A stretch of 64,000 nucleotides of DNA from Escherichia phage tootiki, in sequence record MN850647.1; one strand, 5' to 3'. Numbering within the stretch: the first letter of the stretch is position 1; each line of letters begins with the position of its first letter. A model generated the notes under the pieces. That model was not told the origin of the DNA and made no database searches. It saw only the letters and a list, made by a program, of their open reading frames with translations. The position numbers were made by a program, and so were the translations under genes. This document shows, one piece after another, positions 1 through 64,000 of this stretch.

Positions 1-29
1 TGTATCAGGAACAGGAATATATTGTGACA

Positions 30-3057
<3,028 letters not shown>

Positions 3058-3058
<1 letters not shown>

Positions 3059-3342
3059 TACATTTTTCCTGCTCTTCTAAGTTCGTTGTAAGCAATTTCC
3101 TCTTTATACGACCTCTGAATTTCAAGAAATTGTCTCAATGATAATAAATCAGAGAATGTCATAGCAAAGAGTTGGTCAAGTGTTTCTTTACACCCTTCCA
3201 TACCATAAATAGCAAGCACAAATTTCATCTCGTCTGCTTCTTCATAGGTTGCCTCTACAGCAGCATCAGTTAGTGGTGTCTGTAGAGTGTTACCCATGTT
3301 TACTGAGAAGTTAGGCTTTTGAAAATGCTTGCTTCGAAAAAA
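3058..3342 (-). CDS. tail assembly chaperone frameshift extension (GT-like C-terminal part)
   Basis: ORF in -1 frame relative to 3300-3698, open from slippery site through to 3058; ends at tape-measure start. Confidence 0.5.
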
Positions 3343-3698
3343 CTTCCGAAGTTTGCCTCCAGCGCAAATGCTAAGTAATCAATGAACTCACCATAGTTTG
3401 CTTGGAAGTACGTATCAATATTAAGTGGGAAGTCATCAACAGTTGCCCCTTGAAATAACAGGGTTGCCATCTCTTCAAGGTTAATTTCTTCAATTCTGTC
3501 AAAACAAGCTTCAACAAGCTCTTTAAATGGAACCATTGGAGCTTCTTTCTTATCTTTATCCGTAAGACTTGACAGCATCTGTGCAAATGTTGGAACAACA
3601 ATTTTACCCAACTTCATAGACATCTTAATACCATCTCTTGCCCCAAGCAGGATGATATTTACTTTCTTACCATTAATTACTCTAGATTCTGTTTTCAT
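3300..3698 (-). CDS. tail assembly chaperone (G-like)
   Basis: 132 aa ORF immediately upstream of tape measure; contains T_TTT_TTC heptamer near its 3' end. Confidence 0.6.
   Translation of the reverse strand: MKTESRVINGKKVNIILLGARDGIKMSMKLGKIVVPTFAQMLSSLTDKDKKEAPMVPFKELVEACFDRIEEINLEEMATLLFQGATVDDFPLNIDTYFQANYGEFIDYLAFALEANFGSFFEASIFKSLTSQ
3336..3342 (-). other. -1 programmed ribosomal frameshift slippery heptamer T_TTT_TTC
   Basis: minus-strand sequence AGT TTT TTC in zero frame (codons S-F-F); -1 frame stays open into ORF 3058-3297. Confidence 0.55.
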
Positions 3699-3728
3699 TG
3701 TGATTCCTTAATACTTTTAAAAGAAACA

Positions 3729-3757
3729 AAAAAGGGGAAGACCTTTTAAAGTCTCCC
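3729..3757 (-). terminator. intrinsic terminator after tail tube gene
   Basis: minus strand hairpin GGGGGAGAC-N8-GTCTTCCCC followed by TTTTTT. Confidence 0.5.
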
Positions 3758-3771
3758 CCTTATAGGATTTA

Positions 3772-4218
3772 TTAAACACTTGACGCTGGAATTGTAGAAG
3801 TGTAGTCTAACTTCTCACAACCAAAAATCCAAGTTTTAGAGTTCTGGTCACGACCAAGTTCAATCTGTGGTAACTCCTGCAACCAAGCGTTAATACCAGT
3901 TGCCAGAACAGAGCCTGATGGGTCGTAGATTACGAAGTTAGAAGAGATATCTTCTTCAAGTTCCATATTGTCTTGTTTAGCTTGAATTGCAGAAAGCATC
4001 TGGTTAGAGAGAGAAGTCTGCATTAACTCAATCTCAATAGTACCTGTCTTGTCTGCATTTCTTGTCAGAGCAACTTGACCACCTGCACCAACAACTGGTG
4101 TCACGAGTGGTGATGTTCTCTGTAGACGCAAGAATGAGTCTGGGGCAAAGCCTTCAATGGCAATACCATTCCAGCTACATACAACGTCTTTAGGGGAATA
4201 TTGCTGATACATAGCCAT
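3772..4218 (-). CDS. tail tube protein
   Basis: 148 aa ORF between 450 aa sheath-like gene and chaperone/tape measure; order typical of contractile tails. Confidence 0.5.
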   Translation of the reverse strand: MAMYQQYSPKDVVCSWNGIAIEGFAPDSFLRLQRTSPLVTPVVGAGGQVALTRNADKTGTIEIELMQTSLSNQMLSAIQAKQDNMELEEDISSNFVIYDPSGSVLATGINAWLQELPQIELGRDQNSKTWIFGCEKLDYTSTIPASSV

Positions 4219-4233
4219 TCCAATTTACCTCTA

Positions 4234-5586
4234 TTATTCGTAAGCCACTGTACCTTTCAAGTCAACATCCAAGATAGCCCCTGCTAAGATACCTGCGAAG
4301 GTAACATCTTTCAGGATACGTGCTTTCTTGTCTGCTAAAGCAACTTGAGAGGCTTTAGGAACATTAACTGTGTAAGATGACAGGAAGTTTCTGTTGACTG
4401 CTCTTTGCAGAGAGGTTTCAATGACTTGACGAATACGGGTAATACCAGTATCATCATAAGTAATCTTACCACCCTTCTGGTTAATTAGCAAGTCTCTCAG
4501 AGAAGTTTTCAGGTCTGATTCTAACCAGTCAACACCACGGACGATATCAATCCATTCCCCACCAGAAGTAATCCCTCTACGAACCACTGGAACACCACCA
4601 TCAAGGTCAATAAAGTTACAGTGACGTACATCTAAAGCAGACTTCTGAATACTTGTCAGAGGTCTCTGATTAGATGGTTGTAGAGAAGCTGCTACGCCAG
4701 TTAGCTGAGCATTACCCCAAGCAATTGAGCCTGCATCATATGGAGCACCATAAGCAATGTATGCCATCTCTGGATAATCTTCTGCTGCTGCGTGATGCCA
4801 CAAGCAAACTGTACGAGTGTACATATTCTTAGCAAGCTGTGCTGGAACATCATTTGCACTGGCTAATTCTGTACCTTGTAGGGCTGTTACATCGGAGTTA
4901 GCCGTAAAGAAGATTTTCTTACGAGCCTGAATCTCAGAAGCCATTGCTAAGACAAACTGTTGAGTTCTGTCTTCTGCTGCAATGAAATACCAGTCAGTAG
5001 AGTAAGCTTCGATAGCTGCCAGAGCAGTTGCTGCTGTATCAGCAGTTGTACTTGCAATATATACAGTCTGTGCTGTGGTTGTTACTTTCACAAAGTCATT
5101 ATCACCAGCTTTGGTAATAATCATTGTGGCAGAGCCATTGCTACCAGTTACATTCACAGAAACCTTATCTTTGATTGTTGGGTCAGCTTCAATCTGTGTT
5201 TTAAACTGTTGCAACACTACCTCAGCAGTGTCTGAATCTTGTGCTGTGTACTGGTATGGTTGAGAAATTCCACCGCCAACAGCTACAGTAATTGAGTAGT
5301 CTGTACTTTCGGTAACGGCATCAGGAATTGATACAGTGTACTGCATAGCGCGTCTACCGATATAAAGCTGAGTTACTTTAGGAGTCTGACTCCAAAGTTG
5401 TTTAGCAGCCTTATATGCAGCAGTATTCTCATCGAAATCTTCAGCAACTTCAGTTAAGGAAGTGTAACCACGCACTCTTTCTTCAAAGTTATCTGTTGAA
5501 GCTAAGAATAGTGGCAAACCAAAACCTTCTCTTGTAGTTCCTGCGGTGTTCAATGTAATATCTACATTAACAATTGGATTCCACAT
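4234..5586 (-). CDS. tail sheath protein
   Basis: 450 aa ORF directly upstream of tube-like gene; size and order as in P2/Mu-type contractile tails. Confidence 0.5.
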   Translation of the reverse strand: MWNPIVNVDITLNTAGTTREGFGLPLFLASTDNFEERVRGYTSLTEVAEDFDENTAAYKAAKQLWSQTPKVTQLYIGRRAMQYTVSIPDAVTESTDYSITVAVGGGISQPYQYTAQDSDTAEVVLQQFKTQIEADPTIKDKVSVNVTGSNGSATMIITKAGDNDFVKVTTTAQTVYIASTTADTAATALAAIEAYSTDWYFIAAEDRTQQFVLAMASEIQARKKIFFTANSDVTALQGTELASANDVPAQLAKNMYTRTVCLWHHAAAEDYPEMAYIAYGAPYDAGSIAWGNAQLTGVAASLQPSNQRPLTSIQKSALDVRHCNFIDLDGGVPVVRRGITSGGEWIDIVRGVDWLESDLKTSLRDLLINQKGGKITYDDTGITRIRQVIETSLQRAVNRNFLSSYTVNVPKASQVALADKKARILKDVTFAGILAGAILDVDLKGTVAYE

Positions 5587-6186
5587 TTATTTTACCCCTT
5601 TGGAGTCTACATCTAGATGGATAGTATATTCTGGTGGCTCTTGTCCTTCTTCATAAACCAACTCACCATCAACAATGACACGCTCAATAATACTTCCACG
5701 TTCATCCTTCAGGACTGAGTTTTTTACAAGAGTTACAACAAGAGGTGCAGAATTTTCGAAATCTGTATTGAGATAAGTATAGTCATTCGGGATAGCTCCA
5801 GTGTCTAGTACTGTAGCTCCTGTTTCTTCAAGGATTAAATCTCTGACTGAACTCATCTCTAATCGTTGTTTAAGCTCAAGCATAATACTGTGAGCACCTT
5901 TACCATTCACCGTAATTAATACTGGAATCTGAAAAGCAATTCTGTAGCAAACTACATCATCCTCAACAAACTTATCAAGAACCCAACCATAAGGTGTTGC
6001 AGCATCTTGACAATATACGGTAATAAATGGCTGGTCAGGTTTTAAACCTTTGTCATTTGAGTTATCAGAAGGGTAAGCTCTAATTACATTTGGTCTATTA
6101 TTTTTATCACGAGCTAGTTTGTGACCAATAACACCCACTAAGGTTCTAACTAGACCTTTTTCAAGTTCTGCTGTTTCTAACTGCAT
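5587..6186 (-). CDS. virion protein (tail completion or terminator candidate)
   Basis: 199 aa ORF between neck genes and sheath. Confidence 0.35.
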   Translation of the reverse strand: MQLETAELEKGLVRTLVGVIGHKLARDKNNRPNVIRAYPSDNSNDKGLKPDQPFITVYCQDAATPYGWVLDKFVEDDVVCYRIAFQIPVLITVNGKGAHSIMLELKQRLEMSSVRDLILEETGATVLDTGAIPNDYTYLNTDFENSAPLVVTLVKNSVLKDERGSIIERVIVDGELVYEEGQEPPEYTIHLDVDSKGVK

Positions 6187-6562
6187 TCATTTTATCCCTT
6201 CTAATAATGATATATTCATAATGGGATGTATGGGCTAATTGCTGTGACCAATCCATAGTCATAAATACTTCATACTCATGACCATCAATCATAACAATAT
6301 CAGACTCATTCCACTCTACATCATCTGAAGTTCTAAGTCTATATGTGGTATACAGGATTCTTGTATCGGTAAGCCTGATACCTTCCGGTAAAGCAATCTG
6401 TGTACCATTCTTTACAGAACCTTTGATATATGGCTGGATATTACCTTTACAGTTAACCTCTACAATATCTTGTGAAGCTACCCAATCACCATCATCATTA
6501 TAATAACCGTCTTCAGAGACTTTACGCTTTACTACAAAGCTGTGTCTGTTTAAGAGTCTCAT
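6161..6562 (-). CDS. head-tail joining protein candidate
   Basis: 133 aa ORF in neck region, overlaps neighbours by a few nt. Confidence 0.35.
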   Translation of the reverse strand: MRLLNRHSFVVKRKVSEDGYYNDDGDWVASQDIVEVNCKGNIQPYIKGSVKNGTQIALPEGIRLTDTRILYTTYRLRTSDDVEWNESDIVMIDGHEYEVFMTMDWSQQLAHTSHYEYIIIRRDKMNAVRNSRT

Positions 6563-7041
6563 TTCTTAATACCCTTCTTAGTAGAAATTTTATAAGCAAG
6601 GTTATCTCTTAAGTCACCTGTCTCAACAAGAGGTGCGTTAAAGCCTTTTTTCTTGACTGTGGAAGGTGCGTTAGGAGGGAGGATAGCAGAATTACCAAAA
6701 CCCCTTTTAATTGCCTTTTGAGCATTCTTTGCAAATGCTTCTAAGGTATTTGAAGGGTCTGTGTTGAGACTGCTAAGTTGCTTATATAGATTCTTCTTAG
6801 TCTGCTCTAACAAGGTCTGTTTGTTTAGCATCATAGTGATTTCAAACAACCTACGATATACTTTACCAGAAGCTGAAGGAACCCCAATAACTTCTTGTAA
6901 ATACATTAAAGCAGGATAAGAAAAACCAGAGCTATGTTGACCTTGTTCTTGAAAATACCCAACTTGAGCATTAGCCGTTTGCAAGTTCTTCATAGCCCCG
7001 ACTAATTTTGCTCTAGCGGGGTGAATAACCCTTTTAACCAT
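6559..7041 (-). CDS. head-tail joining protein candidate
   Basis: 160 aa ORF in neck region. Confidence 0.35.
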   Translation of the reverse strand: MVKRVIHPARAKLVGAMKNLQTANAQVGYFQEQGQHSSGFSYPALMYLQEVIGVPSASGKVYRRLFEITMMLNKQTLLEQTKKNLYKQLSSLNTDPSNTLEAFAKNAQKAIKRGFGNSAILPPNAPSTVKKKGFNAPLVETGDLRDNLAYKISTKKGIKK

Positions 7042-7490
7042 TATTCATCTCGCTCGATAATAAATACGCCATTAACACGGTTGCAGTAATCTCTGCCTTC
7101 GTATCTGGCAGCATCACCATATTCTGTGTATTTCTTGACAGAGCAAGGATTCTGACGACGCATGTCAATATCACACTGATTAATACCACCTGCATAGGGT
7201 AGTCCTGAAACAGAGCTTTTAACAAGGTCGTCATAAACAGCTTTCAGAGACTTGAATCTGGAAGAGTTACGTAAATAAACACCACCAACCTTCTCATCTC
7301 CCATCTTGGCTACTTGAAAGAGTAAATATTTAAGAGCTTTGATGGCTGCTTTCTTTTCATCCTTTCCAGATTCTAGATAGAACCACTCTAGCACAGACTG
7401 TTCAATAAGAATTTCATCATTATTGGTGTCTGTGCAGAGGATTCTTACTCTATCAAGAGGGTTATTGGCTGGGTCGCCTGTATAACACAT
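7041..7490 (-). CDS. head completion/adaptor protein candidate
   Basis: 149 aa ORF immediately downstream of major capsid gene. Confidence 0.35.
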   Translation of the reverse strand: MCYTGDPANNPLDRVRILCTDTNNDEILIEQSVLEWFYLESGKDEKKAAIKALKYLLFQVAKMGDEKVGGVYLRNSSRFKSLKAVYDDLVKSSVSGLPYAGGINQCDIDMRRQNPCSVKKYTEYGDAARYEGRDYCNRVNGVFIIERDE

Positions 7491-7511
7491 TCATAACCCT
7501 CCTTAAGAATA

Positions 7512-8618
7512 TTATTCGCCTTCAGCATCAGCGCGAACATCTACCAGCAACTGAGGACGAGTACAGTATGGCAGCATGTAAGAGTGAGCTTCGAAGTCAA
7601 TACCTTCGTCACGGTCTTTTTCGTATTCGAATACATACAGTTCCTGACCAAGTGTATTTGCGTAACCCATCTTAGGACATGGACCGTATGCAACTTCGAA
7701 GATGTTGTTAGCTTCACCAAGCATAGATACGTTAGGGAAAGCATGACCAACACCAACAGTGTCTGCTACACTATCAATGCTCACCAGAGTGTGAACCTTA
7801 CCACGCTTGTCTTTGAACTTACCGTTGTACTGGACAAACTTAACACCACCGTAGTAGAAGGTGTTCATATGAGCCTGAACGCCGTCAGTACCACCAGTTC
7901 TCAGAGAACCAGTAATCTGTTGCCAAGCCAGTGGAGTCTGCTGTGCAAGATAGGCGTCACGAATCTTAGGGTGCTTAGTCAGTTTGCTGAAGAATACACG
8001 GTCAACAACTACGTGAATTTCTTCACCGTTGATTACAGTGCCAGTCTTAGCTTCGTCTTCCATGTGCATACGCAGTTCTTCAATAGAAGCGTCGATGTCA
8101 GCATTAGGGTTGTCAAGGTCGAAGTAAATAGTCTTCTTCTCAACGTCGAACTGTTTGTACAGGTCAGCGTACAGAGTACCACGAGCATCAACAACTTTAC
8201 CCTTCAGAGCTTGCATAAACAGGAACTCACGAGTAATATCAAACTTGGTACGAATCTTCATCAGCTTCTTGGCACGTACTACAGCTTCAGTAGTCAGTTC
8301 GTTTGCAGTGCCTGGCTGACGTACACCCTGAATCTCATCAGGAGTAATGCTTTCAACTTCTTTGAAGTACATCATTGGGAAGCTGATTTGACGAACACGC
8401 TCAGGTGCGCTAGTCTCTGCTTTACGGCTATCACGGTCTACCGCATCAAGCAAGCTAACATCCCAATCAGTCAAGTCCATAAGGAAAGTAGTTTGGGTGA
8501 TTGGTGCTGAACGGAACAGACCTAAGTTGGAAATATACCCATAAGTATTTGGGATAGACTGGACTTCACCAGTCAGGTCAGCAAGGAAAAATCTGCTTTT
8601 TTCAGAATTAGTCAACAT
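7512..8618 (-). CDS. major capsid protein (lambda E-like)
   Basis: 368 aa; follows protease and decoration-like gene; strongly codon-biased, highly expressed appearance. Confidence 0.8.
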   Translation of the reverse strand: MLTNSEKSRFFLADLTGEVQSIPNTYGYISNLGLFRSAPITQTTFLMDLTDWDVSLLDAVDRDSRKAETSAPERVRQISFPMMYFKEVESITPDEIQGVRQPGTANELTTEAVVRAKKLMKIRTKFDITREFLFMQALKGKVVDARGTLYADLYKQFDVEKKTIYFDLDNPNADIDASIEELRMHMEDEAKTGTVINGEEIHVVVDRVFFSKLTKHPKIRDAYLAQQTPLAWQQITGSLRTGGTDGVQAHMNTFYYGGVKFVQYNGKFKDKRGKVHTLVSIDSVADTVGVGHAFPNVSMLGEANNIFEVAYGPCPKMGYANTLGQELYVFEYEKDRDEGIDFEAHSYMLPYCTRPQLLVDVRADAEGE

Positions 8619-8651
8619 TGTAAAATTCTCCAGAATGTCTTATTATTGTTA

Positions 8652-9029
8652 TTACAGGCCAGTTGGTACGAAATCAATACCTTTAGCAGCCAGAGCTGTC
8701 TTGACTGCATCAGCATCAACACCTGATTCAAGAGTAAGCAGGTCTTTTAGTTCTGCGTCACGGTAAATACCAACGACTTTCAACTGACCATGATAAGATA
8801 GTTGTAGGTCTGCGTAGAAGTTAACGATACATACAGAGTCTGCTTGGGCTTCTTCTCCAGCTTGTACCTTAGTACCATCTGCTTTCAGAACTTCACCTAC
8901 ACGGTATTCTGTTGAAGCAACTGGAGTGTACTCTTTACGAGAGTGGCCTGTTGGGGTAATCTGTTCCCAAAGAATGATATCATTCAGAGGTTCTCTGTTA
9001 CCTAACTTAGTAAAACCTTGATATGCCAT
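8652..9029 (-). CDS. head decoration protein (D-like)
   Basis: 125 aa ORF between prohead protease and major capsid, as in lambda C-D-E order. Confidence 0.45.
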   Translation of the reverse strand: MAYQGFTKLGNREPLNDIILWEQITPTGHSRKEYTPVASTEYRVGEVLKADGTKVQAGEEAQADSVCIVNFYADLQLSYHGQLKVVGIYRDAELKDLLTLESGVDADAVKTALAAKGIDFVPTGL

Positions 9030-9040
9030 TATTGTGTTCC

Positions 9041-10387
9041 TTATTTGATAAGAGATTTTAGAGCATTCTGGAGAGCCAGTTTGCGTTGTTCAGCGGTGTC
9101 TTCGGAAGCATTTTTAGCTGGTTCTTTTTCTTCTTCAACCAAATCAGCTTCGCCGTCATTACCCACTTCTTCCATAGCGTTGGAATGTTCAAGAACAGCA
9201 CCAGCAGTTTCTTTCAGCTTGGTAATTTCTGATTCTTTTTCTTCCATTGCAGAAGCATGGGACGCGATAGTTTCATTAAGTTTCTGGTTAGCACCTTCCA
9301 TAGCATTCATAAACAGAACACTCAGAGGGTTATCAAGACCAGCACCTAAAATAGTCGTTGCAGCTTCTTTTGCATCAAACCCAAAAGCTTCAGCAGAAGC
9401 AGAAATCTTATTAGTCAAATCTGACAAAGCAGCTTCCTGTTCTTTAGCTTTCATTTGAGCAACCTGAAGACGCAAAGCTTCTAGTTCTTGCTTTTCTTGT
9501 TCAGTCATTTCTTCACCTGAATTGTTAACGTTTAAACTTACAGGAGCCTCTTCAGAACCTTGTAAGTAATTTAAGAAATCATCTTGAGACATGATTGAGT
9601 TAATTAAACCAAGTTCAAGAGCTTCCTGAGCAGAATAAACATTCGCCTCAGTATTCTTTACAGCTTCTTCAGAGAGATTACGAGATTCGGCTACAAAACC
9701 TGTAAAGGTTGCGTAGGTATCATTAATTCTCTTTTGAAGTCTTTCTTTGCTTTCTTCTGAAAGTGCTTGGAATGGTGAACCCATACCTTTAAACTCACCA
9801 GCTTTGATGACGTTAATTGTTACGCCATTCTTTTCAAATGCTTTAGTTAATTCCTGATGAACCATAATTACACCAATAGAACCAACATCTGCATCTGGTG
9901 ATGCAATAATTTCTTCAGCAGAAGATGCAAGAGCGTATGCAGCGGAACAAGCGAACTCATCTACATAAGCAATAATTTTCTTTTGGCCTCTTGAAGCCAT
10001 GATGTGACGTGCTAATTCAAAGCAACCTGAAGCTTCACCGCCACCAGAATCAATGTGCAGAACAATAGTCTTGATTGACTCATCTGCTAAAGCTTCGTCA
10101 AAGCCTCTACGCAAACCTTCATAAGAGCTTAATCCACCTGTACACATTGCATCAATGAATGTCATACGATGGGTTAAACCACCCATAATAGGGATAATAG
10201 CAATGTCATCTTTTACTTTTAAAAGACTTCTTGCGTCACCTTTGGGTTTATCAAAGTTTACTGCTGCTTGGACATCACCCAGCAATCTGTTATTCACATA
10301 AGTTGCTGCTGAGTGAGCTAATGATTCAGTGGCTAGTAAAGGTTGGTTGAATAATCTATCAGCAAGTCTGAAGATATTCGAACTCAT
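9041..10387 (-). CDS. prohead protease, S49/ClpP-like, with C-terminal scaffold-like coiled coil
   Basis: 448 aa; N-terminal peptidase-like region (IVLHIDSGGGEASG), acidic coiled-coil C-terminus; between portal and capsid. Confidence 0.75.
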   Translation of the reverse strand: MSSNIFRLADRLFNQPLLATESLAHSAATYVNNRLLGDVQAAVNFDKPKGDARSLLKVKDDIAIIPIMGGLTHRMTFIDAMCTGGLSSYEGLRRGFDEALADESIKTIVLHIDSGGGEASGCFELARHIMASRGQKKIIAYVDEFACSAAYALASSAEEIIASPDADVGSIGVIMVHQELTKAFEKNGVTINVIKAGEFKGMGSPFQALSEESKERLQKRINDTYATFTGFVAESRNLSEEAVKNTEANVYSAQEALELGLINSIMSQDDFLNYLQGSEEAPVSLNVNNSGEEMTEQEKQELEALRLQVAQMKAKEQEAALSDLTNKISASAEAFGFDAKEAATTILGAGLDNPLSVLFMNAMEGANQKLNETIASHASAMEEKESEITKLKETAGAVLEHSNAMEEVGNDGEADLVEEEKEPAKNASEDTAEQRKLALQNALKSLIK

Positions 10388-10398
10388 TTTTACTCACC

Positions 10399-10731
10399 CT
10401 ATTTGTTTAAATCTACAGAGACTGAAGAGATAACATAAATACCTTCTTCAGCAAAGAATTGAGGTTTGCTAAGAGCACCAGTTGCCACGCATTTATCGTT
10501 AGCATCCCACAAGCTATAGTGTGAGACCGTTGCAGAAGCTGGGACAGTAATGTTAACTGTGTCTTCTGAGGCAATTAAGCCATTATCCGGTTCAGAAAAA
10601 TAAATAGCCACTGGCTGAGTAACCTTATTTGCTGTAGGGTCTGCCGTTGGGTCTACATTGTGTAAAATAATAGTCGTTGGGGTTAGCGTGGCGAGGATTT
10701 TATTCTTACCATCAATAGTTAATGTTCCCAT
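10399..10731 (-). CDS. hypothetical protein
   Basis: 110 aa ORF in head module. Confidence 0.4.
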   Translation of the reverse strand: MGTLTIDGKNKILATLTPTTIILHNVDPTADPTANKVTQPVAIYFSEPDNGLIASEDTVNITVPASATVSHYSLWDANDKCVATGALSKPQFFAEEGIYVISSVSVDLNK

Positions 10732-11231
10732 TAATTAAACCTTACTTTTTGTTTAAGGACTGTTGAATGGTTACCAGATTCATCTACCACATTTACAATC
10801 ATATCATAAACTTTACCTTTGACAAGTACTTTGTAATCATTTTGTGAAAAAATGTACTCAAGTCTGTTTGTTTCTTTATTAACTGTCATTGGAGATTGAA
10901 ATGCAGTGTCGAGGGTAATGAAAGCGGCTTCAATGCTATTAACATTGATACGTTTATTCTCGCAGTTATATAACTTTACACCCAAAAGGCATGAACTGTC
11001 AAATGGAATTTTAACAATTTCACTACAATTTCCTGAAATAAACGGTTTTCCACTCATTGGTGCATCAAGTAACCTGCAAATAGTGAAAACGTCAGAGGCT
11101 CCACCATCACTTACATAACCTGAAAGGCTGACCCTTGAGCCAGCCTCTACAGATAATTTGTCAGTGATAATAAGAACACCTCTATACGAATGCACTCGTG
11201 TAGCATTTGAAATAGAGATAACTTCAGCCAT
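10731..11231 (-). CDS. hypothetical protein
   Basis: 166 aa ORF between portal and protease. Confidence 0.4.
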   Translation of the reverse strand: MAEVISISNATRVHSYRGVLIITDKLSVEAGSRVSLSGYVSDGGASDVFTICRLLDAPMSGKPFISGNCSEIVKIPFDSSCLLGVKLYNCENKRINVNSIEAAFITLDTAFQSPMTVNKETNRLEYIFSQNDYKVLVKGKVYDMIVNVVDESGNHSTVLKQKVRFN

Positions 11232-12706
11232 TATTTATTTGCCTTATTTGCTGTGCTTGGGTCTTTTGCTGAAGGTGTCTTTGCAGTACCTTCTCCAGCG
11301 GTCTTATAACCATCTCCTGAACGGCTTTGGCTATTTGGAGAAAGCTTTTCAGATACTGGCTGAGACTCATCAGCAGGAGGAAGACCAATATGCTCTCTAA
11401 GCTTGTTAGATAGCTCTTTGTCAACTTCCAAAGCACCTACTGCAACAGTCTTCTGAATATAAGAACCAATTGCTTCAAGGTCTGGAGTTTCGATATCATC
11501 ATATGTGATTTGCACATGTTCTTCATCATCCCACATATTAAGAGCATAAGTCTGTGCAACTAAATCACGGTTAATTACATTCTTAATTTGCTTCAGCAGG
11601 ATATCTACTGACATCGCTAATAAGCTTGTCTTAGAATCTGCAAGAGAGAATGAACCATATTTTGACTGACCCATAGCAAGAACATCTGACATAAATGCCA
11701 TCATAATCTGCTTGGAATATCTGTCAATAATAGAACCTGTGTCGTATGCTTTAGCACCCTGTCTAGAGACTAATGAGAACTCAAAAATATCCTCTTTAGT
11801 ATCTGGGTCGATATATCTAGGCCAGATTAAACCTGCTCTGTCATTTGCAATCATATCATTAACAACAGTTTTGCAGTATTGTACGAAAGCTTTCTTTTCA
11901 GGTTCTGCATTCTCATCCAGATAGTCCGGTGGTAAACCAATCTTTGGCATACCAACCAAGTCTCTTGAAACACCAACAGCTTCGTACTCTTCAATCTGTA
12001 CTTTATATTTCCACGGTACATAAGCATTAAGTAATGGTGAACGACCTTCTGGGTTTCCATATTCATCGTCATACTTGAACAGCATGAATTTAGCTCGTGG
12101 AAGTTTTCTTGTTAGTGGTCTTTCTCCAAGATTAATTGCTCCAGCAATATGTGAAACATTTCTCAGATTCTGTCTAACACCAGTAACTTTTCTAAAGTCT
12201 TCGTCAAAATACCACTTATCAAGTGTTGATTGGTTTCTGATTGGTAATTTAGCCCATCCAATTAGACCATCATCAAATTTTGACTGGTACTTTCCTTTTT
12301 TACCCTGACGCTTCTTATAAACTTTCTCGTTAACACAGAACCCATAAGTGCAGAATGACATTACAGAGTTAATAAAATCTGCCCAATCATGCTCCATGTC
12401 ATCCATTAAAGAATTAAAGAAGTCTGCTCTTTCAAGCATTTTAGGGTCTTGCTCTTTTCCCTTTGGAGGTACGAATCTCCAGTTGACTTTTCTGACAAAC
12501 ATCTTAATAATATTTACAGATGCTGCTACAGCAGGGTCACGCATCATTAATTGGAAAGTTTTAATACTTTCAGGGAACCTTAGTGCCTGACGAGGTTCTT
12601 CATAGATTCTTCCATTCTTAACCTTCAGACCCAAAGAACCTACTTCACCCATTCTAAATGGTGGTAAGCTTTCTTGTGTTTCTGTAATTTCTGCCATTCT
12701 TCTCAC
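11231..12706 (-). CDS. portal protein
   Basis: 491 aa ORF immediately downstream of large terminase. Confidence 0.75.
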   Translation of the reverse strand: MRRMAEITETQESLPPFRMGEVGSLGLKVKNGRIYEEPRQALRFPESIKTFQLMMRDPAVAASVNIIKMFVRKVNWRFVPPKGKEQDPKMLERADFFNSLMDDMEHDWADFINSVMSFCTYGFCVNEKVYKKRQGKKGKYQSKFDDGLIGWAKLPIRNQSTLDKWYFDEDFRKVTGVRQNLRNVSHIAGAINLGERPLTRKLPRAKFMLFKYDDEYGNPEGRSPLLNAYVPWKYKVQIEEYEAVGVSRDLVGMPKIGLPPDYLDENAEPEKKAFVQYCKTVVNDMIANDRAGLIWPRYIDPDTKEDIFEFSLVSRQGAKAYDTGSIIDRYSKQIMMAFMSDVLAMGQSKYGSFSLADSKTSLLAMSVDILLKQIKNVINRDLVAQTYALNMWDDEEHVQITYDDIETPDLEAIGSYIQKTVAVGALEVDKELSNKLREHIGLPPADESQPVSEKLSPNSQSRSGDGYKTAGEGTAKTPSAKDPSTANKANK

Positions 12707-12713
12707 CTAGCTA

Positions 12714-14330
12714 TCAACGTCTAAGCCCCTCATATGGGTTTCCTCTCACTAAGTCTGTGTGAGCACCCATTGATGGTGGCTTGAATAATTTAACTTCGTT
12801 AAGACTGTTGAAAGCATCACTGGTAGCATCCACTTGGTCATCTTTAGTTTTACCATCACCACAAAAACCTTCAAGTTCTTGAAAGTAAGCTTCGTTCCAA
12901 CTGCCTCTCAAGACTTTTACAAGTCCAGCTTCAGAAGCAGCAGAAAATCCCGCAAAGCGGGTAACTTTATCTTTATTTGTTGGTTTAGCTCTTGCGCGAT
13001 AACCTTTCTCGGCAAGTTTCCTGATGAGGGATGTTGCATAGGATTTACCAGCAGCGCCTGGGTCTTGAGGGATAAAAATACCAGTTCGCTTACCGTCACT
13101 TTCAGCAGTCAAATTAATTTGTGTTTCGACTCCAGAGGGTCTATCTCTAAATCTTACTACATCAATGATATAATAGCAACCGTCTTTTTTAGATTTACCC
13201 ATCTTAACACCCGCTGTCCAGTCTGGGTTAGGGTTAATTTCAGATGGTAAAGTCGCTGCTAAGTCCCATGCTCTGACATCAAACACATCTTCTGGGAGTG
13301 AATCAACAATCTCACACCATTGTCTTTGCCAATAGTTTGAACCTTCTGCACGAGCCTTCCAGTTACCGAAACGAAGTCTTGCAACGTTTACAGGTGTGTT
13401 GTTTTCCAACTTACCACGATATTTAGGCTCTAAGAAGTCAAGAATTGGGTTATCATCAATCGTACCAGAGATGAAGGTGTATGTCTGAGGAATCTCAAGA
13501 GGGAACATTTCAAGAATCTTGTCTCTCTCCCAATCAGAAACCATCACACCATCATTCATAACATACCAACGAATACGACCACACTTCTCAGGGTCTGGGT
13601 AACCTTCTTCATCTAAGAATGGCTCTACCCAATCATAAATGAAGTGGTCTCTGTCTGGGTTCATAGAAATCTTCATGTATGAATCGCCTTCAGCACCAGA
13701 ACGTAGACGGGTCTGTAGGTATGAAATCTGTGAAGCAGAGAAGTGTGTACCTTCGTCAAAGTAGATAGCTGAGTATTCAATACCCTGATGACCTTCAGCG
13801 TGCTTTTCAAGTTCTAAGTAGGTGAACTTAATAGTTGCCCCAGAAGGGAACGTGATAGTCATCTTCTGCTCGTGAGGAACCCCACCAAACTTACCAAATA
13901 GTTTCTTTGCAGCAGGCCATAAACCACCTTGTAACTGTGTTGTATTTCGACGGAAATATACAGCATTATAGTTAGGGTCTTCAATAAACCTTAAAGAGTC
14001 CATTAACAATGCAGCAGTTTTACCAGCACCAGCAGCACCACCATAGAGTACCAAGTCAGCATTAGTGTTTAAAAAGACCTCTTGAGAACCCGGCTGAGGG
14101 GCTACATAGTTCTTATCAGTCATCAACTTAAAGATAAGGCGAACTTGGTCTGGTGTGTATCTTAATAAAGTCAGAATTTGAGTTGGAAGGAATTTAGAGG
14201 GGTCTTTACCGAATGATTTGATAATTTCTTTTACTTCATCAGAAAGCCCCAACTCTCCAGCTAGGACTTTCCTAACATCTTCCACTCGCTTCTGCTTAAC
14301 AGCATTTAAATCCATTAAGCGCCTCCGCAA
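12714..14330 (-). CDS. terminase large subunit
   Basis: 538 aa; Walker A LYGGAAGAGKT; C-terminal nuclease-like acidic residues. Confidence 0.9.
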   Translation of the reverse strand: MRRRLMDLNAVKQKRVEDVRKVLAGELGLSDEVKEIIKSFGKDPSKFLPTQILTLLRYTPDQVRLIFKLMTDKNYVAPQPGSQEVFLNTNADLVLYGGAAGAGKTAALLMDSLRFIEDPNYNAVYFRRNTTQLQGGLWPAAKKLFGKFGGVPHEQKMTITFPSGATIKFTYLELEKHAEGHQGIEYSAIYFDEGTHFSASQISYLQTRLRSGAEGDSYMKISMNPDRDHFIYDWVEPFLDEEGYPDPEKCGRIRWYVMNDGVMVSDWERDKILEMFPLEIPQTYTFISGTIDDNPILDFLEPKYRGKLENNTPVNVARLRFGNWKARAEGSNYWQRQWCEIVDSLPEDVFDVRAWDLAATLPSEINPNPDWTAGVKMGKSKKDGCYYIIDVVRFRDRPSGVETQINLTAESDGKRTGIFIPQDPGAAGKSYATSLIRKLAEKGYRARAKPTNKDKVTRFAGFSAASEAGLVKVLRGSWNEAYFQELEGFCGDGKTKDDQVDATSDAFNSLNEVKLFKPPSMGAHTDLVRGNPYEGLRR

Positions 14331-14336
14331 ATAGAA

Positions 14337-14537
14337 TTATTCAGAGTCTGTAGCAGTCTCTTCTTTCTTAACTTCGAACTTTGCATCAACAGCATCAAGA
14401 AGTGCATCCATAGATGCCTCTTTAATATCAATACCTGTTGCTACAGACAATCTGTCTGCAATTGCCATGATAGTATTCTGCATAAATTCTAGCTTCTTAT
14501 TAGCTTCATAAAGTTCTTTATAAACGGTCTCGCTCAT
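14337..14537 (-). CDS. hypothetical small acidic protein
   Basis: 66 aa ORF just upstream of terminase. Confidence 0.4.
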   Translation of the reverse strand: MSETVYKELYEANKKLEFMQNTIMAIADRLSVATGIDIKEASMDALLDAVDAKFEVKKEETATDSE

Positions 14538-14571
14538 TATGTTTTCTCCAAATAGTTAACCATGTTTCCCC

Positions 14572-14597
14572 TTAAAAAAGACGGCACAGAGACCGTC
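14572..14597 (-). terminator. intrinsic terminator downstream of tRNA array
   Basis: minus strand hairpin GACGG-TCTCTGTG-CCGTC followed by TTTTTT. Confidence 0.5.
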
Positions 14598-14759
14598 AAG
14601 GAGAAACCACAATGTACGTCAGAGACATACTGTATAAGTCTTCTTATAAAGTATAACTCTGTAAAAAAGCCCTGTCTAAAAATACTCTTCGGTAGCGAAA
14701 GGAAGAATACTTATAGCAGGGCATTATTATTATTTTAATTGAGAGAGAGTAAAATAAAT

Positions 14760-14835
14760 TGGAGAATCCGAAGGGACTCGAACCCTTATAAACCTGTTCT
14801 GCAGACAGGTACATATCCATTTCTGTCACGGATTC
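14760..14835 (-). tRNA. tRNA-Cys (anticodon GCA)
   Basis: hand-folded cloverleaf: acceptor GAATCCG/CGGATTC, anticodon loop CTGCAGA, T-arm AAGGG-TTCGAGT-CCCTT, CCA encoded. Confidence 0.7.
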
Positions 14836-14839
14836 AAAT

Positions 14840-14932
14840 TGGAGGAAGATACCAGACTTGAACTGGTACACCGATTTCTCAGCTACTGGCAGTTTAGCAA
14901 ACTGCTCCCTTACCTTTTAGGGTTAATCTTCC
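14840..14932 (-). tRNA. tRNA-Ser (anticodon GCT), class II
   Basis: acceptor GGAAGAT/ATCTTCC, anticodon loop TTGCTAA, long variable arm, T-arm ACCAG-TTCAAGT-CTGGT. Confidence 0.65.
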
Positions 14933-14933
14933 A

Positions 14934-15668
14934 TTATTTCTGTAATGCGTTCTTCATTTCTGGTGTTGCAATAGTGTCAATCACACCAGTTTTACAAGCA
15001 TCGTCAAACCAGTCTGGTAAGATACCTGCTAAGAACCCATTGATATTCGTTTTAAGGTACTCTGCAATAAGGGCAGCTTCTTCTTCAATCATCTGCACAA
15101 CTTCATCTGCATAAGCTGTAATCTTTGAAATACCTTCATTAATTTTACTGACAGCTTGGTTAGCTAAATCAGAAACAGTGTCAAGACCCTTATCAATAGC
15201 GTCTTGTAAGTCACTTAACACACCGTTAACACTGTCTAGTGTGCTGTTAATCATGTCAATAGCTTGCTGACCATACTCTGTAGCAACACCCATAATACCA
15301 CTAAATGGTGTACAACCAACTTGTTCTCCTGCTGCACCCATAACATTGGAGTATCCCTTTGCTACCTGCATACGTGATGAAAACTCATCAATAGACTTTT
15401 GACCGTAGTCTGTTAGGGTCTTAGTAGTCGCTGTAGTGCTTGTAAGGCTTGTTGTAAAGCTGTTTAGAAGGACTGTTGTAAGTCCAGCAGCAACAAGTTT
15501 CTCCTTCATTGTAGGGTCTGTTACAGAGCTAATAGAGCTTACAAGTGATGTAGAGGCAGCTACGGTTCCACCGAGAACTGCTGCACCAGTAATAAGTGGG
15601 TTAGAAAACCCTTTACCGGTTTTTAAGAGATTAAAAATCTCCTTACCTTGTTCTGTCATCTCTTTCAT
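14934..15668 (-). CDS. hypothetical Ala/Ser/Thr-rich protein
   Basis: ORF track start at 15731 overlaps tRNA-Phe; start moved to internal ATG at 15668 (MKEMTEQ). Confidence 0.4.
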   Translation of the reverse strand: MKEMTEQGKEIFNLLKTGKGFSNPLITGAAVLGGTVAASTSLVSSISSVTDPTMKEKLVAAGLTTVLLNSFTTSLTSTTATTKTLTDYGQKSIDEFSSRMQVAKGYSNVMGAAGEQVGCTPFSGIMGVATEYGQQAIDMINSTLDSVNGVLSDLQDAIDKGLDTVSDLANQAVSKINEGISKITAYADEVVQMIEEEAALIAEYLKTNINGFLAGILPDWFDDACKTGVIDTIATPEMKNALQK

Positions 15669-15686
15669 TAAGCACCTTTGAAATTG

Positions 15687-15761
15687 GTAGTCCAGTGGGA
15701 TTTGAACCCTCTTCTCATGTTTTTCAGACACGCGCTTTAACCATATAAGCTACTTGGACTA
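15687..15761 (-). tRNA. tRNA-Phe (anticodon GAA)
   Basis: acceptor TAGTCCA/TGGACTA, anticodon stem CGTGT/ACATG loop CTGAAAA, T-loop TTCAAAT; D-arm weak. Confidence 0.55.
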
Positions 15762-15765
15762 TAAA

Positions 15766-15842
15766 TTGGGGTGACCTACGGGATTTGAACCCGTATAGAC
15801 CATGTTCACAGCATGGGTCATTACCATTTATGATAAGGCCAC
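15766..15842 (-). tRNA. tRNA-His (anticodon GTG)
   Basis: acceptor GTGGCCT/AGGTCAC, D-stem TCAT/ATGA, anticodon loop CTGTGAA, discriminator C, CCA encoded. Confidence 0.7.
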
Positions 15843-15873
15843 ATTTAAGGACTCTCGTAAGAACCCTTAGAAG

Positions 15874-15949
15874 TGGCAGCGGCATAAGGATTTGAACCTT
15901 AATAGGACAGCTTCAGAGACTGCTGCATTGCCAGTTATGCTATACCGCT
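15874..15949 (-). tRNA. tRNA-Gln (anticodon CTG)
   Basis: acceptor AGCGGTA/TGCCGCT, D-stem GCAT/ATGC, anticodon loop CTCTGAA, discriminator G. Confidence 0.65.
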
Positions 15950-15954
15950 AAAAT

Positions 15955-16033
15955 TGGTACTCCATATCGGATTCGAACCGATACATAACACAGATTTTAA
16001 GTCTGGCCTCTCTGCCAATTGGAGTAATGGAGC
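15955..16033 (-). tRNA. tRNA with Leu-type anticodon TAA, class-I length
   Basis: acceptor GCTCCAT/ATGGAGT, T-arm ATCGG-TTCGAAT-CCGAT, anticodon loop CTTAAAA, discriminator A; no long variable arm. Confidence 0.45.
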
Positions 16034-16035
16034 AT

Positions 16036-16111
16036 TGGCGGGGGATGTTGGAATTGAACCAACTTCTTCGATTTCAAAGACCGAGGTTTTAACCTTGTAA
16101 ACTAATCCCCT
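16036..16111 (-). tRNA. tRNA-Gln (anticodon TTG)
   Basis: acceptor with A1-C72 mismatch, D-stem GTTT/AAAC, anticodon stem TCGGT/ATCGA loop CTTTGAA, discriminator G. Confidence 0.6.
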
Positions 16112-16119
16112 TTAAATCT

Positions 16120-16677
16120 TTACTTTCTCAGTGGATGAATAAAGAATGCCAACATAACTCTTTCCCTTGAGAATGCTCTTTCTTCTGGGACAACACTTTT
16201 TAGTTTCCATCCAATATAAATTCTCCAGTAAAACTGTTTACCAAAGACTTTAATTGATGGGATAAAAGCGAATAACCCCCAAGCATTACTGTTCCACATT
16301 AGGAGATAGCCAGTCTGATTATCTTCAGGGTCAGAACTTACGTTGATATTACCTTTCCACTTAGTAACATCTTTTACATCTCTTCCTAATACATGGTAAG
16401 AGAAGTTATAAGCTTTGTTTCTCCAGAGCCATCCAACTCTCTGCATGTAGACACCCAGTTTACCAATCTTTCTAATCTTAGCCCATCTTTTGACGTGGCC
16501 TTCGTCACCATCAATCGGGTTGTCATAGGTCTCCATCCATCTGAATCCAAAAGGCAGATGTCCCTTCTTCTCACTGTAGAATGGAACTACGAAAGGTGCT
16601 AAGATGACTGCTAGGGTTGCTGCAAATGGTTCTAGTAAAGCTAGGAAAATCCATGAAGCATACTTCAAATATCTCAT
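16120..16677 (-). CDS. hypothetical membrane protein
   Basis: 185 aa ORF with hydrophobic N-terminus, embedded in tRNA array. Confidence 0.45.
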   Translation of the reverse strand: MRYLKYASWIFLALLEPFAATLAVILAPFVVPFYSEKKGHLPFGFRWMETYDNPIDGDEGHVKRWAKIRKIGKLGVYMQRVGWLWRNKAYNFSYHVLGRDVKDVTKWKGNINVSSDPEDNQTGYLLMWNSNAWGLFAFIPSIKVFGKQFYWRIYIGWKLKSVVPEERAFSRERVMLAFFIHPLRK

Positions 16678-16696
16678 CTAAATAGCCTCTTAAAAT

Positions 16697-16774
16697 TGGT
16701 GTTCCAAGACGGATTCGAACCGTCACTAATACAAGGTTTGAGCTTGCATCCTCTGCCAATTGGGATACTGGAAC
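16697..16774 (-). tRNA. tRNA with Leu-type anticodon CAA, class-I length
   Basis: acceptor GTTCCAG/TTGGAAC, T-arm GACGG-TTCGAAT-CCGTC, anticodon stem GCAAG/CTTGT loop CTCAAAC, discriminator A. Confidence 0.45.
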
Positions 16775-16775
16775 A

Positions 16776-16850
16776 TGGTACTCACTAAAGGACTTGAACC
16801 TTTTTCTTCATCTTGTAAGGGTGGTGTTTTACCATATAAACTAAGCGAGT
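16776..16850 (-). tRNA. tRNA-like, anticodon position reads TAC (Val) but anticodon stem poorly paired
   Basis: good acceptor, D-arm GTTT/AAAC and T-arm AAAGG-TTCAAGT-CCTTT; anticodon stem only 3 of 5 pairs. Confidence 0.4.
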
Positions 16851-16945
16851 GTGAAAGAGGTCTTAAGTTGTGCCGCTAACTCAACTCCGTGGAATTTGTT
16901 ACGGTCTTCAGTTGACACCAGCGGTCTTTCACTTGACCTCTGAAT

Positions 16946-17022
16946 TGGTGCTGCTCACAGGACTCGAACCTGCATTTCCATCCTTACAAGGGATGTGTAA
17001 TAGCCAATTATACGAAAGCAGC
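16946..17022 (-). tRNA. tRNA-Thr (anticodon TGT)
   Basis: anticodon stem CATCC/GGATG loop CTTGTAA, T-arm GCAGG-TTCGAGT-CCTGT, discriminator A. Confidence 0.7.
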
Positions 17023-17029
17023 ATTAATT

Positions 17030-17104
17030 TGGAGCATCCAGAGGGAATCGAACCCTCAACCTCAGTTTGGAAGACTGTAATTTTCCCGTTTAAACTATGG
17101 ATGC
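17030..17104 (-). tRNA. tRNA-Gly (anticodon TCC)
   Basis: acceptor GCATCCA/TGGATGC, anticodon loop CTTCCAA, T-arm GAGGG-TTCGATT-CCCTC, discriminator T. Confidence 0.65.
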
Positions 17105-17110
17105 ACTAAT

Positions 17111-17186
17111 TGGTGGAGAAGCAGGGAATTGAACCCTGTACTTAAGTTTGCAAAACTTATGTTTTAACCATGTAAACTACATCCCC
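17111..17186 (-). tRNA. tRNA-Ala (anticodon TGC)
   Basis: D-stem GTTT/AAAC, anticodon stem TAAGT/ACTTA loop TTTGCAA, T-arm CAGGG-TTCAATT-CCCTG, discriminator A. Confidence 0.7.
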
Positions 17187-17192
17187 AATATC

Positions 17193-17268
17193 TGGTACAG
17201 GTGGAGGGAATTGAACCCATCGTCTTACTGATTAAGAGTCAGCCGCATAACCATTTTGCTACACCTGC
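17193..17268 (-). tRNA. tRNA-Lys (anticodon CTT)
   Basis: acceptor GCAGGTG/CACCTGT, anticodon loop CTCTTAA; T-stem ATGGG/CCCTC imperfect, same as tRNA-Lys(TTT). Confidence 0.55.
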
Positions 17269-17275
17269 ATTAATT

Positions 17276-17353
17276 TGGTAGGAGACAAGGGATTCGAACC
17301 CTCAAACATCTCGTTCTAAGCGAGATAGGTTTACCAATTACCGTCAATCTCCC
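17276..17353 (-). tRNA. tRNA with Leu-type anticodon TAG, class-I length
   Basis: anticodon stem ATCTCG/CGAGAT perfect, loop CTTAGAA, T-arm GAGGG-TTCGAAT-CCCTT, discriminator A; no long variable arm. Confidence 0.5.
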
Positions 17354-17432
17354 ATTAAATCTTTTTAGAGAACTTCTAAGAACCTAAGCAACAAGGTTCC
17401 ACAACAAGCTGTAATAACCTTAGAAGCCCTCT

Positions 17433-17452
17433 AAAAAGACCTAAAAAGGTCT
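17433..17452 (-). terminator. intrinsic terminator-like hairpin inside tRNA array
   Basis: minus strand AGACC-TTTTTA-GGTCT followed by TTTT. Confidence 0.4.
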
Positions 17453-17611
17453 TTGCATAGTCTTGTTTAATCCGGTGACTATAACCTTTGGAGAGCTTGA
17501 TATTATCTCTTCTCCGTGACACCTACTAGGTGCTTTACTGTGCATGTACGACAATACACTAGGGATACCAAAGCAACATCCGAATGAAGCTTGGCTTTAA
17601 ATCTTATTAGG

Positions 17612-17699
17612 CGGTAAGTAAAGGAGTCGAACCCTCACCGTATCTCTACAGTGGCAACTGTTTTCAAGACAGTTTGGCTACCATTAGCCGCTACCTACC
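17612..17699 (-). tRNA. tRNA-Ser (anticodon TGA), class II
   Basis: acceptor GGTAGGT/ACTTACC, anticodon stem ACTGT/ACAGT loop CTTGAAA, 20 nt variable arm, discriminator G. Confidence 0.7.
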
Positions 17700-17717
17700 C
17701 CTAATAAGACTTTGGCA

Positions 17718-17795
17718 TGGGACGGAGGAGTTGAACCACTTTGAAACGGTTTTGGAGGCCGTTGCTCATGCCTTAGAGTCTTAACATCGTCCCAC
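17718..17795 (-). tRNA. tRNA-like; possible Trp (anticodon CCA) with enlarged D-loop
   Basis: acceptor GTGGGAC/GTCCCAT plus G73 and encoded CCA, T-loop TTCAACT; core does not fold canonically. Confidence 0.35.
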
Positions 17796-17932
17796 ACTAT
17801 AATTCGAAGCTTACCGTATTTTCACAACACTGTAAAGCCCCTTCTCAGATTATTTACATGTTCTGGAAAACATGAGATACAGACCACCTCCTTACAGGAA
17901 GACCCGCTTAGGTCGTCTAAGTAATCTGCTAA

Positions 17933-18280
17933 CTAATACTTTGCATGTCTTACCCTATGGCAATTTGAACATAGCAAAACACATTTGTCAAGTTCATCTT
18001 TTAGTTCTTGAGAGAACTTAAGGCTTTTCCTATGACCAATGTTAAAATCTTTATCTGAAGGATTCAAATGATGGAAGTCATACACTGCTGGATGATATTT
18101 CTTACCACAATCATGACAAACCCCACCTTTGTACTCAATAGCTGAGAGTTTAAGTGCTCTTTGTCTTTCTATGGTTTGCTCATTAACACACTTTTTACAG
18201 TATGAATGAGTTCTCCTACCATCTTTCATGTAGAAATCATTTTCATCCTTGCTAAGTTTGCACCTAATACAAGTTTTCAT
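17933..18280 (-). CDS. HNH endonuclease
   Basis: Cys pairs CIRCK and CKKC, HH-LNPSD-N motif, CSNCH; start moved to MKTCIRC because track start overlaps a tRNA. Confidence 0.7.
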   Translation of the reverse strand: MKTCIRCKLSKDENDFYMKDGRRTHSYCKKCVNEQTIERQRALKLSAIEYKGGVCHDCGKKYHPAVYDFHHLNPSDKDFNIGHRKSLKFSQELKDELDKCVLLCSNCHRVRHAKY

Positions 18281-18294
18281 GATTTCTCCAAAAT

Positions 18295-18376
18295 TGGTCG
18301 AGGCGGCAGGACTCGAACCCGCATACTCCACTTACTCGGTTAACGTCTGTTTAGAAGACAGATGAGATACGCCCCG
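18295..18376 (-). tRNA. tRNA-like; possible Arg (anticodon TCT) with atypical geometry
   Basis: acceptor CGGGGCG/CGCCTCG, T-arm GCGGG-TTCGAGT-CCTGC, CCA encoded; perfect hairpin TCTGT-CTTCTAA-ACAGA but no room for a D-arm. Confidence 0.35.
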
Positions 18377-18624
18377 TAATTATCTTTAAAGACTCTCTTA
18401 GAAAGCCCTTAAAGATGCCCACCTTATTAATCATACCGTGGGCTAGTACGCCAAATTCTTTGATGAGGGATTGGAAGACCTCACTGGTGTTTAGCCTATC
18501 AAGCTACTGCCAGAAAAACATTGTCGTTTGCATTTATTTTAAATTTGCAAAATAGACGCTACGCAACGAAAACTAAGGTTACTATAAAGTAGTCACATCT
18601 CAGTGTCAACAACTTTATTGAAAG

Positions 18625-18699
18625 TGGTTGTAGGTGAGGGTATCGAACCCTCTTCTAACGGTTATCAGCCGTTTGCATTACCATTTATGCTAACCCACA
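18625..18699 (-). tRNA. tRNA-Ile (anticodon GAT)
   Basis: D-stem GCAT/ATGC, anticodon stem AACGG/CCGTT loop CTGATAA, T-arm GAGGG-TTCGATA-CCCTC, discriminator A. Confidence 0.7.
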
Positions 18700-18701
18700 A
18701 T

Positions 18702-18778
18702 TGGAGGTTCAGGTGGGATTCAAACCCACATTCATAGGGCTTATGAAACCCTTGCATTACCTTATCTGCGACTGAACC
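18702..18778 (-). tRNA. tRNA-Met (anticodon CAT)
   Basis: acceptor GGTTCAG/CTGAACC, anticodon stem AAGGG/GCCCT loop TTCATAA, T-arm GTGGG-TTTGAAT-CCCAC. Confidence 0.65.
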
Positions 18779-18783
18779 ATTTT

Positions 18784-18859
18784 TGGTAGAAGTGGAGGGA
18801 TTCGAACCCATCGCCTGTCAGATTAAAAGTCTGCCGCATCACCATTCTGCTACACTTCC
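18784..18859 (-). tRNA. tRNA-Lys (anticodon TTT)
   Basis: acceptor GGAAGTG/CACTTCT, anticodon loop CTTTTAA, discriminator A; T-stem ATGGG/CCCTC imperfect. Confidence 0.55.
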
Positions 18860-19010
18860 ATTAAATCATCTTTGCAGTAACCTACGCAGACCTTGCTAAA
18901 GGGTCTGTAGAGTCATTTCATATTAAGCTAATCTAGAATCATACTAAGGAAATTCATCGGCACTCATGGGACGACATAATTAGCCACATAAGCTACTGCA
19001 AAGATAATTA

Positions 19011-19141
19011 CCAGACCGTTGTTTATCATCTTAAGTGCTACCATTACACCAACTCGACCTCTGCCGAGTGAAGGAATCGAACCTTCGCCTTTTCTTTACC
19101 GAGAAATAGATTGTTTAAGTTTTGCTGTAAACGGTCTTCTG
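19011..19141 (-). ncRNA. structured spacer module a: terminal inverted repeat enclosing a tRNA-like T-arm and D-arm-like segment
   Basis: minus strand CAGAAGACCG...CGGTCTGG ends pair; internal GAAGG-TTCGATT-CCTTC and AGTTGGTGTAATGGTAGCAC; no anticodon arm. Confidence 0.4.
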
Positions 19142-19154
19142 TAAATTTGTTGAG

Positions 19155-19230
19155 CCAGACCAAGTTTTAAATTTTTCAAAATTGAATTGGCTTGAAAATA
19201 TCATACATTCTTGCTGTATTTGGTCTTCTG
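19155..19230 (-). repeat. spacer module b (CCAGACCA...TGGTCTTCTG inverted-repeat unit)
   Basis: same terminal inverted repeat as module a. Confidence 0.4.
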
Positions 19231-19291
19231 CTCCTTTAAAGAATACTCGTAAGAACTCTTTAAGGGAGGGGCTAAATAGCCCTCTCAAAAT

Positions 19292-19368
19292 TGGCGGCTA
19301 CGATGAGACTTGAACTCAAATCATCTCCCGTGACAGGGGAGTATTTTCTCCAGTTAAACTACATAGCC
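19292..19368 (-). tRNA. tRNA-Asp (anticodon GTC)
   Basis: anticodon stem CTCCC/GGGAG loop CTGTCAC, acceptor GGCTATG/CGTAGCC, discriminator G. Confidence 0.7.
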
Positions 19369-19373
19369 TTTAT

Positions 19374-19461
19374 TGGTGTGCCGTGTAGGAGTCGAACCTA
19401 CCGAGTCTCAATGACAAGGGATTTACAGTCCCCACCGCTACCATCTACGGGATAACGACAC
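19374..19461 (-). tRNA. tRNA-Tyr (anticodon GTA), class II
   Basis: T-arm GTAGG-TTCGACT-CCTAC, anticodon loop CTGTAAA, about 15 nt variable arm, discriminator A. Confidence 0.7.
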
Positions 19462-19469
19462 ATTTAATT

Positions 19470-19546
19470 TGGCGGTTAGTCAGGGATTCGAACCCTGTGC
19501 CATTCGCTTAACAGGCGACCGCACATACCTTATGTGCTTCCTAACC
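19470..19546 (-). tRNA. tRNA-Asn (anticodon GTT)
   Basis: D-stem GCAC/GTGC, anticodon loop CTGTTAA, T-arm CAGGG-TTCGAAT-CCCTG, discriminator G. Confidence 0.65.
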
Positions 19547-19557
19547 TTAATACATTG

Positions 19558-19618
19558 CCAGACCGTGTTTTTTCTTTTATCCGCAAAAAAGTATTTTGTT
19601 GCTGAATACGGTCTTCTG
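19558..19618 (-). repeat. spacer module c (CCAGACCG...CGGTCTTCTG inverted-repeat unit)
   Basis: same terminal inverted repeat; internal GCAA/TTGC hairpin. Confidence 0.4.
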
Positions 19619-19624
19619 CAAAAT

Positions 19625-19701
19625 TGGAGGCGGGTGCAGGAGTCGAACCTGCCGATACCATGCTAATGAGACATGTGAGACGCCCTTTCTCTATACCCGC
19701 A
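19625..19701 (-). tRNA. tRNA-Met (anticodon CAT), second copy with 1-72 mismatch
   Basis: T-arm GCAGG-TTCGACT-CCTGC, D-stem GAGA/TCTC, anticodon stem CATGT/GCATG loop CTCATTA; T1-C72 unpaired. Confidence 0.55.
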
Positions 19702-19712
19702 ATTCTCAATGA

Positions 19713-19784
19713 CCAGACCAAATATCTTCTTTGTCCGATTTCGTGTCAGATGAGTAGATTAAGTTTGCTGTAATTGGTCTTCTG
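19713..19784 (-). repeat. spacer module d (CCAGACCA...TGGTCTTCTG inverted-repeat unit)
   Basis: same terminal inverted repeat as modules a-c. Confidence 0.4.
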
Positions 19785-19791
19785 TCAAAAC

Positions 19792-19869
19792 TGGCGTTCC
19801 AGAAGGGATTTGAACCCTCAGATATCCACTTTGAAAGAGTGGTGACTTTACCATTTTGTCTACTGGAAC
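19792..19869 (-). tRNA. tRNA-Glu (anticodon TTC)
   Basis: acceptor GTTCCAG/CTGGAAC, anticodon stem CCACT/AGTGG loop CTTTCAA, discriminator G. Confidence 0.7.
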
Positions 19870-19876
19870 ATTAATT

Positions 19877-19953
19877 TGGTCTCTGTTGGAGGACTTGAAC
19901 CTCCGGCCTTACCGCCCCAAACGGAATGCTCTACCAAGCTGAGCTAAACAGAG
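19877..19953 (-). tRNA. tRNA-Pro (anticodon TGG)
   Basis: acceptor CTCTGTT/AACAGAG, D-stem GCTC/GAGC, anticodon loop TTTGGGG, T-arm GGAGG-TTCAAGT-CCTCC. Confidence 0.65.
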
Positions 19954-19980
19954 ATAAACTTTTCAAACTCTATGTAACCA

Positions 19981-20009
19981 CTTTAACATTATTTTTTAGT
20001 GGTTGTCAA
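19981..20009 (-). promoter_or_regulatory. sigma70-like promoter for the tRNA array
   Basis: minus strand TTGACA, 17 nt spacer, TTAAAG, about 25 nt upstream of first tRNA. Confidence 0.45.
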
Positions 20010-20079
20010 GAACTTTTTTAAAATATTTTTCAGTATCTTAGAAAAGCTCTCATTTCGTTTCTATGTAGGACATATTAAA

Positions 20080-20111
20080 GGGTATCAAACACATTGTCAA
20101 TACCCTTTTTA
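20080..20111. terminator. hairpin terminator after vWA gene
   Basis: GGGTAT-N14-ATACCC hairpin followed by TTTTT on plus strand, immediately after stop of 20119-21534. Confidence 0.4.
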
Positions 20112-20118
20112 AAACTTT

Positions 20119-21534
20119 TTACCAGATGTAACGGTCAATCATTACTGCTTTGAGCATTACGCTGATTGGGTCAAACTTCTCACCACCAAGCAGAGCTTTT
20201 AAAGTGGCTGGAGAGAACCCTGATACCATTGCTACACCATTATCCTTAACAGACACTTCGCAAGTACCATTACGGTTTGCTAAGTACCAGAATACTAGTT
20301 GTGGCATTTCGTATCCAGCTTTTTTGTACTTACTCTGAATTGCTTCAAAGTTTGTACGACCATTTGCACCATCAACCTGATTGAACTCCATATCAGAGAA
20401 GATGATAAGCTTACTTGGCATATCTTTCTGAGTCAAGTTGTTTCTATTACCTACCTCAAGAATACGGTCAAAAGCTGCTTGTAAGTTAGTTGAACCATAT
20501 TCAACATGACGCATTACCTGACGATGACGGTTTCGTAAATCACCACTCAGTTCAATGAAATGAGGGTTTGTTGAATAGACCATTAACTCATCTTTAAAGC
20601 AACCTGTATTGCGTTCTGCTATATACAAGGCAAGTGATACACCAATATCAAGGGCAGTGATTGAGCCAAGATTCACCCAAGACATTGAGCTTGAAACATC
20701 AGTCATACACAGGATGTTTTCACCTTCTGCCATCCAGTTTGGTAGTGCTTTCCACTGCTCATTAGCAACATCTGCATTACCATACTTAATAGATTTAATC
20801 ACATCGTATGGGTAAACAGCACCAGCGTTAATCTTAGCCTCACCCTTTGATAGTGATTCGATGTAAGCTTTGTAACGTTCCCCATCTTTACGGTTAAAGA
20901 GCTTTTGGTAACGTGCAGCAGCAAGTGAGGGAATCTTGCTGTAGTCAATCTTACCAAACTCATTAGCAGAGATTTTTTGCTCAACCGTATCAGACAGTGC
21001 AGATAACAGTGTGCGATACTCCTTCTCGCTTAAGTTTGCAAATTTACAGAAACGTTTTACAAACTGTTTGTGGCGTGGTTTTACTCGTGGCAACCACTTA
21101 GCTGCTAAACCTGCTGTTGCAGGGTCTAGTAATACTGCTTCTAAATGTTTGAAGGCATCTGTCTCAAAACGAGTATCTACAAAGATTTTGAAGTCATCAA
21201 AACGACCCAGTTCTGCAATCTTATCCATAATGCGAAGAACCTGTGTAGGTTCTAAAACCTTATCTTCAATCGCTTGAAGTAAAACAGTTCGGAAAGCTTT
21301 ACGCTCACCCATACCTTCTCGTACATCTCGCATATGCAGTAAAATACGAACTGCAACATCAACATCCTCACGCAAAGCTTTGTAGAACAGGTCTGGTAAG
21401 ATTTCTACATTGCTACGGCTTGAGCCAGCGGATTTGTAGAAGTCTACCAGAGCAGACATTGATGAAGTATGGTTTACAGCACCATTTTCAGTTCGACCTG
21501 CATGAAGGTGCGCATGTTTAAATAACTCGCTCAT
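20119..21534 (-). CDS. vWA/MIDAS-motif protein with helical N-terminal domain (DUF2828-like; Ro60-like architecture)
   Basis: 471 aa; MIDAS-like DVSSSM around residue 275; N-terminal TENGA...S..LVDFY...GSSRS pattern. Confidence 0.55.
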   Translation of the reverse strand: MSELFKHAHLHAGRTENGAVNHTSSMSALVDFYKSAGSSRSNVEILPDLFYKALREDVDVAVRILLHMRDVREGMGERKAFRTVLLQAIEDKVLEPTQVLRIMDKIAELGRFDDFKIFVDTRFETDAFKHLEAVLLDPATAGLAAKWLPRVKPRHKQFVKRFCKFANLSEKEYRTLLSALSDTVEQKISANEFGKIDYSKIPSLAAARYQKLFNRKDGERYKAYIESLSKGEAKINAGAVYPYDVIKSIKYGNADVANEQWKALPNWMAEGENILCMTDVSSSMSWVNLGSITALDIGVSLALYIAERNTGCFKDELMVYSTNPHFIELSGDLRNRHRQVMRHVEYGSTNLQAAFDRILEVGNRNNLTQKDMPSKLIIFSDMEFNQVDGANGRTNFEAIQSKYKKAGYEMPQLVFWYLANRNGTCEVSVKDNGVAMVSGFSPATLKALLGGEKFDPISVMLKAVMIDRYIW

Positions 21535-21615
21535 ATTTTACTCTCTTCTCTCATTTGTTGTTTGATGTGACAGACTTTAGAGCAACTTTGTAGAGTCTGT
21601 CAACATCTTTTAAGA

Positions 21616-21987
21616 TTATTTTTTGAGAGTCGCTACAGCAGAGAACGTTGGTTTGTTATCTGTCTGTTGTTGACCACCATTATCAGGAGTCTTCTTAGTG
21701 TCTGCTGCAAGTGCTTTCATCTCACCTGCTGAGTGAGTAAAGATAGTTTTACCGACCTCAATCATACTCTTGATGGTTACATCATCTGTGTTTAACCCGA
21801 ACTCTGCAAGCTTAGCAGCGTCCCTTGTAACAATCGCCTCAAACAACTTTGCAGCAAACTCAGCAGAATTATCAATGGTCAGTTGAGCTTTTACGAGTGA
21901 GCTTTTGTTACGAGAGCCTTTTGGTCTTCCAGATGGGTTTCCAGACTGGCCTTTTTTAAACTGGCCTTTGTTTGTTCTGTTTTTCAT
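21616..21987 (-). CDS. small protein with GNPSGRPKG motif (DUF5681-like; small terminase candidate)
   Basis: 123 aa; N-terminal FKKGQSGNPSGRPKG, a motif I associate with proteins encoded just upstream of large terminases. Confidence 0.45.
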   Translation of the reverse strand: MKNRTNKGQFKKGQSGNPSGRPKGSRNKSSLVKAQLTIDNSAEFAAKLFEAIVTRDAAKLAEFGLNTDDVTIKSMIEVGKTIFTHSAGEMKALAADTKKTPDNGGQQQTDNKPTFSAVATLKK

Positions 21988-22163
21988 TGGTATGCCTCTT
22001 ATAAGACCTCTTAAAAGGCTTTTAAGATAAAAGATAGATATCCAGAAAGATATCTGTTTAAATAGCCTTTTTAGAGGAACCTTTTAAGTTATCTTCTAAG
22101 TATTTATAAGCCTACACCTTGTCAAGTACTTTGTCAACAACTTTTTTAACTTGCAATAGTTCT

Positions 22164-22192
22164 TGACTTGTTGTATGGATTACTGTACCATC
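22164..22192 (+). promoter_or_regulatory. candidate sigma70-like promoter for plus-strand island
   Basis: TTGACT, 17 nt spacer, TACCAT about 45 nt upstream of first plus-strand ORF. Confidence 0.3.
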
Positions 22193-22236
22193 TTACTTAA
22201 AGCTGTAGGTCTGCCTTGTTCTACAAAGGAGACTTA

Positions 22237-22398
22237 ATGAGAAAATCAAACAACCCGAAGAAAGGTAAAAATACCAATCACTGTAAGGAATCAAAAAGGG
22301 TAGAGTTACTCTACTATTCATCCTCTGAAATTGGTCTGTACCTGTTCTTTCAAAATTACAGAAGACAAGAGGATTATCTATGTGTAGTTCCCAATTAG
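22237..22398 (+). CDS. hypothetical small basic protein
   Basis: start moved to ATG preceded by AAGGAG. Confidence 0.45.
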   Translation: MRKSNNPKKGKNTNHCKESKRVELLYYSSSEIGLYLFFQNYRRQEDYLCVVPN

Positions 22399-22613
22399 AA
22401 ATCGCAGATATTATAGATTTATATCAAACTGCAAAGAGTCATGGCTATATAACCTCAATTGGAAAGAATAGTCACTATGATGCTTTGACTGGAATGTATT
22501 TCAGGGCAATGGCTCAATCTAGTGAACAACACTTAGTAGTTTCTTCCAGTGAGTTTACTTCGTTTCTCTATTGCAGCAAAATTATAAATCGCAGGAGAAC
22601 TGAAAAATGTTAA
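22380..22613 (+). CDS. hypothetical protein
   Basis: 77 aa ORF, overlapping junctions with neighbours. Confidence 0.4.
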   Translation: MCSSQLEIADIIDLYQTAKSHGYITSIGKNSHYDALTGMYFRAMAQSSEQHLVVSSSEFTSFLYCSKIINRRRTEKC

Positions 22614-23197
22614 CAGTAAGTTTTAATTACAATAGTGATGGCTCTGTATCAATTAATTCACCATATGCAAATGACCTGCTTAAAGAGCTAGTCAATCAGT
22701 GTGATAGAGGTCTTCACTATGTTCAAAATTCTTTTAAACAGAAGACTATTGCTAATAACTTGATGCGTGTAACAGTGACGGCATCGAATCTAAATTATGA
22801 CTTTGATAGTGAAAGTCCGTACTCATTAGTTGCGCTTGGAGAGAGCAGCCAATTCAAACTTGTTTGCCACGACTCAGAAACATTCCTTAAGGTATTTTCC
22901 AACCTTATCCATAATAATAAGTACAGCTACGTTGATGGTAGTGTAAACTTCTATCCAGCAAACTATACATGTTTGTTGGTTGATAATATGAGAAAAAGTA
23001 AGCAAGAGCCTACAGAAATTTCATTTGATGTGAACTCTAGTCCAGACGCAGAAACAAGTAAGAACTTTGATATGAGTTACGCATTGTCACTTAGTAAGAA
23101 ATCCGAGTTCATTGATTATGTCAATGGATTTGGTTTTAAGTTTGATGAGAGTATGAATCTTAAAAAACTTAAGAACCTACTTAAGACCAAAGCTTAA
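22607..23197 (+). CDS. hypothetical protein
   Basis: 196 aa ORF with GGAG upstream. Confidence 0.5.
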   Translation: MLTVSFNYNSDGSVSINSPYANDLLKELVNQCDRGLHYVQNSFKQKTIANNLMRVTVTASNLNYDFDSESPYSLVALGESSQFKLVCHDSETFLKVFSNLIHNNKYSYVDGSVNFYPANYTCLLVDNMRKSKQEPTEISFDVNSSPDAETSKNFDMSYALSLSKKSEFIDYVNGFGFKFDESMNLKKLKNLLKTKA

Positions 23198-23244
23198 GTG
23201 TGAATAGGGGCTGATGCCCCTTTAACTATTTATAAGGATATTTA

Positions 23245-23616
23245 ATGAAAGCTAAGAGTGCAAAAGACTTTTATTGCTTCCTACAATCCTATATCAATTC
23301 CGTGCAAAATGGTGAAAGGTACAACCTTAATGATGTTATCCCAACACCTTTGACATGGAGACTCAGCAAATGGCCTGAAGAAGATATTACACCAACAATC
23401 GAACAGCGTACCTACAAACCTGAAATCAATATTCCAGATTCTGAGAACCTATTATATCCAATGTTCCATATTGTTGGACTTGGAAGATTCCTTATGGATA
23501 TCCAGTATGTAATTGGTAAAGGCTATAAGGTTAAAGGTATTGTTGTTGGTGATGTATCTCCGCATCACAAAGGTTATTTTAGACTAAACGCACATTTAGA
23601 GGCTAAAAAGAAATGA
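23245..23616 (+). CDS. hypothetical protein, paralog of N-terminal domain of next gene
   Basis: 123 aa; clear similarity to residues 1-110 of 23613-24497 (both contain FxMDxQYxI). Confidence 0.55.
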   Translation: MKAKSAKDFYCFLQSYINSVQNGERYNLNDVIPTPLTWRLSKWPEEDITPTIEQRTYKPEINIPDSENLLYPMFHIVGLGRFLMDIQYVIGKGYKVKGIVVGDVSPHHKGYFRLNAHLEAKKK

Positions 23617-24497
23617 TTAAAGCAAAGACTTACCCAGACTTCAAAGAGTTTGTGAAGGGTTTCATTGCAAATGTAAAGGCTGGTAAGAGGTATGATTTTA
23701 GAACATATCAAGAGGCTATTTTACCACTTACCTATAGTTCATATTGGCCTGAAGCTGATATTGCAGAAGTTGAGAAGTTTGACTACAAACCAGACTACAA
23801 AGTTCCATTTAGTGATGAATTGCTTTACAGTGTTGGTGCACAGATGAGAACTGCTGATTTCTTCATGGATTTGCAGTATGCAATCATCAATGGTAAAGAT
23901 GTTGACACAATTTACTGTGAATGGTTGGCAAGAGTTAAGCCGTTCTCAATGTTGAATGCTAAGTTGAAGGATGCTATTAAGCCACCAGCAATTACTCAGC
24001 AACCGACAGGTCAAACAGTCAATGAGGGTGGCACACTTACTCTAAGCATTCTAGCAACTAACGCCACTGGATATCAGTGGAAGAAGGATGGTGAGGACAT
24101 CCCTAGTGCCAATTCTGCAACTTACACAAAACAGTCAGTAGCACCTTCTGATGCTGGTTCATACACTTGTGTTGTATCTGGAGAGGGTGGAACAAGTGTT
24201 ACCTCAGATGCAGCAACAGTGACTGTGAATGCACTTCCTGTCATCACTCAACAGCCAACCAATCAAGAAATCAATGAAGGTGAGACCTTAACGTTGAATG
24301 TTGTGGCAACAGGTGCAACAGGTTATCAGTGGAAGAAAGATGAGGAAGACATCCTCGATGCAACTACTGCAACCTACACCAAAGAAGGAGCAACCGCTGC
24401 TGATTCAGGAAGCTACACCTGTGTAGTTACTGGTGCAGGTGGCTCTGTAACATCTAATGCGGCAACAGTTACAGTTAACCCAGCAGGGGAGGCATAA
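23613..24497 (+). CDS. protein with two C-terminal Ig-like domains
   Basis: 294 aa; tandem 80 aa repeats each with YQWKKD...GSYTCVV; ATGA overlap with upstream gene. Confidence 0.6.
   Translation: MIKAKTYPDFKEFVKGFIANVKAGKRYDFRTYQEAILPLTYSSYWPEADIAEVEKFDYKPDYKVPFSDELLYSVGAQMRTADFFMDLQYAIINGKDVDTIYCEWLARVKPFSMLNAKLKDAIKPPAITQQPTGQTVNEGGTLTLSILATNATGYQWKKDGEDIPSANSATYTKQSVAPSDAGSYTCVVSGEGGTSVTSDAATVTVNALPVITQQPTNQEINEGETLTLNVVATGATGYQWKKDEEDILDATTATYTKEGATAADSGSYTCVVTGAGGSVTSNAATVTVNPAGEA
23980..24480 (+). repeat. tandem coding repeat (two Ig-like domain units)
   Basis: two adjacent units of about 245 bp encoding near-identical motif order. Confidence 0.6.
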
Positions 24498-24961
24498 TGC
24501 AACTCTCAAGAAAAGGTTTAGAAGCTATTAAGTTCTTTGAAGGTCTGAAGTTAGAGGCTTACAAAGACTCCGCCGGAATCCCAACAATTGGGTATGGTAC
24601 AATCCGTATTGACGGAAAACCTGTTAAGATGGGTATGAAAATTACTGCTGAACAAGCTGAACAGTATCTTCTCGCAGATGTTGAAAAGTTTGTTGCAGCA
24701 GTGAACAAAGCTATCAAGGTTCCAACCTCTCAGAATGAGTTCGATGCACTTGTAAGTGAAACATACAACATTGGTATCACAGCTATGCAGGATTCTACAT
24801 TTATTAAGCGCCACAATGCTGGTAATAAGGTAGGTTGTGCAGAAGCTATGCAGTGGTGGAACAAGATTACAGTCAAAGGTGAGAAGGTCACTTCAAACGG
24901 TCTGAAAAACAGACGTAGAATGGAAGCTGACATTTATCTTGACAGTGTATATCCAAAGTAA
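24497..24961 (+). CDS. endolysin, GH24 lysozyme family
   Basis: 154 aa; LEAYKDSAGIPTIGYG signature with catalytic E/D/T pattern of T4-type lysozymes. Confidence 0.8.
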   Translation: MQLSRKGLEAIKFFEGLKLEAYKDSAGIPTIGYGTIRIDGKPVKMGMKITAEQAEQYLLADVEKFVAAVNKAIKVPTSQNEFDALVSETYNIGITAMQDSTFIKRHNAGNKVGCAEAMQWWNKITVKGEKVTSNGLKNRRRMEADIYLDSVYPK

Positions 24962-24970
24962 TATCTTCAT

Positions 24971-24999
24971 AGGCTCCTTCGGGAGCCTTTTTTATTTTC
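24971..24999 (+). terminator. intrinsic terminator after endolysin
   Basis: AGGCTCC-TTCG-GGAGCCT hairpin followed by TTTTTTATTTT. Confidence 0.7.
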
Positions 25000-25012
25000 T
25001 AAGGAGAAAACT

Positions 25013-25411
25013 ATGAAGCTTTGGGCTAGTGACTTTGGGACTTTTAAGTACACTCGTAATGGTTCGCTTGTACGCATTGTCGGAAACAATGTGGTTTCAA
25101 GAGGCGACAAGGTGTATACACGGTTTACTGTAGAGCTTGTTGAACTGTCACCTATTGAGTCTGTGAACAATGGCCTGTTCAAGTTTGAGACTTACAATGT
25201 CAATGAGCATGGACAATTCAATCCTCTTGGCGAAAGTGGACTTGATATTATTTCAGAACACCCGTTGACAAAAGAGCAACTTGCAGGTTATTATAAAACT
25301 GTTCTTGAAAGGCAGTTAGCAACACATGAACAAGAAGCTAACTACCATTTACAACATTGCGAAATTTTAAGAGCAAAAATCGAACAAGCAGAGAGAGGTT
25401 TTTATGAATAA
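25013..25411 (+). CDS. hypothetical protein
   Basis: 132 aa, AAGGAG upstream. Confidence 0.5.
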   Translation: MKLWASDFGTFKYTRNGSLVRIVGNNVVSRGDKVYTRFTVELVELSPIESVNNGLFKFETYNVNEHGQFNPLGESGLDIISEHPLTKEQLAGYYKTVLERQLATHEQEANYHLQHCEILRAKIEQAERGFYE

Positions 25412-25799
25412 TAACAGTCATATCCATGTTAAGGTTGATGTCAGCCGTTACAGCGAAAATGAGGAACTAGGCCTGCAAGATGCTCTTCTATTTGAGAAGA
25501 ATGGTAATCTCCATTTGCATTTTGAAGGTACAAACACATATCTCCACAGATGTCGAGATGATGCAGATGGTTGCCCTGTTTTTGCTTGGTATAATTTAGA
25601 GTTTCCACTTTACGCAATCCACTACCCAGATGGTGGAGAAGACTGGACAACTCAATCAATCTTTGATGAGCTTAACGGTATTCCGGTTGAGCAGGAAGAA
25701 CAAGAGCCTGTTGAACTTACCTTCACCTTCGTCAAAGAAGAAACGGTTGGTGATTTGTCAGTAACTGAAGCTATTCAGGTAACACAGGTCATTCGCTAA
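25404..25799 (+). CDS. hypothetical protein
   Basis: 131 aa, overlapping start. Confidence 0.45.
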   Translation: MNNNSHIHVKVDVSRYSENEELGLQDALLFEKNGNLHLHFEGTNTYLHRCRDDADGCPVFAWYNLEFPLYAIHYPDGGEDWTTQSIFDELNGIPVEQEEQEPVELTFTFVKEETVGDLSVTEAIQVTQVIR

Positions 25800-26092
25800 T
25801 GAGTAAAGTACAGGTTATTTTCCCTATTTGTGACTTCTCACTAGAGCGTGAACTTGACCTGTACGAAGAAATTACTGACGAAATCATCTGGTCTGTTGTA
25901 GAAGAGGCTATCAAGAAACTGTATGGTGGCCTCTTAAACCCATCAAGTAAAAAGCTCAATACCAAACAAGTAGCTGATACGTACACGTCATATGATGCCT
26001 ACAACAAACCTTTTGAGAACACCTGCTTTGACCTTATGGTAGGTAATAATAAAGTCAACTACTTCTTCGTCAGAGAGTTTAACGATGAGTAA
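25799..26092 (+). CDS. hypothetical protein
   Basis: 97 aa, ATGA overlap. Confidence 0.45.
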   Translation: MSKVQVIFPICDFSLERELDLYEEITDEIIWSVVEEAIKKLYGGLLNPSSKKLNTKQVADTYTSYDAYNKPFENTCFDLMVGNNKVNYFFVREFNDE

Positions 26093-26429
26093 GCTCCATG
26101 TCACAGTATACAAAAACTTCTCAGATATCAAAGAGTCTTTAACAAATAAGCTTGACTTACAACGTAAAAGACTCTTTTTAATGTACGACATAGACAACTA
26201 CAACCATCCTAAAGAGTTTAACTACAAAGATGGTACAAAGGTTGTCGAATTTGAAGATTCTGTGACGGTGTATGTCAAATATGACTTACCAGCAAAGTAC
26301 ATAGGAATGTTAGAGTATTACATATTCAAACATACAGGTATGCGTGGTGAAGCTGTCAAGATATCTTCTATAGAAGTTTTTGAGAAACCTAACACACAAC
26401 TTAAAAAGTATTTAATGAGGAAACTGTAA
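26085..26429 (+). CDS. hypothetical protein
   Basis: 114 aa. Confidence 0.45.
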   Translation: MSKLHVTVYKNFSDIKESLTNKLDLQRKRLFLMYDIDNYNHPKEFNYKDGTKVVEFEDSVTVYVKYDLPAKYIGMLEYYIFKHTGMRGEAVKISSIEVFEKPNTQLKKYLMRKL

Positions 26430-27010
26430 TGTCCGAAGAGCAACAGGATATCATTCCACAAGTAACACTTGTACAACACTTTGGAAATATTGAAGGGTGT
26501 GTAGCACTTTTTCAACCAAGCATCAACTCTCCTGCAAAAGTTTGCAAGCTGACTATGAATGTTAACAACATCAGTGTTTGCCTTGTTGATGAAGTTCAGT
26601 ACTTCAAGTTTAATGACAGAGAGGTTGATGCTGCACTATTGAAGTACCGAGCAAGCCTCGAAAAAGACATCGACCACAAAGAACTTGTAACACTGTTTGG
26701 TGACCTTCACAAGCTTCTTGAAAAGGTTATGAAGCGTACATATTACATGAACAATGGCTCAATCATCACCACTTTGATTTCACCATGTATTTCAGAGCCG
26801 ATTTTAACTGATGACGGTGGGTACTACGTGGTAGCATCAGCAGACCCTGATTGGTGGATGAAGAACACAGCACTTAAGACGGTTATCGAGGCTATCCGTG
26901 AACATATCCCTTCATTCAGCCCGTGGAAAGGTAAAAGTGATGATTTTATCGCACTATTGAGTGAAGAGAGTAACAAGCGCAGTGCATTACTGCCTAAAAA
27001 ATACTCTTGA
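26429..27010 (+). CDS. hypothetical protein
   Basis: 193 aa. Confidence 0.5.
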   Translation: MSEEQQDIIPQVTLVQHFGNIEGCVALFQPSINSPAKVCKLTMNVNNISVCLVDEVQYFKFNDREVDAALLKYRASLEKDIDHKELVTLFGDLHKLLEKVMKRTYYMNNGSIITTLISPCISEPILTDDGGYYVVASADPDWWMKNTALKTVIEAIREHIPSFSPWKGKSDDFIALLSEESNKRSALLPKKYS

Positions 27011-27093
27011 CCGAGTATACAAAACTGATTATGATGGGAGCTATCGAGAGGTAGTTCCCTTTTTAGTTTCTAGATAAGAGACATGGTAAAAGA

Positions 27094-27312
27094 ATGAAAA
27101 AACTAACTACAGTTGAAGATTACTACAAACTTTCCCTGTTAGAACAGTATCGCAGGAGACAGAATAGCAGAAAATGTTACGGTAAGCACGCTGAAGGTGA
27201 TTTTTACCATTGCTATGATGCAGATTTAAAAGGCGTAACACCTAGAGGGAAAGTCCTGCAAAGACTTGTTGACCTTGAGTGGAACAAACGATTGAGAGGG
27301 GTTGGAAAATGA
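27094..27312 (+). CDS. hypothetical small basic protein
   Basis: 72 aa. Confidence 0.4.
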   Translation: MKKLTTVEDYYKLSLLEQYRRRQNSRKCYGKHAEGDFYHCYDADLKGVTPRGKVLQRLVDLEWNKRLRGVGK

Positions 27313-27812
27313 TTTACGAAGAAAGATACAAGATAGATTTTCAGGATACTTGCCATCATACTTCTTTAAGAGTGACGAAACCAAATGGAGAGGTTGGTAT
27401 CATAGCACATTTTGGTGGTGATTATTGGTATGGTACAGGTTGCTTTGAAGGCTACACTCAAGAATACCTGAAAGCTTTCTACAGAGACTTTGCAAATGAC
27501 TACAACAGAGTTGTTGACGAAAAGAATAAGTGTATTAAGCATGAACACCATGCCAGAGGTTGCCTAAGTATTGTTATGGTACTGGCGTTCTTCTTAGCAA
27601 TGCTACTGGCAGTATCAGCAATTAGCTGCATAGCTCAAGATTTGACCATTACACAGATTACTACAAAGATACATGATATCTGGTACTTGTATGCTGTTCC
27701 TTTAGCTGGTATTATCATCTCACTAATAAGGTTCAGAGTTCATAAGAAACGACTTAAGGATTCTGAGGTTAAACTTGAAGAGGTAAGTAAAGAATGCAAC
27801 CTACAATTATAG
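27309..27812 (+). CDS. hypothetical membrane protein (two C-terminal TM segments)
   Basis: start moved to ATG after GAGGGG; hydrophobic stretches LSIVMVLAFFLAMLLAV and YLYAVPLAGIIISLI. Confidence 0.45.
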   Translation: MIYEERYKIDFQDTCHHTSLRVTKPNGEVGIIAHFGGDYWYGTGCFEGYTQEYLKAFYRDFANDYNRVVDEKNKCIKHEHHARGCLSIVMVLAFFLAMLLAVSAISCIAQDLTITQITTKIHDIWYLYAVPLAGIIISLIRFRVHKKRLKDSEVKLEEVSKECNLQL

Positions 27813-27888
27813 CTGTATGTGTTCGTTTTGCAATCGCTGAAATGATTAACAAGGCAATCTTAAAAGATGCCTATGGAGAGACTAAGTA

Positions 27889-28113
27889 ATGATTAAGACA
27901 CCTGTACCAATTTTTGGATTTCCTTCTATAGAAGAGTTTAAAGTTTATCTTGACAAAAACTTCTACAACGAGCAGCCTGTTACTTTGCTGAAGAGTGACT
28001 TATCAGAGCTTCTTGATATGGTTATTAAGGCAACTTCTGAGAAGGAACCTGAGCAGAAAGCTGAGAAGAAGACTAGTAAGAAATCCGATAAGAAGACTGA
28101 AAAGTCTGAGTAA
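27889..28113 (+). CDS. hypothetical protein with Lys/Glu-rich tail
   Basis: 74 aa. Confidence 0.4.
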   Translation: MIKTPVPIFGFPSIEEFKVYLDKNFYNEQPVTLLKSDLSELLDMVIKATSEKEPEQKAEKKTSKKSDKKTEKSE

Positions 28114-28165
28114 TAGCTTAGGGGTTACTTGATAGCCCCTTTGTAGAAACTTAGAAGGTAGCGAA

Positions 28166-28630
28166 ATGAAAATTAAAGAAGTCGTTCAAAAAGCAATGCT
28201 TGACAACTCAACTAAAGATGAAATGTACAAAGAGATTTGTGATAAGTTGAATTGTTCAAGACATGCTGCTAAGGCTCTTGTACATTGTTTTATCTGGGAA
28301 TGCTCAGAGGCTTATATGCAATATGTAGCTTTTGAAAGTTCTCACTTGCTAGGTGATGTAGAAGTTGGTGAGAAGCTAAAAGAACCTGAGATGAAAACAG
28401 TTCCTAAAGTTGGTAATACATACCCTCTTAAAGATTTCAAGACTGGAAAGATTGTTGCAAAAGGTGTAGTAGAATCTGTCTATCATGATGGTAAATACTT
28501 ACTTAAAATATTTGAGTATGACAGCCACTATACGCACTTATGTGGGATTACATTCTTAGTAACAGAAGAAGACCTTATTAAGAACAACAGCAACAAGTTT
28601 GCAGTACCAGCCTACCAAGTTTTACGATAA
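28166..28630 (+). CDS. hypothetical protein
   Basis: 154 aa. Confidence 0.45.
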   Translation: MKIKEVVQKAMLDNSTKDEMYKEICDKLNCSRHAAKALVHCFIWECSEAYMQYVAFESSHLLGDVEVGEKLKEPEMKTVPKVGNTYPLKDFKTGKIVAKGVVESVYHDGKYLLKIFEYDSHYTHLCGITFLVTEEDLIKNNSNKFAVPAYQVLR

Positions 28631-28643
28631 TGGTGTGATAGCT

Positions 28644-29192
28644 ATGGAAAAAGATAACTTAAAAGAAGTTGAAGGTAACTACCTAGTACTTGACTGGAAC
28701 GATGTTCGAGAAGCACTCTCCGAAGAAAATCTTGACTGGTTCGAACAAATTATCTTTGCAGTACGGCATAACAGAGAAGTTGAAAATGGTAAAGAGCCAC
28801 TTGAAGGAATCTTTGTAGAGAAGTCTTATCCGTTCTATGAAGATACTTTGCAGAAAGTTAAAATGTACTTTAAACAGAAGAACCGTAAAGTGGTCACTAT
28901 GGTATCTTTTGGTGGACAGAGTATGTCTGTGATGGAAGATATCAACCCTAAGAGACCGAGCAAAGGTGTCTGTATAAAAATCACAGGGCATGAAGAGTAT
29001 ATCTCAGTGGACGATTTTAGTGTGTTCTGTAATGGTTCTGCTGTCTTTAATGGGTTTCACTATGATATCCGAGTGTACCCAATCAAGGGAGATGATATCA
29101 TGATGCAGATATTCGATAACAACAATGGATTTACTCATTTTTATCAGACAACCAAGTCATCATTAAAAACAGTTCTGGAAACACTGATTTAA
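28644..29192 (+). CDS. hypothetical protein
   Basis: start moved to first ATG downstream of previous stop. Confidence 0.45.
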   Translation: MEKDNLKEVEGNYLVLDWNDVREALSEENLDWFEQIIFAVRHNREVENGKEPLEGIFVEKSYPFYEDTLQKVKMYFKQKNRKVVTMVSFGGQSMSVMEDINPKRPSKGVCIKITGHEEYISVDDFSVFCNGSAVFNGFHYDIRVYPIKGDDIMMQIFDNNNGFTHFYQTTKSSLKTVLETLI

Positions 29193-29200
29193 AATATCTT

Positions 29201-29232
29201 AAGAGCCTCCTTAATTGGGGGCTTTTTAATTT
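29201..29232 (+). terminator. intrinsic terminator at end of plus-strand island
   Basis: AGCCTCC-N7-GGGGGCT hairpin followed by TTTTTAATTTTT. Confidence 0.55.
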
Positions 29233-30348
29233 TTATAAAATTTTATCGGTTGTCCCAACCTCTGGGTCACCATCATATGTGAATAAAATATCTACCCTTC
29301 TTAACAACCTTCTTAATCTTACTCTCTATATAGTTATATAGTACTATATAGTATCTTAGTAACTATCTAGTGGTCTTAATAGCCCTCTGTATAGCCCTTC
29401 TAAATAGCCTTCTAAACACTCTTCTAACAAGCCCTCTTAACCACCTATACAATCACCTTAACCATCCCTCTACACCCTCTTAGAAGCTCCTATACACCTC
29501 TTAATCTCTAGGTTAGCTATGGCACTCTCTATAGGTGTTCACTAGGTAATACTAAGCCTCTATATAGACTGTTTTAACAAACTTAACAGGAATATCTTTA
29601 CAGACCTTACCTCACAAGGTCTAACACGGTACTAACAAGGTATCTTGTAAGCCTGTTTCTACCTGTATTTTTAAAAGACTGTATAGGTAATTATTCAGAA
29701 TTTTAAAATTTTTATAAAATAGGACTATCAAGTCATTTTTTAGGGTCTTTGAAGGAACTGAAAAATATCTGTCTAGGATGTATATCTGCTTGGTAGCCCT
29801 TAACAGCTCCCTTACAAGTACTTTGCAAAATTTTAAAATATCCTTAACAATCTCTTAACAGTTCTCACATCTTCTTAACAACTCTTCAAAGGTCTTAACA
29901 GATTCTTAACAGAACTAACAAGGCTGTAACAGTTTCTTAACAGTTGATACATAATCTTTACAGAGGCTTAACAGATGACTAACAAGAGCTAACAAGTTAA
30001 TTTTAAAGAGTTATTTTGTTAAGATTATTAACAAGTTTCTAACAAGTCTTTAATCTTTTTAACAAGCTATTAACATGGTCACTATCTCTTTCTTATCGTT
30101 CCCTTTCCTTTCTTAGTGATTCTTTAAACATACCTCTTAAAAGCTCTCTATAGCTCTTTATAAGCTCTTTTAAGTCTCTTCCTAGTAGTTACACCCCAAC
30201 TGTACAGATAGCTCTCTATAGGGCTTTACAGGAGCTTTTAAGGCTATGTCAAAGACTCTTACAAGGCTTTTACGTGGTCTTAACAGAGATTTAACAAGGG
30301 GCTAACAAGTTGCTAACAAGTGTCTTAAAAGCATAACTATGTAGGGAT

Positions 30349-30380
30349 TGTTAAGAAATTGTTAAGAAAATGTTAAGGGG
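30349..30380. repeat. three inverted-orientation iterons (TTGTTAAG)
   Basis: TTGTTAAGAAATTGTTAAGAAAATGTTAAGGG; reverse complement of the upstream TAACA iteron. Confidence 0.6.
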
Positions 30381-30393
30381 GCTAGTATTTACG

Positions 30394-30443
30394 TAACTTT
30401 TAAGCTACTTCAAAATAACTTTTAAGCTACTTCAAAATAACTT
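30394..30443. repeat. 23 bp perfect tandem direct repeat (2 copies)
   Basis: AACTTTTAAGCTACTTCAAAATA repeated back to back. Confidence 0.7.
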
Positions 30444-30767
30444 TATAGCCCCCTTCTTAGATATTCACAAGATAACTAATGAGATGATAAAGCTTACACC
30501 CTTATAAGATTCTTTTAAGGCTCTGGGAAGCTTTATAAAGGGCTTTTAATGGTGAGGTAATGCAATCCCTTAAGTTAGGTTAATAAGGTCGTTATAGGGC
30601 TTTATAGAGCGTTTAAATGGTTGCCCTTCCCTTTCGGGTTATGGGCTTATATTTAAGTTGATTTGATAAGGGGCTATAGAGTAAGCTATAGAGTTATTGT
30701 TTTTTAAGGTCTGATAAGATTCTGGAAAGGAAAGGGAAAGGGTTGTATAAGGGATTTGATAAGACGT

Positions 30768-30790
30768 AAAAAAGCCCCATATAAAGGGGC
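30768..30790 (-). terminator. intrinsic terminator after minus-strand small-gene block
   Basis: minus strand GCCCC-TTTATAT-GGGGC followed by TTTTTT. Confidence 0.55.
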
Positions 30791-30829
30791 TGTAAAGGTA
30801 TCTGGGGCTATTTAGCCCCGTTGCGGCGT

Positions 30830-31078
30830 TTAGTTAGTGCCTTCTTTGTCGTAGTACAAGGAGACAATTTTTTCACCCCAGTAGTGGTATGTATAACCCT
30901 CTTTGAGAACTTCCTCTTTTGTTTCTTTCCAGAATTCATCAGAGGGGTTGTAGTCACTGATGGTCTGGCTGATAAGGCCTTTCACCATTTCAAAGGCGTT
31001 ATCAGTACCTACAAGGTCAAATTTAACGTCCAGAGAGTAGAAGCCAAATTCGTTAACAGTTGCGCGGATAGTAGCCAT
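30830..31078 (-). CDS. hypothetical small protein
   Basis: 82 aa; preceded by type A cassette. Confidence 0.5.
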   Translation of the reverse strand: MATIRATVNEFGFYSLDVKFDLVGTDNAFEMVKGLISQTISDYNPSDEFWKETKEEVLKEGYTYHYWGEKIVSLYYDKEGTN

Positions 31079-31154
31079 TTTAGAATCTCCAGTTTAGGAA
31101 GTTGATTAAGGGTTTTGTTTAGCGGGGAAGGTCATTCCCTCCCCGTTGATTGAC

Positions 31155-31183
31155 AATTTACAGACTTTTGATTGTTTCGTCAA
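31155..31183 (-). promoter_or_regulatory. sigma70-like promoter within type A cassette
   Basis: minus strand TTGACG, 17 nt, TAAATT, followed by 5' hairpin and GGAGA RBS. Confidence 0.5.
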
Positions 31184-31688
31184 TATCTTTTTCAATATCT
31201 TTTAAAGTTTTTTCTAAGTTCTTGATATTGAAAGATAAACCTTCTCCCAGTGTCTTAGAGTAACCGCTAGGACGTGAGTCATATAGTTCAATTTCTTCTA
31301 CTTCGAAGAGGCTAACCAACTCACCGCTTACACTGTAAGCCATTGAAACAGTATTTACAGGGGCTTTATAAAACTTGTTTAAGGACTTGATAGAACGTTC
31401 ATAAGCCATTTTATAGCTATTTAAAAGGTTTTTAACGTGGCTGTGAACGTTTTTACACTCATCTAAATAAAGACCTAAAAACATCGGGAGAAGTTCCGCG
31501 ACAGCTTGCATAAAGTGAGAGACTACAACGGTTGCAACATTACGACGATGAACGTAATAAGCCCCGTTTTCTGATTTGGTAATGGTTGCAAAGTGTACCC
31601 CATTACAACGAAATTCATAGGTATCTTTAACAGGCTTAGACATTACATTATTTGAACGAATATAGTTGATAGCTTTGAACTTGTTCAT
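31158..31688 (-). CDS. hypothetical protein
   Basis: start moved to ATG (MNKFKAINY) preceded by conserved GGAGATTCTAAA leader. Confidence 0.5.
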   Translation of the reverse strand: MNKFKAINYIRSNNVMSKPVKDTYEFRCNGVHFATITKSENGAYYVHRRNVATVVVSHFMQAVAELLPMFLGLYLDECKNVHSHVKNLLNSYKMAYERSIKSLNKFYKAPVNTVSMAYSVSGELVSLFEVEEIELYDSRPSGYSKTLGEGLSFNIKNLEKTLKDIEKDIDETIKSL

Positions 31689-31910
31689 TTTAGAATCTCC
31701 TAGTTTAAGGACTTTACTTAGTAGGGAGGTTATTGCCTCCCCGTTGATGAGTAATTTACTTGTTTTGATATCTGATTGCAAGCAATTTTTTAAGTTTATC
31801 TATAAAGAATCTTTTAAGTTAATCCCTTTTAGATAAACCCCCTCGAACAAATCTACCAATGTCAAGGGGCGTTGTCAATACTTTTTTGAAAGTTTTTTGT
31901 AAGTTATTGA

Positions 31911-32252
31911 TTAACTGATGAATATTTTTTCAGGTTTTACATAGCTGATACGCTGACTTTTTAGCAGGTCATCCCAGATTAACGCGGCGATATGGGCATA
32001 ACCGGATTCACGTAAAAGCTTCATTGTTTTACTTCTCGTTTCAAAACGGCTTGCGTAGTACTCACTATTTAAAACCGTTTTATTCCCTTCGTTATCTACA
32101 TGGATAATCTGCATCACTTGAAAGGGGCTTGTGTCCTCGCCTTTGTTCCACTGTTCAAAGTATTTTAGGCACTGCATAGGTGACATCTTATCACTTACTT
32201 GAGTTGACCAAGATGAATTTTCTTTATCGGTAATTACGGTTACATAAGCCAT
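31911..32252 (-). CDS. hypothetical protein
   Basis: 113 aa; conserved leader upstream. Confidence 0.5.
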   Translation of the reverse strand: MAYVTVITDKENSSWSTQVSDKMSPMQCLKYFEQWNKGEDTSPFQVMQIIHVDNEGNKTVLNSEYYASRFETRSKTMKLLRESGYAHIAALIWDDLLKSQRISYVKPEKIFIS

Positions 32253-32317
32253 TTTTGAATCTCCTAGTTTAAGGATTGTACTTAGTGGGGAAGGTCATTC
32301 CCTCCCCGTTGATTGAC

Positions 32318-32346
32318 AATTTACAGATTTTTATCAGGCTTGTCTA
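32318..32346 (-). promoter_or_regulatory. sigma70-like promoter within type A cassette
   Basis: minus strand TAGACA, 17 nt, TAAATT. Confidence 0.45.
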
Positions 32347-32577
32347 GTCTTTTTCAATGATAATTTCATACTGACCATCTACGCTGTCAAAATAGATACC
32401 GTCTTCATCTTCTGTCTTAAAGTAACATTGTATATCATCACTAGCGGGATAGTCTTGTCTTGCTATCTGACAGACCTGAACAGCATTTTCTTTACTTCCT
32501 GTAAACTCCTCAAGCCCTTTAAAATCACATGAATGACCATTACAAATAGAAAGGATAAGATAAACGGTTGTAAGCAT
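32344..32577 (-). CDS. hypothetical small secreted or membrane protein
   Basis: 77 aa with hydrophobic N-terminus. Confidence 0.45.
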   Translation of the reverse strand: MLTTVYLILSICNGHSCDFKGLEEFTGSKENAVQVCQIARQDYPASDDIQCYFKTEDEDGIYFDSVDGQYEIIIEKD

Positions 32578-32643
32578 GATTTAAGCCTCTTAAAAGCCCC
32601 TGTGAGGGGCTAATCAGTGTTTATAAGGTGATTGCATAGGTTT

Positions 32644-33186
32644 TTAGAAAAAGCTCTTTAAATCTCTCTCTGTGATGTTTCCCGCTAGTGTATCCATGAT
32701 GTCACAAAAAACCTGAATACTATCCGACTGTTGAATACTTTTAGCAAGAAGCTCCAGAGACTCATCAAGATAATTTAAATTTGGGTTATCCAATGAAGGA
32801 AGACAAAAAGGCGAAAACATCGCATTAAACTCGGTTACGTAAACCTTTTTAATCCAATTTAAATCGAAGTATTCTGTAAAACTTGCTACGCCAGACATAT
32901 TATCACAAGAATAATCATCATTCAGGTCATCCTCTGGGATATCAAGTTCTAAGATAACAATATTTTGGGTTTTCATCTGGAAAGCGGCCGTAATAGTGGC
33001 ATTACCTAACGCTTGCTGGATGCCTTCGGCTGTTATCTCTTCCTCATCGTCGCCATAGATTTTATTTTCTGGATACACGTAAAAATTGCCGTCCATGTCC
33101 GAACAATTCCATGCACCTGATGGCTTGTCACCGTTATTAATCAGGTTGAGGAAATTTTCTTGAGTAGTACCGTGAAAGCATTTCAT
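32644..33186 (-). CDS. hypothetical acidic protein
   Basis: 180 aa; type B cassette upstream. Confidence 0.5.
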   Translation of the reverse strand: MKCFHGTTQENFLNLINNGDKPSGAWNCSDMDGNFYVYPENKIYGDDEEEITAEGIQQALGNATITAAFQMKTQNIVILELDIPEDDLNDDYSCDNMSGVASFTEYFDLNWIKKVYVTEFNAMFSPFCLPSLDNPNLNYLDESLELLAKSIQQSDSIQVFCDIMDTLAGNITERDLKSFF

Positions 33187-33200
33187 TTTTGAATCTCCAG

Positions 33201-33275
33201 TTTAGGATTTAGTGGTAAAGCTCTTTATCTGGGGCTTACTTTATCGAACTATAAGCCCCTTGTAAAGTACTTTAT
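33201..33275. repeat. type B cassette copy 1 (about 75 bp, near-identical to 34004-34078 and 36060-36134)
   Basis: TTAGGATTTAGTGGTAAAGCTCTTTATCTGGGGCTTACTTTATCGAACTATAAGCCCCTTGTAAAGTACTTTAT. Confidence 0.7.
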
Positions 33276-33475
33276 TTGTTATTTTTTACTACTTTTAAAA
33301 CCGCACGATAGCCTAAGCAATAGGAATCACCGAAGAGCGACCGACCCATGAAGGAGTCCTCTGTAATATCTTTCGCCGTGACGGTTTTTTCTACGCCGTG
33401 AAAGAGAACTACATCACCGACTTTAATATCTTTGATGTGTGTAGTTTCAATGGTTAAACCGTTAATAATAGCCAT
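33272..33475 (-). CDS. hypothetical small protein
   Basis: 67 aa beginning MAII. Confidence 0.45.
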   Translation of the reverse strand: MAIINGLTIETTHIKDIKVGDVVLFHGVEKTVTAKDITEDSFMGRSLFGDSYCLGYRAVLKVVKNNK

Positions 33476-33538
33476 TTTTGAATCTCCAGTTTAGGACTTT
33501 ATTTAGTGGGGAAGGTCATTCCCGCCCCGTTGATGTGT

Positions 33539-33567
33539 AATTTAATCTATCTGAAAACCAATGTCAA
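33539..33567 (-). promoter_or_regulatory. sigma70-like promoter with upstream A15 tract
   Basis: minus strand A15 then TTGACA, 17 nt, TAAATT, then GGGGCGGGAATGACCTTCCCC hairpin and RBS. Confidence 0.55.
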
Positions 33568-33583
33568 CAATTTTTTTTTTTTT

Positions 33584-33988
33584 TTAGAGTTCTGCATAAA
33601 TTGCATCACAGATACCACGAAAATCATGATTTGTCAAATTACGTTGTAACCAAGTGGCGAAAAAGTCAGCGATTGCAAAGTTAGCGTCATACTCGACAGA
33701 TAGCCACACTTTAACAGCAAACCGAAACATTTTCAAATCAAGCTCTTTATTCATTACCTTAGATTTGCCTAACATGTCGGACATTTCATATTGTGCACCG
33801 TCTAGCGTGATACCTGCTGCAACGTCAGCCAATGAGTTTTTTACGTTTTCAACGTCTAAGATAACGCTTTGAATCTTCCCAATAATGTTGTGCAATGTTT
33901 CGTCCGGTGCTGATGACGTAATAACATTAATCCGGTTAACGGTCAAACGTGCTTTTAAGATTGATAACTCGCGATTATTAATAGCCAT
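33584..33988 (-). CDS. hypothetical protein
   Basis: track start is a TTG inside the conserved leader; ATG start (MAINN) follows GGAGA. Confidence 0.5.
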   Translation of the reverse strand: MAINNRELSILKARLTVNRINVITSSAPDETLHNIIGKIQSVILDVENVKNSLADVAAGITLDGAQYEMSDMLGKSKVMNKELDLKMFRFAVKVWLSVEYDANFAIADFFATWLQRNLTNHDFRGICDAIYAEL

Positions 33989-34003
33989 TTTTAAGTTCTC
34001 CAA

Positions 34004-34078
34004 TTTAGGATTTAGTGGTAAAGCTCTTTATCTGGGGCTTACTTTATCGAACTATAAGCCCCTTGTAAAGTACTTTAT
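34004..34078. repeat. type B cassette copy 2
   Basis: near-identical to 33201-33275. Confidence 0.7.
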
Positions 34079-34347
34079 ACTAAATGCAGCTTTTTACCTT
34101 TTACTATGATGTAACTCGATGCGCTATTGCTTTGCACATCCTGATAAATTCTGCGCAAACGGCCTTCGTAGTATACTTTCCAACTGGTTGGAATCTTTTT
34201 CCCGTATCCTGTAGCAGTTTTTTGTAGTCCTGCAAGTTGCCAATCTAAGATATGTTGTTCGGCTTGTAAATCCTCGAAGTGCATTACACCGTTCACATAG
34301 TGACGAAGGGTTATGTTTAAGGTGCGACCGTTGTTAGTAGTATACAT
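34075..34347 (-). CDS. hypothetical protein
   Basis: 90 aa. Confidence 0.45.
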   Translation of the reverse strand: MYTTNNGRTLNITLRHYVNGVMHFEDLQAEQHILDWQLAGLQKTATGYGKKIPTSWKVYYEGRLRRIYQDVQSNSASSYIIVKGKKLHLV

Positions 34348-34434
34348 TTTGAATCTCCTAGTTTAAGGACTTTGTTTAGTGGGGAGGTCATTACCTCCCG
34401 TTGATTAGTAATTTACTTGTTTTAAAAACCAAAA

Positions 34435-34767
34435 TCAAGAGAAATTTTTTCGTTTGCTCAATTCTTGAACAATTACAGCGTAGTAGTCTTTTAAGTCACT
34501 GACATTTAAAGCATTTATCAGAGAATTATAATCATCGACTAACTGAAAATCATCTTTGAAAATGTCGCTGATTTGATAAGTTTTTGATTGAAATCTGAAG
34601 CTCATTTCTAGCCGCTTTATTTGCTCATCACTGAGGCGCCCTAGAAAGCTTTCTACAAGGTTATTGCTAACCTGCTGTGTGATTGCCTTATTTGCTAGAT
34701 TATAGGCTTTATATGCCTTATATAGCGCGAAAATGGCAATGATTGCAGTGATACCAGTCATTAACAT
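34435..34767 (-). CDS. hypothetical membrane protein
   Basis: 110 aa with N-terminal TM helix. Confidence 0.45.
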   Translation of the reverse strand: MLMTGITAIIAIFALYKAYKAYNLANKAITQQVSNNLVESFLGRLSDEQIKRLEMSFRFQSKTYQISDIFKDDFQLVDDYNSLINALNVSDLKDYYAVIVQELSKRKNFS

Positions 34768-35057
34768 GGTGTTTCCTCTTTACGTGATACTTTGCCATTT
34801 ACAGTTATCTCATAAGAATCTAGTAAGTCACTTTTAGACTTTACTGGACTTTTAAAAGTATCATCATAAATATTTACTTGCAATACAGGTTTTTTATACT
34901 CCCTGCAACTATTCCATAAGCAAATCACTACGCGACGGCCTTTTATTTTGCCGTGCAACCATTCCATAACATCATGATTATTTCTTGATGTCTCGATAAA
35001 ATCAATTTTGTTGAGTAATTTGCTCAGATTTTCACGCACTTGATTTGATAATTTCAT
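34761..35057 (-). CDS. hypothetical protein
   Basis: 98 aa. Confidence 0.45.
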   Translation of the reverse strand: MKLSNQVRENLSKLLNKIDFIETSRNNHDVMEWLHGKIKGRRVVICLWNSCREYKKPVLQVNIYDDTFKSPVKSKSDLLDSYEITVNGKVSRKEETPC

Positions 35058-35149
35058 TTTAGAATCTCCTAGTTTAAGGGCTTTATTTGATAAATCTCTT
35101 TATCTGGGGCTATCTTACCAGCTTGATAACCCCGTGTAAAGAAATCTAT

Positions 35150-35662
35150 TTAGTTCTTAAAGATATTCATCACTGAGTCTTTCAACGATTCCAAACGTTC
35201 TAATACTTCAGTTTCTGCGTCTGAATTGTTCACCTCTTCTTTTAGTCTATCTTCTAAATCCTCACCGTCACTATAGCACCAATCGAAAGCGTAACCAATA
35301 TAAAAGCTGTCTAAAACCGTTTTACCGTTTGCATCTACAACTTTCGCGGCAATGTTATACTCTGAAGCTTCTAAATCTCTTTCTAGTTCTTCCTGTAAGC
35401 TTGCGTAAGCCTCTTTTGATGGATTTTCCCGGCCTTGTTTTGCATAGTCACTAGAAAGCTGCTTAAGGCTGTAATGTAAAGGGATTGCATATTTAAAATC
35501 ATTACGCTGACAGTTAGGATTTTTAATCGTCACACCACCTTGATGGTCATCTGTAAACTTCCAATTATCAAGATTATGGCTTGCTTCAAAGCAATTTACC
35601 GCTTCATAGATAATGGTGAATTTTTCTTTTACAACTTCAAAAGTAGCGTCTACAGTTTTCAT
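35150..35662 (-). CDS. hypothetical acidic protein
   Basis: 170 aa. Confidence 0.5.
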   Translation of the reverse strand: MKTVDATFEVVKEKFTIIYEAVNCFEASHNLDNWKFTDDHQGGVTIKNPNCQRNDFKYAIPLHYSLKQLSSDYAKQGRENPSKEAYASLQEELERDLEASEYNIAAKVVDANGKTVLDSFYIGYAFDWCYSDGEDLEDRLKEEVNNSDAETEVLERLESLKDSVMNIFKN

Positions 35663-35747
35663 TTTTGAATCTCCAATTTAGGATTTAGTGGTAAAGCTCT
35701 TTATCTGGGGCTTAAGATATCAACTTTTAAACCCCATGTAAAGTACT

Positions 35748-36041
35748 TTATTTGTTAATTTTCAGCTTTGCATAACTTCTCATTGTACGAATGGTGGATG
35801 TTAATGCTACGCGTCTAATGTATGCCTTTTTCGTGTATACATTTGTCTTCCCGATAGTGTTTACACATGTAAAAAGGTTTATCGGTGAATTTTTTAACTT
35901 CAACTGTTTATCAGCCTTCACGCCCCACCTTACAGCAGATTGTTTTCCGTTGTCAACCACTTTCCCGCATAACTTTTTAGCCATAACGCGAGCGTCATCA
36001 CGAGTTTTTGCAGCAATTACAACGTTTTTGATAATAGCCAT
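35748..36041 (-). CDS. hypothetical protein
   Basis: start moved from leader TTG to ATG (MAIIK). Confidence 0.45.
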   Translation of the reverse strand: MAIIKNVVIAAKTRDDARVMAKKLCGKVVDNGKQSAVRWGVKADKQLKLKNSPINLFTCVNTIGKTNVYTKKAYIRRVALTSTIRTMRSYAKLKINK

Positions 36042-36059
36042 TTTTAAGTTCTCCAATTT

Positions 36060-36134
36060 AGGATTTAGTGGTAAAGCTCTTTATCTGGGGCTTACTTTAT
36101 CGAACTATAAGCCCCTTGTAAAGTACTTTATTTA
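36060..36134. repeat. type B cassette copy 3
   Basis: near-identical to 33201-33275. Confidence 0.7.
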
Positions 36135-36334
36135 TCGTAGTAGTAAATTGCTGTCTGTCTTGTAAACTTCTTAGTATTTCTTGTCAGATAGCAATTAGAA
36201 TTAATAGCCGTTTCTACATAGTTGCAATAGTCAGCTTCTGATATTCTAGACCATACGCCACAGATTTGCATGTAAAAACGTTTTACCTTTGTGTGAATGT
36301 TAGTTGTAACCATCAATTCGCGACTGTACAGCAT
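36128..36334 (-). CDS. hypothetical Cys-containing small protein
   Basis: 68 aa; conserved leader upstream. Confidence 0.45.
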   Translation of the reverse strand: MLYSRELMVTTNIHTKVKRFYMQICGVWSRISEADYCNYVETAINSNCYLTRNTKKFTRQTAIYYYDK

Positions 36335-36584
36335 TTTTAGATTCTCCAGTTTAGGAAGTGGGCTTGATTGCCCGTCTGATGCAGATATTAGATAACTATA
36401 CTCAAAGAGTCAATAGGAATTTTAAAAATATTTTTTGCAAAAATTGTAATGAAACGGGTGCGCGCGACTACCACAAAACAGAACTACAATCAAGAATTAT
36501 TTTTCAATCCGCTACAAATTTTTCTGTTGACTTTTATTTCCAGATGTGGTAGCCTTGTGAGAAATGGCGACATCCCCACCTGTA

Positions 36585-36780
36585 CCCACCTACCTGCACA
36601 ATTCTAAAATGATTTTTCTTGCCCGACCTGAGCGGGGTCTGCACGTTTTGAAAATGAAAAAGCTCTTTGGAGATTACCTGCACAGTTTAAAAATGAATTT
36701 TCTCTTTGGAGTTCAAAATTCTCTCTACAGATTTCTCTACAGAACTCTACCTGCACAAATCTGAAATGAAAAAGCCCTCC
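36585..36780. repeat. direct repeat array (ACCTGCACA box with AAAATGA(A/T)TTTTC, 3-4 copies)
   Basis: copies at 36591, 36675, 36748 with degenerate copy at 36638; repeated TCTTTGGAG. Confidence 0.6.
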
Positions 36781-36842
36781 TTACCTGAAAAATTTACCAG
36801 ATAAGAAAGGCTTAGGCTATTGTGAATATCCTACAGAGTTTC

Positions 36843-37628
36843 TTAGTTCTTTGCGTCTAAGAAGGTAACTTCTGGTGAAGAGAAAACTGTCTCGATATCC
36901 TCATCAGTTCTTGCATAGATATAAGTATCTGCATCACTGCCAAATGTTACTGCAATCCTGTGATTGCTCTTCGACAGGTGGGTAACTAGAGCGTTACTCA
37001 GAGACATCTTTTCAACCGGAGGGTTACTTTGATGTATCTTACCTTTTCTTCGTCTGAAGAGGGTAACTGCGTTATCTGTGAACACTGCTACACCTGCAAA
37101 GTATTCTGGTTCACAGTAGTTCTTCCAACCTGAGCGTAACTTGTGGTACATCTCTCCTTCGTAGACATAAAGATACACATCTACACTCTTCATCACCTGA
37201 TTAATGATAACTGTGACGGCTTGAGGGTCTAGCCCACCGATACCTGCACCAATCATAGGTAAACCAACCTTCTTCAACTGGTTGACTTCACAGTATCTGT
37301 TAAGCTGCTTCAAAGATGACTCTAAAGCACTGTATCGGGCATCTTTACCAGTCTTAAGCTGAGTGTAAAGGTTAGCTATACGGCCTTGTTCTAAACGTGC
37401 TACAGAGAAATTACCCAGTAAATTTTCACAGGGTTTGTGACCTATACCACCTGCATAGAGGTAAACTTCTGTATCGGTCTCATATGCTTTTGGGTAAAGT
37501 TTAGAAATCTTGTCAGCGATACCTACACCCATTAAATTCATACAGTTGCAACCGTGACCAATAATATCAAACTTACCTTTATCAAATGCTGAGAAGATAT
37601 CCCCATTGATGATTTTTACAATACCCAT
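36843..37628 (-). CDS. macro-domain-like protein (ADP-ribose binding or hydrolase candidate)
   Basis: 261 aa; NGDIF, DIIGHGCNCMNLMGVGIA and LPMIGAGIGG resemble macro-domain GDIT, NAAN..GGGV and ISTG.YG motifs. Confidence 0.45.
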   Translation of the reverse strand: MGIVKIINGDIFSAFDKGKFDIIGHGCNCMNLMGVGIADKISKLYPKAYETDTEVYLYAGGIGHKPCENLLGNFSVARLEQGRIANLYTQLKTGKDARYSALESSLKQLNRYCEVNQLKKVGLPMIGAGIGGLDPQAVTVIINQVMKSVDVYLYVYEGEMYHKLRSGWKNYCEPEYFAGVAVFTDNAVTLFRRRKGKIHQSNPPVEKMSLSNALVTHLSKSNHRIAVTFGSDADTYIYARTDEDIETVFSSPEVTFLDAKN

Positions 37629-37829
37629 TTAGCATCTCTCCCAAGATTCTTTATCTTCTGAAGGTTTTACACGTTGTCCTTCGTGGTCTACCCAGATACA
37701 TCCACAACCTTCACAGATTACTGGCATTGCATAGCCAGCTTTAAAGTCATCTTCAGTGATAAGACCTTTTAAGTCACCTGTATCACGTCCGAACATTTCG
37801 ATAGAACAGTCTTTGCAGAAGTCAGCCAT
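37629..37829 (-). CDS. Cys-rich small protein (zinc-ribbon candidate)
   Basis: CKDC and CEGCGC pairs; start moved to MADFC with GAGG upstream. Confidence 0.4.
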   Translation of the reverse strand: MADFCKDCSIEMFGRDTGDLKGLITEDDFKAGYAMPVICEGCGCIWVDHEGQRVKPSEDKESWERC

Positions 37830-38049
37830 GAATAATTGCCTCTTGAATGATGATACCTTTACCACAACGACTTTTAAAGTTTTCCAATGGTTCAGAGATG
37901 AAGCCACGTAAGCAGTCAGTGAATACTAAGTTCTTCCTGTAAGCTATCACATCATTTGCTGTAAATGGGATGACCTCATTTCGTCCAATGAACACTGCTG
38001 ACCTGATAAGTTTTCGTGCCTTTTTATCTCTGGCTAGTATTACTTTCAT
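37822..38049 (-). CDS. hypothetical protein
   Basis: 75 aa. Confidence 0.4.
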   Translation of the reverse strand: MKVILARDKKARKLIRSAVFIGRNEVIPFTANDVIAYRKNLVFTDCLRGFISEPLENFKSRCGKGIIIQEAIIHG

Positions 38050-38350
38050 AGTTTACCTTCTCGGTTAGCTCATATAAATCAACATGCTCAATACTATCAA
38101 TGTTGATATCAATCTTTTTGAAACGCTCCTTCACTTCGTTGTCAGTCATCCATATCAGACACCAATGATTATGGATGGATTCTTCAAGAAGTTCAACACA
38201 ATCTTTGAAAGTTTTTGTATCACTTCTCGTTCCAACTACTGCGATTGTTCCATATAGCCACTTACCATTGCCATAAGACACTTGTGCTACGCCAACTTCT
38301 TTACCTTTCTCGTAGTAAACGGCTACAAAGTCTCTTCCATTAATCTGCAT
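38024..38350 (-). CDS. hypothetical protein
   Basis: 108 aa. Confidence 0.45.
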   Translation of the reverse strand: MQINGRDFVAVYYEKGKEVGVAQVSYGNGKWLYGTIAVVGTRSDTKTFKDCVELLEESIHNHWCLIWMTDNEVKERFKKIDINIDSIEHVDLYELTEKVNYESNTSQR

Positions 38351-38352
38351 AG

Positions 38353-38622
38353 TTACTTCCTCGTTTTAAGAACTGCTAAGATTTCTTTAGAGTCTGGTAA
38401 GAACCACGTGTAGTGATTCTCTTTGATTTCTGGATGAGTGTCAACCTTTATTTTGCAGTCTTTACCGACATGCTTAAGCTGTGCTGTGACACCTTGCATA
38501 AAGATATGACACATCACATTATCCATAATGGTTGGTATGAAGTCAATTCGCATATAAGTTTCTTTTGGTCGCGGTAACAGTAAGTACCCTTCTACGTAAA
38601 AAGTATCTTCATGCTCTGTCAT
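38353..38622 (-). CDS. hypothetical protein
   Basis: 89 aa. Confidence 0.45.
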   Translation of the reverse strand: MTEHEDTFYVEGYLLLPRPKETYMRIDFIPTIMDNVMCHIFMQGVTAQLKHVGKDCKIKVDTHPEIKENHYTWFLPDSKEILAVLKTRK

Positions 38623-38624
38623 TG

Positions 38625-38888
38625 CTATTTATTTCCTAATAAAATCATATCAATAAGGTTATTAGCTTTGATTGTGCACTGGTAAAATCCATCACGATAG
38701 AACTCAAGGGCTGCTGCTACATCACTGCCTGTGTTGCCTTTGATGGTATACCGTGATTCTTCTTGAGTGTACTTGTCACTCTCACTTACTTGGGAGTTTT
38801 TGAATGTACTGTTCACTTTGTTCGTTGAACACCCTGACATAATTATCAGTAACACAAACATTATAAAACTCTGGCTTAGTTTTTTCAT
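38625..38888 (-). CDS. putative lipoprotein (o-spanin or exclusion lipoprotein candidate)
   Basis: signal peptide with IIMSGC lipobox-like motif; start embedded in 3' end of upstream TM protein gene. Confidence 0.35.
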   Translation of the reverse strand: MKKLSQSFIMFVLLIIMSGCSTNKVNSTFKNSQVSESDKYTQEESRYTIKGNTGSDVAAALEFYRDGFYQCTIKANNLIDMILLGNK

Positions 38889-39129
38889 ATGTTAGTACCT
38901 CTTTTGTATGCTTATTCTTAGCAAGCACATCTTTCAAATCATTTTTGTAATTGGTGCTCAGTGTGACTAAACCTTCCTGATAAGCATCTTTAGCAACACT
39001 GATTAGTTTCTCATTGTTTAGCTCAGCTTCAGCAACTTGATAGTCTCTGTAAGAGTATCCTCCCCAGACACCTGCTCCAACTAAGAAAACAATTATGAAA
39101 GTAGCTTGACAGAACTCTTTAAATGTCAT
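38782..39129 (-). CDS. membrane protein with N-terminal TM helix (i-spanin candidate)
   Basis: 115 aa, N-terminal TM then coiled-coil-like periplasmic part; overlaps lipoprotein gene. Confidence 0.35.
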   Translation of the reverse strand: MTFKEFCQATFIIVFLVGAGVWGGYSYRDYQVAEAELNNEKLISVAKDAYQEGLVTLSTNYKNDLKDVLAKNKHTKEVLTYEKTKPEFYNVCVTDNYVRVFNEQSEQYIQKLPSK

Positions 39130-39148
39130 TTAACAATCTCCTGAAATG

Positions 39149-39170
39149 AAAAAGGCTCCCGAAGGAGCCT
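39149..39170 (-). terminator. intrinsic terminator (GGCTCC-TTCG-GGAGCC family)
   Basis: minus strand AGGCTCCTTCGGGAGCC followed by TTTTT. Confidence 0.6.
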
Positions 39171-39175
39171 GTGTA

Positions 39176-39988
39176 TTATTCTTGACTGTAATAGTTGACA
39201 AGTGAAATCGCTTGATTCATCAACAACTTATCAGCCTGTGCTCCGCGACCAGCTTGTAATGCCAGTTGGTATACCTCTGTAACATATTTGTTAGACATAC
39301 CTTCACAGTAGTCATTATAGTCTTCCCAAAAGGAAAATGCAGCATCACCATATAGGCGTAGTGTAATTAACATTGCTGCACGAATCCCAGAAGAATATTT
39401 CCGTTTTGCGTTTACTACACCTTTAAGCTGTACTTCAAGAGAATCAATTTGTTCCAGCTCATTTTTAAAGTCATTAAGATATTTAACTGTTTCAGTGTTA
39501 GAGACCTGTTGTACACCGTAGTATGCAGCAACATATTTAATAGCAGTTGCCCAAGATGCTTTCATCAGTTCTGACTCTGGGTTGAAAGAAATCATCTTCA
39601 TATTTCCGTAATAAACTTCTGAAGGTTTTTCTCTTGCTAACTCAGAGTCAAAATGAGTGTACAAATCTGTGACATCCAATATGGAGTTCACATGGTATAT
39701 AACTGCAATCAAGTTTTCTGGTCGTGTCAGGTTACCAACTTTCCATGCCTCTCGACGTGAGTGCCCATCAATGATGAACAGTGAACTGCCGAACTTAGCT
39801 ACATGGACTACTGTTTGGTCTGGTGATACGTCACCATTAAGGTGTTTACTTTTCAGACGCTTAAGTGTATTTCGTTGACGAGGGTTTTCTTTGTAACGTT
39901 TTTCATTAAGAAAATCCTCGACACTGATAATCTTAGTGTGAATTTTAACAACCTTGCCATTCAGTGCTACATTGATGCTGTTTGCCAT
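39176..39988 (-). CDS. ParB-like nuclease domain protein
   Basis: 270 aa; FIIDGHSRREAW resembles ParB/Srx DGxxR box. Confidence 0.45.
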   Translation of the reverse strand: MANSINVALNGKVVKIHTKIISVEDFLNEKRYKENPRQRNTLKRLKSKHLNGDVSPDQTVVHVAKFGSSLFIIDGHSRREAWKVGNLTRPENLIAVIYHVNSILDVTDLYTHFDSELAREKPSEVYYGNMKMISFNPESELMKASWATAIKYVAAYYGVQQVSNTETVKYLNDFKNELEQIDSLEVQLKGVVNAKRKYSSGIRAAMLITLRLYGDAAFSFWEDYNDYCEGMSNKYVTEVYQLALQAGRGAQADKLLMNQAISLVNYYSQE

Positions 39989-39999
39989 AACTTGATACC

Positions 40000-40884
40000 T
40001 TAGTTGTGAATAATTACTTCGTTAATATCTTTGCTTCTCTGTGCATGTATTGTGTATGAATGACTAACCTCTGTCAAGTTAAAATTTTCAGGAATTAGGT
40101 TTACCCATCCATCCCACTGAGAGTTTGACATCAAAACTTTAGAGCCTAACTCCCCCCAAGAAATCATATCTTCGCATAATTTTACAGACATCTCAATGTC
40201 AAACTTTGCACCATATTTCTGGTTGGTGTTGATATACGGGGGGTCACAGTAAATAACTGTGCCTTCTCCATGTTTTATGTCAACCCTGTCATAAGGTTCA
40301 CTGCTAAGTATTACCCTCTCATCGGTGATAAAACTGTAGAACTCAGACAGTGACTTCTTAGTTTTTGTGAAGAAAATCTCTTCTTCCAGCAAATACCCGC
40401 AAGGTGTTGCATAGTGACCTTTCATCTCTTTAGTAGTCTGCCATACACCACCAAAACTTAGTTTTTGAAGGAAAAACTGTCTGGCATAGTATCTGTAGTC
40501 ATATGCTCCCTCTTCACCAAGCAAAAGAAGTTCCTCTCTTACACTGTAATACATTTTATAGCGTAGACGGTTATGACGCTGACCTTTCACGGCATACTCT
40601 TCCTGCATAGGTAAGGCTAAGTACCTTTTTGACAAGTACTCAAATTCTTCCATGAAGTTTTCATAGTCATCTCTGAAAGTTGTGTAAAGACCTATAATAT
40701 GTTTATTTATCTCATTAATAAACACTTTTGCCTCTGGATATCTGTTATAAGCCCAGATAGCTACTGAACCACCACCTGAAAACAGGTCATAGAAGTTTTT
40801 ACAGTTGTCTGGAAAGACACCTAAACGCTCATATTCTTTCAGTATTCTTGTTTTACCACCAAGATACTTAAACATTGGTTTCAT
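40000..40884 (-). CDS. dam: DNA N6-adenine methyltransferase (Dam-like)
   Basis: FKYLGGK, LFSGGGSV (AdoMet motif I) and DPPY (motif IV). Confidence 0.75.
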   Translation of the reverse strand: MKPMFKYLGGKTRILKEYERLGVFPDNCKNFYDLFSGGGSVAIWAYNRYPEAKVFINEINKHIIGLYTTFRDDYENFMEEFEYLSKRYLALPMQEEYAVKGQRHNRLRYKMYYSVREELLLLGEEGAYDYRYYARQFFLQKLSFGGVWQTTKEMKGHYATPCGYLLEEEIFFTKTKKSLSEFYSFITDERVILSSEPYDRVDIKHGEGTVIYCDPPYINTNQKYGAKFDIEMSVKLCEDMISWGELGSKVLMSNSQWDGWVNLIPENFNLTEVSHSYTIHAQRSKDINEVIIHN

Positions 40885-40901
40885 TAGTACTCCTTGAATT
40901 T

Positions 40902-40923
40902 AAAAAGGCTCCCGAAGGAGCCT
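40902..40923 (-). terminator. intrinsic terminator (GGCTCC-TTCG-GGAGCC family)
   Basis: minus strand hairpin followed by T-run. Confidence 0.6.
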
Positions 40924-40934
40924 GTATCTTAACC

Positions 40935-41399
40935 TTAACCGAGGACTTTAGCAAGGATATTTGCAGCCATCGAAGAAGCTTTTGCAGCAGCAGCTACCCC
41001 AGCTTTGACAGTGCTATCCTTGATAGCAGATACCGTTGCAGCATCAGTAAAGAGATAAGTAGTTGTTTTAGAACCACTTGTAAAGGAAAGCATGAGAGCA
41101 GTTTCCAGATTGAAAGAGCGATACGGAGCACCTTCTTTAACAATACCTTCAGCACCTAATTCTGAAGCCATCCCCATATCATAGATAGTCATCAGGTTTT
41201 CTTTGTGTGCTGTCGTTGAGCCAGAACCTTTTACGTGTTTCTTAACATTCAAAAGAGCGCGATACTCTCGAACGTTACCATCTGCTTTTACGTTGACAGC
41301 ACGGAAGATTTTACCCTCAAAGTTGTTCTTGATAATGTTACGAACTACTTCAGATTTGTTTGCCGTGACGTCCAGTGCTACCGTAATGATATTGTTCAT
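40935..41399 (-). CDS. hypothetical protein
   Basis: 154 aa, Ala-rich C-terminus. Confidence 0.45.
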   Translation of the reverse strand: MNNIITVALDVTANKSEVVRNIIKNNFEGKIFRAVNVKADGNVREYRALLNVKKHVKGSGSTTAHKENLMTIYDMGMASELGAEGIVKEGAPYRSFNLETALMLSFTSGSKTTTYLFTDAATVSAIKDSTVKAGVAAAAKASSMAANILAKVLG

Positions 41400-41409
41400 A
41401 AGTTTTCTC

Positions 41410-42105
41410 TCAATGTTTAACTAACATGGTTTTGATGTGTGGAAGGATTCTGTTCACCTTCTGCACATTCTTCTCTGTATCTTCTATGAAACATACTATA
41501 TTAAAGTATGGCAGAATGCAAGACTGAATCATCCTCACTTTCAAACTTTCTGCACTTAAAGAATTAGTCCCAAAACCACGCATAAAAAGCATGTAATCAT
41601 GTTCTATATTGTGCCTCAAGAACATCTCAGTAGGTATTCTCTGAGTTTCACCTCTTGCTGTCAAGAGTCCGATAGTAGCATGATTAGCAATTGCATCAAT
41701 GATATTGAAAATATATGTTGGTTTTGCTCTTACAGAGTCAAGAAGATTAGTGTACTGTGAAAATGACCCGTCAGTCAACTCTGTTGAGTAATCTTCGTGA
41801 TTAAAATTTGTAAGAACTCCATCAATATCTGCTAAGATGAGGTTACCTTTTTCTACAAGGTCTTTGTTAACTATGACTAGGCTATCACGTCTTACACCTA
41901 TGGCTTTCCCAGTCTCTTTATCGACAACATTAACAATTGGTTCTGATGTGTGGAACTCTTCAAGTGAACATACAACTTCTCTTGCGGTGTCTTCAAAATC
42001 CCTGCACTGTTCTGGAGTCCATACACAGGAATCAAGACCTAACTCATGAGGATGTAAGTCATAAGCATGGCACAATACTTCATCAGACTTTCTTAATTTT
42101 TTCAT
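41410..42105 (-). CDS. HAD-superfamily phosphatase/nucleotidase
   Basis: LADIDGVLTNF (HAD motif I DxDG) and GLLTARG (motif II). Confidence 0.55.
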   Translation of the reverse strand: MKKLRKSDEVLCHAYDLHPHELGLDSCVWTPEQCRDFEDTAREVVCSLEEFHTSEPIVNVVDKETGKAIGVRRDSLVIVNKDLVEKGNLILADIDGVLTNFNHEDYSTELTDGSFSQYTNLLDSVRAKPTYIFNIIDAIANHATIGLLTARGETQRIPTEMFLRHNIEHDYMLFMRGFGTNSLSAESLKVRMIQSCILPYFNIVCFIEDTEKNVQKVNRILPHIKTMLVKH

Positions 42106-42631
42106 GATTTACCTTAGAAATGTTTGTTGCAAATTCGCATTGAGCAATCGCTTTCATGTTGTTATAGACATCTTGAGAATATTTCTTAGCTTTAGGTATT
42201 TTGTACGAATACCCAGCATTATAAGATGCTAAAACTTTTTGTAAAGTCTTCTTTGACTTTGGATGACCATGTACCTTTGTCCAAAACTCAAGCTCTTTGT
42301 GGGTTTCCTTCGCAGCATAGTCAAAGTCTTTTAAGAGTTTCTTTTTAGCCACATTAGGACTAATTTTGTTACGCTTTACAACAGTCTTCAAGTGATTCTG
42401 GAAAATACCATAATCGTGTGTCTTTTTATTCTCTACCTTCAGACCTAACTCTGACTCTTGTAAGGCTATAGCAGCTAGAGTGATACCCCAACCTTTACCC
42501 ATGTTATTCTCACCATACTGGTAAGCTTTTAACATGTTTACTTTTTGGCTAATTGATAGCTCTGGGCAGTCAACTGCATAAGATAAGTGTGCTGTAAACA
42601 TTAAGCACAAACCTAGAATCAACTTCTTCAT
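42083..42631 (-). CDS. secreted lytic transglycosylase (SLT domain)
   Basis: N-terminal signal peptide; QESELG, YGIFQ and YNAGYS motifs. Confidence 0.6.
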   Translation of the reverse strand: MKKLILGLCLMFTAHLSYAVDCPELSISQKVNMLKAYQYGENNMGKGWGITLAAIALQESELGLKVENKKTHDYGIFQNHLKTVVKRNKISPNVAKKKLLKDFDYAAKETHKELEFWTKVHGHPKSKKTLQKVLASYNAGYSYKIPKAKKYSQDVYNNMKAIAQCEFATNISKVNHEKIKKV

Positions 42632-42695
42632 TGGTTCTCCTGTTTAGTTTATCGTGACAACAATTATACAGCACTCTGCACAAAATACAAATAAA

Positions 42696-42716
42696 AAAGG
42701 CCGCCGAAGCAGCCTT
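42696..42716 (-). terminator. intrinsic terminator
   Basis: minus strand GGCTGC-TTCG-GCGGCC followed by TTTTTT. Confidence 0.55.
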
Positions 42717-42731
42717 TTAAGAAATTACTTA

Positions 42732-43841
42732 TTAGATTTCACGTTTACGTTGGGAGATAAGTTCTCCAGCAGTGCCAACGATGACATGCAAAGCTTCAGT
42801 CTTACCATCCCATTCTTTCAGCACTTTACGTTGATTATCAACGATTGCTGCAACTTCATAACGAGACGAACGCATCTTCATATCGTTGTAATCAGTTGGA
42901 ACGGATACAACATCTCGTGGGTGGACACGAACCTTCAGGATTGTATCACCTGAGAAGTAACGAACATAATCCCAAGCACCAACATGAAGACCTTGAGAGC
43001 AAGTCACGTTACGATTGTTATCAACCATCCAACGTGGCATTTCTACAATGTTACCCAAATCATTAGGTACTCTGTAGGTATGAGAATCAACCAGCTTGCC
43101 CTCATGAGTAGAGACTTTCTTCCAACCAATGATGTAACCTTCTTCATCGATTTCAACATCAAGGTGGGATACGAAGCCCCAAAGTTGTTCTACAGAATCT
43201 TTAGATGGGTTTTCCATCAGTTTTTCGAAGAACATCACAAGGCGTTCAAAACACTTATCTCCAGTCTTCATCATGTGAAGAATACGGTCAACCAGAGTAG
43301 AACGCATCTCAACAGCACCATAGAATAACTTGTCACCTTTGATGGTGATAGCACCCTGAGTGAAGTTTTCGATAGACTTACGAATGTTCATCAGTTCGAA
43401 AGCTTTCTTATACTCACCAGATACAACAGCCATCACGATTTCTTTGTAGTTCGGATGGGTAGATTCAACGATTTCAGAATCTGCACCGAAAGTCATGATA
43501 ACAGAGTCGCCAGTAATCATGTACTCAATCTGGTTGCCATTCTGCATAGCTTCATGCAGTTTATTTACCGGAACTTTCTGTACATCCTCTTTAACAACCT
43601 TTTTAACTGGCTTGTCAGCTTTCTTTTTAAAGGTCTTAGCAACTTGCTTCAAAGTCTTCGTAGCTGGTGTAGAAGTCGCCTTCTTATTACCTTTTAAGGT
43701 TGCTTCATGACGCTCTACAGCACGACCGACTGAACGGGTTGAGGTGTTAAATTTCTGTGCAATAGCTGTTTTAGTCAGCTTGCCCTCTTTAACCAGTTTG
43801 TAAATTTCTGCGTCAATCTGTGCTTTAGTTTTAGTAGTCAT
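42732..43841 (-). CDS. rIIB-like protein
   Basis: 369 aa encoded immediately downstream of rIIA-like GHKL protein; assignment by synteny only. Confidence 0.35.
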   Translation of the reverse strand: MTTKTKAQIDAEIYKLVKEGKLTKTAIAQKFNTSTRSVGRAVERHEATLKGNKKATSTPATKTLKQVAKTFKKKADKPVKKVVKEDVQKVPVNKLHEAMQNGNQIEYMITGDSVIMTFGADSEIVESTHPNYKEIVMAVVSGEYKKAFELMNIRKSIENFTQGAITIKGDKLFYGAVEMRSTLVDRILHMMKTGDKCFERLVMFFEKLMENPSKDSVEQLWGFVSHLDVEIDEEGYIIGWKKVSTHEGKLVDSHTYRVPNDLGNIVEMPRWMVDNNRNVTCSQGLHVGAWDYVRYFSGDTILKVRVHPRDVVSVPTDYNDMKMRSSRYEVAAIVDNQRKVLKEWDGKTEALHVIVGTAGELISQRKREI

Positions 43842-43886
43842 CTTATTACTCTCTCTTGTTAGTTAATAACTCATTTTGTGAGGCTA

Positions 43887-43915
43887 TTCTAAGGGGCTTT
43901 GAAGCCCCTTGTCAA
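43887..43915 (-). promoter_or_regulatory. sigma70-like promoter with hairpin-forming spacer
   Basis: minus strand TTGACA, 17 nt spacer AGGGGCTTCAAAGCCCC, TTAGAAT. Confidence 0.5.
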
Positions 43916-43920
43916 GCACT

Positions 43921-46287
43921 TTAATCGTAAACTGTTGTACCTTCTGGAACACATTTCACATTAAAGCCCAAAAACTTACTCACTTCAATAGGTGACACTT
44001 TATTCCAATCTAAATGGGAAAGCAAGAAGTTTTCTTGTTTTCTTTTTGAAAGGTAGTTTGCCAACTTAATAACCATGCGGTCGCCAGCTTTCTTAATTTT
44101 CTTGTAAAGCTTTGTATCATTGTCAAGACATTCTTTCAAAGTCTTCAACACACTAATAGTGTAAGTGTATGCAAATGGTGCAGCAACATACTGGATTTTA
44201 CCGAAAATTGCCTCTACAGCCTCTTCGTTACCTTCTAGGAAGATAGTTTTGCTAGTATCTCGTGAATAGCAATAGCCACGAGAAATCTTCCTGTTATTGA
44301 ACGTAAAGTTTCTGGCAATAATCCAACTGCTTGTAAGGTTAAGAACACCGTCCATGTAGATGCGTGTCATATACCTGTTATGATTAATCCAGTGAACATC
44401 AGTTAAGCTGTCGTTCAAGAGCTTCTCATCTACTTCAATCCAGTCTTCTGGTATCTTTTTCCAATTTGCTTTTCGGAAAACATAGACTGTCTTCCCTATA
44501 ACATTAGCAACTGACTTCGCTACATCTTCTGGAGATGAGCAAAAGCATTCGCCATCAACTGTGTCACCTACTGCCTTAATGTAAAGCTGGGGTTCTTCAA
44601 TTGTGTCTAAGTCTTCTGACACCTCTGTGTATGAAGCTACAGATTCTGCTGGAACTGCTTTCCAAAGCTTTACAACACCCCTTACAGCTTCTTTGCGCTG
44701 GTAATGGTGCTCCTTATCAGACATTTTCACAATCTTTAACAAGCTTTTATCAAGTTTGTGCAGATTGATTAAATCATCTAACTCTTTTTCAGTCGAGAAT
44801 ACAAACACAATACCATTGTATCTGTGAAACAGGCTTGACTCGTTGGCGTAGTCTCGACATGCACCACGCAAGATTTGATTGCGGCCTACAGTCTTCTCAG
44901 TACCATTTTTATTGCGACGGTCATTAATCACGAACAAAAACTGTTCAATTTGGCTTTTACGCATTGCACCAAAGATATTGAACATACTTGCCTCTTGAGT
45001 GTAGGAAAGTGCTGTTGCACGAATCTTACTCTCTAAAGAGTTGAACTTGACATAAGCAACTGGGTCATAAAGATAATCTACTTTAGGTATATTGTTCCCG
45101 TTCCTATCAACCTTAATATTACCTTTACCGTCACGTTCATAAATGACTGAGCCGTCTTCTGCGTAGATAATTCCACGACGAATGTTTAGTAACTCTTCTT
45201 CCAGAGAATCAAGCTTAACACCGCCCCACTCTAGCTTTGGACACACAGCATTAAACATCTCTCGTGAGTTCAAACGTAACTCAGCATAAGACTGTGCAGC
45301 ATCCATGAGTGTAGGTTGGCTATTAACTTTCTTGATAACATCCTTTGTAATCGCTTCAGTTATCTTTTTAGTAGCCTCAATGATAACATTTTTTGTCGTA
45401 TCATTCATCTGCAATGCTTCACGAGAAGCTGCAATAGCAACTGAACCAATAGGCATGTAGATGTTTACAAGGTCTACGCTCCTACGGAAAAATTCTGGCA
45501 AGATTTTGAAGAAATCATCACCAAGTAATGCTTCCATGTTCACTGGATAGGCAATATTACCCATAACCACGTTAAACTCTGTTCTATTGCTGCTTGAACG
45601 CCAGCTATGCTTATGAGTCATGGCATCATAGACACCTTCTTCACGAGCAATCACATCCATATCTGCTAATATATCATTATACTCCACATTACTCTCTGGT
45701 TTTACAGCAAAGTATGAGTATACATTACCAGCCTCTTCAAAGAACTTTGAAATACGGTGGTCAGCAACTGCTACACGTACAGCTAAACCATTAGGTTCAT
45801 TTGTTGGGTTAGTAGTAAGCTTAGTTACTTGAGGAATACCATTCTCAAGGTAAACAGAGTACTTATTAACAACACCATCAACATAACTAGATACTGTGAA
45901 TGACTGAGCAATTGCAAATGGGGATTTTGAGCCGATACCCATTGCACCAATGTAATCATTAGAGTCATTCTTCGTAGAAGCCCCGTAGTTCAGATACAAA
46001 CTCATTACTTTGTCGTGGGTTAAACCAGTTCCAAAGTCACGGACTTCAAAGTAAGGCTCAAATCGAGTAGGTAAATGCACATGGAATGGGATGTTCTCTT
46101 TTCCAGCTTCTTTCTGAGCATCCACTGCATTACATGACAGTTCACGAATCACTGCTCGCTCTTTAAATGTGTATACACCAGAACTCAAAAGGCTGAACAT
46201 TTCAGGTGTCATTGTAATCTGTGCTTGAGATGTCTCCAAAGAAGTTGAACTCTTAATCACTTCTGCGTGGTCGTTTACCATGCGCAT
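43921..46287 (-). CDS. rIIA: rIIA-like protein with GHKL ATPase domain
   Basis: 788 aa; N-box RELSCNAVDA and G1-box DFGTGLT typical of Bergerat-fold ATPases. Confidence 0.5.
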   Translation of the reverse strand: MRMVNDHAEVIKSSTSLETSQAQITMTPEMFSLLSSGVYTFKERAVIRELSCNAVDAQKEAGKENIPFHVHLPTRFEPYFEVRDFGTGLTHDKVMSLYLNYGASTKNDSNDYIGAMGIGSKSPFAIAQSFTVSSYVDGVVNKYSVYLENGIPQVTKLTTNPTNEPNGLAVRVAVADHRISKFFEEAGNVYSYFAVKPESNVEYNDILADMDVIAREEGVYDAMTHKHSWRSSSNRTEFNVVMGNIAYPVNMEALLGDDFFKILPEFFRRSVDLVNIYMPIGSVAIAASREALQMNDTTKNVIIEATKKITEAITKDVIKKVNSQPTLMDAAQSYAELRLNSREMFNAVCPKLEWGGVKLDSLEEELLNIRRGIIYAEDGSVIYERDGKGNIKVDRNGNNIPKVDYLYDPVAYVKFNSLESKIRATALSYTQEASMFNIFGAMRKSQIEQFLFVINDRRNKNGTEKTVGRNQILRGACRDYANESSLFHRYNGIVFVFSTEKELDDLINLHKLDKSLLKIVKMSDKEHHYQRKEAVRGVVKLWKAVPAESVASYTEVSEDLDTIEEPQLYIKAVGDTVDGECFCSSPEDVAKSVANVIGKTVYVFRKANWKKIPEDWIEVDEKLLNDSLTDVHWINHNRYMTRIYMDGVLNLTSSWIIARNFTFNNRKISRGYCYSRDTSKTIFLEGNEEAVEAIFGKIQYVAAPFAYTYTISVLKTLKECLDNDTKLYKKIKKAGDRMVIKLANYLSKRKQENFLLSHLDWNKVSPIEVSKFLGFNVKCVPEGTTVYD

Positions 46288-46473
46288 AATACTTTCCTCT
46301 TAGTTTACTGTTAAATTACTTATTAAACATTTTACCAGAACCACCACAAATAGGGCAACAACCTGCTCTTGTATACCCTTCCCCGTTGCAGTAATCACAC
46401 TTCTTGCACTCTGCATAGTACTTGCAAAGAAGGTAAACAAATACTGCTACACTACCAAGTGATAGTAAAATTT

Positions 46474-46809
46474 CTATCCAATATGCTTGCATGACTCACC
46501 TCTCATGTTTTTGTAAAGGATAAAGCTTCTGTCATGAATGATACTTGTAGATACTGCAAAGTTACTTTCAAGCATCTGTTTGTTTGGATTGTAGAAGCTT
46601 TTTTTAAACTCGTCAAGCGCAAACTGGTGATGTTGTGGAAGACCTTTTACACAAACCTTTATTGTGATTGCTGCTGCAACCTTTCCAGTCAGTTCTTCTT
46701 TAGCTGCTACTAAAATTTTGTTAAGAAACTTATGGCCATCTTCAGGCTTATTGATGTTCTCCCAACGTTCTTCTAAGACAATGTTGATGTTCATCTCTTT
46801 GATTTTCAT
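46474..46809 (-). CDS. hypothetical protein
   Basis: 111 aa. Confidence 0.45.
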   Translation of the reverse strand: MKIKEMNINIVLEERWENINKPEDGHKFLNKILVAAKEELTGKVAAAITIKVCVKGLPQHHQFALDEFKKSFYNPNKQMLESNFAVSTSIIHDRSFILYKNMRGESCKHIG

Positions 46810-46826
46810 AGTTTTCTCCAGAAATT

Positions 46827-46848
46827 AAAAAGGCTCCCGTAGGAGCCT
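46827..46848 (-). terminator. intrinsic terminator (GGCTCC family)
   Basis: minus strand AGGCTCCTACGGGAGCC followed by TTTTT. Confidence 0.6.
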
Positions 46849-46862
46849 CTTATCATATACTT

Positions 46863-48644
46863 TTAAAGCTGCTTGTCAATATTATTTCGAATATCACCAA
46901 GAGTTGTGTAACCAAACTGCTCAGAGTCACTAAAGACTAAACGTAAAGCACAAGCTGGGTGGTCAAGTACATCTGCAAAACTCTGGAATCCGTAGCCATC
47001 TACAGCTTTCAACTTATCACCATCCCACATAGGCGCTACACCACCAAAGGCAGATTTCTTAACACCACTATCTGTTTTAGGGTCTTTTGCAAGCATAATC
47101 TCTTTGCCACCAATGCTTGCAAGAGTTGCTTTGACAGCAAATGCAAAGGTGTCACGAGTCATGTACTGGTAAGTGTAAGAGCCTACACCAAACACCACGT
47201 TAGAGCTTGCAAACCCCATTTCATACAGACGCTTCAGGATTTCGTTTGCACGTTCCAGCGTGATAGAGTCACCATAGATAAGTCCGATATGCTCATCCAG
47301 TACCTTAAACCCTTTAGAGTTAATAGTTCCCCCAAAAATGTTGTACAGTGTCTTAATAGCTCCATCAATCTCAGCTACAGGACGTGTTACAACGTTTGCA
47401 GAACCAACCATATAAGCATTTTTCAACATCACTGTATCAGCAACTTCAAAGTCTTCTCTGTCAACAACCATTTCGTAGCCTTCTGACAGTAGCCATCCAG
47501 CAATACCATAGTTGATATTTTCAAGCTTCATGTTCAGAACAGCATTCAACATTGTGTCACTGGCTTCCAGCTTGCTTAGGTGCTCGTAATAAGCCTTTTT
47601 AGCACACTCTAAGTGGATTGCTTTATAACCTGTGACAATATGTACAGGGTCTCCAGAGTCAGGACGAATTACCAGTTTGCCATCACGTTCCATAATTTCT
47701 TTACGAAGTGCTGGTAAAATTTCTGACACAGTTCTCCAGAAGTTATAAGTGTCTGAAACAACACTTGCAATACCAGTTGGGTAAGTTTCTGTTAAGAAAC
47801 GACGGAAGGTTTGTAACTCACCTTTAAAGCGTCTTTCTTCTTCAATCAACTCATTACCACCTTCCCAAGCAATGTTTGCACACATTACAGAGTGCTCAGT
47901 GGCTGGTACAGAGCTACCAATATCAGAGATTGGGTAGGACTGTCCATAGATTCGTTTAGCCGTATACACAGCAGGGAAGCTATCAGTTCCTTTAAAGCTG
48001 GTTAAGTGGCCTACAGCGTTAAATGCGTCATCAGTAAAGCCGGACATACCACGCATAGCAAAGTCATGGCACTGATAAGGCAAATGCAAGTCGTTGTCAC
48101 AAGTAAGGTCAGTCCACTTCTTACAGATACGTTTGTAGTGCAATGCAATAGTTGCAATGGTACAAGCCTTCCAAATCTCAGCAGAGAAAGCATCTTCCAG
48201 ATACCCCGCTACCCAATGGAAGCCTGAAACAGTGTTCTGGAAGACAATCATTGGGACGCGCATAGGGACAACTGTACCTTCTTCTACAGCGTATACTTCA
48301 ACTGGTAGATAACCTAAGTCGTGAAGTGCTTCCCAGTGCTCTCGACCGATAGCATCTTTACCCAGAACACCATTCATGACTTCTAAGATTTCATCAATGG
48401 CTTCTTTTTTATCACGTTCAAAGAAAGTGGCGTTCCAGTGGTCTATCAAGTAATCTTTAACGAAACGTTGAATACCAAAAGCCACTACACCGTCAATTGC
48501 CAAAGGGCTGTTAAACCATTTATCACTACGTGGTGTCAGGTTCAACATAAGATATTGCGTAGCATCTGGATACTGATATATATGTGATGCCTTGTAAGCA
48601 TCTGCATTAAGACCTGCTGGTACTGCGTAAAGTGATTTAGTCAT
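46863..48644 (-). CDS. nadV: nicotinamide phosphoribosyltransferase (NadV/NAMPT-like)
   Basis: 593 aa; N-terminal NADAYKASHIYQYP matches NAMPT DSYKVTHYKQYP signature. Confidence 0.65.
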   Translation of the reverse strand: MTKSLYAVPAGLNADAYKASHIYQYPDATQYLMLNLTPRSDKWFNSPLAIDGVVAFGIQRFVKDYLIDHWNATFFERDKKEAIDEILEVMNGVLGKDAIGREHWEALHDLGYLPVEVYAVEEGTVVPMRVPMIVFQNTVSGFHWVAGYLEDAFSAEIWKACTIATIALHYKRICKKWTDLTCDNDLHLPYQCHDFAMRGMSGFTDDAFNAVGHLTSFKGTDSFPAVYTAKRIYGQSYPISDIGSSVPATEHSVMCANIAWEGGNELIEEERRFKGELQTFRRFLTETYPTGIASVVSDTYNFWRTVSEILPALRKEIMERDGKLVIRPDSGDPVHIVTGYKAIHLECAKKAYYEHLSKLEASDTMLNAVLNMKLENINYGIAGWLLSEGYEMVVDREDFEVADTVMLKNAYMVGSANVVTRPVAEIDGAIKTLYNIFGGTINSKGFKVLDEHIGLIYGDSITLERANEILKRLYEMGFASSNVVFGVGSYTYQYMTRDTFAFAVKATLASIGGKEIMLAKDPKTDSGVKKSAFGGVAPMWDGDKLKAVDGYGFQSFADVLDHPACALRLVFSDSEQFGYTTLGDIRNNIDKQL

Positions 48645-48689
48645 CTTTTAATCTCTCTCAAAGTGGGGCTTTCAAGCCCCTATAAAGTT

Positions 48690-49586
48690 TCAATCAATGG
48701 TTGCTACAGTAACTTGGGCGTAATGTGTTAAGCCACGGTCTTTAGCTTCACCTAAAGTGTTTGTAGTGTAGATATGGTCAATACCGTTGTCAAGTAAGTT
48801 TTCAACACCTTTAGAGAAAATACCATGAGTTACATAGAGTTCCACACGTTTTGCACCTGCTTCACGTAGGTGTTTAGCTGCCTCTACGAAGGTTCGACCA
48901 CCATCACAGATATCATCAAGAATCATGACAGTTTTATCGGTCAAATCAACATCGTCAAGGATTCGCATACCAGTGATTTCTCCAGTCTTAAGATTGCGCA
49001 CCTTAGACATTGTGATATACGGTTTATCCACCTCTTTAGCGGTATCTTCAGTCTTCTTAGCTGCACCTGCATCTGGGGCTACCAAGAAATCAATGCGTGG
49101 GTCACTTGCAAAGTGTACTGCCACATCTTTTTGCTTCATGCTTTGAAAGCACTTAAATAAGTTTTCTGCAACATTACTGTGAGGGTCAAGAGCACATACT
49201 GCATCAAAACCCATTACATTAACTAGGTTGGCAAAGACTTTCAGTGCTGCTGCATCACCTTTGAACATGTGGCGGTCATATCGAGCATTTGGTAAGAACC
49301 CGAAAACAACGGTTTTCATCGCTGATTTCTGGGGAACAAGACTGTCAACGGCATCCTTAGCCAAAGCTAATGCAAACAGTGTATCTTTGTCATATCCCTG
49401 TACAGTAATTATAACATTATCAATCTTACCAGCATTACGCTCAGTAAACTTAACAAAATCTTCAGAGAAGTTTCCACCAATTTCTCCAGATGGGAATTGA
49501 ATGATATTAAATTTTTCTGTGTGGAAGAATTTCTCTTGAGCGGTGACGACGGCTTCAATAACAGTTTTCATAGTTTTCTCTCTCAA
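48690..49586 (-). CDS. prs: ribose-phosphate pyrophosphokinase (PRPP synthetase)
   Basis: 298 aa; PRPP-binding loop MILDDICDGGRTF. Confidence 0.7.
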   Translation of the reverse strand: MREKTMKTVIEAVVTAQEKFFHTEKFNIIQFPSGEIGGNFSEDFVKFTERNAGKIDNVIITVQGYDKDTLFALALAKDAVDSLVPQKSAMKTVVFGFLPNARYDRHMFKGDAAALKVFANLVNVMGFDAVCALDPHSNVAENLFKCFQSMKQKDVAVHFASDPRIDFLVAPDAGAAKKTEDTAKEVDKPYITMSKVRNLKTGEITGMRILDDVDLTDKTVMILDDICDGGRTFVEAAKHLREAGAKRVELYVTHGIFSKGVENLLDNGIDHIYTTNTLGEAKDRGLTHYAQVTVATID

Positions 49587-49861
49587 TCAAAAGTTACGTT
49601 TGTTACTGCCATTGCAGATTTGCATTTTGCAGGGTCTACAACGTGATAAAGTACACTACAGTTACCTGTGCTGTCTGGTACAGGCTTTACCCATTGCTGC
49701 TTTATATTTGGCTCCCCTAAGTCTTTGTAAGAGCCATCTGTAAAGTTGTTTACCATCTCAAGTGCAATTGGTTCTGGAACATGCCCACGTATCATGTACA
49801 TTTCACAACCATTACCGCCTTCACTGACTAATGGTAAAATCTCCCACTTCTCTTTAGCCAT
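49583..49861 (-). CDS. hypothetical protein
   Basis: 92 aa. Confidence 0.4.
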   Translation of the reverse strand: MAKEKWEILPLVSEGGNGCEMYMIRGHVPEPIALEMVNNFTDGSYKDLGEPNIKQQWVKPVPDSTGNCSVLYHVVDPAKCKSAMAVTNVTFD

Positions 49862-50369
49862 TGTAAGTTGCCCTATAAACTGTCTCGAACTTCAACAGGA
49901 GAGATATTGCCAAATCTGTATAGTTGTTGTCAAGCACATCTGGCATATTATTTTTGATATATTTCTCTTGCTCTTCATAGGTCATCTTAGGTGTGCTTAG
50001 AAGGTTATCTCCCTGCTTCTGGTTATCAAGTTTAGTCTGGATAAACCAGTTTGCACAGTGATGCTCACCACCCTTTGTAACAGGTTTGTGGTGGCCTAAT
50101 GTGAAGGATTGACTACCTGTGTATCTACAAAGCTTATTGAGCACTGCAATGGTGTTCTTCACAACAAAACATTCATACAGGTTATCTATAGTGTAGTGTG
50201 GGTAATAACGGAATAGTACTCTTTCACGAGTACTTTCACGATTCCAGAGAATCATGTGATTGGAGTTTGAGGGGTCGTATTGGTGGGAGTCAATGAACTC
50301 TTGACGTTCCTCAAAGCTAAGTCTTAACACTGACATTGCAGCAGAACGTTTTAGGTTTGACAGATACAT
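49854..50369 (-). CDS. hypothetical protein with HNH-like HHKP..GG..H..N segment
   Basis: LGHHKPVTKGGEHHCANW; incomplete HNH signature. Confidence 0.35.
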   Translation of the reverse strand: MYLSNLKRSAAMSVLRLSFEERQEFIDSHQYDPSNSNHMILWNRESTRERVLFRYYPHYTIDNLYECFVVKNTIAVLNKLCRYTGSQSFTLGHHKPVTKGGEHHCANWFIQTKLDNQKQGDNLLSTPKMTYEEQEKYIKNNMPDVLDNNYTDLAISLLLKFETVYRATYNG

Positions 50370-50420
50370 ATCATCTCCAAAATAAAAAGGGAACTGTAAA
50401 GGTTCCCTTATAGTATCTGT

Positions 50421-50741
50421 TTACTGAGCTACTTTCAAGATGCTTGTGAATGAAATCTCACTCTCATCCATAAACTCTTTTGCTTCTCCAGTAACTTTTA
50501 CAAAGTTATCTAGGCAGATAATCTTCTTATCTTTCTTGCTATAGGTTAGCTTGACCTTTTCAATATCTTTCTTAGAGTTTTTCTCTTCATTAAAGAGCTT
50601 CACAGCTTCTTTAAATGGTAGGTATGAACCATCATCATCGCTAATAAAACCTGTGCCGCAATAGTAGAAGTTATATTCTTTAGCCATAAACTGGCACAGT
50701 ACGAAAATCTGTAATTTGCGAGTGTTATATACTTTGCTCAT
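50421..50741 (-). CDS. hypothetical protein
   Basis: 106 aa. Confidence 0.45.
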   Translation of the reverse strand: MSKVYNTRKLQIFVLCQFMAKEYNFYYCGTGFISDDDGSYLPFKEAVKLFNEEKNSKKDIEKVKLTYSKKDKKIICLDNFVKVTGEAKEFMDESEISFTSILKVAQ

Positions 50742-50743
50742 GA

Positions 50744-51010
50744 TTATTTAACCTTCTTATTACGTTTACGATTACGAGCTTTCTTAGCTGCTCGTTTAAT
50801 AGCTGCTGCACCAGACTGGTGGTGAGTTTGTTTCTTACCACCTTTACCACGTCCTACGTAGATGTAAGGCTGCTGTTCAATTTGGCTTGTAAGAACCTGT
50901 GCAACCGCTGAAGCATCTACACCGACCTGCTTTCCAGTCATAGAAATGATTGCTGCTGCTTTTGCCAGTGCCTTCAAGAAGCCAGCCTTCATATTACCTA
51001 AAATTCCCAT
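50744..51010 (-). CDS. hypothetical protein with basic C-terminal tail
   Basis: 88 aa ending KKARNRKRNKKVK. Confidence 0.4.
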   Translation of the reverse strand: MGILGNMKAGFLKALAKAAAIISMTGKQVGVDASAVAQVLTSQIEQQPYIYVGRGKGGKKQTHHQSGAAAIKRAAKKARNRKRNKKVK

Positions 51011-51025
51011 TTTTAGTCTCTCTCA

Positions 51026-51382
51026 TTAAAGTTTAATACAGAACTTATGGAGTTCTTCTTCAGTGATACCGATTGGAGTTACACCTTCTCTGATGTTTTG
51101 AATCCTGTAGAAGTCTCCAAATTTATCTGACTCGTGTATGGCAAAGGTGACATTCTTTACAATCGTTGCAAGAGCACATAATGAATGTGCACCAAATTTT
51201 TCTCTTGTATAAATAATCCAGGCATCTAACTTGTTGATGTCATAAGTCCACTTGCCAGAATAATCATTCTGCTCGCCATTGACAATCGCCTTGCCATCCA
51301 TACTCTTTTCTCCAGAGGTTTTGGTTATCAGAACCACGATATGGTTTAACTGTTGGTTTAGACGAATCATACTTACCATCAA
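51026..51382 (-). CDS. hypothetical protein (start uncertain, overlaps nrdG 3' end)
   Basis: 118 aa ORF; first 119 nt overlap nrdG in another frame. Confidence 0.35.
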   Translation of the reverse strand: MMVSMIRLNQQLNHIVVLITKTSGEKSMDGKAIVNGEQNDYSGKWTYDINKLDAWIIYTREKFGAHSLCALATIVKNVTFAIHESDKFGDFYRIQNIREGVTPIGITEEELHKFCIKL

Positions 51383-51749
51383 TCACCACGTCAACATATT
51401 TCATCACATCTAAGTGGATTTTTTCGTGCAGTTGAAAACCTGTCCAAAGCCATATAGACTTTTCTGGATAAACAGTTTTAATACGCTTGCATATGTTGGT
51501 GACCTCTTGAATGTTTCTGTCATCCAGAGGCTCCCCACCAAGTATTGACAGCCCACTGATAGCATTATCATCCATTAACTTAATGATGCCGTAGAAGTTT
51601 GCATAGGTAAACTCTTTACCAGCATTAAACTTCCAAGACTCCCTGTTAAAGCAGCCTTCACAGTGATGCTTACAACCAGCTACGAAGAGGCTTACACGAA
51701 CCCCTTCACCATTAGCTGTGTCAAATGGTCTAATCTCCATGTAATTCAT
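51264..51749 (-). CDS. nrdG: anaerobic ribonucleotide reductase activating protein (radical SAM)
   Basis: 161 aa; CKHHCEGC CxxxCxxC cluster near N-terminus. Confidence 0.75.
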   Translation of the reverse strand: MNYMEIRPFDTANGEGVRVSLFVAGCKHHCEGCFNRESWKFNAGKEFTYANFYGIIKLMDDNAISGLSILGGEPLDDRNIQEVTNICKRIKTVYPEKSIWLWTGFQLHEKIHLDVMKYVDVVIDGKYDSSKPTVKPYRGSDNQNLWRKEYGWQGDCQWRAE

Positions 51750-51808
51750 CTAGTTACCTCACCAATAAATATAAATGTTCTTTAAACCTTTTCTTCGAAT
51801 TGTTTTAC

Positions 51809-52204
51809 TCATTCAAACACCACCTCACAAGGAACCTGTTTAGTAATAAACTCTTCACAGTGTTCTTTAATAAAGTCTTGTAATGGAACACAGTCTTGCG
51901 CGCAAGTCATTAGCATAATGTACTCTGGATTCATGATGTTTTCAAGGGTGTAGAAGACAACATCATCAGATAATTCATGACCATCTTCTTCAGACCAAGT
52001 TCCAGTGACTACAGCTAATTTGTCAAGCAATTCATTAGGCAATGCTACACCATCTTCTACAGAATCACTTAGAACATTGTCGTTGATATACAATGTGAAG
52101 GTCGTATGGAATGTTGAGTACCTTACGTGATTCTTTTCACAAGAGCCACACTCTGAGGCATAATCTTTAATCCACTCTAACTGTTTTTGGTTCAACTTAA
52201 TCAT
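51809..52204 (-). CDS. hypothetical protein
   Basis: 131 aa. Confidence 0.45.
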   Translation of the reverse strand: MIKLNQKQLEWIKDYASECGSCEKNHVRYSTFHTTFTLYINDNVLSDSVEDGVALPNELLDKLAVVTGTWSEEDGHELSDDVVFYTLENIMNPEYIMLMTCAQDCVPLQDFIKEHCEEFITKQVPCEVVFE

Positions 52205-52401
52205 AATTTCACCTTAGTTGGTAATGCACTGAATGCTATAGCTAACCCTAAAAATGGTTTGAAGCATGACCATAAATCCATCTGACCATGATATGAGAAA
52301 CTCCATTGTGGGTCTGAAAATCCCCATACCATAACACTAACACCAAAGAAGAAGATTAGAATGTGGAGTATGTATATCAACGTTTTTGATATTTTAAACA
52401 T
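52201..52401 (-). CDS. hypothetical small membrane protein
   Basis: 66 aa, hydrophobic. Confidence 0.4.
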   Translation of the reverse strand: MFKISKTLIYILHILIFFFGVSVMVWGFSDPQWSFSYHGQMDLWSCFKPFLGLAIAFSALPTKVKL

Positions 52402-52554
52402 TTTAACTTATCTCTCAATTCACAATAAGAAAGTCCTAAAAAGAATCCTAGTAAGACAGAACCTATGAACAAACCGATAATACTCTCTGCCATGTCTGAC
52501 ATCCAATAAAAAAGTGATGTAAGCCTATCAAGACCCACATCACCTTGTCAAGTT

Positions 52555-54699
52555 TTACATAGAAATCCTGTCACGAATCTCAGCGATTTTTGCATCATTC
52601 ATTCGGGATTCACCTTTAATCTTAGTCCATCCCAGATATCCGCACACCCTGTTAATCACAGAGATGTCATGTGAATGGCAAACCTCACATTCTTCAACAT
52701 CAGCCTTTGGTCTGTTACCACAATGTTCACAGATTGCTAAGTCAAAGTTAAGTCCCTGATAAAAACCCTTCAACATCCCTCTGGTAATACAACTTTTAAG
52801 TGCTGTTAAGTTTTCTGGGTTAGCTACCCTTACATACTGGATTCTACCACCTCTACAGATATGGAAGAAGGGTTCTTCTAAGTCCTGCTTCTCAAATGGT
52901 GTAATGTCTGCTGCAACATTCATATGGAAACTGTTTGTAAAGTATTCCTTGTCAGAAACGCCTTTGATAACGCCAAACATATCTCTGAACTGTTTTAGCT
53001 GAGTTCCACAAAGTGATTCTGCTGGAGTGCCATAGACTGCATATAAGAAGCCATCTTCATTTTTAAACTCTTCAGTCTTCATGTTGATATATTCCAGAAC
53101 ATCATATGCAAAACTACAGCTTCCAACTTCATGAAGTCGTTTACCTTCAGCAAGAACAGATAGCTCATCAAGCGCAGTAACCCCAAAAGAAGCTGTGAAG
53201 GACTTCACGATATCCCAGCCAACCTTGTCAGTAGGTTTCTTATTCCCTTTGTACAGGCCACCTTGTGTGAATGCAAGAGGGTTAGAACTTGCTGGCATAT
53301 TAGCAATCATTTCGTAACGTTTCTTGTGGAAGCTGCGAATCATTTCTAGGTACTTATCAAGCTCTTTCCAGAAATCTAAGTCATTCTCTTTAGAATACTG
53401 GTAAATCATTGGTAAGTTCAAAGATACAGCACCAATGTTAGCACGACCAACGTAGAACTCTTCCCCATTCTCGTTAAAATATGGAGATAAGAAGGCTCTG
53501 CAACCCATCGGTGAAATTACCTTACCAGAACGCTCAAAAGCCTCTGCTACAGCACCATGTCCAGATACACTTAAGAAATCTGGATACATAGCTTTAGCGC
53601 AACACTCAATAGCTTTACTGTACAGGTGGCCTTGACAGATATTCTCATTATGTCTCTTCTGGTCATAAATATAAACCAGTTTAGGGAATACAACAGGCTT
53701 CTTGCTCTTACCTTGTCCATTCATACGAACATCTAGGAGAGTGCTTGCAATCATGTATTGCAGTCGGTTATCTTCATTAGACATATCTGAGTCAAGTAAC
53801 CCGAATGTCAAAGTTGTGAATGCAAAATCACCACGGCTACAAGGCACAGTATTGAGCTTCATTTCAAGAGACTGAAAACCTTGAGTTAATTCAATCTGTA
53901 GCTGCTCCATGACATAGTTGTGGTAATGTTCTTTAGGAATACCATAAGCTGTTGCTTTTTCAGCATGGTAACGTAGAGACTTCTTAGCATACGGTACAAG
54001 TACCTTATCAATCTCTGCTAAAGTAAAGCCACCAAATTGCTGTGCAGTTGCTGAAAGAACTACATCACCAATAACCTGTAAGGCTGACAGTACAGACTTC
54101 GGTTCACAGTATTCAATGCCAGACATTTCAAAGCCACCTTTCAGCACTTTACCAATGTCAAACAAGCAACAGTTGATACCACCAAAAATCAGGTCTCTTA
54201 AATCATGGATATAGATAAACCCTTTTTCAATGGCTTCAAGTTCCTCTGGTGTTAGGTGGTACTGTTTAAAGATTTCTTTAGTCAGGTAACCACGAATAAT
54301 TGAGCCTTTTGTAGAAATTAAACTGCTGTCAAAATTAGCGTTTTCTCGGTCACCTAAGAAGAGTGTATCTTTGGTCTTCTGGTAGAGTTCATCCCAATTT
54401 TGAGCAACCTCTTTACGGTAATTTCTATATGTTGAGTAAGACTCATAAATCTCGTGATTGACTTCTGCCAAAGCACCTTCAACAATACTGTGAATATCAT
54501 TTACTGAAATGAGTAAATTATTCTGCTTAGTAGATTTTACCAGAATCCTCATAAATGCTGACTCAAGAGCTTGGGTAACATCTGGTGGAAGTTCTTTATA
54601 CCCAACCCTATTAGCTGACTTTGAGACTGCTGCTAAAACTTTTTTGATATCAGGTTCTTCGAGTGAGCCATTCTTTTTAATAATCTGTACTTTGTTCAT
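52555..54699 (-). CDS. nrdD: anaerobic ribonucleoside-triphosphate reductase
   Basis: 714 aa; C-terminal glycyl-radical motif RVCGYLG and Cys-rich zinc site CEHCG...CEVCH. Confidence 0.85.
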   Translation of the reverse strand: MNKVQIIKKNGSLEEPDIKKVLAAVSKSANRVGYKELPPDVTQALESAFMRILVKSTKQNNLLISVNDIHSIVEGALAEVNHEIYESYSTYRNYRKEVAQNWDELYQKTKDTLFLGDRENANFDSSLISTKGSIIRGYLTKEIFKQYHLTPEELEAIEKGFIYIHDLRDLIFGGINCCLFDIGKVLKGGFEMSGIEYCEPKSVLSALQVIGDVVLSATAQQFGGFTLAEIDKVLVPYAKKSLRYHAEKATAYGIPKEHYHNYVMEQLQIELTQGFQSLEMKLNTVPCSRGDFAFTTLTFGLLDSDMSNEDNRLQYMIASTLLDVRMNGQGKSKKPVVFPKLVYIYDQKRHNENICQGHLYSKAIECCAKAMYPDFLSVSGHGAVAEAFERSGKVISPMGCRAFLSPYFNENGEEFYVGRANIGAVSLNLPMIYQYSKENDLDFWKELDKYLEMIRSFHKKRYEMIANMPASSNPLAFTQGGLYKGNKKPTDKVGWDIVKSFTASFGVTALDELSVLAEGKRLHEVGSCSFAYDVLEYINMKTEEFKNEDGFLYAVYGTPAESLCGTQLKQFRDMFGVIKGVSDKEYFTNSFHMNVAADITPFEKQDLEEPFFHICRGGRIQYVRVANPENLTALKSCITRGMLKGFYQGLNFDLAICEHCGNRPKADVEECEVCHSHDISVINRVCGYLGWTKIKGESRMNDAKIAEIRDRISM

Positions 54700-54716
54700 T
54701 ATTGCCCCTTTACATG

Positions 54717-54741
54717 CTAAAAAGGTCTCCGAAGAGACCCT
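54717..54741 (-). terminator. terminator-like hairpin
   Basis: GGGTCTC-TTCG-GAGACC on minus strand with short T-run. Confidence 0.45.
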
Positions 54742-54747
54742 TTCATT

Positions 54748-54954
54748 TTAAATCTTTTTAGAAAACTTCGCAAAGAGTTCTCTTAGCTTTTCAGTGATAC
54801 CTAACTGTATCTCTAATATTTCAAAGATAACCCATAGTAACATGGCTCCAAACAATGAACCTTGTTCAAAATCAGTAAATAGGTTAACAATAAGCATACC
54901 AATCACAATGGCTGGTGCATCAACAACCAAGCCTTCCCAAAGGCGTTTAAGCAT
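54748..54954 (-). CDS. hypothetical small membrane protein
   Basis: 68 aa. Confidence 0.4.
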   Translation of the reverse strand: MLKRLWEGLVVDAPAIVIGMLIVNLFTDFEQGSLFGAMLLWVIFEILEIQLGITEKLRELFAKFSKKI

Positions 54955-55189
54955 TATTCACCTCTGCCATAAAATTCTGTAGCGTTCCGACAGGTTTTAG
55001 ATTTTGACCATCAGTTTTCATGATGAATGGCATCTGACGAACTGGCATCTGTGCAATATCCATCAGGTCTGACAGTTCATAGTCCTGCCCTAACATTCTC
55101 ACAACATGGTCAATACCACGAGCTTTTGCAAAATTCTTTGCAGTCTCACACTGAGGGCATCCAGTTTTGGAGTAAATTACATAAGTCAT
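54947..55189 (-). CDS. glutaredoxin-like protein (NrdH/Grx family)
   Basis: 80 aa; active site CPQC at residues 11-14. Confidence 0.7.
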   Translation of the reverse strand: MTYVIYSKTGCPQCETAKNFAKARGIDHVVRMLGQDYELSDLMDIAQMPVRQMPFIMKTDGQNLKPVGTLQNFMAEVNNA

Positions 55190-56262
55190 TAAGGAACCTC
55201 TAAAAATCCACTATTCAAATCATCTACAACAGTATTCAACAGGTACGCACCGTTCTGTTGCTCCTGATTAGCATTCTGCTCTTTATCAATTTCCATCTTC
55301 TTAATCATATACTTCAAAGGTGGTTCTTTAGGAGCTACAAAATCTCTGGGAATGCCAAACATATCATACAGTGGGGCAGCATTATAGTAAACCCACTCAT
55401 GAAGAAGTTTTGTATTTAAGCCAACTACAGCACGTCCTTCGGAGAAGATATAATACGACCATTTCTCTTCACTTTCAACTACTTCATCTAAGATTACTTT
55501 AATCTCTGGAAGAATTTGTTGAAAAGCTTTCTGCCACTCATCATCTCTTAAAGTTTCTTTTAAAACTTCAATATCAATTTTAGTGTGAAGGATTTCATCA
55601 AGCATAATCTTCTGCACAGCTTGAGCAATACCCTGAAATTTATCTTGAGCATCAAGTGCAAAAGTACATGCAAAGGATGCCATAAAAGATATACCTTCCA
55701 GTGCAGTCACTGCAAATAGACCTTTCAGAATCACTTTATGGAAGTGTAAAGGGTCTTTGTCTAGAAGTGAGTCACGCACATAACTCAGACGGTAGTTTAT
55801 GCCTTCATCCAGTAATTCTTCAAGAACACGATTCACAGTTTTTAATCGGTCTTGCACAGCAACATTCTGGTTAATCTCATCTAAGATTGTTTCAGGGTTT
55901 TTAATACATTGTCTTACAATCTCTGAGTAAGTAAGAGCATGTAGGTTTTCAATCTCAGACTGCTTCATAATTGCAGTTGCATATATGTCATCAGAGATAA
56001 AAGGTGCAAAGGCAAATGCCAAGCTCTTAGCAACTTGAGTGTCTGCTTCCCATTGCCACTTAAGAATCTCAAGCATTACACCTGACATTGATGCTGGGAC
56101 ACTCTCAAAATCAAGACGTGATTGTTCAAAAGGGAACTCATCTTCTGACCAATCTTGTGCTTTTTGTTGTTTATAAAGCTCAAAGATTTTTAGGTAGTGT
56201 TTATTAAGTGAGTCAAAAGTTTTTCTCTCACCACCTAAAAAGATTGGGTGCTGGTTAATCAT
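55189..56262 (-). CDS. nrdB: ribonucleotide reductase class Ia small subunit
   Basis: iron ligands EIENLH and DEILH, EGISFMASFA; start moved to MINQHP to avoid overlap. Confidence 0.8.
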   Translation of the reverse strand: MINQHPIFLGGERKTFDSLNKHYLKIFELYKQQKAQDWSEDEFPFEQSRLDFESVPASMSGVMLEILKWQWEADTQVAKSLAFAFAPFISDDIYATAIMKQSEIENLHALTYSEIVRQCIKNPETILDEINQNVAVQDRLKTVNRVLEELLDEGINYRLSYVRDSLLDKDPLHFHKVILKGLFAVTALEGISFMASFACTFALDAQDKFQGIAQAVQKIMLDEILHTKIDIEVLKETLRDDEWQKAFQQILPEIKVILDEVVESEEKWSYYIFSEGRAVVGLNTKLLHEWVYYNAAPLYDMFGIPRDFVAPKEPPLKYMIKKMEIDKEQNANQEQQNGAYLLNTVVDDLNSGFLEVP

Positions 56263-56516
56263 AGTGTGATTTCTCCTTTCTTTATCATTTCTAAGGCTTG
56301 TTTTCTGTCTAAAACTTCCCAATTTTCTTCATTGAACATCTCATAAGGTCTTGCGTAGATTTTACCATCTGCTGTAGAGATGTAAGAGATACCAGCAACC
56401 CATGAGTCATCCTTTTGTTTTATCATCATGTCTGTGCTACTCACATAGTACATCGTTTTCCGAGGCTTGTGGAGCAAGTATATAGGTCGCTCATGTTTTT
56501 CTATTAAATCTTTCAT
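56259..56516 (-). CDS. hypothetical protein between nrdA and nrdB
   Basis: start moved to ATG with GGAGAG upstream. Confidence 0.4.
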   Translation of the reverse strand: MKDLIEKHERPIYLLHKPRKTMYYVSSTDMMIKQKDDSWVAGISYISTADGKIYARPYEMFNEENWEVLDRKQALEMIKKGEITL

Positions 56517-56571
56517 GGTCTCTCCAAAGTTATTTTTAGAGGGTCTTTTACGACCCTCATAGTTGTTAAAA

Positions 56572-58806
56572 CTAAACACCACAACCCTCGCAATAAGCAT
56601 CTTGCAGTGCAGATTTACCTACACCAATGCGACTGTTAAGGTAGTACATGGTTTTCATACCTACCGAGTTGGCATAAATCATGTACTTCAGAGCTTGAGC
56701 CAATGATACCTTCTTAGACTTTGCATAGTCAACATAGAAGTCTGAAGAGATAGCTTGACCAGTGAACTTTTGAACAATTGCATAACAATCAATCATATCA
56801 AAGGTGTCAATATTCCAAGCAATTTCATAGACATACTTCAACTCTTCATAATCTGGAACAATAAACAGTACGTTACCAGTTGCAGACTTTTTAGTTAAAA
56901 TAAAGTCACGAATTGGGTACAAGCCGTTTGTCGTATTAGTTGCTAGTGAAGAACTCTCATTAGGCATGTAAGCTTCTAATACAGAGTTTCGGATTCCACC
57001 ATTTTCTTTGATACGTTGTGCTAAGTCATCCCAATCATATCGTAGTTTTGCATCATGCTTTTCATCAATCTTCTTGTTAGCTGTCTTTGGAGGAACCCAG
57101 CCTTCAGGATACTTAGTGAACTTCATGTACTCTGGAACACCACGCTCTTTAGCAAGTCTCAGAGAAGCTTCATGCAGATAGTAAGAGTGCATCTCTGCAA
57201 GTTCATGAAGTTTCGTTTTACCTGCTCGTGAAGAGTAGTTCACGTAGTTCTTCGCAAGGTAATGAGCCACATTTGTAAGGCCAATCCCAACAGAACGACG
57301 CTTCTGAACATGGTTACGCATCGACGGATACGGATAATCCATAAGGTCAATAACGGAGTCAACCATTGCAAGAGCATAATAAGCAACGTCAGCGTATTCA
57401 TCTTCTGAAATTCTCCCTGCAACCAAACTAGCTAGGAAGCAAAGAGCCACCTCACCATCCTCTTTCACAGCATCGTCTCTGTAAAGGTCTGTCTCTTTCT
57501 CAAAACCATACACTGGCAACACAATTTCCATACAAAGATTTGACATCTTCAATGGCTCTTTAAATGGTGTATGTGTGTTTGCATTGTTAGTGAAGAATGG
57601 ATACACACGACCTGTAGCATAACGCTGTTGAATAAACAGCTTAGCAATTTCACGAGCCTTTACTCGTCTGTGCTTAACTCCTGTATGTACTGCGTGACCA
57701 ACTGCCATAGCAAACTCATCAGCAGATGCTGTGTAGAACATGTCATAGAGTTTTGGTGCATCTTTGTAAGAGAATAGCAACCAATCTGTATCATACTGAA
57801 CACACTGCCAGAAATAATCGTTTGTGCCGAATGAGTAGTCCATCTCATTAATACGTTTAGAAGGAACCGTTGTAGGGTGCTTCAAACGCAGTAAATCTTC
57901 AATCTGCGGGTCTAGAGCAGTGTAGAAGTTATTAGCTGAACCACCACGACTCTTCTGTTTGTTTGCCTCTACAGATGAACGTACAAGCTTATAATAAGGC
58001 AGCTTACCCATGTGTTCAATAGTATTTTGACGGATGCCATCACCAATAGTGCGAGTCTCCATCAGCATCCCAATACCAGCTTGCTTTGTGGTCATGTCAT
58101 AGGCAACCTTTGCAGCAATACCTAGAGATTCAGCAGTATCATTCGCCTTAATCAAACAGCATGACGCATAACCTGATTTAGTAGCTCTTAAACCGTTTAA
58201 ATAAGGTGTGGGAGCATTAATCTTCAGGTCAGATAGATAAGTGTACAGCTTGATAACATCTTGCAGTCTACGGTGCTTTGGTTGCTTCTCAAAAGCTTTC
58301 ATAGCCATACCCATAAACATAAATTGTGGTGACTCAAAAAGTCTTCCCGTTTTAATATCACGGATACCATACTTGTCTCTGAACTGTTTCAAGACTGCAT
58401 AACCGTAAGAGATATCTTTTGAGTGTACGATGTAACCTTGCAGGTATTCAAGCTCTTCCTGTGAATAATCCATCTTCTCCCAAAGTCCTGCTCTCTCCAT
58501 ATTTCTAACGAAGGTAACCAGCGTAGGAACCTTAGTAAAGCCTCCAAAGGCTTCTTTGTAGATAATCCCCAGAAGTAGCCGTCCAGCCATGTCTGAGTAC
58601 TCTTGAGTTTGTTTATCAACACAAACATCAATCATGGCTTGGTGCATCTCTTTTGTAGTGCAACCTTCATAGACACGTTTCATAGCTTCCATAGTGACTT
58701 CTGACCAGATAATCCCACGCTTATCTGCCCATGATGCCCACTTATTCAGTCTTTCTGGGTCAAAGTTTACTACTGTACCGTTTGATTTTTTAATTGTCTT
58801 AATCAT
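56572..58806 (-). CDS. nrdA: ribonucleotide reductase class Ia large subunit
   Basis: 744 aa; N-terminal ATP-cone-like region, active site NLCMEI, C-terminal Cys pair CEGC. Confidence 0.85.
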   Translation of the reverse strand: MIKTIKKSNGTVVNFDPERLNKWASWADKRGIIWSEVTMEAMKRVYEGCTTKEMHQAMIDVCVDKQTQEYSDMAGRLLLGIIYKEAFGGFTKVPTLVTFVRNMERAGLWEKMDYSQEELEYLQGYIVHSKDISYGYAVLKQFRDKYGIRDIKTGRLFESPQFMFMGMAMKAFEKQPKHRRLQDVIKLYTYLSDLKINAPTPYLNGLRATKSGYASCCLIKANDTAESLGIAAKVAYDMTTKQAGIGMLMETRTIGDGIRQNTIEHMGKLPYYKLVRSSVEANKQKSRGGSANNFYTALDPQIEDLLRLKHPTTVPSKRINEMDYSFGTNDYFWQCVQYDTDWLLFSYKDAPKLYDMFYTASADEFAMAVGHAVHTGVKHRRVKAREIAKLFIQQRYATGRVYPFFTNNANTHTPFKEPLKMSNLCMEIVLPVYGFEKETDLYRDDAVKEDGEVALCFLASLVAGRISEDEYADVAYYALAMVDSVIDLMDYPYPSMRNHVQKRRSVGIGLTNVAHYLAKNYVNYSSRAGKTKLHELAEMHSYYLHEASLRLAKERGVPEYMKFTKYPEGWVPPKTANKKIDEKHDAKLRYDWDDLAQRIKENGGIRNSVLEAYMPNESSSLATNTTNGLYPIRDFILTKKSATGNVLFIVPDYEELKYVYEIAWNIDTFDMIDCYAIVQKFTGQAISSDFYVDYAKSKKVSLAQALKYMIYANSVGMKTMYYLNSRIGVGKSALQDAYCEGCGV

Positions 58807-58822
58807 TTTTGAATCCTACAGA

Positions 58823-58848
58823 TGAAAAGAGCCTCCGAAGAGGCTCCC
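58823..58848 (-). terminator. intrinsic terminator (GAGCCTC-TTCG-GAGGCTC)
   Basis: minus strand hairpin followed by TTTTC. Confidence 0.5.
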
Positions 58849-58852
58849 TAGT

Positions 58853-59188
58853 TTAAATCTTGAAAATTTGCTCATTCTGCCACATATCGTAAAACTTATC
58901 ACTTACTTTTGTGACTGAAGAAGTGTGCATACAATTCAGGAACCATGATGGTGTATTAGCATCCATAATTGTTTCAAGTTTTTGTGTAACGTTCACATCC
59001 ATGTCTGCAACAACGTAATTACCTCGCATCTTGCAAACAATTCTCCCAAACAAGATTGCACTTCTGCCTCTTCGGTCATCACAGTACATAACTGTGTCCC
59101 CGTGCTTAACATCTTGTCCGATACTATCAACACCTAACTTAGCACCTGAGATAATGTCATCATAAGATAGCTTTTTTGCTTTAGACAC
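58853..59188 (-). CDS. hypothetical protein
   Basis: 111 aa. Confidence 0.45.
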   Translation of the reverse strand: MSKAKKLSYDDIISGAKLGVDSIGQDVKHGDTVMYCDDRRGRSAILFGRIVCKMRGNYVVADMDVNVTQKLETIMDANTPSWFLNCMHTSSVTKVSDKFYDMWQNEQIFKI

Positions 59189-59504
59189 GGTATTTCTCCA
59201 AGTTTCTTTTTAGATATAACCAACCATAGTCAGTTCTTTCTACACCCATGAAGAGTGGAGCCATTACAACTTTACCAAAAGTATTTCTGTGTAGGCAGAT
59301 TTCAAAGGAATACTCTTTCTCAATATCAATCCCATATTTGTACAGGACTGCTTTTAAAACTTGTTCATTATCCAGAAGTGTATCTGGAGTCTCACCATAC
59401 TTCTCAAGTAACGGGTCATTCATAAACACCGTCATCGAAATATTGTAGTTTGAGAAGTGGCTCTTCTGAGCCACAACCTCTTTATTAATGTTCTGTGAAT
59501 CCAT
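59181..59504 (-). CDS. hypothetical protein
   Basis: about 107 aa. Confidence 0.4.
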   Translation of the reverse strand: MDSQNINKEVVAQKSHFSNYNISMTVFMNDPLLEKYGETPDTLLDNEQVLKAVLYKYGIDIEKEYSFEICLHRNTFGKVVMAPLFMGVERTDYGWLYLKRNLEKYRV

Positions 59505-60240
59505 TATAACCAACCCCTTTTAACCAGCACTTCAGGTTATTAGCATCATAATTCAGTTTCGGGTATGAGGTTACATGGAACTGCTCACCATCATAGTAGA
59601 CAATATCTGCAATCCATAGTCCGTTCTCTTTACAGAAGTCTTTATCTGCTTTAGAGGTAATTGGATTAACTTCTACAAAACCATCTACACCCAAATCCTT
59701 TAAGCTACCTACAATACCTTTGCAGATAACGCATGTCTCAGATACTACCACAAAAAGTTCTTGGCTTTCAAGCTCTACAATGTATTCACCAAGCTGTACT
59801 TTAGGGAGATTTGATTGCTTCATAATCTTCCCATCGGCTGCACGAACAATCGCATACCACTCTTTACCATCAACTACTGACATTCTGATAATACACTCTT
59901 GACCAGTACGCTTTTCAATGTCTGCAAGACGTTTTAAAGCTTCTTCATAGTTATCTGTGTACTTCAGGTCATTATTATGGCAAACAGCTTTCATAGCACC
60001 GTTATGGTCATGTTGTGACAGATAAATCAAACCGTCAAGAACATATTGCAAATCTGCCTGAGCATCCAGTGTCTCAATGGGGTCTTTCTCTTCAATTGCT
60101 TTTACAAGCTCTTTTGCTTCTTCAAGCATACACAGAGATTGAGATTTTAAAGATTCCCAATACTCATCACTGTAAGGTTGCTTTTGAGTGTTTCCACAAC
60201 GAAGGTTCCAGTTTTTTACTGATTCTCTTGAGTTAAACAT
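59485..60240 (-). CDS. MazG-like nucleotide pyrophosphohydrolase domain protein
   Basis: N-terminal EEAKELVKAIEE...DLQYVLDGL helical Glu-rich motif; C-terminal CVICKG. Confidence 0.4.
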   Translation of the reverse strand: MFNSRESVKNWNLRCGNTQKQPYSDEYWESLKSQSLCMLEEAKELVKAIEEKDPIETLDAQADLQYVLDGLIYLSQHDHNGAMKAVCHNNDLKYTDNYEEALKRLADIEKRTGQECIIRMSVVDGKEWYAIVRAADGKIMKQSNLPKVQLGEYIVELESQELFVVVSETCVICKGIVGSLKDLGVDGFVEVNPITSKADKDFCKENGLWIADIVYYDGEQFHVTSYPKLNYDANNLKCWLKGVGYNGFTEH

Positions 60241-60464
60241 TCGGACTCCTTAAAATATTTGTTAACCTTTAGCTCTCGTGTTTCAATATATTCTAGATGC
60301 TCACGTAGCTCTTGACGTTTAAGCATTAGGTGCTGCATTTGAGATTCAACAGCTTCAACCTCTTTAATTATTAACTCTCTGGCATTTGTAAGAACGCGCT
60401 CAAGTTCTTCAATCTTGCTGTCAACTTTTGCTACATGACTCACAGCTTTACTTTTGTTAAACAT
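60216..60464 (-). CDS. hypothetical coiled-coil protein
   Basis: 82 aa. Confidence 0.4.
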   Translation of the reverse strand: MFNKSKAVSHVAKVDSKIEELERVLTNARELIIKEVEAVESQMQHLMLKRQELREHLEYIETRELKVNKYFKESECLTQENQ

Positions 60465-60484
60465 TTATTCTCTCTCAATAGTTA

Positions 60485-60982
60485 TCAAGCACAATTTGCT
60501 TTCATGACCTTATGGATTCTTTTTTCAGCATCTTCATAAGTTTCTTTAGTGATAAACTTAATTGCTGCAATATTGGCATTGTAGAAGAGTCTGAGCTTAG
60601 AGTCAATCCTTTTTGTCATTACATCGAATTTATGTTGAAGGTTTGCTTCACCATAGACTAGGCCACCTTTTGTGTAGTAGGTCTGAATAATGTAAAAGTC
60701 AAAAAATTCTTTTCCAAAACTCTCAATATCTTTTTTAATATACTCAGAAGAAGTCTCATAAGTCATCCAATCACTTTCCTTAGTGACTATCTTCTTCCGA
60801 GTCTTCCCAGCAACTTTTCTTTTGGTCACACTGTTAAACTGTTTCTTTCCGATATAATACTGTCCAGTCTTCTTACAGTGTACTAAATAGACAAAGCCAA
60901 AATGTTTAGTGGGGTCAACTTCCCCACATAAAGATACCCAATGACCATAGGTAGGGCAATTACCAAAACCTTTAATCTTCAT
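60485..60982 (-). CDS. GIY-YIG domain protein (homing endonuclease-like)
   Basis: GFVYLVHCKKTGQYYIGKK matches GIY-N10-YIG spacing. Confidence 0.55.
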   Translation of the reverse strand: MKIKGFGNCPTYGHWVSLCGEVDPTKHFGFVYLVHCKKTGQYYIGKKQFNSVTKRKVAGKTRKKIVTKESDWMTYETSSEYIKKDIESFGKEFFDFYIIQTYYTKGGLVYGEANLQHKFDVMTKRIDSKLRLFYNANIAAIKFITKETYEDAEKRIHKVMKANCA

Positions 60983-62012
60983 TCATACACGGCTCCCAAT
61001 TATATTTCTTAAAAGAGAAATTATCTTTTGGATTTCTCTCTTGATATGCTATCCAGAAATGCTGTTCCATTAACTCTAACGGTGTCTTTGTAACAGTCTG
61101 TCCATCCCATGACACGTAGGTATAAGAGTCTTTTTTAGCATAGAGTTCATAGATAGCATCAAGACACTCTTTGTAAGTCTCTTTACCATCCAAAGCATTC
61201 ATCACAGCCACTTTACCAGCACCTTTTAGGCCGAAGTAGTTGTCTGCATTATCTCCAGCAACAGCCTGATAACACAAGAATTTAAAACCTACACCAACTG
61301 TTTTTGCAGCTTTTGGTTTTGATTTGATAGGACAATCCCAGATATCACCAACATTATTGTCAGCAATAAAGATTAGTGGTGATTTTTCATAAGTCATATC
61401 AATACAATAAGTCCCTTCAGCTTGTCGAAGGTCTTTGTCAATACTCATAAGAGCAGCTTTCTTACCCATCTTTTCAGCTTTAGCAATTACGATTGAATCG
61501 GCTTCGAAGCCTCCCCTTAAGAGTTTGAACTCTGGTCTTGACAGAAGATATTCACGACAAGCAACTAAGTGTGTTGGTGTGACAGCATCTTTACGGTTAC
61601 CTTGATATTGGTGCTCAAGACCTTTAATGTCTTTATGTTTATGCACACCTTTCTCTGTTAAGTAACCTACCCAAGTTCTCTCTTTACCAACAACCTTAAG
61701 CCATTCCTGAAGAACCTGTTGAGTAGCCATGATAGCTTCTTTTTCACTCTTAGCTTCTTTCCAAGTCTGTCTTTCCCATTCATCTTCATCAAATGTCAGG
61801 CCAAGTTCTTCCACAAGGATTCTCTGGTCTGCTAACCATCTTGCAGCATCTTTCGCATTATCAAATGGTTCAGATTCTTCTGCTGTGAGTTTATTGACAT
61901 ATTTATATTTTGCTTTCTCAACTACACAAGCACCTTTATAGGCAATACTGTCAGAGTCAATAAAAACATGTGTAACTGAATCGGGAAGTTTTGTTAATGT
62001 GTACTTCTCCAT
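60972..62012 (-). CDS. 5'-3' exonuclease / flap endonuclease
   Basis: N-terminal VFIDSDSIAYK and H3TH-like GDNADNYFGLKGAGKV. Confidence 0.7.
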   Translation of the reverse strand: MEKYTLTKLPDSVTHVFIDSDSIAYKGACVVEKAKYKYVNKLTAEESEPFDNAKDAARWLADQRILVEELGLTFDEDEWERQTWKEAKSEKEAIMATQQVLQEWLKVVGKERTWVGYLTEKGVHKHKDIKGLEHQYQGNRKDAVTPTHLVACREYLLSRPEFKLLRGGFEADSIVIAKAEKMGKKAALMSIDKDLRQAEGTYCIDMTYEKSPLIFIADNNVGDIWDCPIKSKPKAAKTVGVGFKFLCYQAVAGDNADNYFGLKGAGKVAVMNALDGKETYKECLDAIYELYAKKDSYTYVSWDGQTVTKTPLELMEQHFWIAYQERNPKDNFSFKKYNWEPCMNED

Positions 62013-62074
62013 TATGGCTCTCCATATGAAAAAGCCCCATACTAAGTACAGGGCTTTAAAGTAACTTTTAGAGA

Positions 62075-62932
62075 TTAGTCTTCTGTATCGAAGTCTTCAT
62101 CTTCTTCGTCATCTGGGTCTGGCAAATCTTCATCATCACCATCATCAGAAGCATTCGAAGGTTTATGGTCTGTTGCGTCTTCTTCAGTGATTTCACCGTT
62201 ATCTTCAACACCATCAAGACCAAGCATAGCCAGTTCATCTTCATCCAGTTCAGGCTCGCCATTAGCACCGTTACCACCAGTGTAAGGTACAAGAGTATCA
62301 ATGATAAACTGTTCCTGAATAGGTTTTGTCAGAACATTGTTCTCAAAAGTGTAGAAGTGAGTAGAAAGAATCACACTACCAAAAGAACCATTACCAACTG
62401 CGATATCTGGATGAATTACATCATAGTTCTTGTCATCTTCATGTTTATCAGATGCTTGAGCTTTGATTTTCTTCATCGGCTGCTTAACAGCTACACGCTT
62501 ACCATTTACTTCTTCAATCAGCATTACAGGGAATGACTGTTTAGCTGTCCATACAGCACCATCTTTATAAGCTGCTGCACGACTTACTTTCAAGATGTAG
62601 TAAGTGTCTGCTTCAAAAGGTGGTTTACAACCAAACTTCTCTTCGAAGTCATCTGCATCAACTGCTTCAGTAGTAACTTTATCCCAACCTTCTGGGTTCT
62701 TCTTAGACTTAGTAAACTCTTTAAAGAGTTTGTTACCGTCTTCTGCCAGAATTGATACGCTGTAGTTACAGTCTTTGCCTGGGAATTTCTTATCCATAGA
62801 CTTACCTTTCCCCGGACGTGGTGAAGTGTTCAGGTAATAAAACCAGACATCTTTCAGCAGGTAACGCAGAGTTTGACGTTCAGTACCGTTGTACTTCTCT
62901 ACCGGAGCTTTCATTTTAACAACTTTAGACAT
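62075..62932 (-). CDS. putative ssDNA-binding protein with acidic C-terminal tail
   Basis: 285 aa ending DDEEDEDFDTED; position in replication module. Confidence 0.35.
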   Translation of the reverse strand: MSKVVKMKAPVEKYNGTERQTLRYLLKDVWFYYLNTSPRPGKGKSMDKKFPGKDCNYSVSILAEDGNKLFKEFTKSKKNPEGWDKVTTEAVDADDFEEKFGCKPPFEADTYYILKVSRAAAYKDGAVWTAKQSFPVMLIEEVNGKRVAVKQPMKKIKAQASDKHEDDKNYDVIHPDIAVGNGSFGSVILSTHFYTFENNVLTKPIQEQFIIDTLVPYTGGNGANGEPELDEDELAMLGLDGVEDNGEITEEDATDHKPSNASDDGDDEDLPDPDDEEDEDFDTED

Positions 62933-63150
62933 TATTTAAACCTCTATCTCAATTTATGAAGAGTACCAATTCTAGTTTGTTGATACCCTATTGTCAAATA
63001 CTAATTACTGGAAATTGTGCTTATCTTTAGAAGCTGCTTTGCGTGCAGTTTTTCCAGTTCTTACACGTTTTTCTTCATAGTATTTTGCTGGTTTTCCAGC
63101 AGTGGCTTTTAAGGAATCCCCAAAAACTTTTTCAAATGCTTTAGAGTGTT

Positions 63151-63432
63151 TCATGATATTCTCCGATATACTTGATATTCAAACACATTTTCTTTAATTA
63201 TAAACAGCCAACTAATATTATGCTGAGGCAGCGCAATGATGACTGTAATCATGCTCTGGTGAAAATCTTCTTTTATCTCAACCTCTCCATCGCATTTCAT
63301 GAGGAGCATTCTATAGAATCTATCAATCTTTGTCAAACACTCTTCCTGAAATTTATTTAAACTTTTTTCTTCAAAGAAGGGTGTGAACCCCTCTCTTTTA
63401 TAACTATCACTCAGTTTCGAATGGGCAGTCAT
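63151..63432 (-). CDS. hypothetical protein
   Basis: about 93 aa. Confidence 0.4.
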   Translation of the reverse strand: MTAHSKLSDSYKREGFTPFFEEKSLNKFQEECLTKIDRFYRMLLMKCDGEVEIKEDFHQSMITVIIALPQHNISWLFIIKENVFEYQVYRRIS

Positions 63433-63982
63433 CTGCATCCTCACTTAATACAGGTGGAATCGTTGAGCTTTGGCGCTGCTCTTCAGTATAGACTTCACCA
63501 GTCTCACGGTCAAACACTTCATCCTCATAATGTGGCAAAGAGTCATCGTAATGGTCTTCAGCTTCACCAATACCAAACTGTTGGCGAATATTTTCTGCTG
63601 CACCATCAATGTCAACTCCGCAACCAGATGCTTTGATGAGGCGTCCTGTATCTGGATTGTACCAAGTATGACCAGCAATACCCGTTGACTTACCGTGACG
63701 ACGACATTTAGTTAGCTTGATTTTTGTCAAGTTTTTCTTAACAGGGTCTGGGTCAACCTTGTTACGCATTAACAGAATGTTGTTCATAGAAATCTGGAAA
63801 TACGCACCAGAGCCTTTAATATCCTCTTCAGAGATATCCCCACCTTCAGAGTTAGCCTTCTGACCACCTGCACTCTTACGAACGTGACAGACGTTCACTT
63901 GTGCATACTGGTAGCGTTTGCAACGACGCAATAGCTCAGACAAAACTTCCTCTTCATCCGTATCTGAACGTGACAGAGCCAA
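63407..63982 (-). CDS. hypothetical protein (may extend beyond window end)
   Basis: 191 aa to the first Met; no stop before window edge. Confidence 0.4.
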   Translation of the reverse strand: MALSRSDTDEEEVLSELLRRCKRYQYAQVNVCHVRKSAGGQKANSEGGDISEEDIKGSGAYFQISMNNILLMRNKVDPDPVKKNLTKIKLTKCRRHGKSTGIAGHTWYNPDTGRLIKASGCGVDIDGAAENIRQQFGIGEAEDHYDDSLPHYEDEVFDRETGEVYTEEQRQSSTIPPVLSEDADDCPFETE

Positions 63983-64000
63983 CGTAATAGGGTCAAGAAT

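Follow-up and report, generated by a model that had tools for sequence, protein, structure and literature searches.

The window analysed here, a 64-kb stretch (64,000 nt) of the Felix O1-type Escherichia phage tootiki (MN850647.1), carries on its minus strand a gene for a 471-aa protein (20119..21534), followed on the same strand by an array of genes for tRNA-Pro (19877-19953), tRNA-Glu (19792-19869), tRNA-Met (19625-19701), tRNA-Asn (19470-19546), tRNA-Tyr (19374-19461) and tRNA-Asp (19292-19368). A sigma-70-like promoter (TTGACA-18-TAAAGT, 21574..21603) was predicted upstream of the protein gene. Two further predicted promoters (TTGACA-17-TAATAT, 20100-20072; TTGACA-18-TAAAGT, 20009-19980) sit at 19980..20100, between the stop codon of this gene and tRNA-Pro; all three are on the minus strand and are consensus matches only. 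An HNH endonuclease gene is present in the same tRNA array. At gathering thresholds, an Rfam search of the whole window returned tRNAs only, and some GenBank records label the region 'tRNA-OTHER' or 'putative tRNA pseudogene'. The original prediction had placed four spacer modules with inverted-repeat ends in this array, and we found them on the minus strand, 330-1110 nt past the stop codon of the protein gene.

The DUF2828 protein and its predicted fold

The protein had been read as a helical N-terminal domain followed by a vWA domain with a DVSSSM motif, the architecture of Ro60/Rsr or of DUF2828 proteins, and the open reading frame, Pfam and a structure model agreed with this. It matched Pfam DUF2828, an N-terminal helical ring domain, with 103 bits (cut-off 29) and DUF7788 (vWA) with 148.1 bits (cut-off 27.1; E 2.9e-43), and it was assigned to PHROG 850, 'RNA-binding protein' (E 2e-182). 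In the AF2 model (pLDDT 88.7, pTM 0.88), residues 1-265 are helical and are predicted to fold into the HEAT-like helical-repeat ring that forms a TROVE module, while residues 274-450 are alpha/beta and make up a C-terminal vWA domain with a MIDAS motif. DVSSSM occupies residues 279-284, and the MIDAS signature is complete, since none of D279, S281, S283, T349 and D381 varies among 52 homologs.

A Foldseek comparison of the model with the PDB, which had been proposed as a check for a TROVE-like fold, returned full-length Ro60, Rsr or phage Ro60 structures for all of the top 10 matches (E 3e-8 to 2e-6); the vWA domain also yielded vWA structural matches. Pfam TROVE (PF05731) gave no match to the protein at E<=0.1, and PDB sequence searches, begun from the protein alone or from a profile of 52 sequences, gave chance matches only, with no Ro60 among them. 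Because of this lack of sequence matches to TROVE or PDB proteins, Ro60 homology rests on predicted structure, according to which the protein is a divergent Ro60 with a helical-repeat ring and a vWA/MIDAS domain, corresponding to Pfam DUF2828+DUF7788. Ro60/TROVE proteins characteristically bind Y RNA on the outside of the ring and pass the 3' ends of RNAs through its cavity.

An ortholog with 96.8% identity, gp130 (bas63_0130) of Bas63 (Escherichia phage JohannRWettstein), likewise lies upstream of a tRNA array. A 2024 PhageMaP preprint reported that gp130 is structurally similar to Ro60 and counters Ppl defence, as phage lacking the gene grow less well on a host that expresses Ppl; its authors speculated that Y RNAs might be among the annotated tRNAs and identified no RNA partner (PMC11482910). 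The Ro60-like fold is therefore already known for gp130 (PMC11482910), and what is new is the RNA family alongside DUF2828. Our candidate RNAs are unannotated spacers, in contrast to the annotated tRNA genes guessed for Bas63 (PMC11482910), and the Bas63 record annotates two small 'hypothetical protein' CDSs, in antisense, in the stretch that holds modules a and b. Literature searches covering DUF2828, PF11443 and UCP015417 turned up no study of function; papers naming the family mention DUF2828 in plants.

Structure and conservation of the spacer RNAs

The modules, all on the minus strand, are built alike: an outer stem of 3-4 bp and an inner stem of 7-8 bp are separated by a purine bulge and followed by a single-stranded UWCAGCAA and a variable insert. 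Module d (19710..19787), flanked by tRNA-Glu and tRNA-Met, has the outer stem UGAC/GUCA, a bulge of AGA versus G, the inner stem AGACCAA/UUGGUCU, the motif UUACAGCAA and a hairpin-containing insert. Module c (19556..19620), between tRNA-Met and tRNA-Asn, combines the outer stem UGC/GCA and the same AGA versus G bulge with the inner stem AGACCG/CGGUCU, the motif AUUCAGCAA and an A-rich insert. The bulge recurs in module b (19152..19233; outer stem GAGC/GCUC, with covariation; inner stem AGACCAA/UUGGUCU; motif AUACAGCAA) and in module a (19008..19144; outer stem UUAC/GUAA; inner stem AGACCGUU/AACGGUCU; motif UUACAGCAA). Our covariance model R1 scored module d at 48.5 bits (E 1e-8), module c at 43.9, module b at 40.0 and the 5' part of module a at 26.6 bits, and the Rfam model RF01414 gave 17.5 bits for module d and 26.7 for module c. 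Two modules have the ends CAGAAGACCG...CGGTCTGG and the other two CAGAAGACCA...TGGTCTGG. The 64 kb contain exactly four copies of AGACCNNNTNCAGCAA, each at a module, and YGGTCTGG occurs seven times in the window against 2.05 expected, four of the seven being module ends.

A possible fifth element (18860..19007, minus strand) is a conserved structure of ~148 nt with a 12-bp closing stem, in which 9 of 24 pairs are compensatory (4 sequences). It encloses a minimal hairpin, CUAC-AGACC-CUUUAGCAA-GGUCU-GC-GUAG (18882-18910), a variant of the stem and AGCAA motif of the modules. Model R1 did not detect this element; the minimal module is probably also a small non-coding RNA.

The original prediction had noted that module a contains a T arm and a D-arm-like segment with no anticodon arm, and each of these features was located as described: the T arm GAAGG-UUCGAUU-CCUUC at 19070-19086 and the D arm GUGU-AAUGGUA-GCAC at 19035-19049, with the anticodon arm absent. 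Beyond this, we identified a closed acceptor-like hairpin (ACUCGGC-AGAG-GUCGAGU, 19052-19069) between the T and D arms and a V-like hairpin (19091-19106) upstream of the T arm, so that the insert resembles a tRNA cloverleaf whose arms are circularly permuted to V, T, closed acceptor, D. RNAalifold recovered the V, T, AS and D arms, with 14 of 35 pairs compensatory, and permuted tRNA-like inserts are found in the RNAs of many relatives. We also considered a permuted tRNA gene that yields a functional tRNA after circularisation, and rejected it, given that the anticodon arm is missing and that bacteria are not known to have the bulge-helix-bulge splicing endonuclease that such genes require.

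The single-sequence folding energies of the modules were unremarkable (z -0.9 to -2.4); their structure is backed by comparative data. Covariation of the terminal stem, which had been named as a test of the prediction, was present in the inner and outer stems as well as in the tRNA-like arms of module a. Among 101 distinct sequences the inner stem was 97.9% paired, compared with at most 54% in slid controls. Double changes occurred at 7/7 of its pairs and filled 267 cells versus 79.5 in shuffles (0/500 shuffles reached 267), a count made on an alignment fitted to the model and thus biased toward pairing. The outer stem was paired at 302 of 324 positions, versus 160 and 71 when slid, and took at least five different sequences. 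In alignment A3, the columns before and at the stem start were A (74%), A (80%) and G (99%), and those at the RNA end C (99%), U (79%) and G (96%); U-W-CAGCAA was kept at 97-100% per position in phage RNAs. The modules belong to a previously undescribed RNA family, AAG-stem-UUACAGCAA...stem-CUG, which is not in Rfam.

Co-occurrence of the RNAs with DUF2828 genes

A first descriptor, which accepted any 6-bp stem with a 3-bp outer stem, gave 259 versus 124 matches by strand with many false positives; being too permissive, it was dropped for a stricter one and then for the covariance model. The stricter descriptor gave 243 matches on the gene strand and 27 on the opposite strand, with 18 expected. 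Descriptor matches within the DUF2828 coding sequence itself (GGATTCTCTCCAGCAA, which encodes the conserved SGFSPA) were discarded as false. In 1.14 Mb, model R1 gave 110 matches at E<=1, of which 109 were on the gene strand and most less than 1 kb from a DUF2828 gene. Within the 64-kb window it found the four modules and nothing else.

Relatives carry arrays of up to five copies of the RNA, and at loci L018 and L021 it adjoins DUF2828 where there are no tRNA genes. It also adjoins a DUF2828 gene, on the strand of that gene, in distant relatives that include phages of Listeria, Staphylococcus, Campylobacter and Mycobacterium, where the protein shares 29-36% identity with that of the window. 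We then performed a reciprocal test in IMG/VR, with the matches classed by a strict 7-bp stem plus G in place of a looser 'structured' class. DUF2828 lay in the same stretch for 17 of 35 stem-forming motif matches, always on the same strand, and beside none of 86 motif matches without the stem; for about half of the stem-forming matches, the short stretch available held no DUF2828 gene. Such adjacency can stem from a shared pathway instead of direct binding. The pairing of this RNA family with DUF2828 in phages that differ widely from one another suggests a new viral equivalent of the Ro60-Y RNA particle.

A candidate ribonucleoprotein and its relation to known systems

The locus likely specifies a Ro60/Y-RNA-type ribonucleoprotein of the phage that differs in its RNA recognition module, and we infer that its protein binds the RNAs directly. 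The modules would be small non-coding RNAs co-transcribed with the tRNA array from the two predicted promoters downstream of the protein gene, and processing of the adjacent tRNAs by RNase P and the tRNA 3'-end machinery would set them free. Modules c and d begin a few nt past one tRNA and stop 8-9 nt short of the next, and tRNA end-processing would therefore release both. The proposed protein-binding module comprises the bulged terminal helix with near-invariant closing A-U and G-C pairs, followed immediately by the single-stranded U-W-CAGCAA, and the 3' CUG, to which each RNA would add its own 'effector' insert. The insert of module a may be a tRNA mimic that tRNA-recognising enzymes could bind, as for YrlA; it cannot be charged, because its acceptor stem is closed by a loop and the anticodon arm is missing. 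By analogy with Rsr-YrlA-PNPase, the RNAs might tether the ring protein, or gate it, toward RNA substrates or host RNases, and the anti-Ppl phenotype of gp130 suggests a function during infection, either in counter-defence or in RNA surveillance. The RNAs are candidates for the missing RNA component of this anti-Ppl activity.

The RNA might instead be functionally linked to DUF2828 yet not be its ligand, serving as a substrate, as a decoy for a host nuclease that attacks tRNAs or as the ligand of another phage or host factor. The evidence at hand is co-location and co-orientation, the recognition motif differs from the one presumed for Ro60 (PMC4201824), and the RRM protein Rnp1A directly binds DdR-21, one of the similar Class I RNAs of Dictyostelium (PMC7919456). 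We nevertheless regard this as unlikely, given that the RNA-gene pairing is kept in phages of four bacterial phyla while all other neighbours change, that the RNA stays ~100-600 nt from the DUF2828 gene, and that the predicted fold is that of a ring dedicated to RNA binding, with known relatives that bind small RNAs encoded next to them in the same orientation (PMC4201824; PMC12135203). Still less probable are cis-acting elements of the tRNA transcript or the DUF2828 mRNA, such as processing sites, insulating spacers or UTR autoregulatory operators. These would suit window modules that lie a few nt from tRNA ends and the many relatives that have a copy directly before or after the DUF2828 coding sequence, but they sit poorly with arrays of up to five copies, also in loci free of tRNA genes, and with complete tRNA mimics whose covarying stems a processing signal would not need. 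Moreover, the window modules have their own predicted promoters, apart from that of the protein gene.

The terminal inverted repeats are typical of MITEs, and together with the HNH gene and the GenBank labels they would fit an origin from decaying tRNA genes, or as leftovers or targets of mobile elements (MITE-like repeats, homing-endonuclease scars), in a tRNA array prone to recombination, with the vWA protein unrelated. However, conservation of motif and stem is confined to one strand, with the stem changing by compensatory substitutions, the RNA tracks DUF2828 in unrelated genomes, and the order of the tRNA-like arms is consistently permuted, which is not expected from tRNA decay. This explanation has a very slim chance of being correct and has already been largely refuted by the strand bias of the R1 matches, the covariation and the reciprocal test.

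The proposed Ro60-type particle shares several features with bacterial Rsr-Yrl systems. In these, YrlA has the order V-T-AS-D and is encoded on the strand of rsr, no more than 4 kb away, as in Salmonella rsr-yrlBA-rtcBA, and Rsr also occurs with YrlA or YrlB in mycobacteriophages, in Caulobacter phage CcrColossus and in Bacillus phage G (Chen et al. 2014, PMC4201824). Like them, the window combines a ring protein, here predicted, that ends in a vWA/MIDAS domain with several small RNAs on the same strand within a few kb, the modules lying within the ~4 kb of a Ro60 ortholog that is characteristic of YrlA. Module a resembles YrlA (RF02553) in its terminal helix around a tRNA-like V-T-closed acceptor-D domain, the other modules resemble YrlB in having the terminal module only, and an RtcB ligase gene lies near the locus in a Listeria phage relative, as in Salmonella.

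Thus, the YrlA comparison made in the original prediction held for design, strand and adjacency, and failed for family membership. The Rfam search that it had proposed gave no match of YrlA or Y_RNA to 18850-20130, even at E<=10, and the YrlA gathering score (69 bits) was not reached in the window. The motif GNCGAA(N0-1)G, which Ro60 orthologs are thought to read (PMC4201824), is absent from all four modules, and AAG-stem-UWCAGCAA...CUG (CAGAAGACC...UWCAGCAA) stands in its place. In the relative L018, positions 7770-7880 matched the full Rfam YrlA model with 38.2 bits (E 3.5e-6), aligned through T/AS/D only. Further differences are that the window RNAs are interleaved with tRNA genes and that the protein, unlike Rsr, is not TROVE by sequence but DUF2828/DUF7788, and at 471 aa is shorter than the solved Rsr and Xenopus Ro60 chains (496-529 residues). 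The Ro60 of Thermus phage phiLo (PMC12135203; PDB 9KOP, 9L5Y) is, in contrast, a sequence-recognisable TROVE protein with 15-16% identity to that of the window, and its Yrl1 and Yrl2 carry a CGAA motif in a bulge, unlike the window RNAs (PMC12135203).

Of the five E-value searches covering phage RNAs, four had RF01414, the Dictyostelium Class I RNAs (Aspegren 2004; Kjellin 2021, PMC7919456), as their top Rfam match other than tRNA; in the L018 search YrlA came first. The RF01414 scores stayed below the gathering score of 41.5 bits, with 34.1 in L059, 28.2 in L021, 18-20 in L018 and at best 26.7 in the window. Class I RNAs are eukaryotic nuclear genes with a DUSE promoter ~60 nt upstream and are reported as unique to Dictyostelia (PMC7919456), whereas ours are phage genes with sigma-70-like promoters. 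Both are ~50-65 nt long, with a 6-7 bp covarying terminal stem whose first G-C pair is invariant, an AAG start, a CUG(U) end, a single-stranded (C)UUACAGCAA right after the 5' strand of the stem, a variable remainder rich in A/U and multiple copies in each genome. In D. discoideum the pattern reads GTTGRCCTTACAGCAA...GTCAACTG (PMC5054030), and phage RNAs match 8-9 of the 11 positions of the Class I motif CCUUACAGCAA, with the spacing off by one nt.

The proposed particle would extend the Ro60-Y RNA theme to another protein lineage, one that reads a different RNA motif. The uncharacterised DUF2828/DUF7788 family, which has matches in 709 phage records, metagenomic proteins in the thousands and, in published accounts, members in plants, would gain a candidate RNA ligand whose code is defined in both sequence and structure, and the conserved unannotated tRNA-array spacers of Felix O1-like phages, which are used in typing and therapy, would be accounted for. 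The phage RNAs are also possible relatives of the Class I RNAs, which are abundant eukaryotic RNAs. We put forward, as a tentative and rather doubtful proposal, that phage stem-UUACAGCAA RNAs and Class I RNAs form one family, with DUF2828 as the conserved partner of the module, in a second and widespread branch of Ro60-type ribonucleoproteins found in both phages and eukaryotes. If true, this link would touch RNAs that have so far been held unique to Dictyostelia and tied to multicellularity.

The Ro60-like gene and the four RNA modules

The window derives from a Felix O1-like myovirus (Felixounavirus), and Escherichia phage bumzen and many Salmonella and Escherichia phages share 95-97% identity with it over window 18800-21600. 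Twenty-four tRNA genes are arrayed on the minus strand at 14760-19953, and the Ro60-like gene lies directly upstream of this array on the same strand. Its ORF (20119-21534, minus strand) encodes a 471-aa protein that matched DUF2828 (103 bits) and DUF7788 (148 bits) in Pfam, as well as PHROG 850, 'RNA-binding protein'. The helical N-terminal domain and the vWA domain with a DVSSSM motif had been described correctly in the original prediction. Pfam TROVE was not found in the protein, and neither its single sequence nor a 52-sequence profile found Ro60 among PDB sequences. The whole protein is nevertheless predicted to have the Ro60 fold, an assignment made from predicted structure and not from sequence homology. 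The same family is named 'Ro-like RNA binding protein' by SEA-PHAGES annotators and 'RNA-binding protein' by RefSeq and PHROGs.

Modules a (19008-19144), b (19152-19233), c (19556-19620), and d (19710-19787), all on the minus strand, share one architecture. An outer stem of 3-4 bp (UUAC/GUAA in a, GAGC/GCUC in b, UGC/GCA in c, UGAC/GUCA in d) is followed by an asymmetric bulge, AGA facing G, and by an inner stem of 6-8 bp (AGACCR.../...YGGUCU). After the 5' strand of the inner stem comes an unpaired U-W-CAGCAA motif, and then a variable insert. The sequence AGACCNNNTNCAGCAA occurs exactly four times in the 64 kb, each time in a module. These results confirmed the proposed four spacer modules with inverted-repeat ends next to the Ro60-like gene and gave them a common plan.

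The minimum-energy structure of the module a insert contains four hairpins: a V-like hairpin, a T arm (GAAGG-UUCGAUU-CCUUC), a 7-bp hairpin (ACUCGGC-AGAG-GUCGAGU) at the position of a loop-closed acceptor stem, and a D arm (GUGU-AAUGGUA-GCAC). Together they form a cloverleaf in circular permutation, opened at the anticodon stem, and their V-T-AS-D order (AS, the closed acceptor-like stem) is the one described for the bacterial Y RNA YrlA (PMC4201824). RNAalifold analysis of seven Ounavirinae versions of module a recovered all of these helices, with compensatory changes at 14 of 35 pairs, including six of the seven acceptor-like pairs. The T arm and D-arm-like segment lacking an anticodon arm, noted earlier from the sequence, were borne out.

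Other features were observed around the gene and the array. The gene next upstream of the Ro60-like gene (21616-21987, minus strand) encodes a 123-aa DUF5681 protein with the N-terminal sequence GNPSGRPKGSRNK; this position is kept in the syntenic relatives L081-L083, including Yersinia phage P778, whose Ro60-like proteins are only 53-62% identical to that of the window. Within the array, a tRNA at 18298-18376 (minus strand) matched Rfam at 33.4 bits and was missed by ARAGORN. The HNH endonuclease ORF at 17933-18331 (minus strand; 132 aa as listed) overlaps this tRNA by 34 nt, so it probably starts at an internal Met (MKTCIRC...). Phage Bas63 lacks the HNH gene at the corresponding place in its array, suggesting a homing-endonuclease insertion.

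Covariation and linkage to the protein gene

In L081-L083, the same modules lie among the tRNAs and retain the CAGCAA motif, while their stems differ in sequence (AGUAUC/GAUACU, AGACUA/UAGUCU, AGUGUC/GACACU, GGACUG/CAGUCC, GGAUUC/GAAUCC, and GGACUC/GAGUCC). We searched 80 viral contigs, each with a gene for a relative of the protein (39-99% identity) oriented to the plus strand, using a descriptor consisting of a 6-bp stem beginning AG or GG, 0-2 nt, W-N-CAGCA-W, and the complementary strand. This yielded 243 matches on the gene strand versus 27 on the opposite strand, with about 18 expected from shuffles. In the de-duplicated set, at least one instance was present in 72 of 84 loci; most instances lay less than 1 kb from the gene, 65 of them within 500 nt downstream.

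For a covariance model, R1, we took 42 diverse short instances and specified the 7-bp inner stem as the sole structure. Across 1.14 Mb, R1 gave 110 matches (E<=1); 109 fell on the gene strand, and within the 64-kb window the only matches were the four modules. In the alignment derived from R1, whose fitting to the model favours pairing, 97.9% of inner-stem cells were paired, all seven pairs varied on both sides, and 267 cells were changed on both sides, compared with 79.5 in shuffles (0 of 500 reached 267); slid controls paired at no more than 54%. For the outer stem, which is specific to the Ounavirinae versions, 302 of 324 positions were paired, compared with 160 and 71 after sliding by one. 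Column counts gave a 5' consensus A-A-G (74, 80, and 99%) leading into the stem, U (100%), W, and CAGCAA (97-99%) after its 5' strand, and C (99%), U (79%), and G (96%) at the end of its 3' strand.

Two further observations concern variant forms. A conserved structure of about 148 nt (18860-19007, minus strand), between module a and tRNA-Lys, has a 12-bp closing stem (AUCUUUGCAGUA/UACUGCAAAGAU) with compensatory changes in relatives; R1 did not match this element, and the minimal hairpin inside it, AGACC-CUUUAGCAA-GGUCU at 18882-18910, looks like a stripped-down copy of a module. Short marine and metagenomic versions, such as L021 9782-9858, L027 1526-1599, and L058 16024-16107, have an A/U-rich insert in which the motif core recurs two or three times (ACAGCAA ... 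CAAGCAA ... UAGCAA/UAAGCA), and from sequence these repeats could represent multiple protein-binding sites in a single RNA.

The RNA tracks the protein gene and not tRNAs. Contig L018 carries at least five copies upstream of the gene and L021 one copy downstream, and neither contains tRNA genes (13-17 kb). With filters off, R1 also matched copies directly next to the DUF2828 gene and on its strand in four further phages, whose proteins are only 29-36% identical to that of the window: two in Listeria phage WIL-1, ending 185 nt before the gene; three in tandem in Staphylococcus phage 6ec, starting 12 nt after it; one in Campylobacter phage F374, ending 13 nt before it; and one in Mycobacterium phage Rumpelstiltskin, located 32 nt downstream of gp54, whose annotation reads 'Ro-like RNA binding protein'. 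In a reciprocal test, IMG/VR was scanned for AAGGNNNNTTACAGCAAA, giving 121 matches, of which 35 can form a 7-bp stem plus G. A DUF2828 gene was present within the returned stretch for 17 of these 35, all on the gene's strand and 16 of them at 99-606 nt from it, and for 0 of the 86 stemless matches.

Downstream of the DUF2828 gene, WIL-1 (5581-9455) encodes an HD-domain protein, a 'tRNA splicing ligase' (RtcB), a NADAR-domain protein, and a 'tRNA amidotransferase'. The RtcB gene lies 1.3 kb downstream, and this RNA-repair neighbourhood recalls the Salmonella rsr-yrlBA-rtcBA operon. Phage contig L059 has DUF2828 and three RNA copies; roughly 1.2 kb upstream of these copies it encodes a full-length tmRNA (14586-14955, 74.8 bits).

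Relation to known RNA families

Rfam 15 contains no family for these RNAs. Among Rfam E-value searches covering them, only two non-tRNA families recurred at their exact sites, YrlA and the Dictyostelium Class I RNA (RF01414). The full YrlA model matched L018 7770-7880 at 38.2 bits (gathering score 69; E 3.5e-6), aligning through the T arm, closed acceptor, and D arm with the terminal helix excluded. Permuted tRNA-like inserts are equally clear in many other relatives, for example L018 7370-7516, L078 7203-7347, and L033 10145-10297. At L064 10320-10436, the arms instead follow the order D, anticodon-like, T, so the same frame hosts two topologies of tRNA mimic; there the terminal stem occupies the place of the acceptor stem.

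The Class I model matched L059 (34.1 bits), L021 (28.2), module c (26.7), module d (17.5), and three L018 copies (18-20), all below its gathering score of 41.5 bits. Class I RNAs are 42-65 nt long, with a covarying 6-bp terminal stem, an invariant first G, an AAG start, a CUGU end, and an 11-nt single-stranded motif adjoining the 5' stem strand (PMC7919456), a description that the phage consensus fits closely. The D. discoideum search pattern was GTTGRCCTTACAGCAA...GTCAACTG, and Class I RNAs were reported absent outside Dictyostelia, phages not being among the organisms described as searched (PMC5054030). By the thresholds of the two families, the phage RNAs are members of neither; kinship with Class I RNAs is a lead.

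Ro60 orthologs with adjoining YrlA-like RNAs are known from over 250 bacteria and from 22 phages (PMC4201824), and a solved structure exists for a phage Ro60 that has two Y-like RNAs (PMC12135203). We found no paper identifying the RNAs beside this protein family. The Bas63 record leaves the module spacers unannotated; where modules b and a lie (L084 4930-5204), it lists two small antisense 'hypothetical protein' CDSs, bas63_0137 and bas63_0138, which are probably not genes.

A candidate Ro60-like particle

Consensus matching predicted two promoters with a perfect TTGACA downstream of the gene's stop codon and ahead of tRNA-Pro (20100-20072 and 20009-19980, minus strand) and a third promoter before the Ro60-like gene (21603-21574, minus strand). 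In modules c and d, the 5' end follows the preceding tRNA by a few nt and the 3' end stops 8-9 nt short of the next one, so RNase P and tRNA 3'-end enzymes would free them as units, whose ends the bulged terminal helix would protect. Most invariant nucleotides belong to the 5' strand or to the single strand next to it (AAG, U-W-CAGCAA); the 3' side contributes nothing conserved beyond CUG. Ro60 is similar in that it contacts the Y RNA helix mainly through its 5' strand (PMC4201824), and for this reason we take the conserved module as a putative protein-binding site. The variable inserts would serve as adaptor parts; that of module a, with a closed acceptor and no anticodon, would be a tRNA mimic that cannot be charged.

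Several functions could be served by such a particle. It could tether host exoribonucleases, by analogy with Rsr-Y RNA-PNPase; it could act in tRNA surveillance or repair, given the RtcB gene near DUF2828 in WIL-1; or it could act in counter-defence, as in the Ppl phenotype reported for the Bas63 ortholog, gp130.

The proposed Ro60/Y-RNA-like RNP next to the tRNA array is supported both in its design and by comparative evidence, and membership of the YrlA family fell away below threshold. The Ro60-like annotation of the protein family existed already; the candidate RNA partners are the new part. By analogy, the evidence supports a candidate particle that would work like the Ro60-Y RNA pair, with a distinct recognition module.

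Follow-up and report, generated by a model that had tools for sequence, protein, structure and literature searches.

The window analysed is a 64,000-nucleotide stretch of Escherichia phage tootiki (sequence record MN850647.1), in which sixteen tightly packed plus-strand open reading frames (ORFs) occupy positions 22237-29192 and all remaining long ORFs lie on the minus strand. Sixteen genes at this position, as the sequence-only reading had it, are confirmed by the ORF list and by GC skew, which is positive across 22-29 kb and negative across the minus-strand coding regions (outside the block it turns positive only at 30-32 kb, at the non-coding gap downstream). That this is the only plus-strand coding block in the window is borne out for convincing ORFs: those elsewhere on this strand are antisense to tRNAs or of low complexity, except for two tiny ORFs at 36449-36758 that are annotated in the Bas63 record. 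A second opposite-strand block of the genome, corresponding to Felix O1 genes 96-80, lies just outside the window. The flanks are a tRNA array with Ro60/vWA-like and DUF5681 genes upstream, on the opposite strand, and a repeat-rich, non-coding gap of 1.5 kb downstream. Nine of the 15 gene junctions overlap, two of them by ATGA (-4), three by TAATG (-1) and the other four by 7, 8, 8 and 19 bases; the proposed ATGA-type coupling is thus real at two junctions and is one overlap type among several. The features are as follows.

22119-22191, plus strand: predicted head promoter region, two TTGTCAA repeats (22119-22125, 22131-22137), then TTGACT-17-TACCAT (22163-22191)
22237-22398, plus strand: o40 (Felix O1 ORF40, Bas63 g128), 53 aa, basic; phrog_8138, unknown-function category
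22380-22613, plus strand: o39 (ORF39, g127), 77 aa; phrog_5064
22607-23197, plus strand: o38 (ORF38, g126), 196 aa
23206-23221, plus strand: hairpin after o38, Felix O1 t38; -11.9 kcal/mol, z-score -1.7, weak U-tract
23245-23616, plus strand: o37 (ORF37, g125), 123 aa
23613-24497, plus strand: Hex-Dec (ORF36, g124, Sf14 gp20), Ig-repeat protein
24497-24961, plus strand: endolysin (ORF35, g123), assigned as a soluble GH24 T4-type lysozyme; phrog_7 endolysin
24971-24988, plus strand: intrinsic terminator after the endolysin, Felix O1 t35; -12.9 kcal/mol, z-score -4.2
25013-25411, 25404-25799, 25799-26092, 26085-26429 and 26429-27010, plus strand: five overlapping genes, o34, o33, o32, o31 and o30 (g122-g118)
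27036-27059, plus strand: intrinsic terminator after o30, Felix O1 t29; -16.3 kcal/mol, z-score -4.0
27094-27312, plus strand: o28 (g117), 72 aa, basic; phrog_4459; ATGA overlap with o27
27309-27812, plus strand: o27 (g116), 167-aa membrane protein
27889-28113, plus strand: o26 (g114), 74 aa, acidic/lysine-rich tail; phrog_4457
28120-28140, plus strand: hairpin after o26; -13.5 kcal/mol, z-score -3.0, weak U-tract
28166-28630, plus strand: o25 (g113); phrog_4713
28644-29192, plus strand: o24 (g112); phrog_4330
29201-29226, plus strand: block-terminal intrinsic terminator, after o24; -15.2 kcal/mol

Gene content, orthology, the identity of the two named proteins, synteny, hairpins and promoter conservation were computed here, and timing, virion presence and knockout phenotypes were taken from published work; promoter use, read-through and all roles proposed for the 14 unnamed proteins are what we infer from these. 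The window belongs to a Felixounavirus, with about 94-97 % DNA identity to Felix O1, garuso and LinBro (94.7-97.1 % at 100 % query coverage). All 16 block proteins have collinear matches in Felix O1 at 89-100 % identity, and the block is fully syntenic with those of Felix O1, garuso and Bas63. In Felix O1 a transcription unit of "genes 40 to 24" has already been described, together with terminators t38, t35 and t29 (Whichard et al. 2010, Viruses 2:710). Gene content varies between relatives at the o30-o28 intergenic site (27011-27093), where Felix O1 carries an additional 181-aa ORF29 and Moogle a 241-aa homologue, and where the window, garuso and Bas63 have neither. Synteny across four genera showed that the 5' part (o40, o39, o38, Hex-Dec, endolysin and the terminator) is kept across the subfamily Ounavirinae, whereas the 3' part occurs in Felixounavirus/Mooglevirus-type phages alone, with other genes in its place in Kolesnikvirus and in a Hafnia phage. 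Identity to the Moogle proteins is 75-91 % for the 5' gene products and 48-70 % for the 3' ones.

The block had been credited with a promoter of its own and with strong hairpin terminators as its bounds. A conserved promoter region is present at its head, but TTGACT-17-TACCAT matches the sigma-70 consensus at only 9 of 12 positions in a consensus scan, and promoter-like matches across the whole region are not commoner than in shuffled sequence. From the hexamers through the approximately 75 nt to the ATG, Citrobacter phage Moogle shows three differences, all of them past the hexamers in the leader, a near-invariance that contrasts with the 48-91 % identity of the block proteins. The segment 22163-22191 is predicted to act as a weak sigma-70-type promoter. 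Two further promoter-like elements occur next to terminators, TTGACA-17-TATCTT (24939-24967) just before the t35-type terminator and TTGACC-17-TATGAT (27007-27035) abutting the terminator after o30, and sigma-70 matches of 10-11/12 cluster in the minus-strand region beyond the non-coding gap. As to the terminators, the description fits the 3' end, but at the 5' end the block is bounded by a divergent promoter region and not by a terminator. Five plus-strand hairpins (-11.9 to -16.3 kcal/mol), of which three have clear U-tracts, follow o38, the endolysin, o30, o26 and o24, so that the block is segmented internally as well as closed at its 3' end. The terminator after the endolysin is kept in Moogle and also, with compensatory changes, in Kolesnikvirus. 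Across the 1.5-kb gap the block-terminal terminator is faced by a minus-strand one (30791-30773, -11.6 kcal/mol), and the Moogle record annotates an equivalent facing pair.

Among the 5' genes, the Ig-repeat protein is identified by homology as Hex-Dec, a Hoc-like capsid decoration protein whose presence on the capsid has been shown for its orthologues. It matches the solved structures of its Bas63 and Sf14 counterparts (PDB entries 9NCF_S, E 6e-248, and 9C2D_S, E 7e-165) from residue 1, the N-terminal capsid-binding domain included, has a C-terminal tandem in which Pfam Ig_3, Ig_2 and I-set each match two stretches above their curated cut-offs, and contains the Sf14 capsid-contact residues R79 and R107. 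Felix O1 gp36 was detected in the virion by mass spectrometry (44 % coverage); cryo-EM density at hexamer centres has been assigned to the orthologues in Bas63 and Sf14, and the Sf14 protein was also found in virions by mass spectrometry. The product of o37 is 38 % identical to Hex-Dec residues 2-100 (E 9e-17) and matches 9NCF_S and 9C2D_S over residues 3-117 (E about 1e-11). This suggests that it represents the Hex-Dec capsid-binding domain as a separate, paralogous protein, an assignment that is new here; RT-PCR of its Felix O1 counterpart gave a maximum at 60 min (Whichard et al. 2010). In the o38 product an acidic disordered linker joins a duplicated beta-beta-alpha-beta domain at the N terminus to a three-helix motif at the C terminus; this protein is probably a further paralogue of the capsid-binding domain. 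Its gene lies directly upstream of Hex-Dec across the Ounavirinae, the order in the window being o38, then o37 and Hex-Dec. The o40 product shares 81-100 % identity with its counterparts in Felix O1, Bas63 and Moogle and has a weak 37 % match in Kolesnikvirus; at the o39 position Kolesnikvirus and the Hafnia phage also carry a small gene, at 17-24 % identity.

The endolysin matches PF00959 over residues 13-143 (E 9e-41, 139.6 bits against a gathering cut-off of 22.3), its translation contains the catalytic triad E15-x8-D24-x5-T30, and a sequence scan found no transmembrane or hydrophobic segment and no SAR or signal sequence. On this evidence it is a soluble GH24 T4-type lysozyme, sharing with phage lysozymes such as T4 gpe and P22 gp19 the full-length family match, the E-8-D-5-T motif, solubility and the lack of a signal-anchor. 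In the literature on Felix O1-like phages no gene has been securely assigned as the holin. The o27 gene shares its transcription unit with the endolysin. In its product a soluble N-terminal domain of about 80 aa, rich in Cys and His, is followed by two transmembrane segments (hydrophobic residues 81-115 and 124-142) and a charged C-terminal tail (C-terminal sequence RVHKKRLKDSEVKLEEVSKECNLQL). Its C-terminal layout is shared by a 247-aa protein of the Hafnia phage block, and Kolesnikvirus has a 54-aa protein with two transmembrane segments encoded by the second gene past the lysin. We therefore propose, as a new suggestion from its layout, that o27 may be holin-like, a candidate holin or lysis-timing protein. 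Taken further, the whole block could be a dispersed lysis cassette, with o27 acting on the endolysin as holin or antiholin and small neighbours perhaps as lysis regulators. The o30 homologue adjoining the spanin gene in Kolesnikvirus would fit such a role, and so would a 77-aa gene annotated as a putative holin in one record of the equivalent blocks, a neighbour of the gene with two transmembrane segments and not that gene itself. This we consider very unlikely. S17-1 is the only strain in which Bas63 g116 is more essential, and on three of four hosts the gene is dispensable, an unusual finding if it encoded the sole holin. The o27 product also exceeds typical class II holins in size, and no holin family matches its sequence. 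The spanins are encoded outside the block, elsewhere in the genome, unlike in a holin-endolysin-spanin cassette, and a lysis cassette leaves Hex-Dec and most of the other genes unexplained.

The sequence-only reading recognised no motif beyond the endolysin and the Ig-repeat protein, and the searches agree: the other 14 of the 16 proteins have no curated Pfam, NCBIfam or PADLOC family and fall in PHROGs without assigned function, and 11 block proteins lack a functional lead of any kind. Nor are all of the genes conserved core genes with assigned functions, the outcome named beforehand as counting against an accessory module. All of o34-o30 belong to PHROGs of the unknown-function category, with no Pfam match at the curated cut-off and nothing in NCBIfam or PADLOC. 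Among these five only o30 has homologues outside the genus, in the Hafnia phage block and by the Kolesnikvirus spanin gene, and a fold search with its predicted model (pLDDT 70) gave no informative match. The o24 gene is confined to 253 Felixounavirus/Mooglevirus-type records. A weak similarity of the o25 product to IHF-alpha was lost on profile search. Bas63 g114, the o26 orthologue, is conditionally essential in S17-1, and an XseB-like helical fold was noted for it by the authors of the screen.

Such genes could be read, for the block or for its genus-specific 3' half (o34-o24), as an accessory island for host takeover or anti-defence, inhibiting host processes or immunity. The 3' genes are small, lineage-restricted, faster-evolving than the 5' genes and variable in content at one site, their products match no known family, and in Bas63 the need for g114 and g116 depends on the host. 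With 14 proteins lacking an assigned function, some 3' genes may still have such a role. A genome-wide knockout screen of Bas63 was done in E. coli with 12 defence systems only. None of its validated counter-defence genes (g77, g79, g80, g84, g85 and g130) belongs to the block, where the one gene it flagged was the endolysin g123, as the trigger of retron Ec67. The adjoining minus-strand gene at 20119-21534 is the orthologue of g130, which was validated as countering the ppl defence system, and this neighbourhood speaks in favour of an island. Searches of Pfam, NCBIfam, PADLOC and the PHROG function categories showed no homology to known anti-defence or host-shutoff proteins. By RT-PCR in Felix O1, 13 of the 14 block genes tested peak at 25 or 60 min post-infection, the 3' genes at 25 min or later except o31, which peaks at 5 min (Whichard et al. 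2010), in a semi-quantitative and noisy assay whose table also has the major capsid gene 58 maximal at 5 min; no RNA-seq for the genus was found in the literature. The early expression and strong host-type promoters of an early island are not seen here, given the 9/12 head promoter and these RT-PCR times; strong sigma-70 promoters and small genes expressed at 5 min lie instead beyond the non-coding gap. With a virion protein and a late endolysin encoded in it as well, an anti-defence or host-takeover module is unlikely, and that part of the earlier interpretation is not upheld. The block is nonetheless a separately transcribed unit, and the description as accessory suits its 3' two-thirds in the evolutionary sense, this part being lineage-restricted and replaced elsewhere.

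The block is most probably, at a probability of roughly 0.78, the Felixounavirus counterpart of the Felix O1 transcription unit "genes 40-24", an ordinary and already known unit and no new island. In the picture we propose, it would be read from the conserved, weak sigma-70-type promoter, divergent from the DUF5681/Ro60-like/tRNA unit, and transcription would run to the 1.5-kb gap, there meeting an oppositely oriented early-gene unit. With the hairpins as dividing points it would consist of five sub-operons, each translationally coupled (o40-o39-o38; o37, Hex-Dec and endolysin; o34-o30; o28-o27 with o26; o25-o24), and expression of distal genes would then need read-through or internal promoters. 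The 5' part, conserved across the subfamily, would serve late functions. A Hex-Dec monomer would plug the centre of pentamer-proximal capsid hexamers with its N-terminal domain, its Ig-like domains facing outward as in T4 Hoc, with o37 and probably o38 as paralogues of the capsid-binding domain, and the soluble lysozyme would depend on a holin for access to the cell wall. The 3' part would provide genus-specific small cytoplasmic proteins and one membrane protein with two transmembrane segments, dispensable or conditionally needed.

Hex-Dec resembles T4 Hoc as a monomeric decoration protein at hexamer centres that displays a string of Ig-like domains (two in the window and Felix O1, three in Sf14, four in Bas63) and is supposed to have an adherence or aggregation role. 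It differs in its capsid-binding domain, which lies at the N terminus, is larger and pseudo-two-fold symmetric and has a distinct topology, in its restriction to pentamer-proximal hexamers, and in sequence, similarity being minimal outside the Ig domains. An equivalent block is present in Hafnia phage SarahDanielle and in Kolesnikvirus (Erwinia phage FIfi106, Salmonella phage ST-3). There too it lies, in this orientation, between the tRNA array/DUF5681 gene and a non-coding gap, which measures about 1.5 kb or more, and its core order is likewise small genes, o38 homologue, Hex-Dec, endolysin and terminator, but it has no separate o37 and its post-lysin genes are unrelated, except for o30 in the Hafnia phage; the Kolesnikvirus block has only about 3 kb and nine genes. 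The closest likeness is to Felix O1 unit 40-24 and its orthologues in Bas63 (g128-g112), garuso and LinBro, which differ from the window in the presence of ORF29 between o30 and o28 in Felix O1 and otherwise agree with it gene for gene and in gene order (82-100 % protein identity), in their flanks and in terminators t38, t35 and t29.

The 7.4-kb region around the plus-strand block matches 253 phage records, and Felixounavirus genomes, among them LinBro, garuso and Felix O1, are 94–97% identical to it over its full length; the window is therefore assigned to the subfamily Ounavirinae, as DNA of a Felix O1-like myophage. Its G+C content is ~39% and its minus strand carries 24 tRNA genes. The open reading frames (ORFs) of the block correspond one-to-one with ORFs 40-24 of Felix O1, after which they are named here (o40 to o24, with no o29), and with g128-g112 of phage Bas63; this mapping comes from annotation tables and local tblastn. 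The one additional gene of Felix O1 is ORF29, located between o30 and o28. The Felix O1 genome was described as four transcription regions, one of them "genes 40-24", with terminators t38, t35 and t29 listed at the positions found in the window (Whichard et al. 2010, PMC3185647). The locus is thus already known, having been mapped in 2010, and since two cryo-EM structures of its Ig-repeat protein and a genome-wide knockout map of a close relative also exist, its discovery value is small. It is best described as a Felix O1-type mid/late unit containing a head-decoration protein, an endolysin and variable small accessory genes. The whole block also lies, at 93.7% identity, inside GU169904.1 (Staphylococcus phage SA1, 147 kb); a Felix O1-like segment under a Staphylococcus phage name suggests a chimeric or contaminated assembly. 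The features discussed below are as follows.

20119-21534, minus: gene for a 471-aa Ro60/vWA-like protein beside the tRNA array, two genes outside the block
22119-22137: two TTGTCAA repeats, 12 bases apart
22237-29192, plus: the block, o40 to o24
22607-23197, plus: o38
23245-23616, plus: o37, 123 aa
23613-24497, plus: Ig-repeat protein (Felix O1 ORF36)
24497-24961, plus: endolysin (Felix O1 ORF35)
24939-24988 and 27007-27059: promoter-like matches at terminator hairpins
25404-25799, plus: o33
27011-27093: intergenic stretch of variable gene content
29227-30772: non-coding gap
36449-36758, plus: two doubtful ORFs

A six-frame ORF map bore out the sixteen consecutive plus-strand ORFs. Their description as the only plus-strand coding block of the window applies with one reservation: nearly all other long ORFs are on the minus strand and the remaining plus-strand ORFs are low-complexity or antisense to tRNAs, but the pair at 36449-36758 (51-52 aa), annotated in Bas63 as g097 and g096, is 98-100% conserved. 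The composition of this pair looks non-genic; if real, the two ORFs would form a second, tiny plus-strand unit. GC skew is negative where the minus strand codes and positive at 22-29 kb, and the only further positive skew, at 30-32 kb, falls at the non-coding gap. Coupling by ATGA-type overlaps was proposed for the block; overlaps occur at 9 of the 15 junctions, but only two are ATGA; three others are TAATG, and the remaining four measure 7, 8, 8 and 19 bases. On the plus strand, hairpins of -11.9 to -16.3 kcal/mol lie after five genes (o38, the endolysin, o30, o26 and o24), and three of the five hairpins have good U-tracts; an Rfam scan of 21500-31300 gave no structured RNAs. The hairpin after o24 does bound the block, as the sequence-only reading had it, but its 5' edge is formed by a divergent promoter region and the other hairpins are internal, so the block is split into sub-operons as well as closed.

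The proposal that the block has its own promoter can be kept in qualified form. The best match at its head is TTGACT-17-TACCAT, only 9/12 of the sigma-70 consensus; matches to the promoter consensus across the region are not commoner than in shuffled sequences, and most strong sigma-70 matches sit in the minus-strand region beyond the non-coding gap. However, the head promoter and the ~75 nt up to the o40 start codon hardly differ from those of Citrobacter phage Moogle (three changes, none in the hexamers and all in the leader after them), whereas the block proteins of the two phages are only 48-91% identical; conservation of this kind is good evidence that promoter and leader are functional. 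The TTGTCAA repeats at 22119-22137 are directly upstream of this promoter; both keep their GTCAA core unchanged in Moogle, whose second copy is ATGTCAA, and a phage regulator may use them as its operator. At 24939-24988 and 27007-27059 a 10/12 sigma-70-like match ends right at the foot of a terminator hairpin, such that a transcript from either would start within the hairpin, and these may be terminator-plus-restart arrangements. A candidate late-promoter motif shared by the region upstream of o37 and the head region, CTATTTATAAG, was dropped: it occurs six times for an expected 2.1, and these sites do not lie upstream of late genes.

The whole block is present in Moogle (Mooglevirus), in which the 5' genes (o40 to the endolysin) are 75-91% identical to those of the window and the 3' genes (o34 to o24) 48-70%. 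Kolesnikvirus (FIfi106, ST-3) and Hafnia phage SarahDanielle have a block at the same place and in the same orientation, and share only o38, an o40-like gene, a positional equivalent of o39, the Ig-repeat protein gene, and the endolysin with its following terminator. Downstream of the lysin their genes are different apart from o30, which the Hafnia phage has within the block and Kolesnikvirus next to its spanin gene. Searches with o38, o30 and o24 found these families in Ounavirinae-type phage sequences only; for o24 the matches were limited to Felixounavirus/Mooglevirus-type records. Since the 5' genes are kept and those after the lysin replaced, the block consists of a late core that is conserved and, after it, a variable tail specific to the genus; across related phages the tail is thus accessory in an evolutionary sense, whereas the late core is kept across the subfamily.

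The intergenic stretch at 27011-27093 holds only a terminator in the window, garuso and Bas63; its gene content varies, with the 181-aa ORF29 in Felix O1 and a 241-aa homologue in Moogle. Beyond the block, the 1.5-kb non-coding gap at 29227-30772 lies between convergent terminators and is dense in short repeats. Of the 27 copies of CTTAACAR in the window, 14 are in 29300-30366, among them runs with a 31-base spacing and inverted copies. The Hafnia phage has a non-coding gap of at least ~1 kb at the same position, and in Bas63, Moogle and Kolesnikvirus it measures ~1.5-1.7 kb; candidate roles are an origin, a packaging site or a regulatory site.

The layout of the block had been taken to indicate host takeover or anti-defence, a view that finds no support for the block as a whole, its expression in Felix O1 being mostly at 25-60 min and the counter-defence genes validated in Bas63 lying elsewhere. 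By RT-PCR in Felix O1, ORFs 24, 25, 26, 28, 29, 32, 33, 34, 35 and 38 peaked at 25 min, ORFs 30, 36 and 37 at 60 min; ORF31 alone peaked at 5 min, and the small genes seen at 5 min (13, 16, 20-22) belong to the minus-strand region beyond the gap (PMC3185647). These data are noisy, the major capsid gene also appearing at 5 min, and are therefore taken as supportive, not decisive; literature searches returned no RNA-seq or transcriptome for Felixounavirus and no paper that refers to the block genes of Bas63 by their locus tags. PhageMaP knockouts in Bas63 validated g77, g79, g80, g84, g85 and g130 as counter-defence genes (PMC11482910), all of which are outside the block in the Bas63 annotation. 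The protein encoded at 20119-21534, near the block, is 97% identical to g130, whose action against the ppl defence system was validated (PMC11482910). Within the block, the endolysin gene g123 acted as a trigger of retron Ec67, and g114 (o26), g116 (o27) and g124 (the Ig-repeat protein) were more important in strain S17-1 only (PMC11482910). A host-takeover or anti-defence set confined to the 3' half is a minority possibility, and the mid/late unit is the preferred description.

Apart from the endolysin and the Ig-repeat protein, the sequence-only reading had recognised no motif in the proteins of the block, and searches of Pfam, PHROGs, NCBIfam and PADLOC agreed, yielding only PHROGs of unknown function and sub-threshold noise (DUF5092 and SNAD1 for o30, HTH_23 for o25). 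Single-sequence matches of o25 to IHF-alpha (E 0.04-0.5) disappeared with a family profile, and an IHF/HU-like DNA-binding role was rejected. A model of o30 (pLDDT 70.5) gave no informative fold match. The endolysin is a full-length PF00959 lysozyme with an E-8-D-5-T motif and no membrane segment. The Ig-repeat protein matches PDB 9NCF chain S of Bas63 (E 6e-248) and 9C2D chain S, Sf14 gp20 (E 7e-165), and on these matches is Hex-Dec, a Hoc-like decoration protein. Cryo-EM of Bas63 and Sf14 places its N-terminal domain of ~118 residues at the centre of pentamer-proximal hexamers with the Ig domains pointing outward; in Felix O1, gp36 was found in virions at 44% coverage, and the "tail protein" gene 36 was remarked to be far from the morphogenesis genes (PMC3185647). 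Many GenBank records label it "tail protein" or "HK97 major tail subunit", which is wrong for a capsid decoration protein, and the label "D-alanyl-D-alanine carboxypeptidase" given to o33 in several records was supported by no family search. The practical worth of the locus is in correcting these propagated labels.

Immediately upstream, o37 is 38% identical to the capsid-binding domain of Hex-Dec (E 9e-17), and its residues 3-117 match both 9NCF_S and 9C2D_S; judged by this similarity, it is clearly a stand-alone paralogue of that domain. The capsid-contact arginines R79 and R107 of Sf14 gp20 are Gly and His in o37, which is absent from the available virion protein lists of Felix O1 and Sf14. 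The single best match of o38 is the product of the gene two positions downstream; although unlikely to be by chance, the match has no support from Foldseek or hhalign and is only a lead. In an AF2 model of o38 (14-sequence alignment, pLDDT 77), a disordered acidic linker joins a duplicated beta-beta-alpha-beta domain to three C-terminal helices. When the text of the two cryo-EM papers, on Bas63 and on Sf14, was searched, no mention of o37 or o38 came up.

A tentative reading, given roughly one chance in three, is that the three consecutive 5' genes are an expansion of one pseudo-two-fold capsid-binding fold and, separately, that o27 is the missing holin of Felix O1-like phages. In such an expansion, o37 would be the bare domain, to which o38 would add an acidic linker and a C-terminal motif rich in helices, and Hex-Dec its Ig repeats; o37 and o38 could function in assembly of the head, compete for hexamer sites not filled by Hex-Dec, or control Hex-Dec occupancy. 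Both are modest, testable side leads in a genus whose phages are used for Salmonella diagnostics and therapy. The literature on Felix O1-like phages has no holin firmly identified, and g116, the Bas63 counterpart of o27, was dispensable on three of four hosts (PMC11482910). In o27, two transmembrane segments precede a charged tail, and the equivalent blocks of other genera hold membrane proteins of similar layout. The o27 protein resembles a class II holin, but with an N-terminal extension.

Follow-up and report, generated by a model that had tools for sequence, protein, structure and literature searches.

The 294-amino-acid (aa) protein encoded immediately upstream of the endolysin in Escherichia phage tootiki is the known Hex-Dec, or Sf14 gp20, a Hoc-like capsid decoration protein already solved by cryo-EM, and it is preceded by a conserved 123-aa paralogue that is predicted to consist of the capsid-binding domain (CapBD) only. 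We are highly confident of the identity, architecture and ancestry taken jointly, a judgement that does not extend to the function of the paralogue. Hex-Dec itself has been published, so the gain here is a corrected annotation, as most genome records still read 'tail protein'. The new point is a conserved, late-expressed, Ig-less copy of the CapBD that lies outside the published Sf14 and Bas63 models.

The window, that is, the whole stretch of 64,000 nucleotides that was analyzed (MN850647.1), belongs to a Felixounavirus, a Felix O1-like myophage, and shares 98.9% nucleotide identity with phage ASO1A. The features that matter here are as follows.

22607..23197, plus strand: conserved 196-aa protein, function unassigned (phrog_4034, E 4.5e-114), equivalent to Felix O1 gene 38
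23207..23233, plus strand: hairpin GGGGC-TGAT-GCCCC with a T-rich tail, equivalent to Felix O1 terminator 't38'
23245..23616, plus strand: putative CapBD-only paralogue of 123 aa, without an Ig domain (phrog_4463)
23613..24497, plus strand: Hex-Dec, Hoc-like hexamer-centre capsid decoration protein of 294 aa (phrog_3995, 9ncf_S, 9c2d_S)
23613..23981, plus strand: CapBD of Hex-Dec, aa 1-123, containing Arg79 and Arg107
23982..24233, plus strand: Ig-like domain 1 (I-set/Ig_3, from Pfam), aa 124-207, corresponding to Bas63 Ig1
24234..24482, plus strand: Ig-like domain 2 (I-set/Ig_3), aa 208-290, equivalent to the last Ig of the three- and four-domain variants
24497..24961, plus strand: endolysin, T4-type lysozyme PF00959 (Pfam, phrog_7), equivalent to Felix O1 gene 35
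24971..24998, plus strand: strong intrinsic terminator, AGGCTCCTTCGGGAGCCT followed by a T run (terminator scan), equivalent to Felix O1 't35'
7512..8618, minus strand: major capsid protein (MCP) of 368 aa that Hex-Dec binds (ORF; identified by peptide matches with the MCP of Felix O1)

The genes of the paralogue, Hex-Dec and the endolysin form one unit bracketed by terminators. The hairpin at 23207..23233 carries exactly the sequence given for t38 in PMC3185647 (Table 2), has a folding energy of -14.2 kcal/mol (z = -2.6), and divides the upstream 196-aa gene from the paralogue. A hairpin occupies the same site in Sf14, Moogle, EC6, mistaenkt and a divergent metagenomic lineage, with GGGGC/GCCCC stems in all except the metagenomic lineage, which has GGGG/CCCC and a longer loop. 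At the other end, the three-gene unit is closed by the t35 equivalent, whose core ggctccttcgggagcc with its T run agrees with Felix O1 t35 (PMC3185647). Inside the unit the stop codon of the paralogue overlaps the start codon of Hex-Dec (ATGA), an overlap conserved among the compared loci, and the lysozyme start codon shares one base with the Hex-Dec stop (TAATG). The lysozyme that had been recognized directly 3' of the Ig gene is indeed one (PF00959 Phage_lysozyme, E 8.9e-41; phrog_7, E 1e-58). The order of gene 38-like gene, paralogue, Hex-Dec and lysozyme recurs in Felixounavirus, Mooglevirus, Suspvirus and a divergent 87-kb metagenomic phage, and the 196-aa gene stands directly 5' of the CapBD gene or genes in every lineage examined, including the Erwinia-phage-like locus L013 and the metagenomic locus L015. 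The capsid gene is found ~15 kb from the Hex-Dec gene, inside the structural module. A sigma-70 promoter scan of the region gave matches below chance expectation.

In phmmer searches against the PDB, the 294-aa protein matched 9ncf_S at E 6e-248 (residues 1-290 on 1-290) and 9c2d_S at E 7e-165, and it matched phrog_3995 at E 1e-171. It is the orthologue of Sf14 gp20 (9C2D chain S) and of bas63_0124; its N-terminal domain shares 95-99% identity with Bas63 Hex-Dec (PDB 9NCF chain S), and its Felix O1 orthologue, gp36, is 99% identical to it. The CapBD family is narrow: when 1.84 billion cluster representatives were searched exhaustively with an HMM, no more than 12 clusters emerged. Word-indexed homologue searches recovered only close relatives (51 and 43 proteins). 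The annotation of Hex-Dec as a 'tail protein' or 'HK97 major tail subunit' was considered and rejected, as the major-tail PHROGs (phrog_158, 853 and 3575) match only aa 96-208 and thus align only to the Ig region, and as cryo-EM shows the orthologues on the capsid; the mislabel results from similarity in the Ig domains. The same applies to names in Felix O1: gp36 is labelled 'major tail protein', is likewise 294 aa long and carries the same two Ig domains, the match to the paralogue shows 99.2% protein identity, and there is no biological difference between the gp36/gp37 pair and that of tootiki.

Cryo-EM has placed Bas63 Hex-Dec and Sf14 gp20 as plugs in the centers of capsid hexamers, and only on the 60 facet-edge, pentamer-proximal hexamers of a T=9 shell (PMC12609058, PMC11821841). 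Felix O1 gp36 was detected by MS in purified virions with 44% peptide coverage (PMC3185647). In Sf14, Arg79 and Arg107 of gp20 contact Asp221 of the MCP (PMC11821841). Both arginines are present in the translated tootiki protein and are invariant among 12 homologues, residue 221 of the MCP (7512-8618) is Asp when counted along its translation, and dN/dS in the CapBD of Hex-Dec is 0.01-0.06. By orthology with Bas63, Sf14 and Felix O1, Hex-Dec should therefore occupy hexamer centers on the virion of this strain as well. It would act as a monomer, inserting its N-terminal ~120-aa CapBD at the center of an MCP hexamer, and its C-terminal I-set Ig-like domains, of which tootiki has two, would project from the capsid in a string.

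The resemblance to Bas63 Hex-Dec (9NCF) and Sf14 gp20 (9C2D/9C3A chain S) covers the N-terminal CapBD with Arg79 and Arg107, the C-terminal I-set string, the position of the decoration gene directly 5' of the endolysin and ~15 kb from the capsid gene, and the 123-aa paralogue that precedes it (bas63_0125, FDI99_gp021). The difference lies in the number of Ig domains, which is two in tootiki, four in Bas63 and three in Sf14; tootiki is without equivalents of Bas63 Ig2 and Ig3.

Hex-Dec also resembles T4 Hoc, which is likewise a non-essential monomer at hexamer centers with a projecting Ig-like string, and for which mucus or cell-surface adhesion and modulation of aggregation have been proposed. 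PHROG Hoc-like families match the Ig region of Hex-Dec at E 5e-29. Hex-Dec nevertheless works like Hoc without being a member of the Hoc family: the capsid-binding domain is C-terminal in Hoc and N-terminal in Hex-Dec, the CapBD matches no Hoc structure, the 'Hoc-like' phrog_2973 and phrog_4069 matches cover only aa 120-292 (the Ig region), and the two proteins have no sequence similarity outside their Ig domains. To our knowledge, T4 hoc has no Ig-less paralogue. The CapBD of Hex-Dec has been described as topologically distinct from that of Hoc, larger and pseudo-C2 symmetric (PMC12609058). A similar situation is seen with the T5 decoration protein pb10 (5LXK, 8ZVI), which matches the Ig region of Hex-Dec at E ~2e-12; the match is confined to the Ig domain, and the capsid-binding domains show no detectable similarity. 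The Erwinia Kolesnikvirus CapBD+Big_2 proteins (P0099/P0100; phiEa104 E5AFW9) are closer in the CapBD, which is 35-38% identical and keeps the equivalent of Arg79, and their gene also lies between a gene38-like gene and a lysozyme. They differ from tootiki in having a Big_2-type rather than an I-set domain and no CapBD-only paralogue upstream.

The 123-aa gene corresponds to Felix O1 gp37, Sf14 gp21 (FDI99_gp021) and bas63_0125. The original prediction regarded it as homologous to the start of the next gene, and pairwise alignment bears this out over the first ~120 aa: BLASTP of the paralogue against Hex-Dec (aa 2-100) gave 38% identity over 101 aa at E=9e-17, and the PHROG profiles of the two proteins (phrog_4463 and phrog_3995) match each other's proteins at E 4e-15 and 6e-17. 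In phmmer searches against the PDB, the paralogue found only the two solved Hex-Dec orthologues (E 6e-12 and 2e-11). Its AlphaFold2 model, of moderate confidence (pLDDT 72), was matched by Foldseek to 9ncf_S and 9c2d_S in the PDB (TM 0.68-0.69, E ~1e-5, 118-119 columns), with nothing else below E 0.4, and, in BFVD, to Ounavirinae relatives only. The protein is thus predicted to carry the CapBD fold. A Pfam search gave no match for it; the Ig domain is absent and the protein ends after the CapBD.

Although the hydrophobic core and the LLY...F(L/F)MD(I/L)QY and LNA motifs of the CapBD are kept, the residues at the capsid contact are not: all 15 aligned paralogue sequences have Gly in the Arg79 column, the Arg107 column varies among H, Q and R, and the conserved (V/L)KP(F/Y) motif of Hex-Dec has become HKGY. 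The isoelectric point differs between lineages (5.6-9.1), as does the net charge, and neither gives a functional clue. The gene has its own ribosome-binding site. Its length is constant at 122-124 aa among the nine compared phage loci, and its frame is intact in all nine of these as well as in 9/9 aligned full-length database homologues. It is conserved down to ~45% identity, being kept in one lineage at 45-48%, and dN/dS is 0.07-0.19 over dS up to 1-2.6; from these substitution rates, the paralogue is under purifying selection. The genomic context of the divergent paralogue P0097 was taken from its encoding contig, and a search of viral contigs for loci related to it found none.

The original prediction had combined a tandem duplication with the gain of two Ig-like domains. 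The duplication stands; the gain after duplication is probably backwards in direction. In an Erwinia-phage-like contig the short paralogue is missing and one CapBD+Big_2 gene stands alone, and the distant single-copy relatives with a C-terminal Ig-like domain (Erwinia Kolesnikvirus CapBD+Big_2, metagenomic P0102 and P0103) cluster with the Hex-Dec copy in a neighbor-joining (NJ) tree with 99% bootstrap. Since these relatives are already Ig-bearing and group with Hex-Dec, the Ig-bearing form is probably ancestral and the Ig-less 123-aa gene a derived copy. The paralogue clade falls outside the group of Erwinia proteins and Hex-Dec in the NJ tree, a placement that faster evolution, rather than an older duplication, could cause.

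In Felix O1, expression of genes 36 and 37 is highest at 60 min, when the portal and tail-fibre genes also reach their maximum, whereas the lysin gene (35) has its peak at 25 min (PMC3185647). The Felix O1 virion MS list, drawn up with a 25% coverage cut-off, does not contain gp37, though proteins of 9.7-13.7 kDa were detected (PMC3185647), and none of the three extra proteins that were reported from VpaE1 virions is the paralogue; the wV8 paper gives MS for the tail fibre only. In the cryo-EM papers on Sf14 and Bas63, the other hexamers are described as showing no density (PMC11821841, PMC12609058), and icosahedral averaging would weaken the density of a monomer on 3-fold hexamers. As far as these two papers are searchable, we found no mention of the upstream paralogue in them (PMC11821841, PMC12609058), nor did we find a description of the CapBD-only gene in the literature. 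The 'gp21' that appears in the Sf14 supplement is an SPP1 protein and not the Sf14 paralogue. In about 19 of 252 records (~7%), the paralogue has decayed and only the Hex-Dec match is seen; in REP9 and Z31, for example, the remnant has lost its start codon and carries a ~220-bp deletion. Tf and fKMPT1 are further natural isolates without the paralogue. As ~7% of isolates have no more than such a remnant left, we infer that the paralogue is dispensable in the laboratory.

The reading that we tentatively favor is that the paralogue is a late-expressed accessory of capsid decoration that is either absent from the virion or bound only transiently. It may, for example, serve as a placeholder or regulator at hexamer centers during head assembly, or as a partner of Hex-Dec. 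We lean towards this accessory role because Arg79 is lost, two virion proteomes are negative and the unoccupied hexamers show no density, and it is important to note that such evidence on the function of the paralogue is negative in kind.

A second, Ig-less decoration protein at hexamer centers, which fills the sites free of Hex-Dec or competes for sites and so tunes the density of Ig fibers, is a more doubtful proposal. The candidate empty sites are the 20 true-3-fold hexamers at the facet centers. The predicted fold is that of the solved CapBD, the gene is co-expressed late with Hex-Dec and overlaps it at the stop and start codons, and a parallel is provided by phages in which one structural protein is produced both with and without Ig domains. 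Hex-Dec sits on facet-edge hexamers only, and the surface altered by Arg79->Gly could suit the remaining sites, where a monomer on the 3-fold axis would be smeared by averaging. Against this proposal, both cryo-EM papers show no density there, the protein is missing from the Felix O1 MS list despite the detection of smaller proteins and from the extra VpaE1 virion proteins, and isolates without the paralogue are viable.

It is rather unlikely, in our view, that the paralogue is a dedicated decoration partner that helps to explain why Hex-Dec occupies only 60 of 80 hexamers. In one version, it would labilely cap the 20 facet-centre hexamers, or those of the procapsid, and thereby pattern the sites of the Ig fibers; in another, it would chaperone the loading of Hex-Dec. 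If either version were true, a Hoc-like decoration system would include the paralogue as a hidden second component. More generally, binding of the paralogue to hexamers or to Hex-Dec would bear on site-selective decoration (60/80 hexamers) and on how Hex-Dec can serve as a scaffold for display.

We likewise give little credence to neofunctionalization, in which the CapBD fold was kept, the capsid role was lost and another phage or host target is addressed late in infection. Identity to the CapBD is only 33-37%, Arg79 and the KP(F/Y) motif are lost here and kept by every Ig-bearing relative, dN/dS is about three-fold above that of the CapBD, and the protein is absent from virion data. However, linkage to Hex-Dec is strict and the stop/start overlap persists over deep divergence, the late timing is the same as that of Hex-Dec, the core and the two CapBD motifs are still shared, and no other family was matched in Pfam, the PDB or BFVD.

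From the adjacency of the lysozyme, the original prediction proposed a role of the pair at the cell envelope, and it is very improbable that the pair works there alongside the endolysin, as an accessory of lysis or adsorption. The lysozyme gene adjoins with a stop/start overlap in one terminator-bracketed unit, and in PhageMaP, Bas63 gene 124 had a higher essentiality score on E. coli S17-1 than on the three other strains, an effect that the authors speculate to be adherence. But the orthologues sit at capsid hexamer centers and Felix O1 gp36 is in virions, genes 36 and 37 follow the timing of structural genes rather than that of the lysin gene, and any adhesion would act from the capsid surface, like that of T4 Hoc, and not in lysis. 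On inspection, neither sequence has an evident transmembrane segment or signal peptide, and an uninterrupted hydrophobic segment is absent from both. A component of a lysis cassette (holin, antiholin or spanin) was also considered and rejected, as neither protein matched a lysis family in Pfam or PHROGs.

That the short ORF is a decaying, non-functional remnant of a partial duplication is hardly credible: the gene is dispensable and a subclade (the ~19 of 252 genomes above) has only a disrupted remnant, but elsewhere its low dN/dS, constant length, intact frame, retention at 45-48% identity and own ribosome-binding site all speak against decay.

The two tandem Ig-like domains of the longer protein, which had been noticed at the outset, are well supported. 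Pfam Ig_3 matches the region at E 3.5e-23 in two stretches and I-set at E 3.4e-16, and AlphaFold2 on full-length Hex-Dec gave both Ig beta-sandwiches pLDDT 91-96; the CapBD was poorly modeled in that run (pLDDT 30-54), so the model was used for the Ig domains only. Domains 1 and 2 share 57/83 residues (69%) and 166/249 nucleotides (67%), with a global alignment score of 78 against -41 +/- 7 for 300 codon shuffles. Tandem Repeats Finder made no call for the repeat, because its identity is below 70%. Because synonymous divergence between the copies has reached saturation (dS 2.9), the repeat reflects a domain duplication of long ago rather than a DNA repeat of recent origin. Weak surface or carbohydrate binding, which the original prediction suggested for these domains, has also been proposed for the Ig domains of Hex-Dec proteins by analogy with T4 Hoc (PMC12609058, PMC11821841).

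It has already been published that the number of Ig domains in Hex-Dec varies between strains, from 1 to 4. Tootiki Ig1 is 90% identical to Bas63 Ig1 and 100% to VpaE1_ev78 Ig1, whereas its Ig2 is 94% identical to Bas63 Ig4 and 99% to VpaE1_ev78 Ig3, and across 60 genomes, chosen as a spread sample, the locus measures ~2103, 2355, 2604 or 2856 nt. Judged from the domain identity matrix and these locus spans, the first and last domains are conserved and strains have gained or lost the internal cassettes that lie between them, which is why tootiki has two. Such cassette exchange offers a simple recombinational account of the published variation.

The locus consists of three tightly packed plus-strand ORFs that encode a 123-aa protein (the short paralogue), the 294-aa Hoc-like decoration protein Hex-Dec and, directly downstream as expected from the original prediction, a lysozyme. 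The paralogue and Hex-Dec ORFs overlap at ATGA, and this stop/start overlap is kept at 4 or 8 nt across the compared loci; the Hex-Dec and lysozyme ORFs have one base in common (TAATG). The three genes are enclosed by two terminators. The relevant features are:

7512-8618, minus strand, major capsid protein gene, with Asp at position 221
23207-23233, plus strand, conserved hairpin, terminator t38 of Felix O1
23245-23616, plus strand, paralogue ORF, 123 aa
23613-24497, plus strand, Hex-Dec ORF, 294 aa
23982-24233, plus strand, Ig domain 1 of Hex-Dec (aa 124-207)
24234-24482, plus strand, Ig domain 2 of Hex-Dec (aa 208-290)
24497-24961, plus strand, lysozyme ORF, 154 aa (PF00959, E 8.9e-41)
24971-24998, plus strand, strong terminator, t35 of Felix O1

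With Escherichia phage vB_EcoM_ASO1A the region shares 98.9% identity, and it has matches in about 250 Felix O1-like phages that infect Escherichia, Salmonella, Shigella and Citrobacter. According to the expression data tabulated for Felix O1, the peak falls at 60 min for genes 36 and 37, as for the portal and tail-fibre genes, and at 25 min for genes 35 and 38 (PMC3185647).

Hex-Dec, the main component of the locus, is already known and structurally solved. A PDB sequence search with the 294-aa protein returned two near-full-length matches, namely the 'Immunoglobulin-like domain protein' of phage Bas63 (9NCF chain S, E 6e-248) and Sf14 gp20 (9C2D/9C3A chain S, E 7e-165). [quoted passage not shown] In Sf14, Arg79 and Arg107 form salt bridges with Asp221 of the major capsid protein (PMC11821841), and the translated Hex-Dec of the window carries both arginines. 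The Felix O1 orthologue, gp36 (31.6 kDa), was detected with 44% coverage in CsCl-purified virions (PMC3185647). Given the capsid location by cryo-EM and the presence of gp36 in virions, the envelope-associated role proposed from the neighbouring lysozyme is unsupported. Adhesion has been proposed for T4 Hoc from the capsid surface, and the same would apply to any adhesion by Hex-Dec. A functional hint comes from PhageMaP, in which Bas63 gene 124, whose identity with Hex-Dec we confirmed, had a higher essentiality score on E. coli S17-1 than on the other three strains. The widespread label 'tail protein / HK97 major tail subunit' was rejected, as it derives from Ig similarity only and the PHROG major-tail matches are confined to the Ig region.

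The two Ig-like domains and the underlying DNA repeat were borne out. Pfam finds the two domains as separate stretches (Ig_3, E 3.5e-23; I-set, E 3.4e-16), which share 69% protein and 67% DNA identity and align with a score of 78 vs -41 +/- 7 for 300 codon shuffles; AlphaFold2 predicts a beta-sandwich for each (pLDDT 91-96). Their dS is saturated at 2.9, so the pair is an old domain duplication, which explains why Tandem Repeats Finder made no call for the repeat. When the Ig domains of several strains were separated and compared one by one, the first domain of the window corresponded to the first of the four in Bas63 (90%) and of the three in VpaE1_ev78 (100%), and the second to the last in each (Bas63 Ig4, 94%; VpaE1_ev78 Ig3, 99%). 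In VpaE1_ev78, the domain between these two corresponds to Bas63 Ig2 (96%). The single domain of EC6, with 80% and 85% identity to the window's two, looks like a hybrid. These correspondences show that Ig number changes as internal cassettes are inserted or deleted, with the first and last domains fixed, which would be the product expected from unequal recombination between repeats of about 250 nt and about 70% identity. In 60 genomes, chosen to spread across the 250 that match, the locus spans indicate one Ig domain (~2103 nt) in about 8 genomes, two (~2355 nt) in about 23, three (~2604 nt) in about 19 and four (~2856 nt) in about 5, so the four-domain form is not confined to Bas63. Among the VpaE1-derived genomes, by name evolved, ev78 (LR597663) has three Ig domains in Hex-Dec; the wild type (NC_027337) and VpaE1_ev108 (LR597658) have two. 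This suggests recombination at the locus while the VpaE1_ev genomes were derived.

The predicted homology of the two adjacent ORFs is significant on formal alignment (BLASTP, 38% identity over 101 residues, E=9e-17), and the PHROG profiles of the two families match each other (E 4e-15 and 6e-17). The 123-aa protein is Felix O1 gp37, Sf14 FDI99_gp021 and bas63_0125, and has no Pfam family. Against the PDB, phmmer matched only 9ncf_S (E 6e-12) and 9c2d_S (E 2e-11); the AlphaFold2 model (pLDDT 72) matched only the same two chains (TM 0.68-0.69 over 118-119 columns) and, in BFVD, Ounavirinae relatives only. The paralogue is thus a homologue of the CapBD alone. Neither structural paper mentions it or the duplication (PMC12609058, PMC11821841), and our literature search found no further paper on Ounavirinae capsids; the tandem CapBD-only paralogue is apparently an undescribed, if modest, variant.

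The paralogue is 122-124 aa long and 72-100% identical across Felixounavirus, Mooglevirus and Suspvirus. In a divergent 87-kb metagenomic phage, which keeps the order gene 38-like gene, paralogue, Hex-Dec, lysozyme, identity falls to 45-48% for the paralogue and 57% for the Hex-Dec CapBD. Pairwise dN/dS is 0.07-0.19 for the paralogue, 0.01-0.06 for the CapBD and 0.1-0.29 for the first Ig domain, which indicates that the paralogue codes for a functional protein and is somewhat less tightly constrained than the CapBD; that it is a decaying relic is very unlikely. It is nevertheless dispensable: in phages REP9 and Z31 only a remnant is left, with the start codon lost and the same ~220-bp deletion, and about 19 of 252 genomes match Hex-Dec only. 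In Shigella phage Z31 (MN655999), Hex-Dec itself is broken into two short ORFs (405 and 168 nt, at 2498-3070); this viable isolate seems to have lost both genes of the decoration locus naturally.

As to its role, we tentatively prefer to regard the paralogue as an accessory of capsid decoration that is either transient or not part of the virion. Hex-Dec would fill the hexamer centres through its CapBD, as in the solved structures, and display its two Ig domains, and the paralogue would be a late-made protein with the CapBD fold and a changed contact surface that does not remain in virions at a stoichiometric level. The main rival, a labile Ig-less decoration on the 20 facet-centre hexamers, seems rather unlikely. 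Both cryo-EM studies found no density on hexamers without Hex-Dec (PMC12609058, PMC11821841); gp37 is missing from the Felix O1 virion mass spectrometry list, which does contain proteins of 9.7-13.7 kDa (PMC3185647); and none of the three extra virion proteins reported for VpaE1 (gp54, gp58, gp68) is its orthologue. A simple second decoration protein is also at odds with the contact residues, as the paralogue invariably has Gly in the column of Arg79 and varying residues in that of Arg107, and HKGY takes the place of the (V/L)KP(F/Y) motif that every Ig-bearing relative keeps. Neofunctionalisation, with the capsid no longer involved, is improbable in our view. The paralogue, in our preferred reading an accessory of decoration, merits a targeted experiment.

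The direction of the duplication was also reconsidered. When 1.84 billion cluster representatives were searched exhaustively with a CapBD profile, only 12 clusters matched. Beyond the Hex-Dec and paralogue groups, these are Erwinia Kolesnikvirus proteins (CapBD plus a Big_2 domain) and three clusters known here solely from metagenome-derived representatives, in which the CapBD is followed by a Lys-rich tail (P0101; nearest phage-database matches, ~37% identity, in Pectobacterium and Yersinia phages), an uncharacterised C-terminal region of ~85 aa (P0102) or an Ig-like domain (P0103). In an Erwinia-phage-like contig, a single Ig-bearing gene lies directly between the gene 38-like gene and the lysozyme, and the short paralogue is absent at this locus. 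In a neighbour-joining tree, the Erwinia and Hex-Dec CapBDs group together (99% bootstrap) and the paralogues form their own clade (100%). Either the duplication is older than the Erwinia/Hex-Dec split and the short copy was lost in Kolesnikvirus, or the short copy evolved faster once the duplication had occurred. Under both scenarios the architecture with Ig domains looks like the ancestral one and the gene without them like the derived one, which reverses the gain of two Ig domains originally proposed. The CapBD is joined to differing display modules by lineage, i.e., I-set Ig, Big_2 (P0099/P0100, Erwinia phages) and a Lys-rich low-complexity tail (P0101), and appears to be a general N-terminal anchor for the exchange of surface domains.

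Several observations concern the surroundings. The gene 38-like protein (22607-23197, plus strand; 196 aa, phrog_4034, gene 38 of Felix O1) is always encoded directly upstream of the CapBD gene(s), with 205 aa in the Erwinia-phage-like contig and 195 aa in the 87-kb phage, and its positional conservation is broader than that of the paralogue. The hairpin at 23207-23233, between these two genes, lies only about 10 nt before the ribosome-binding site of the paralogue; the stem GGGGC/GCCCC is kept and the loop differs between lineages (equivalents in the compared loci L005-L010 and in the 87-kb phage L015, where the stem is GGGG/CCCC and the loop longer). Its role may go beyond weak termination, e.g., to regulating the late unit or stabilising its RNA. 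Further away, the gene for a 471-aa protein that carries the domains DUF2828 and DUF7788 (20119-21534, minus strand) and is labelled 'RNA-binding protein' in phage REP9 lies directly upstream of 23 clustered tRNA genes on the same strand (14763-19953).
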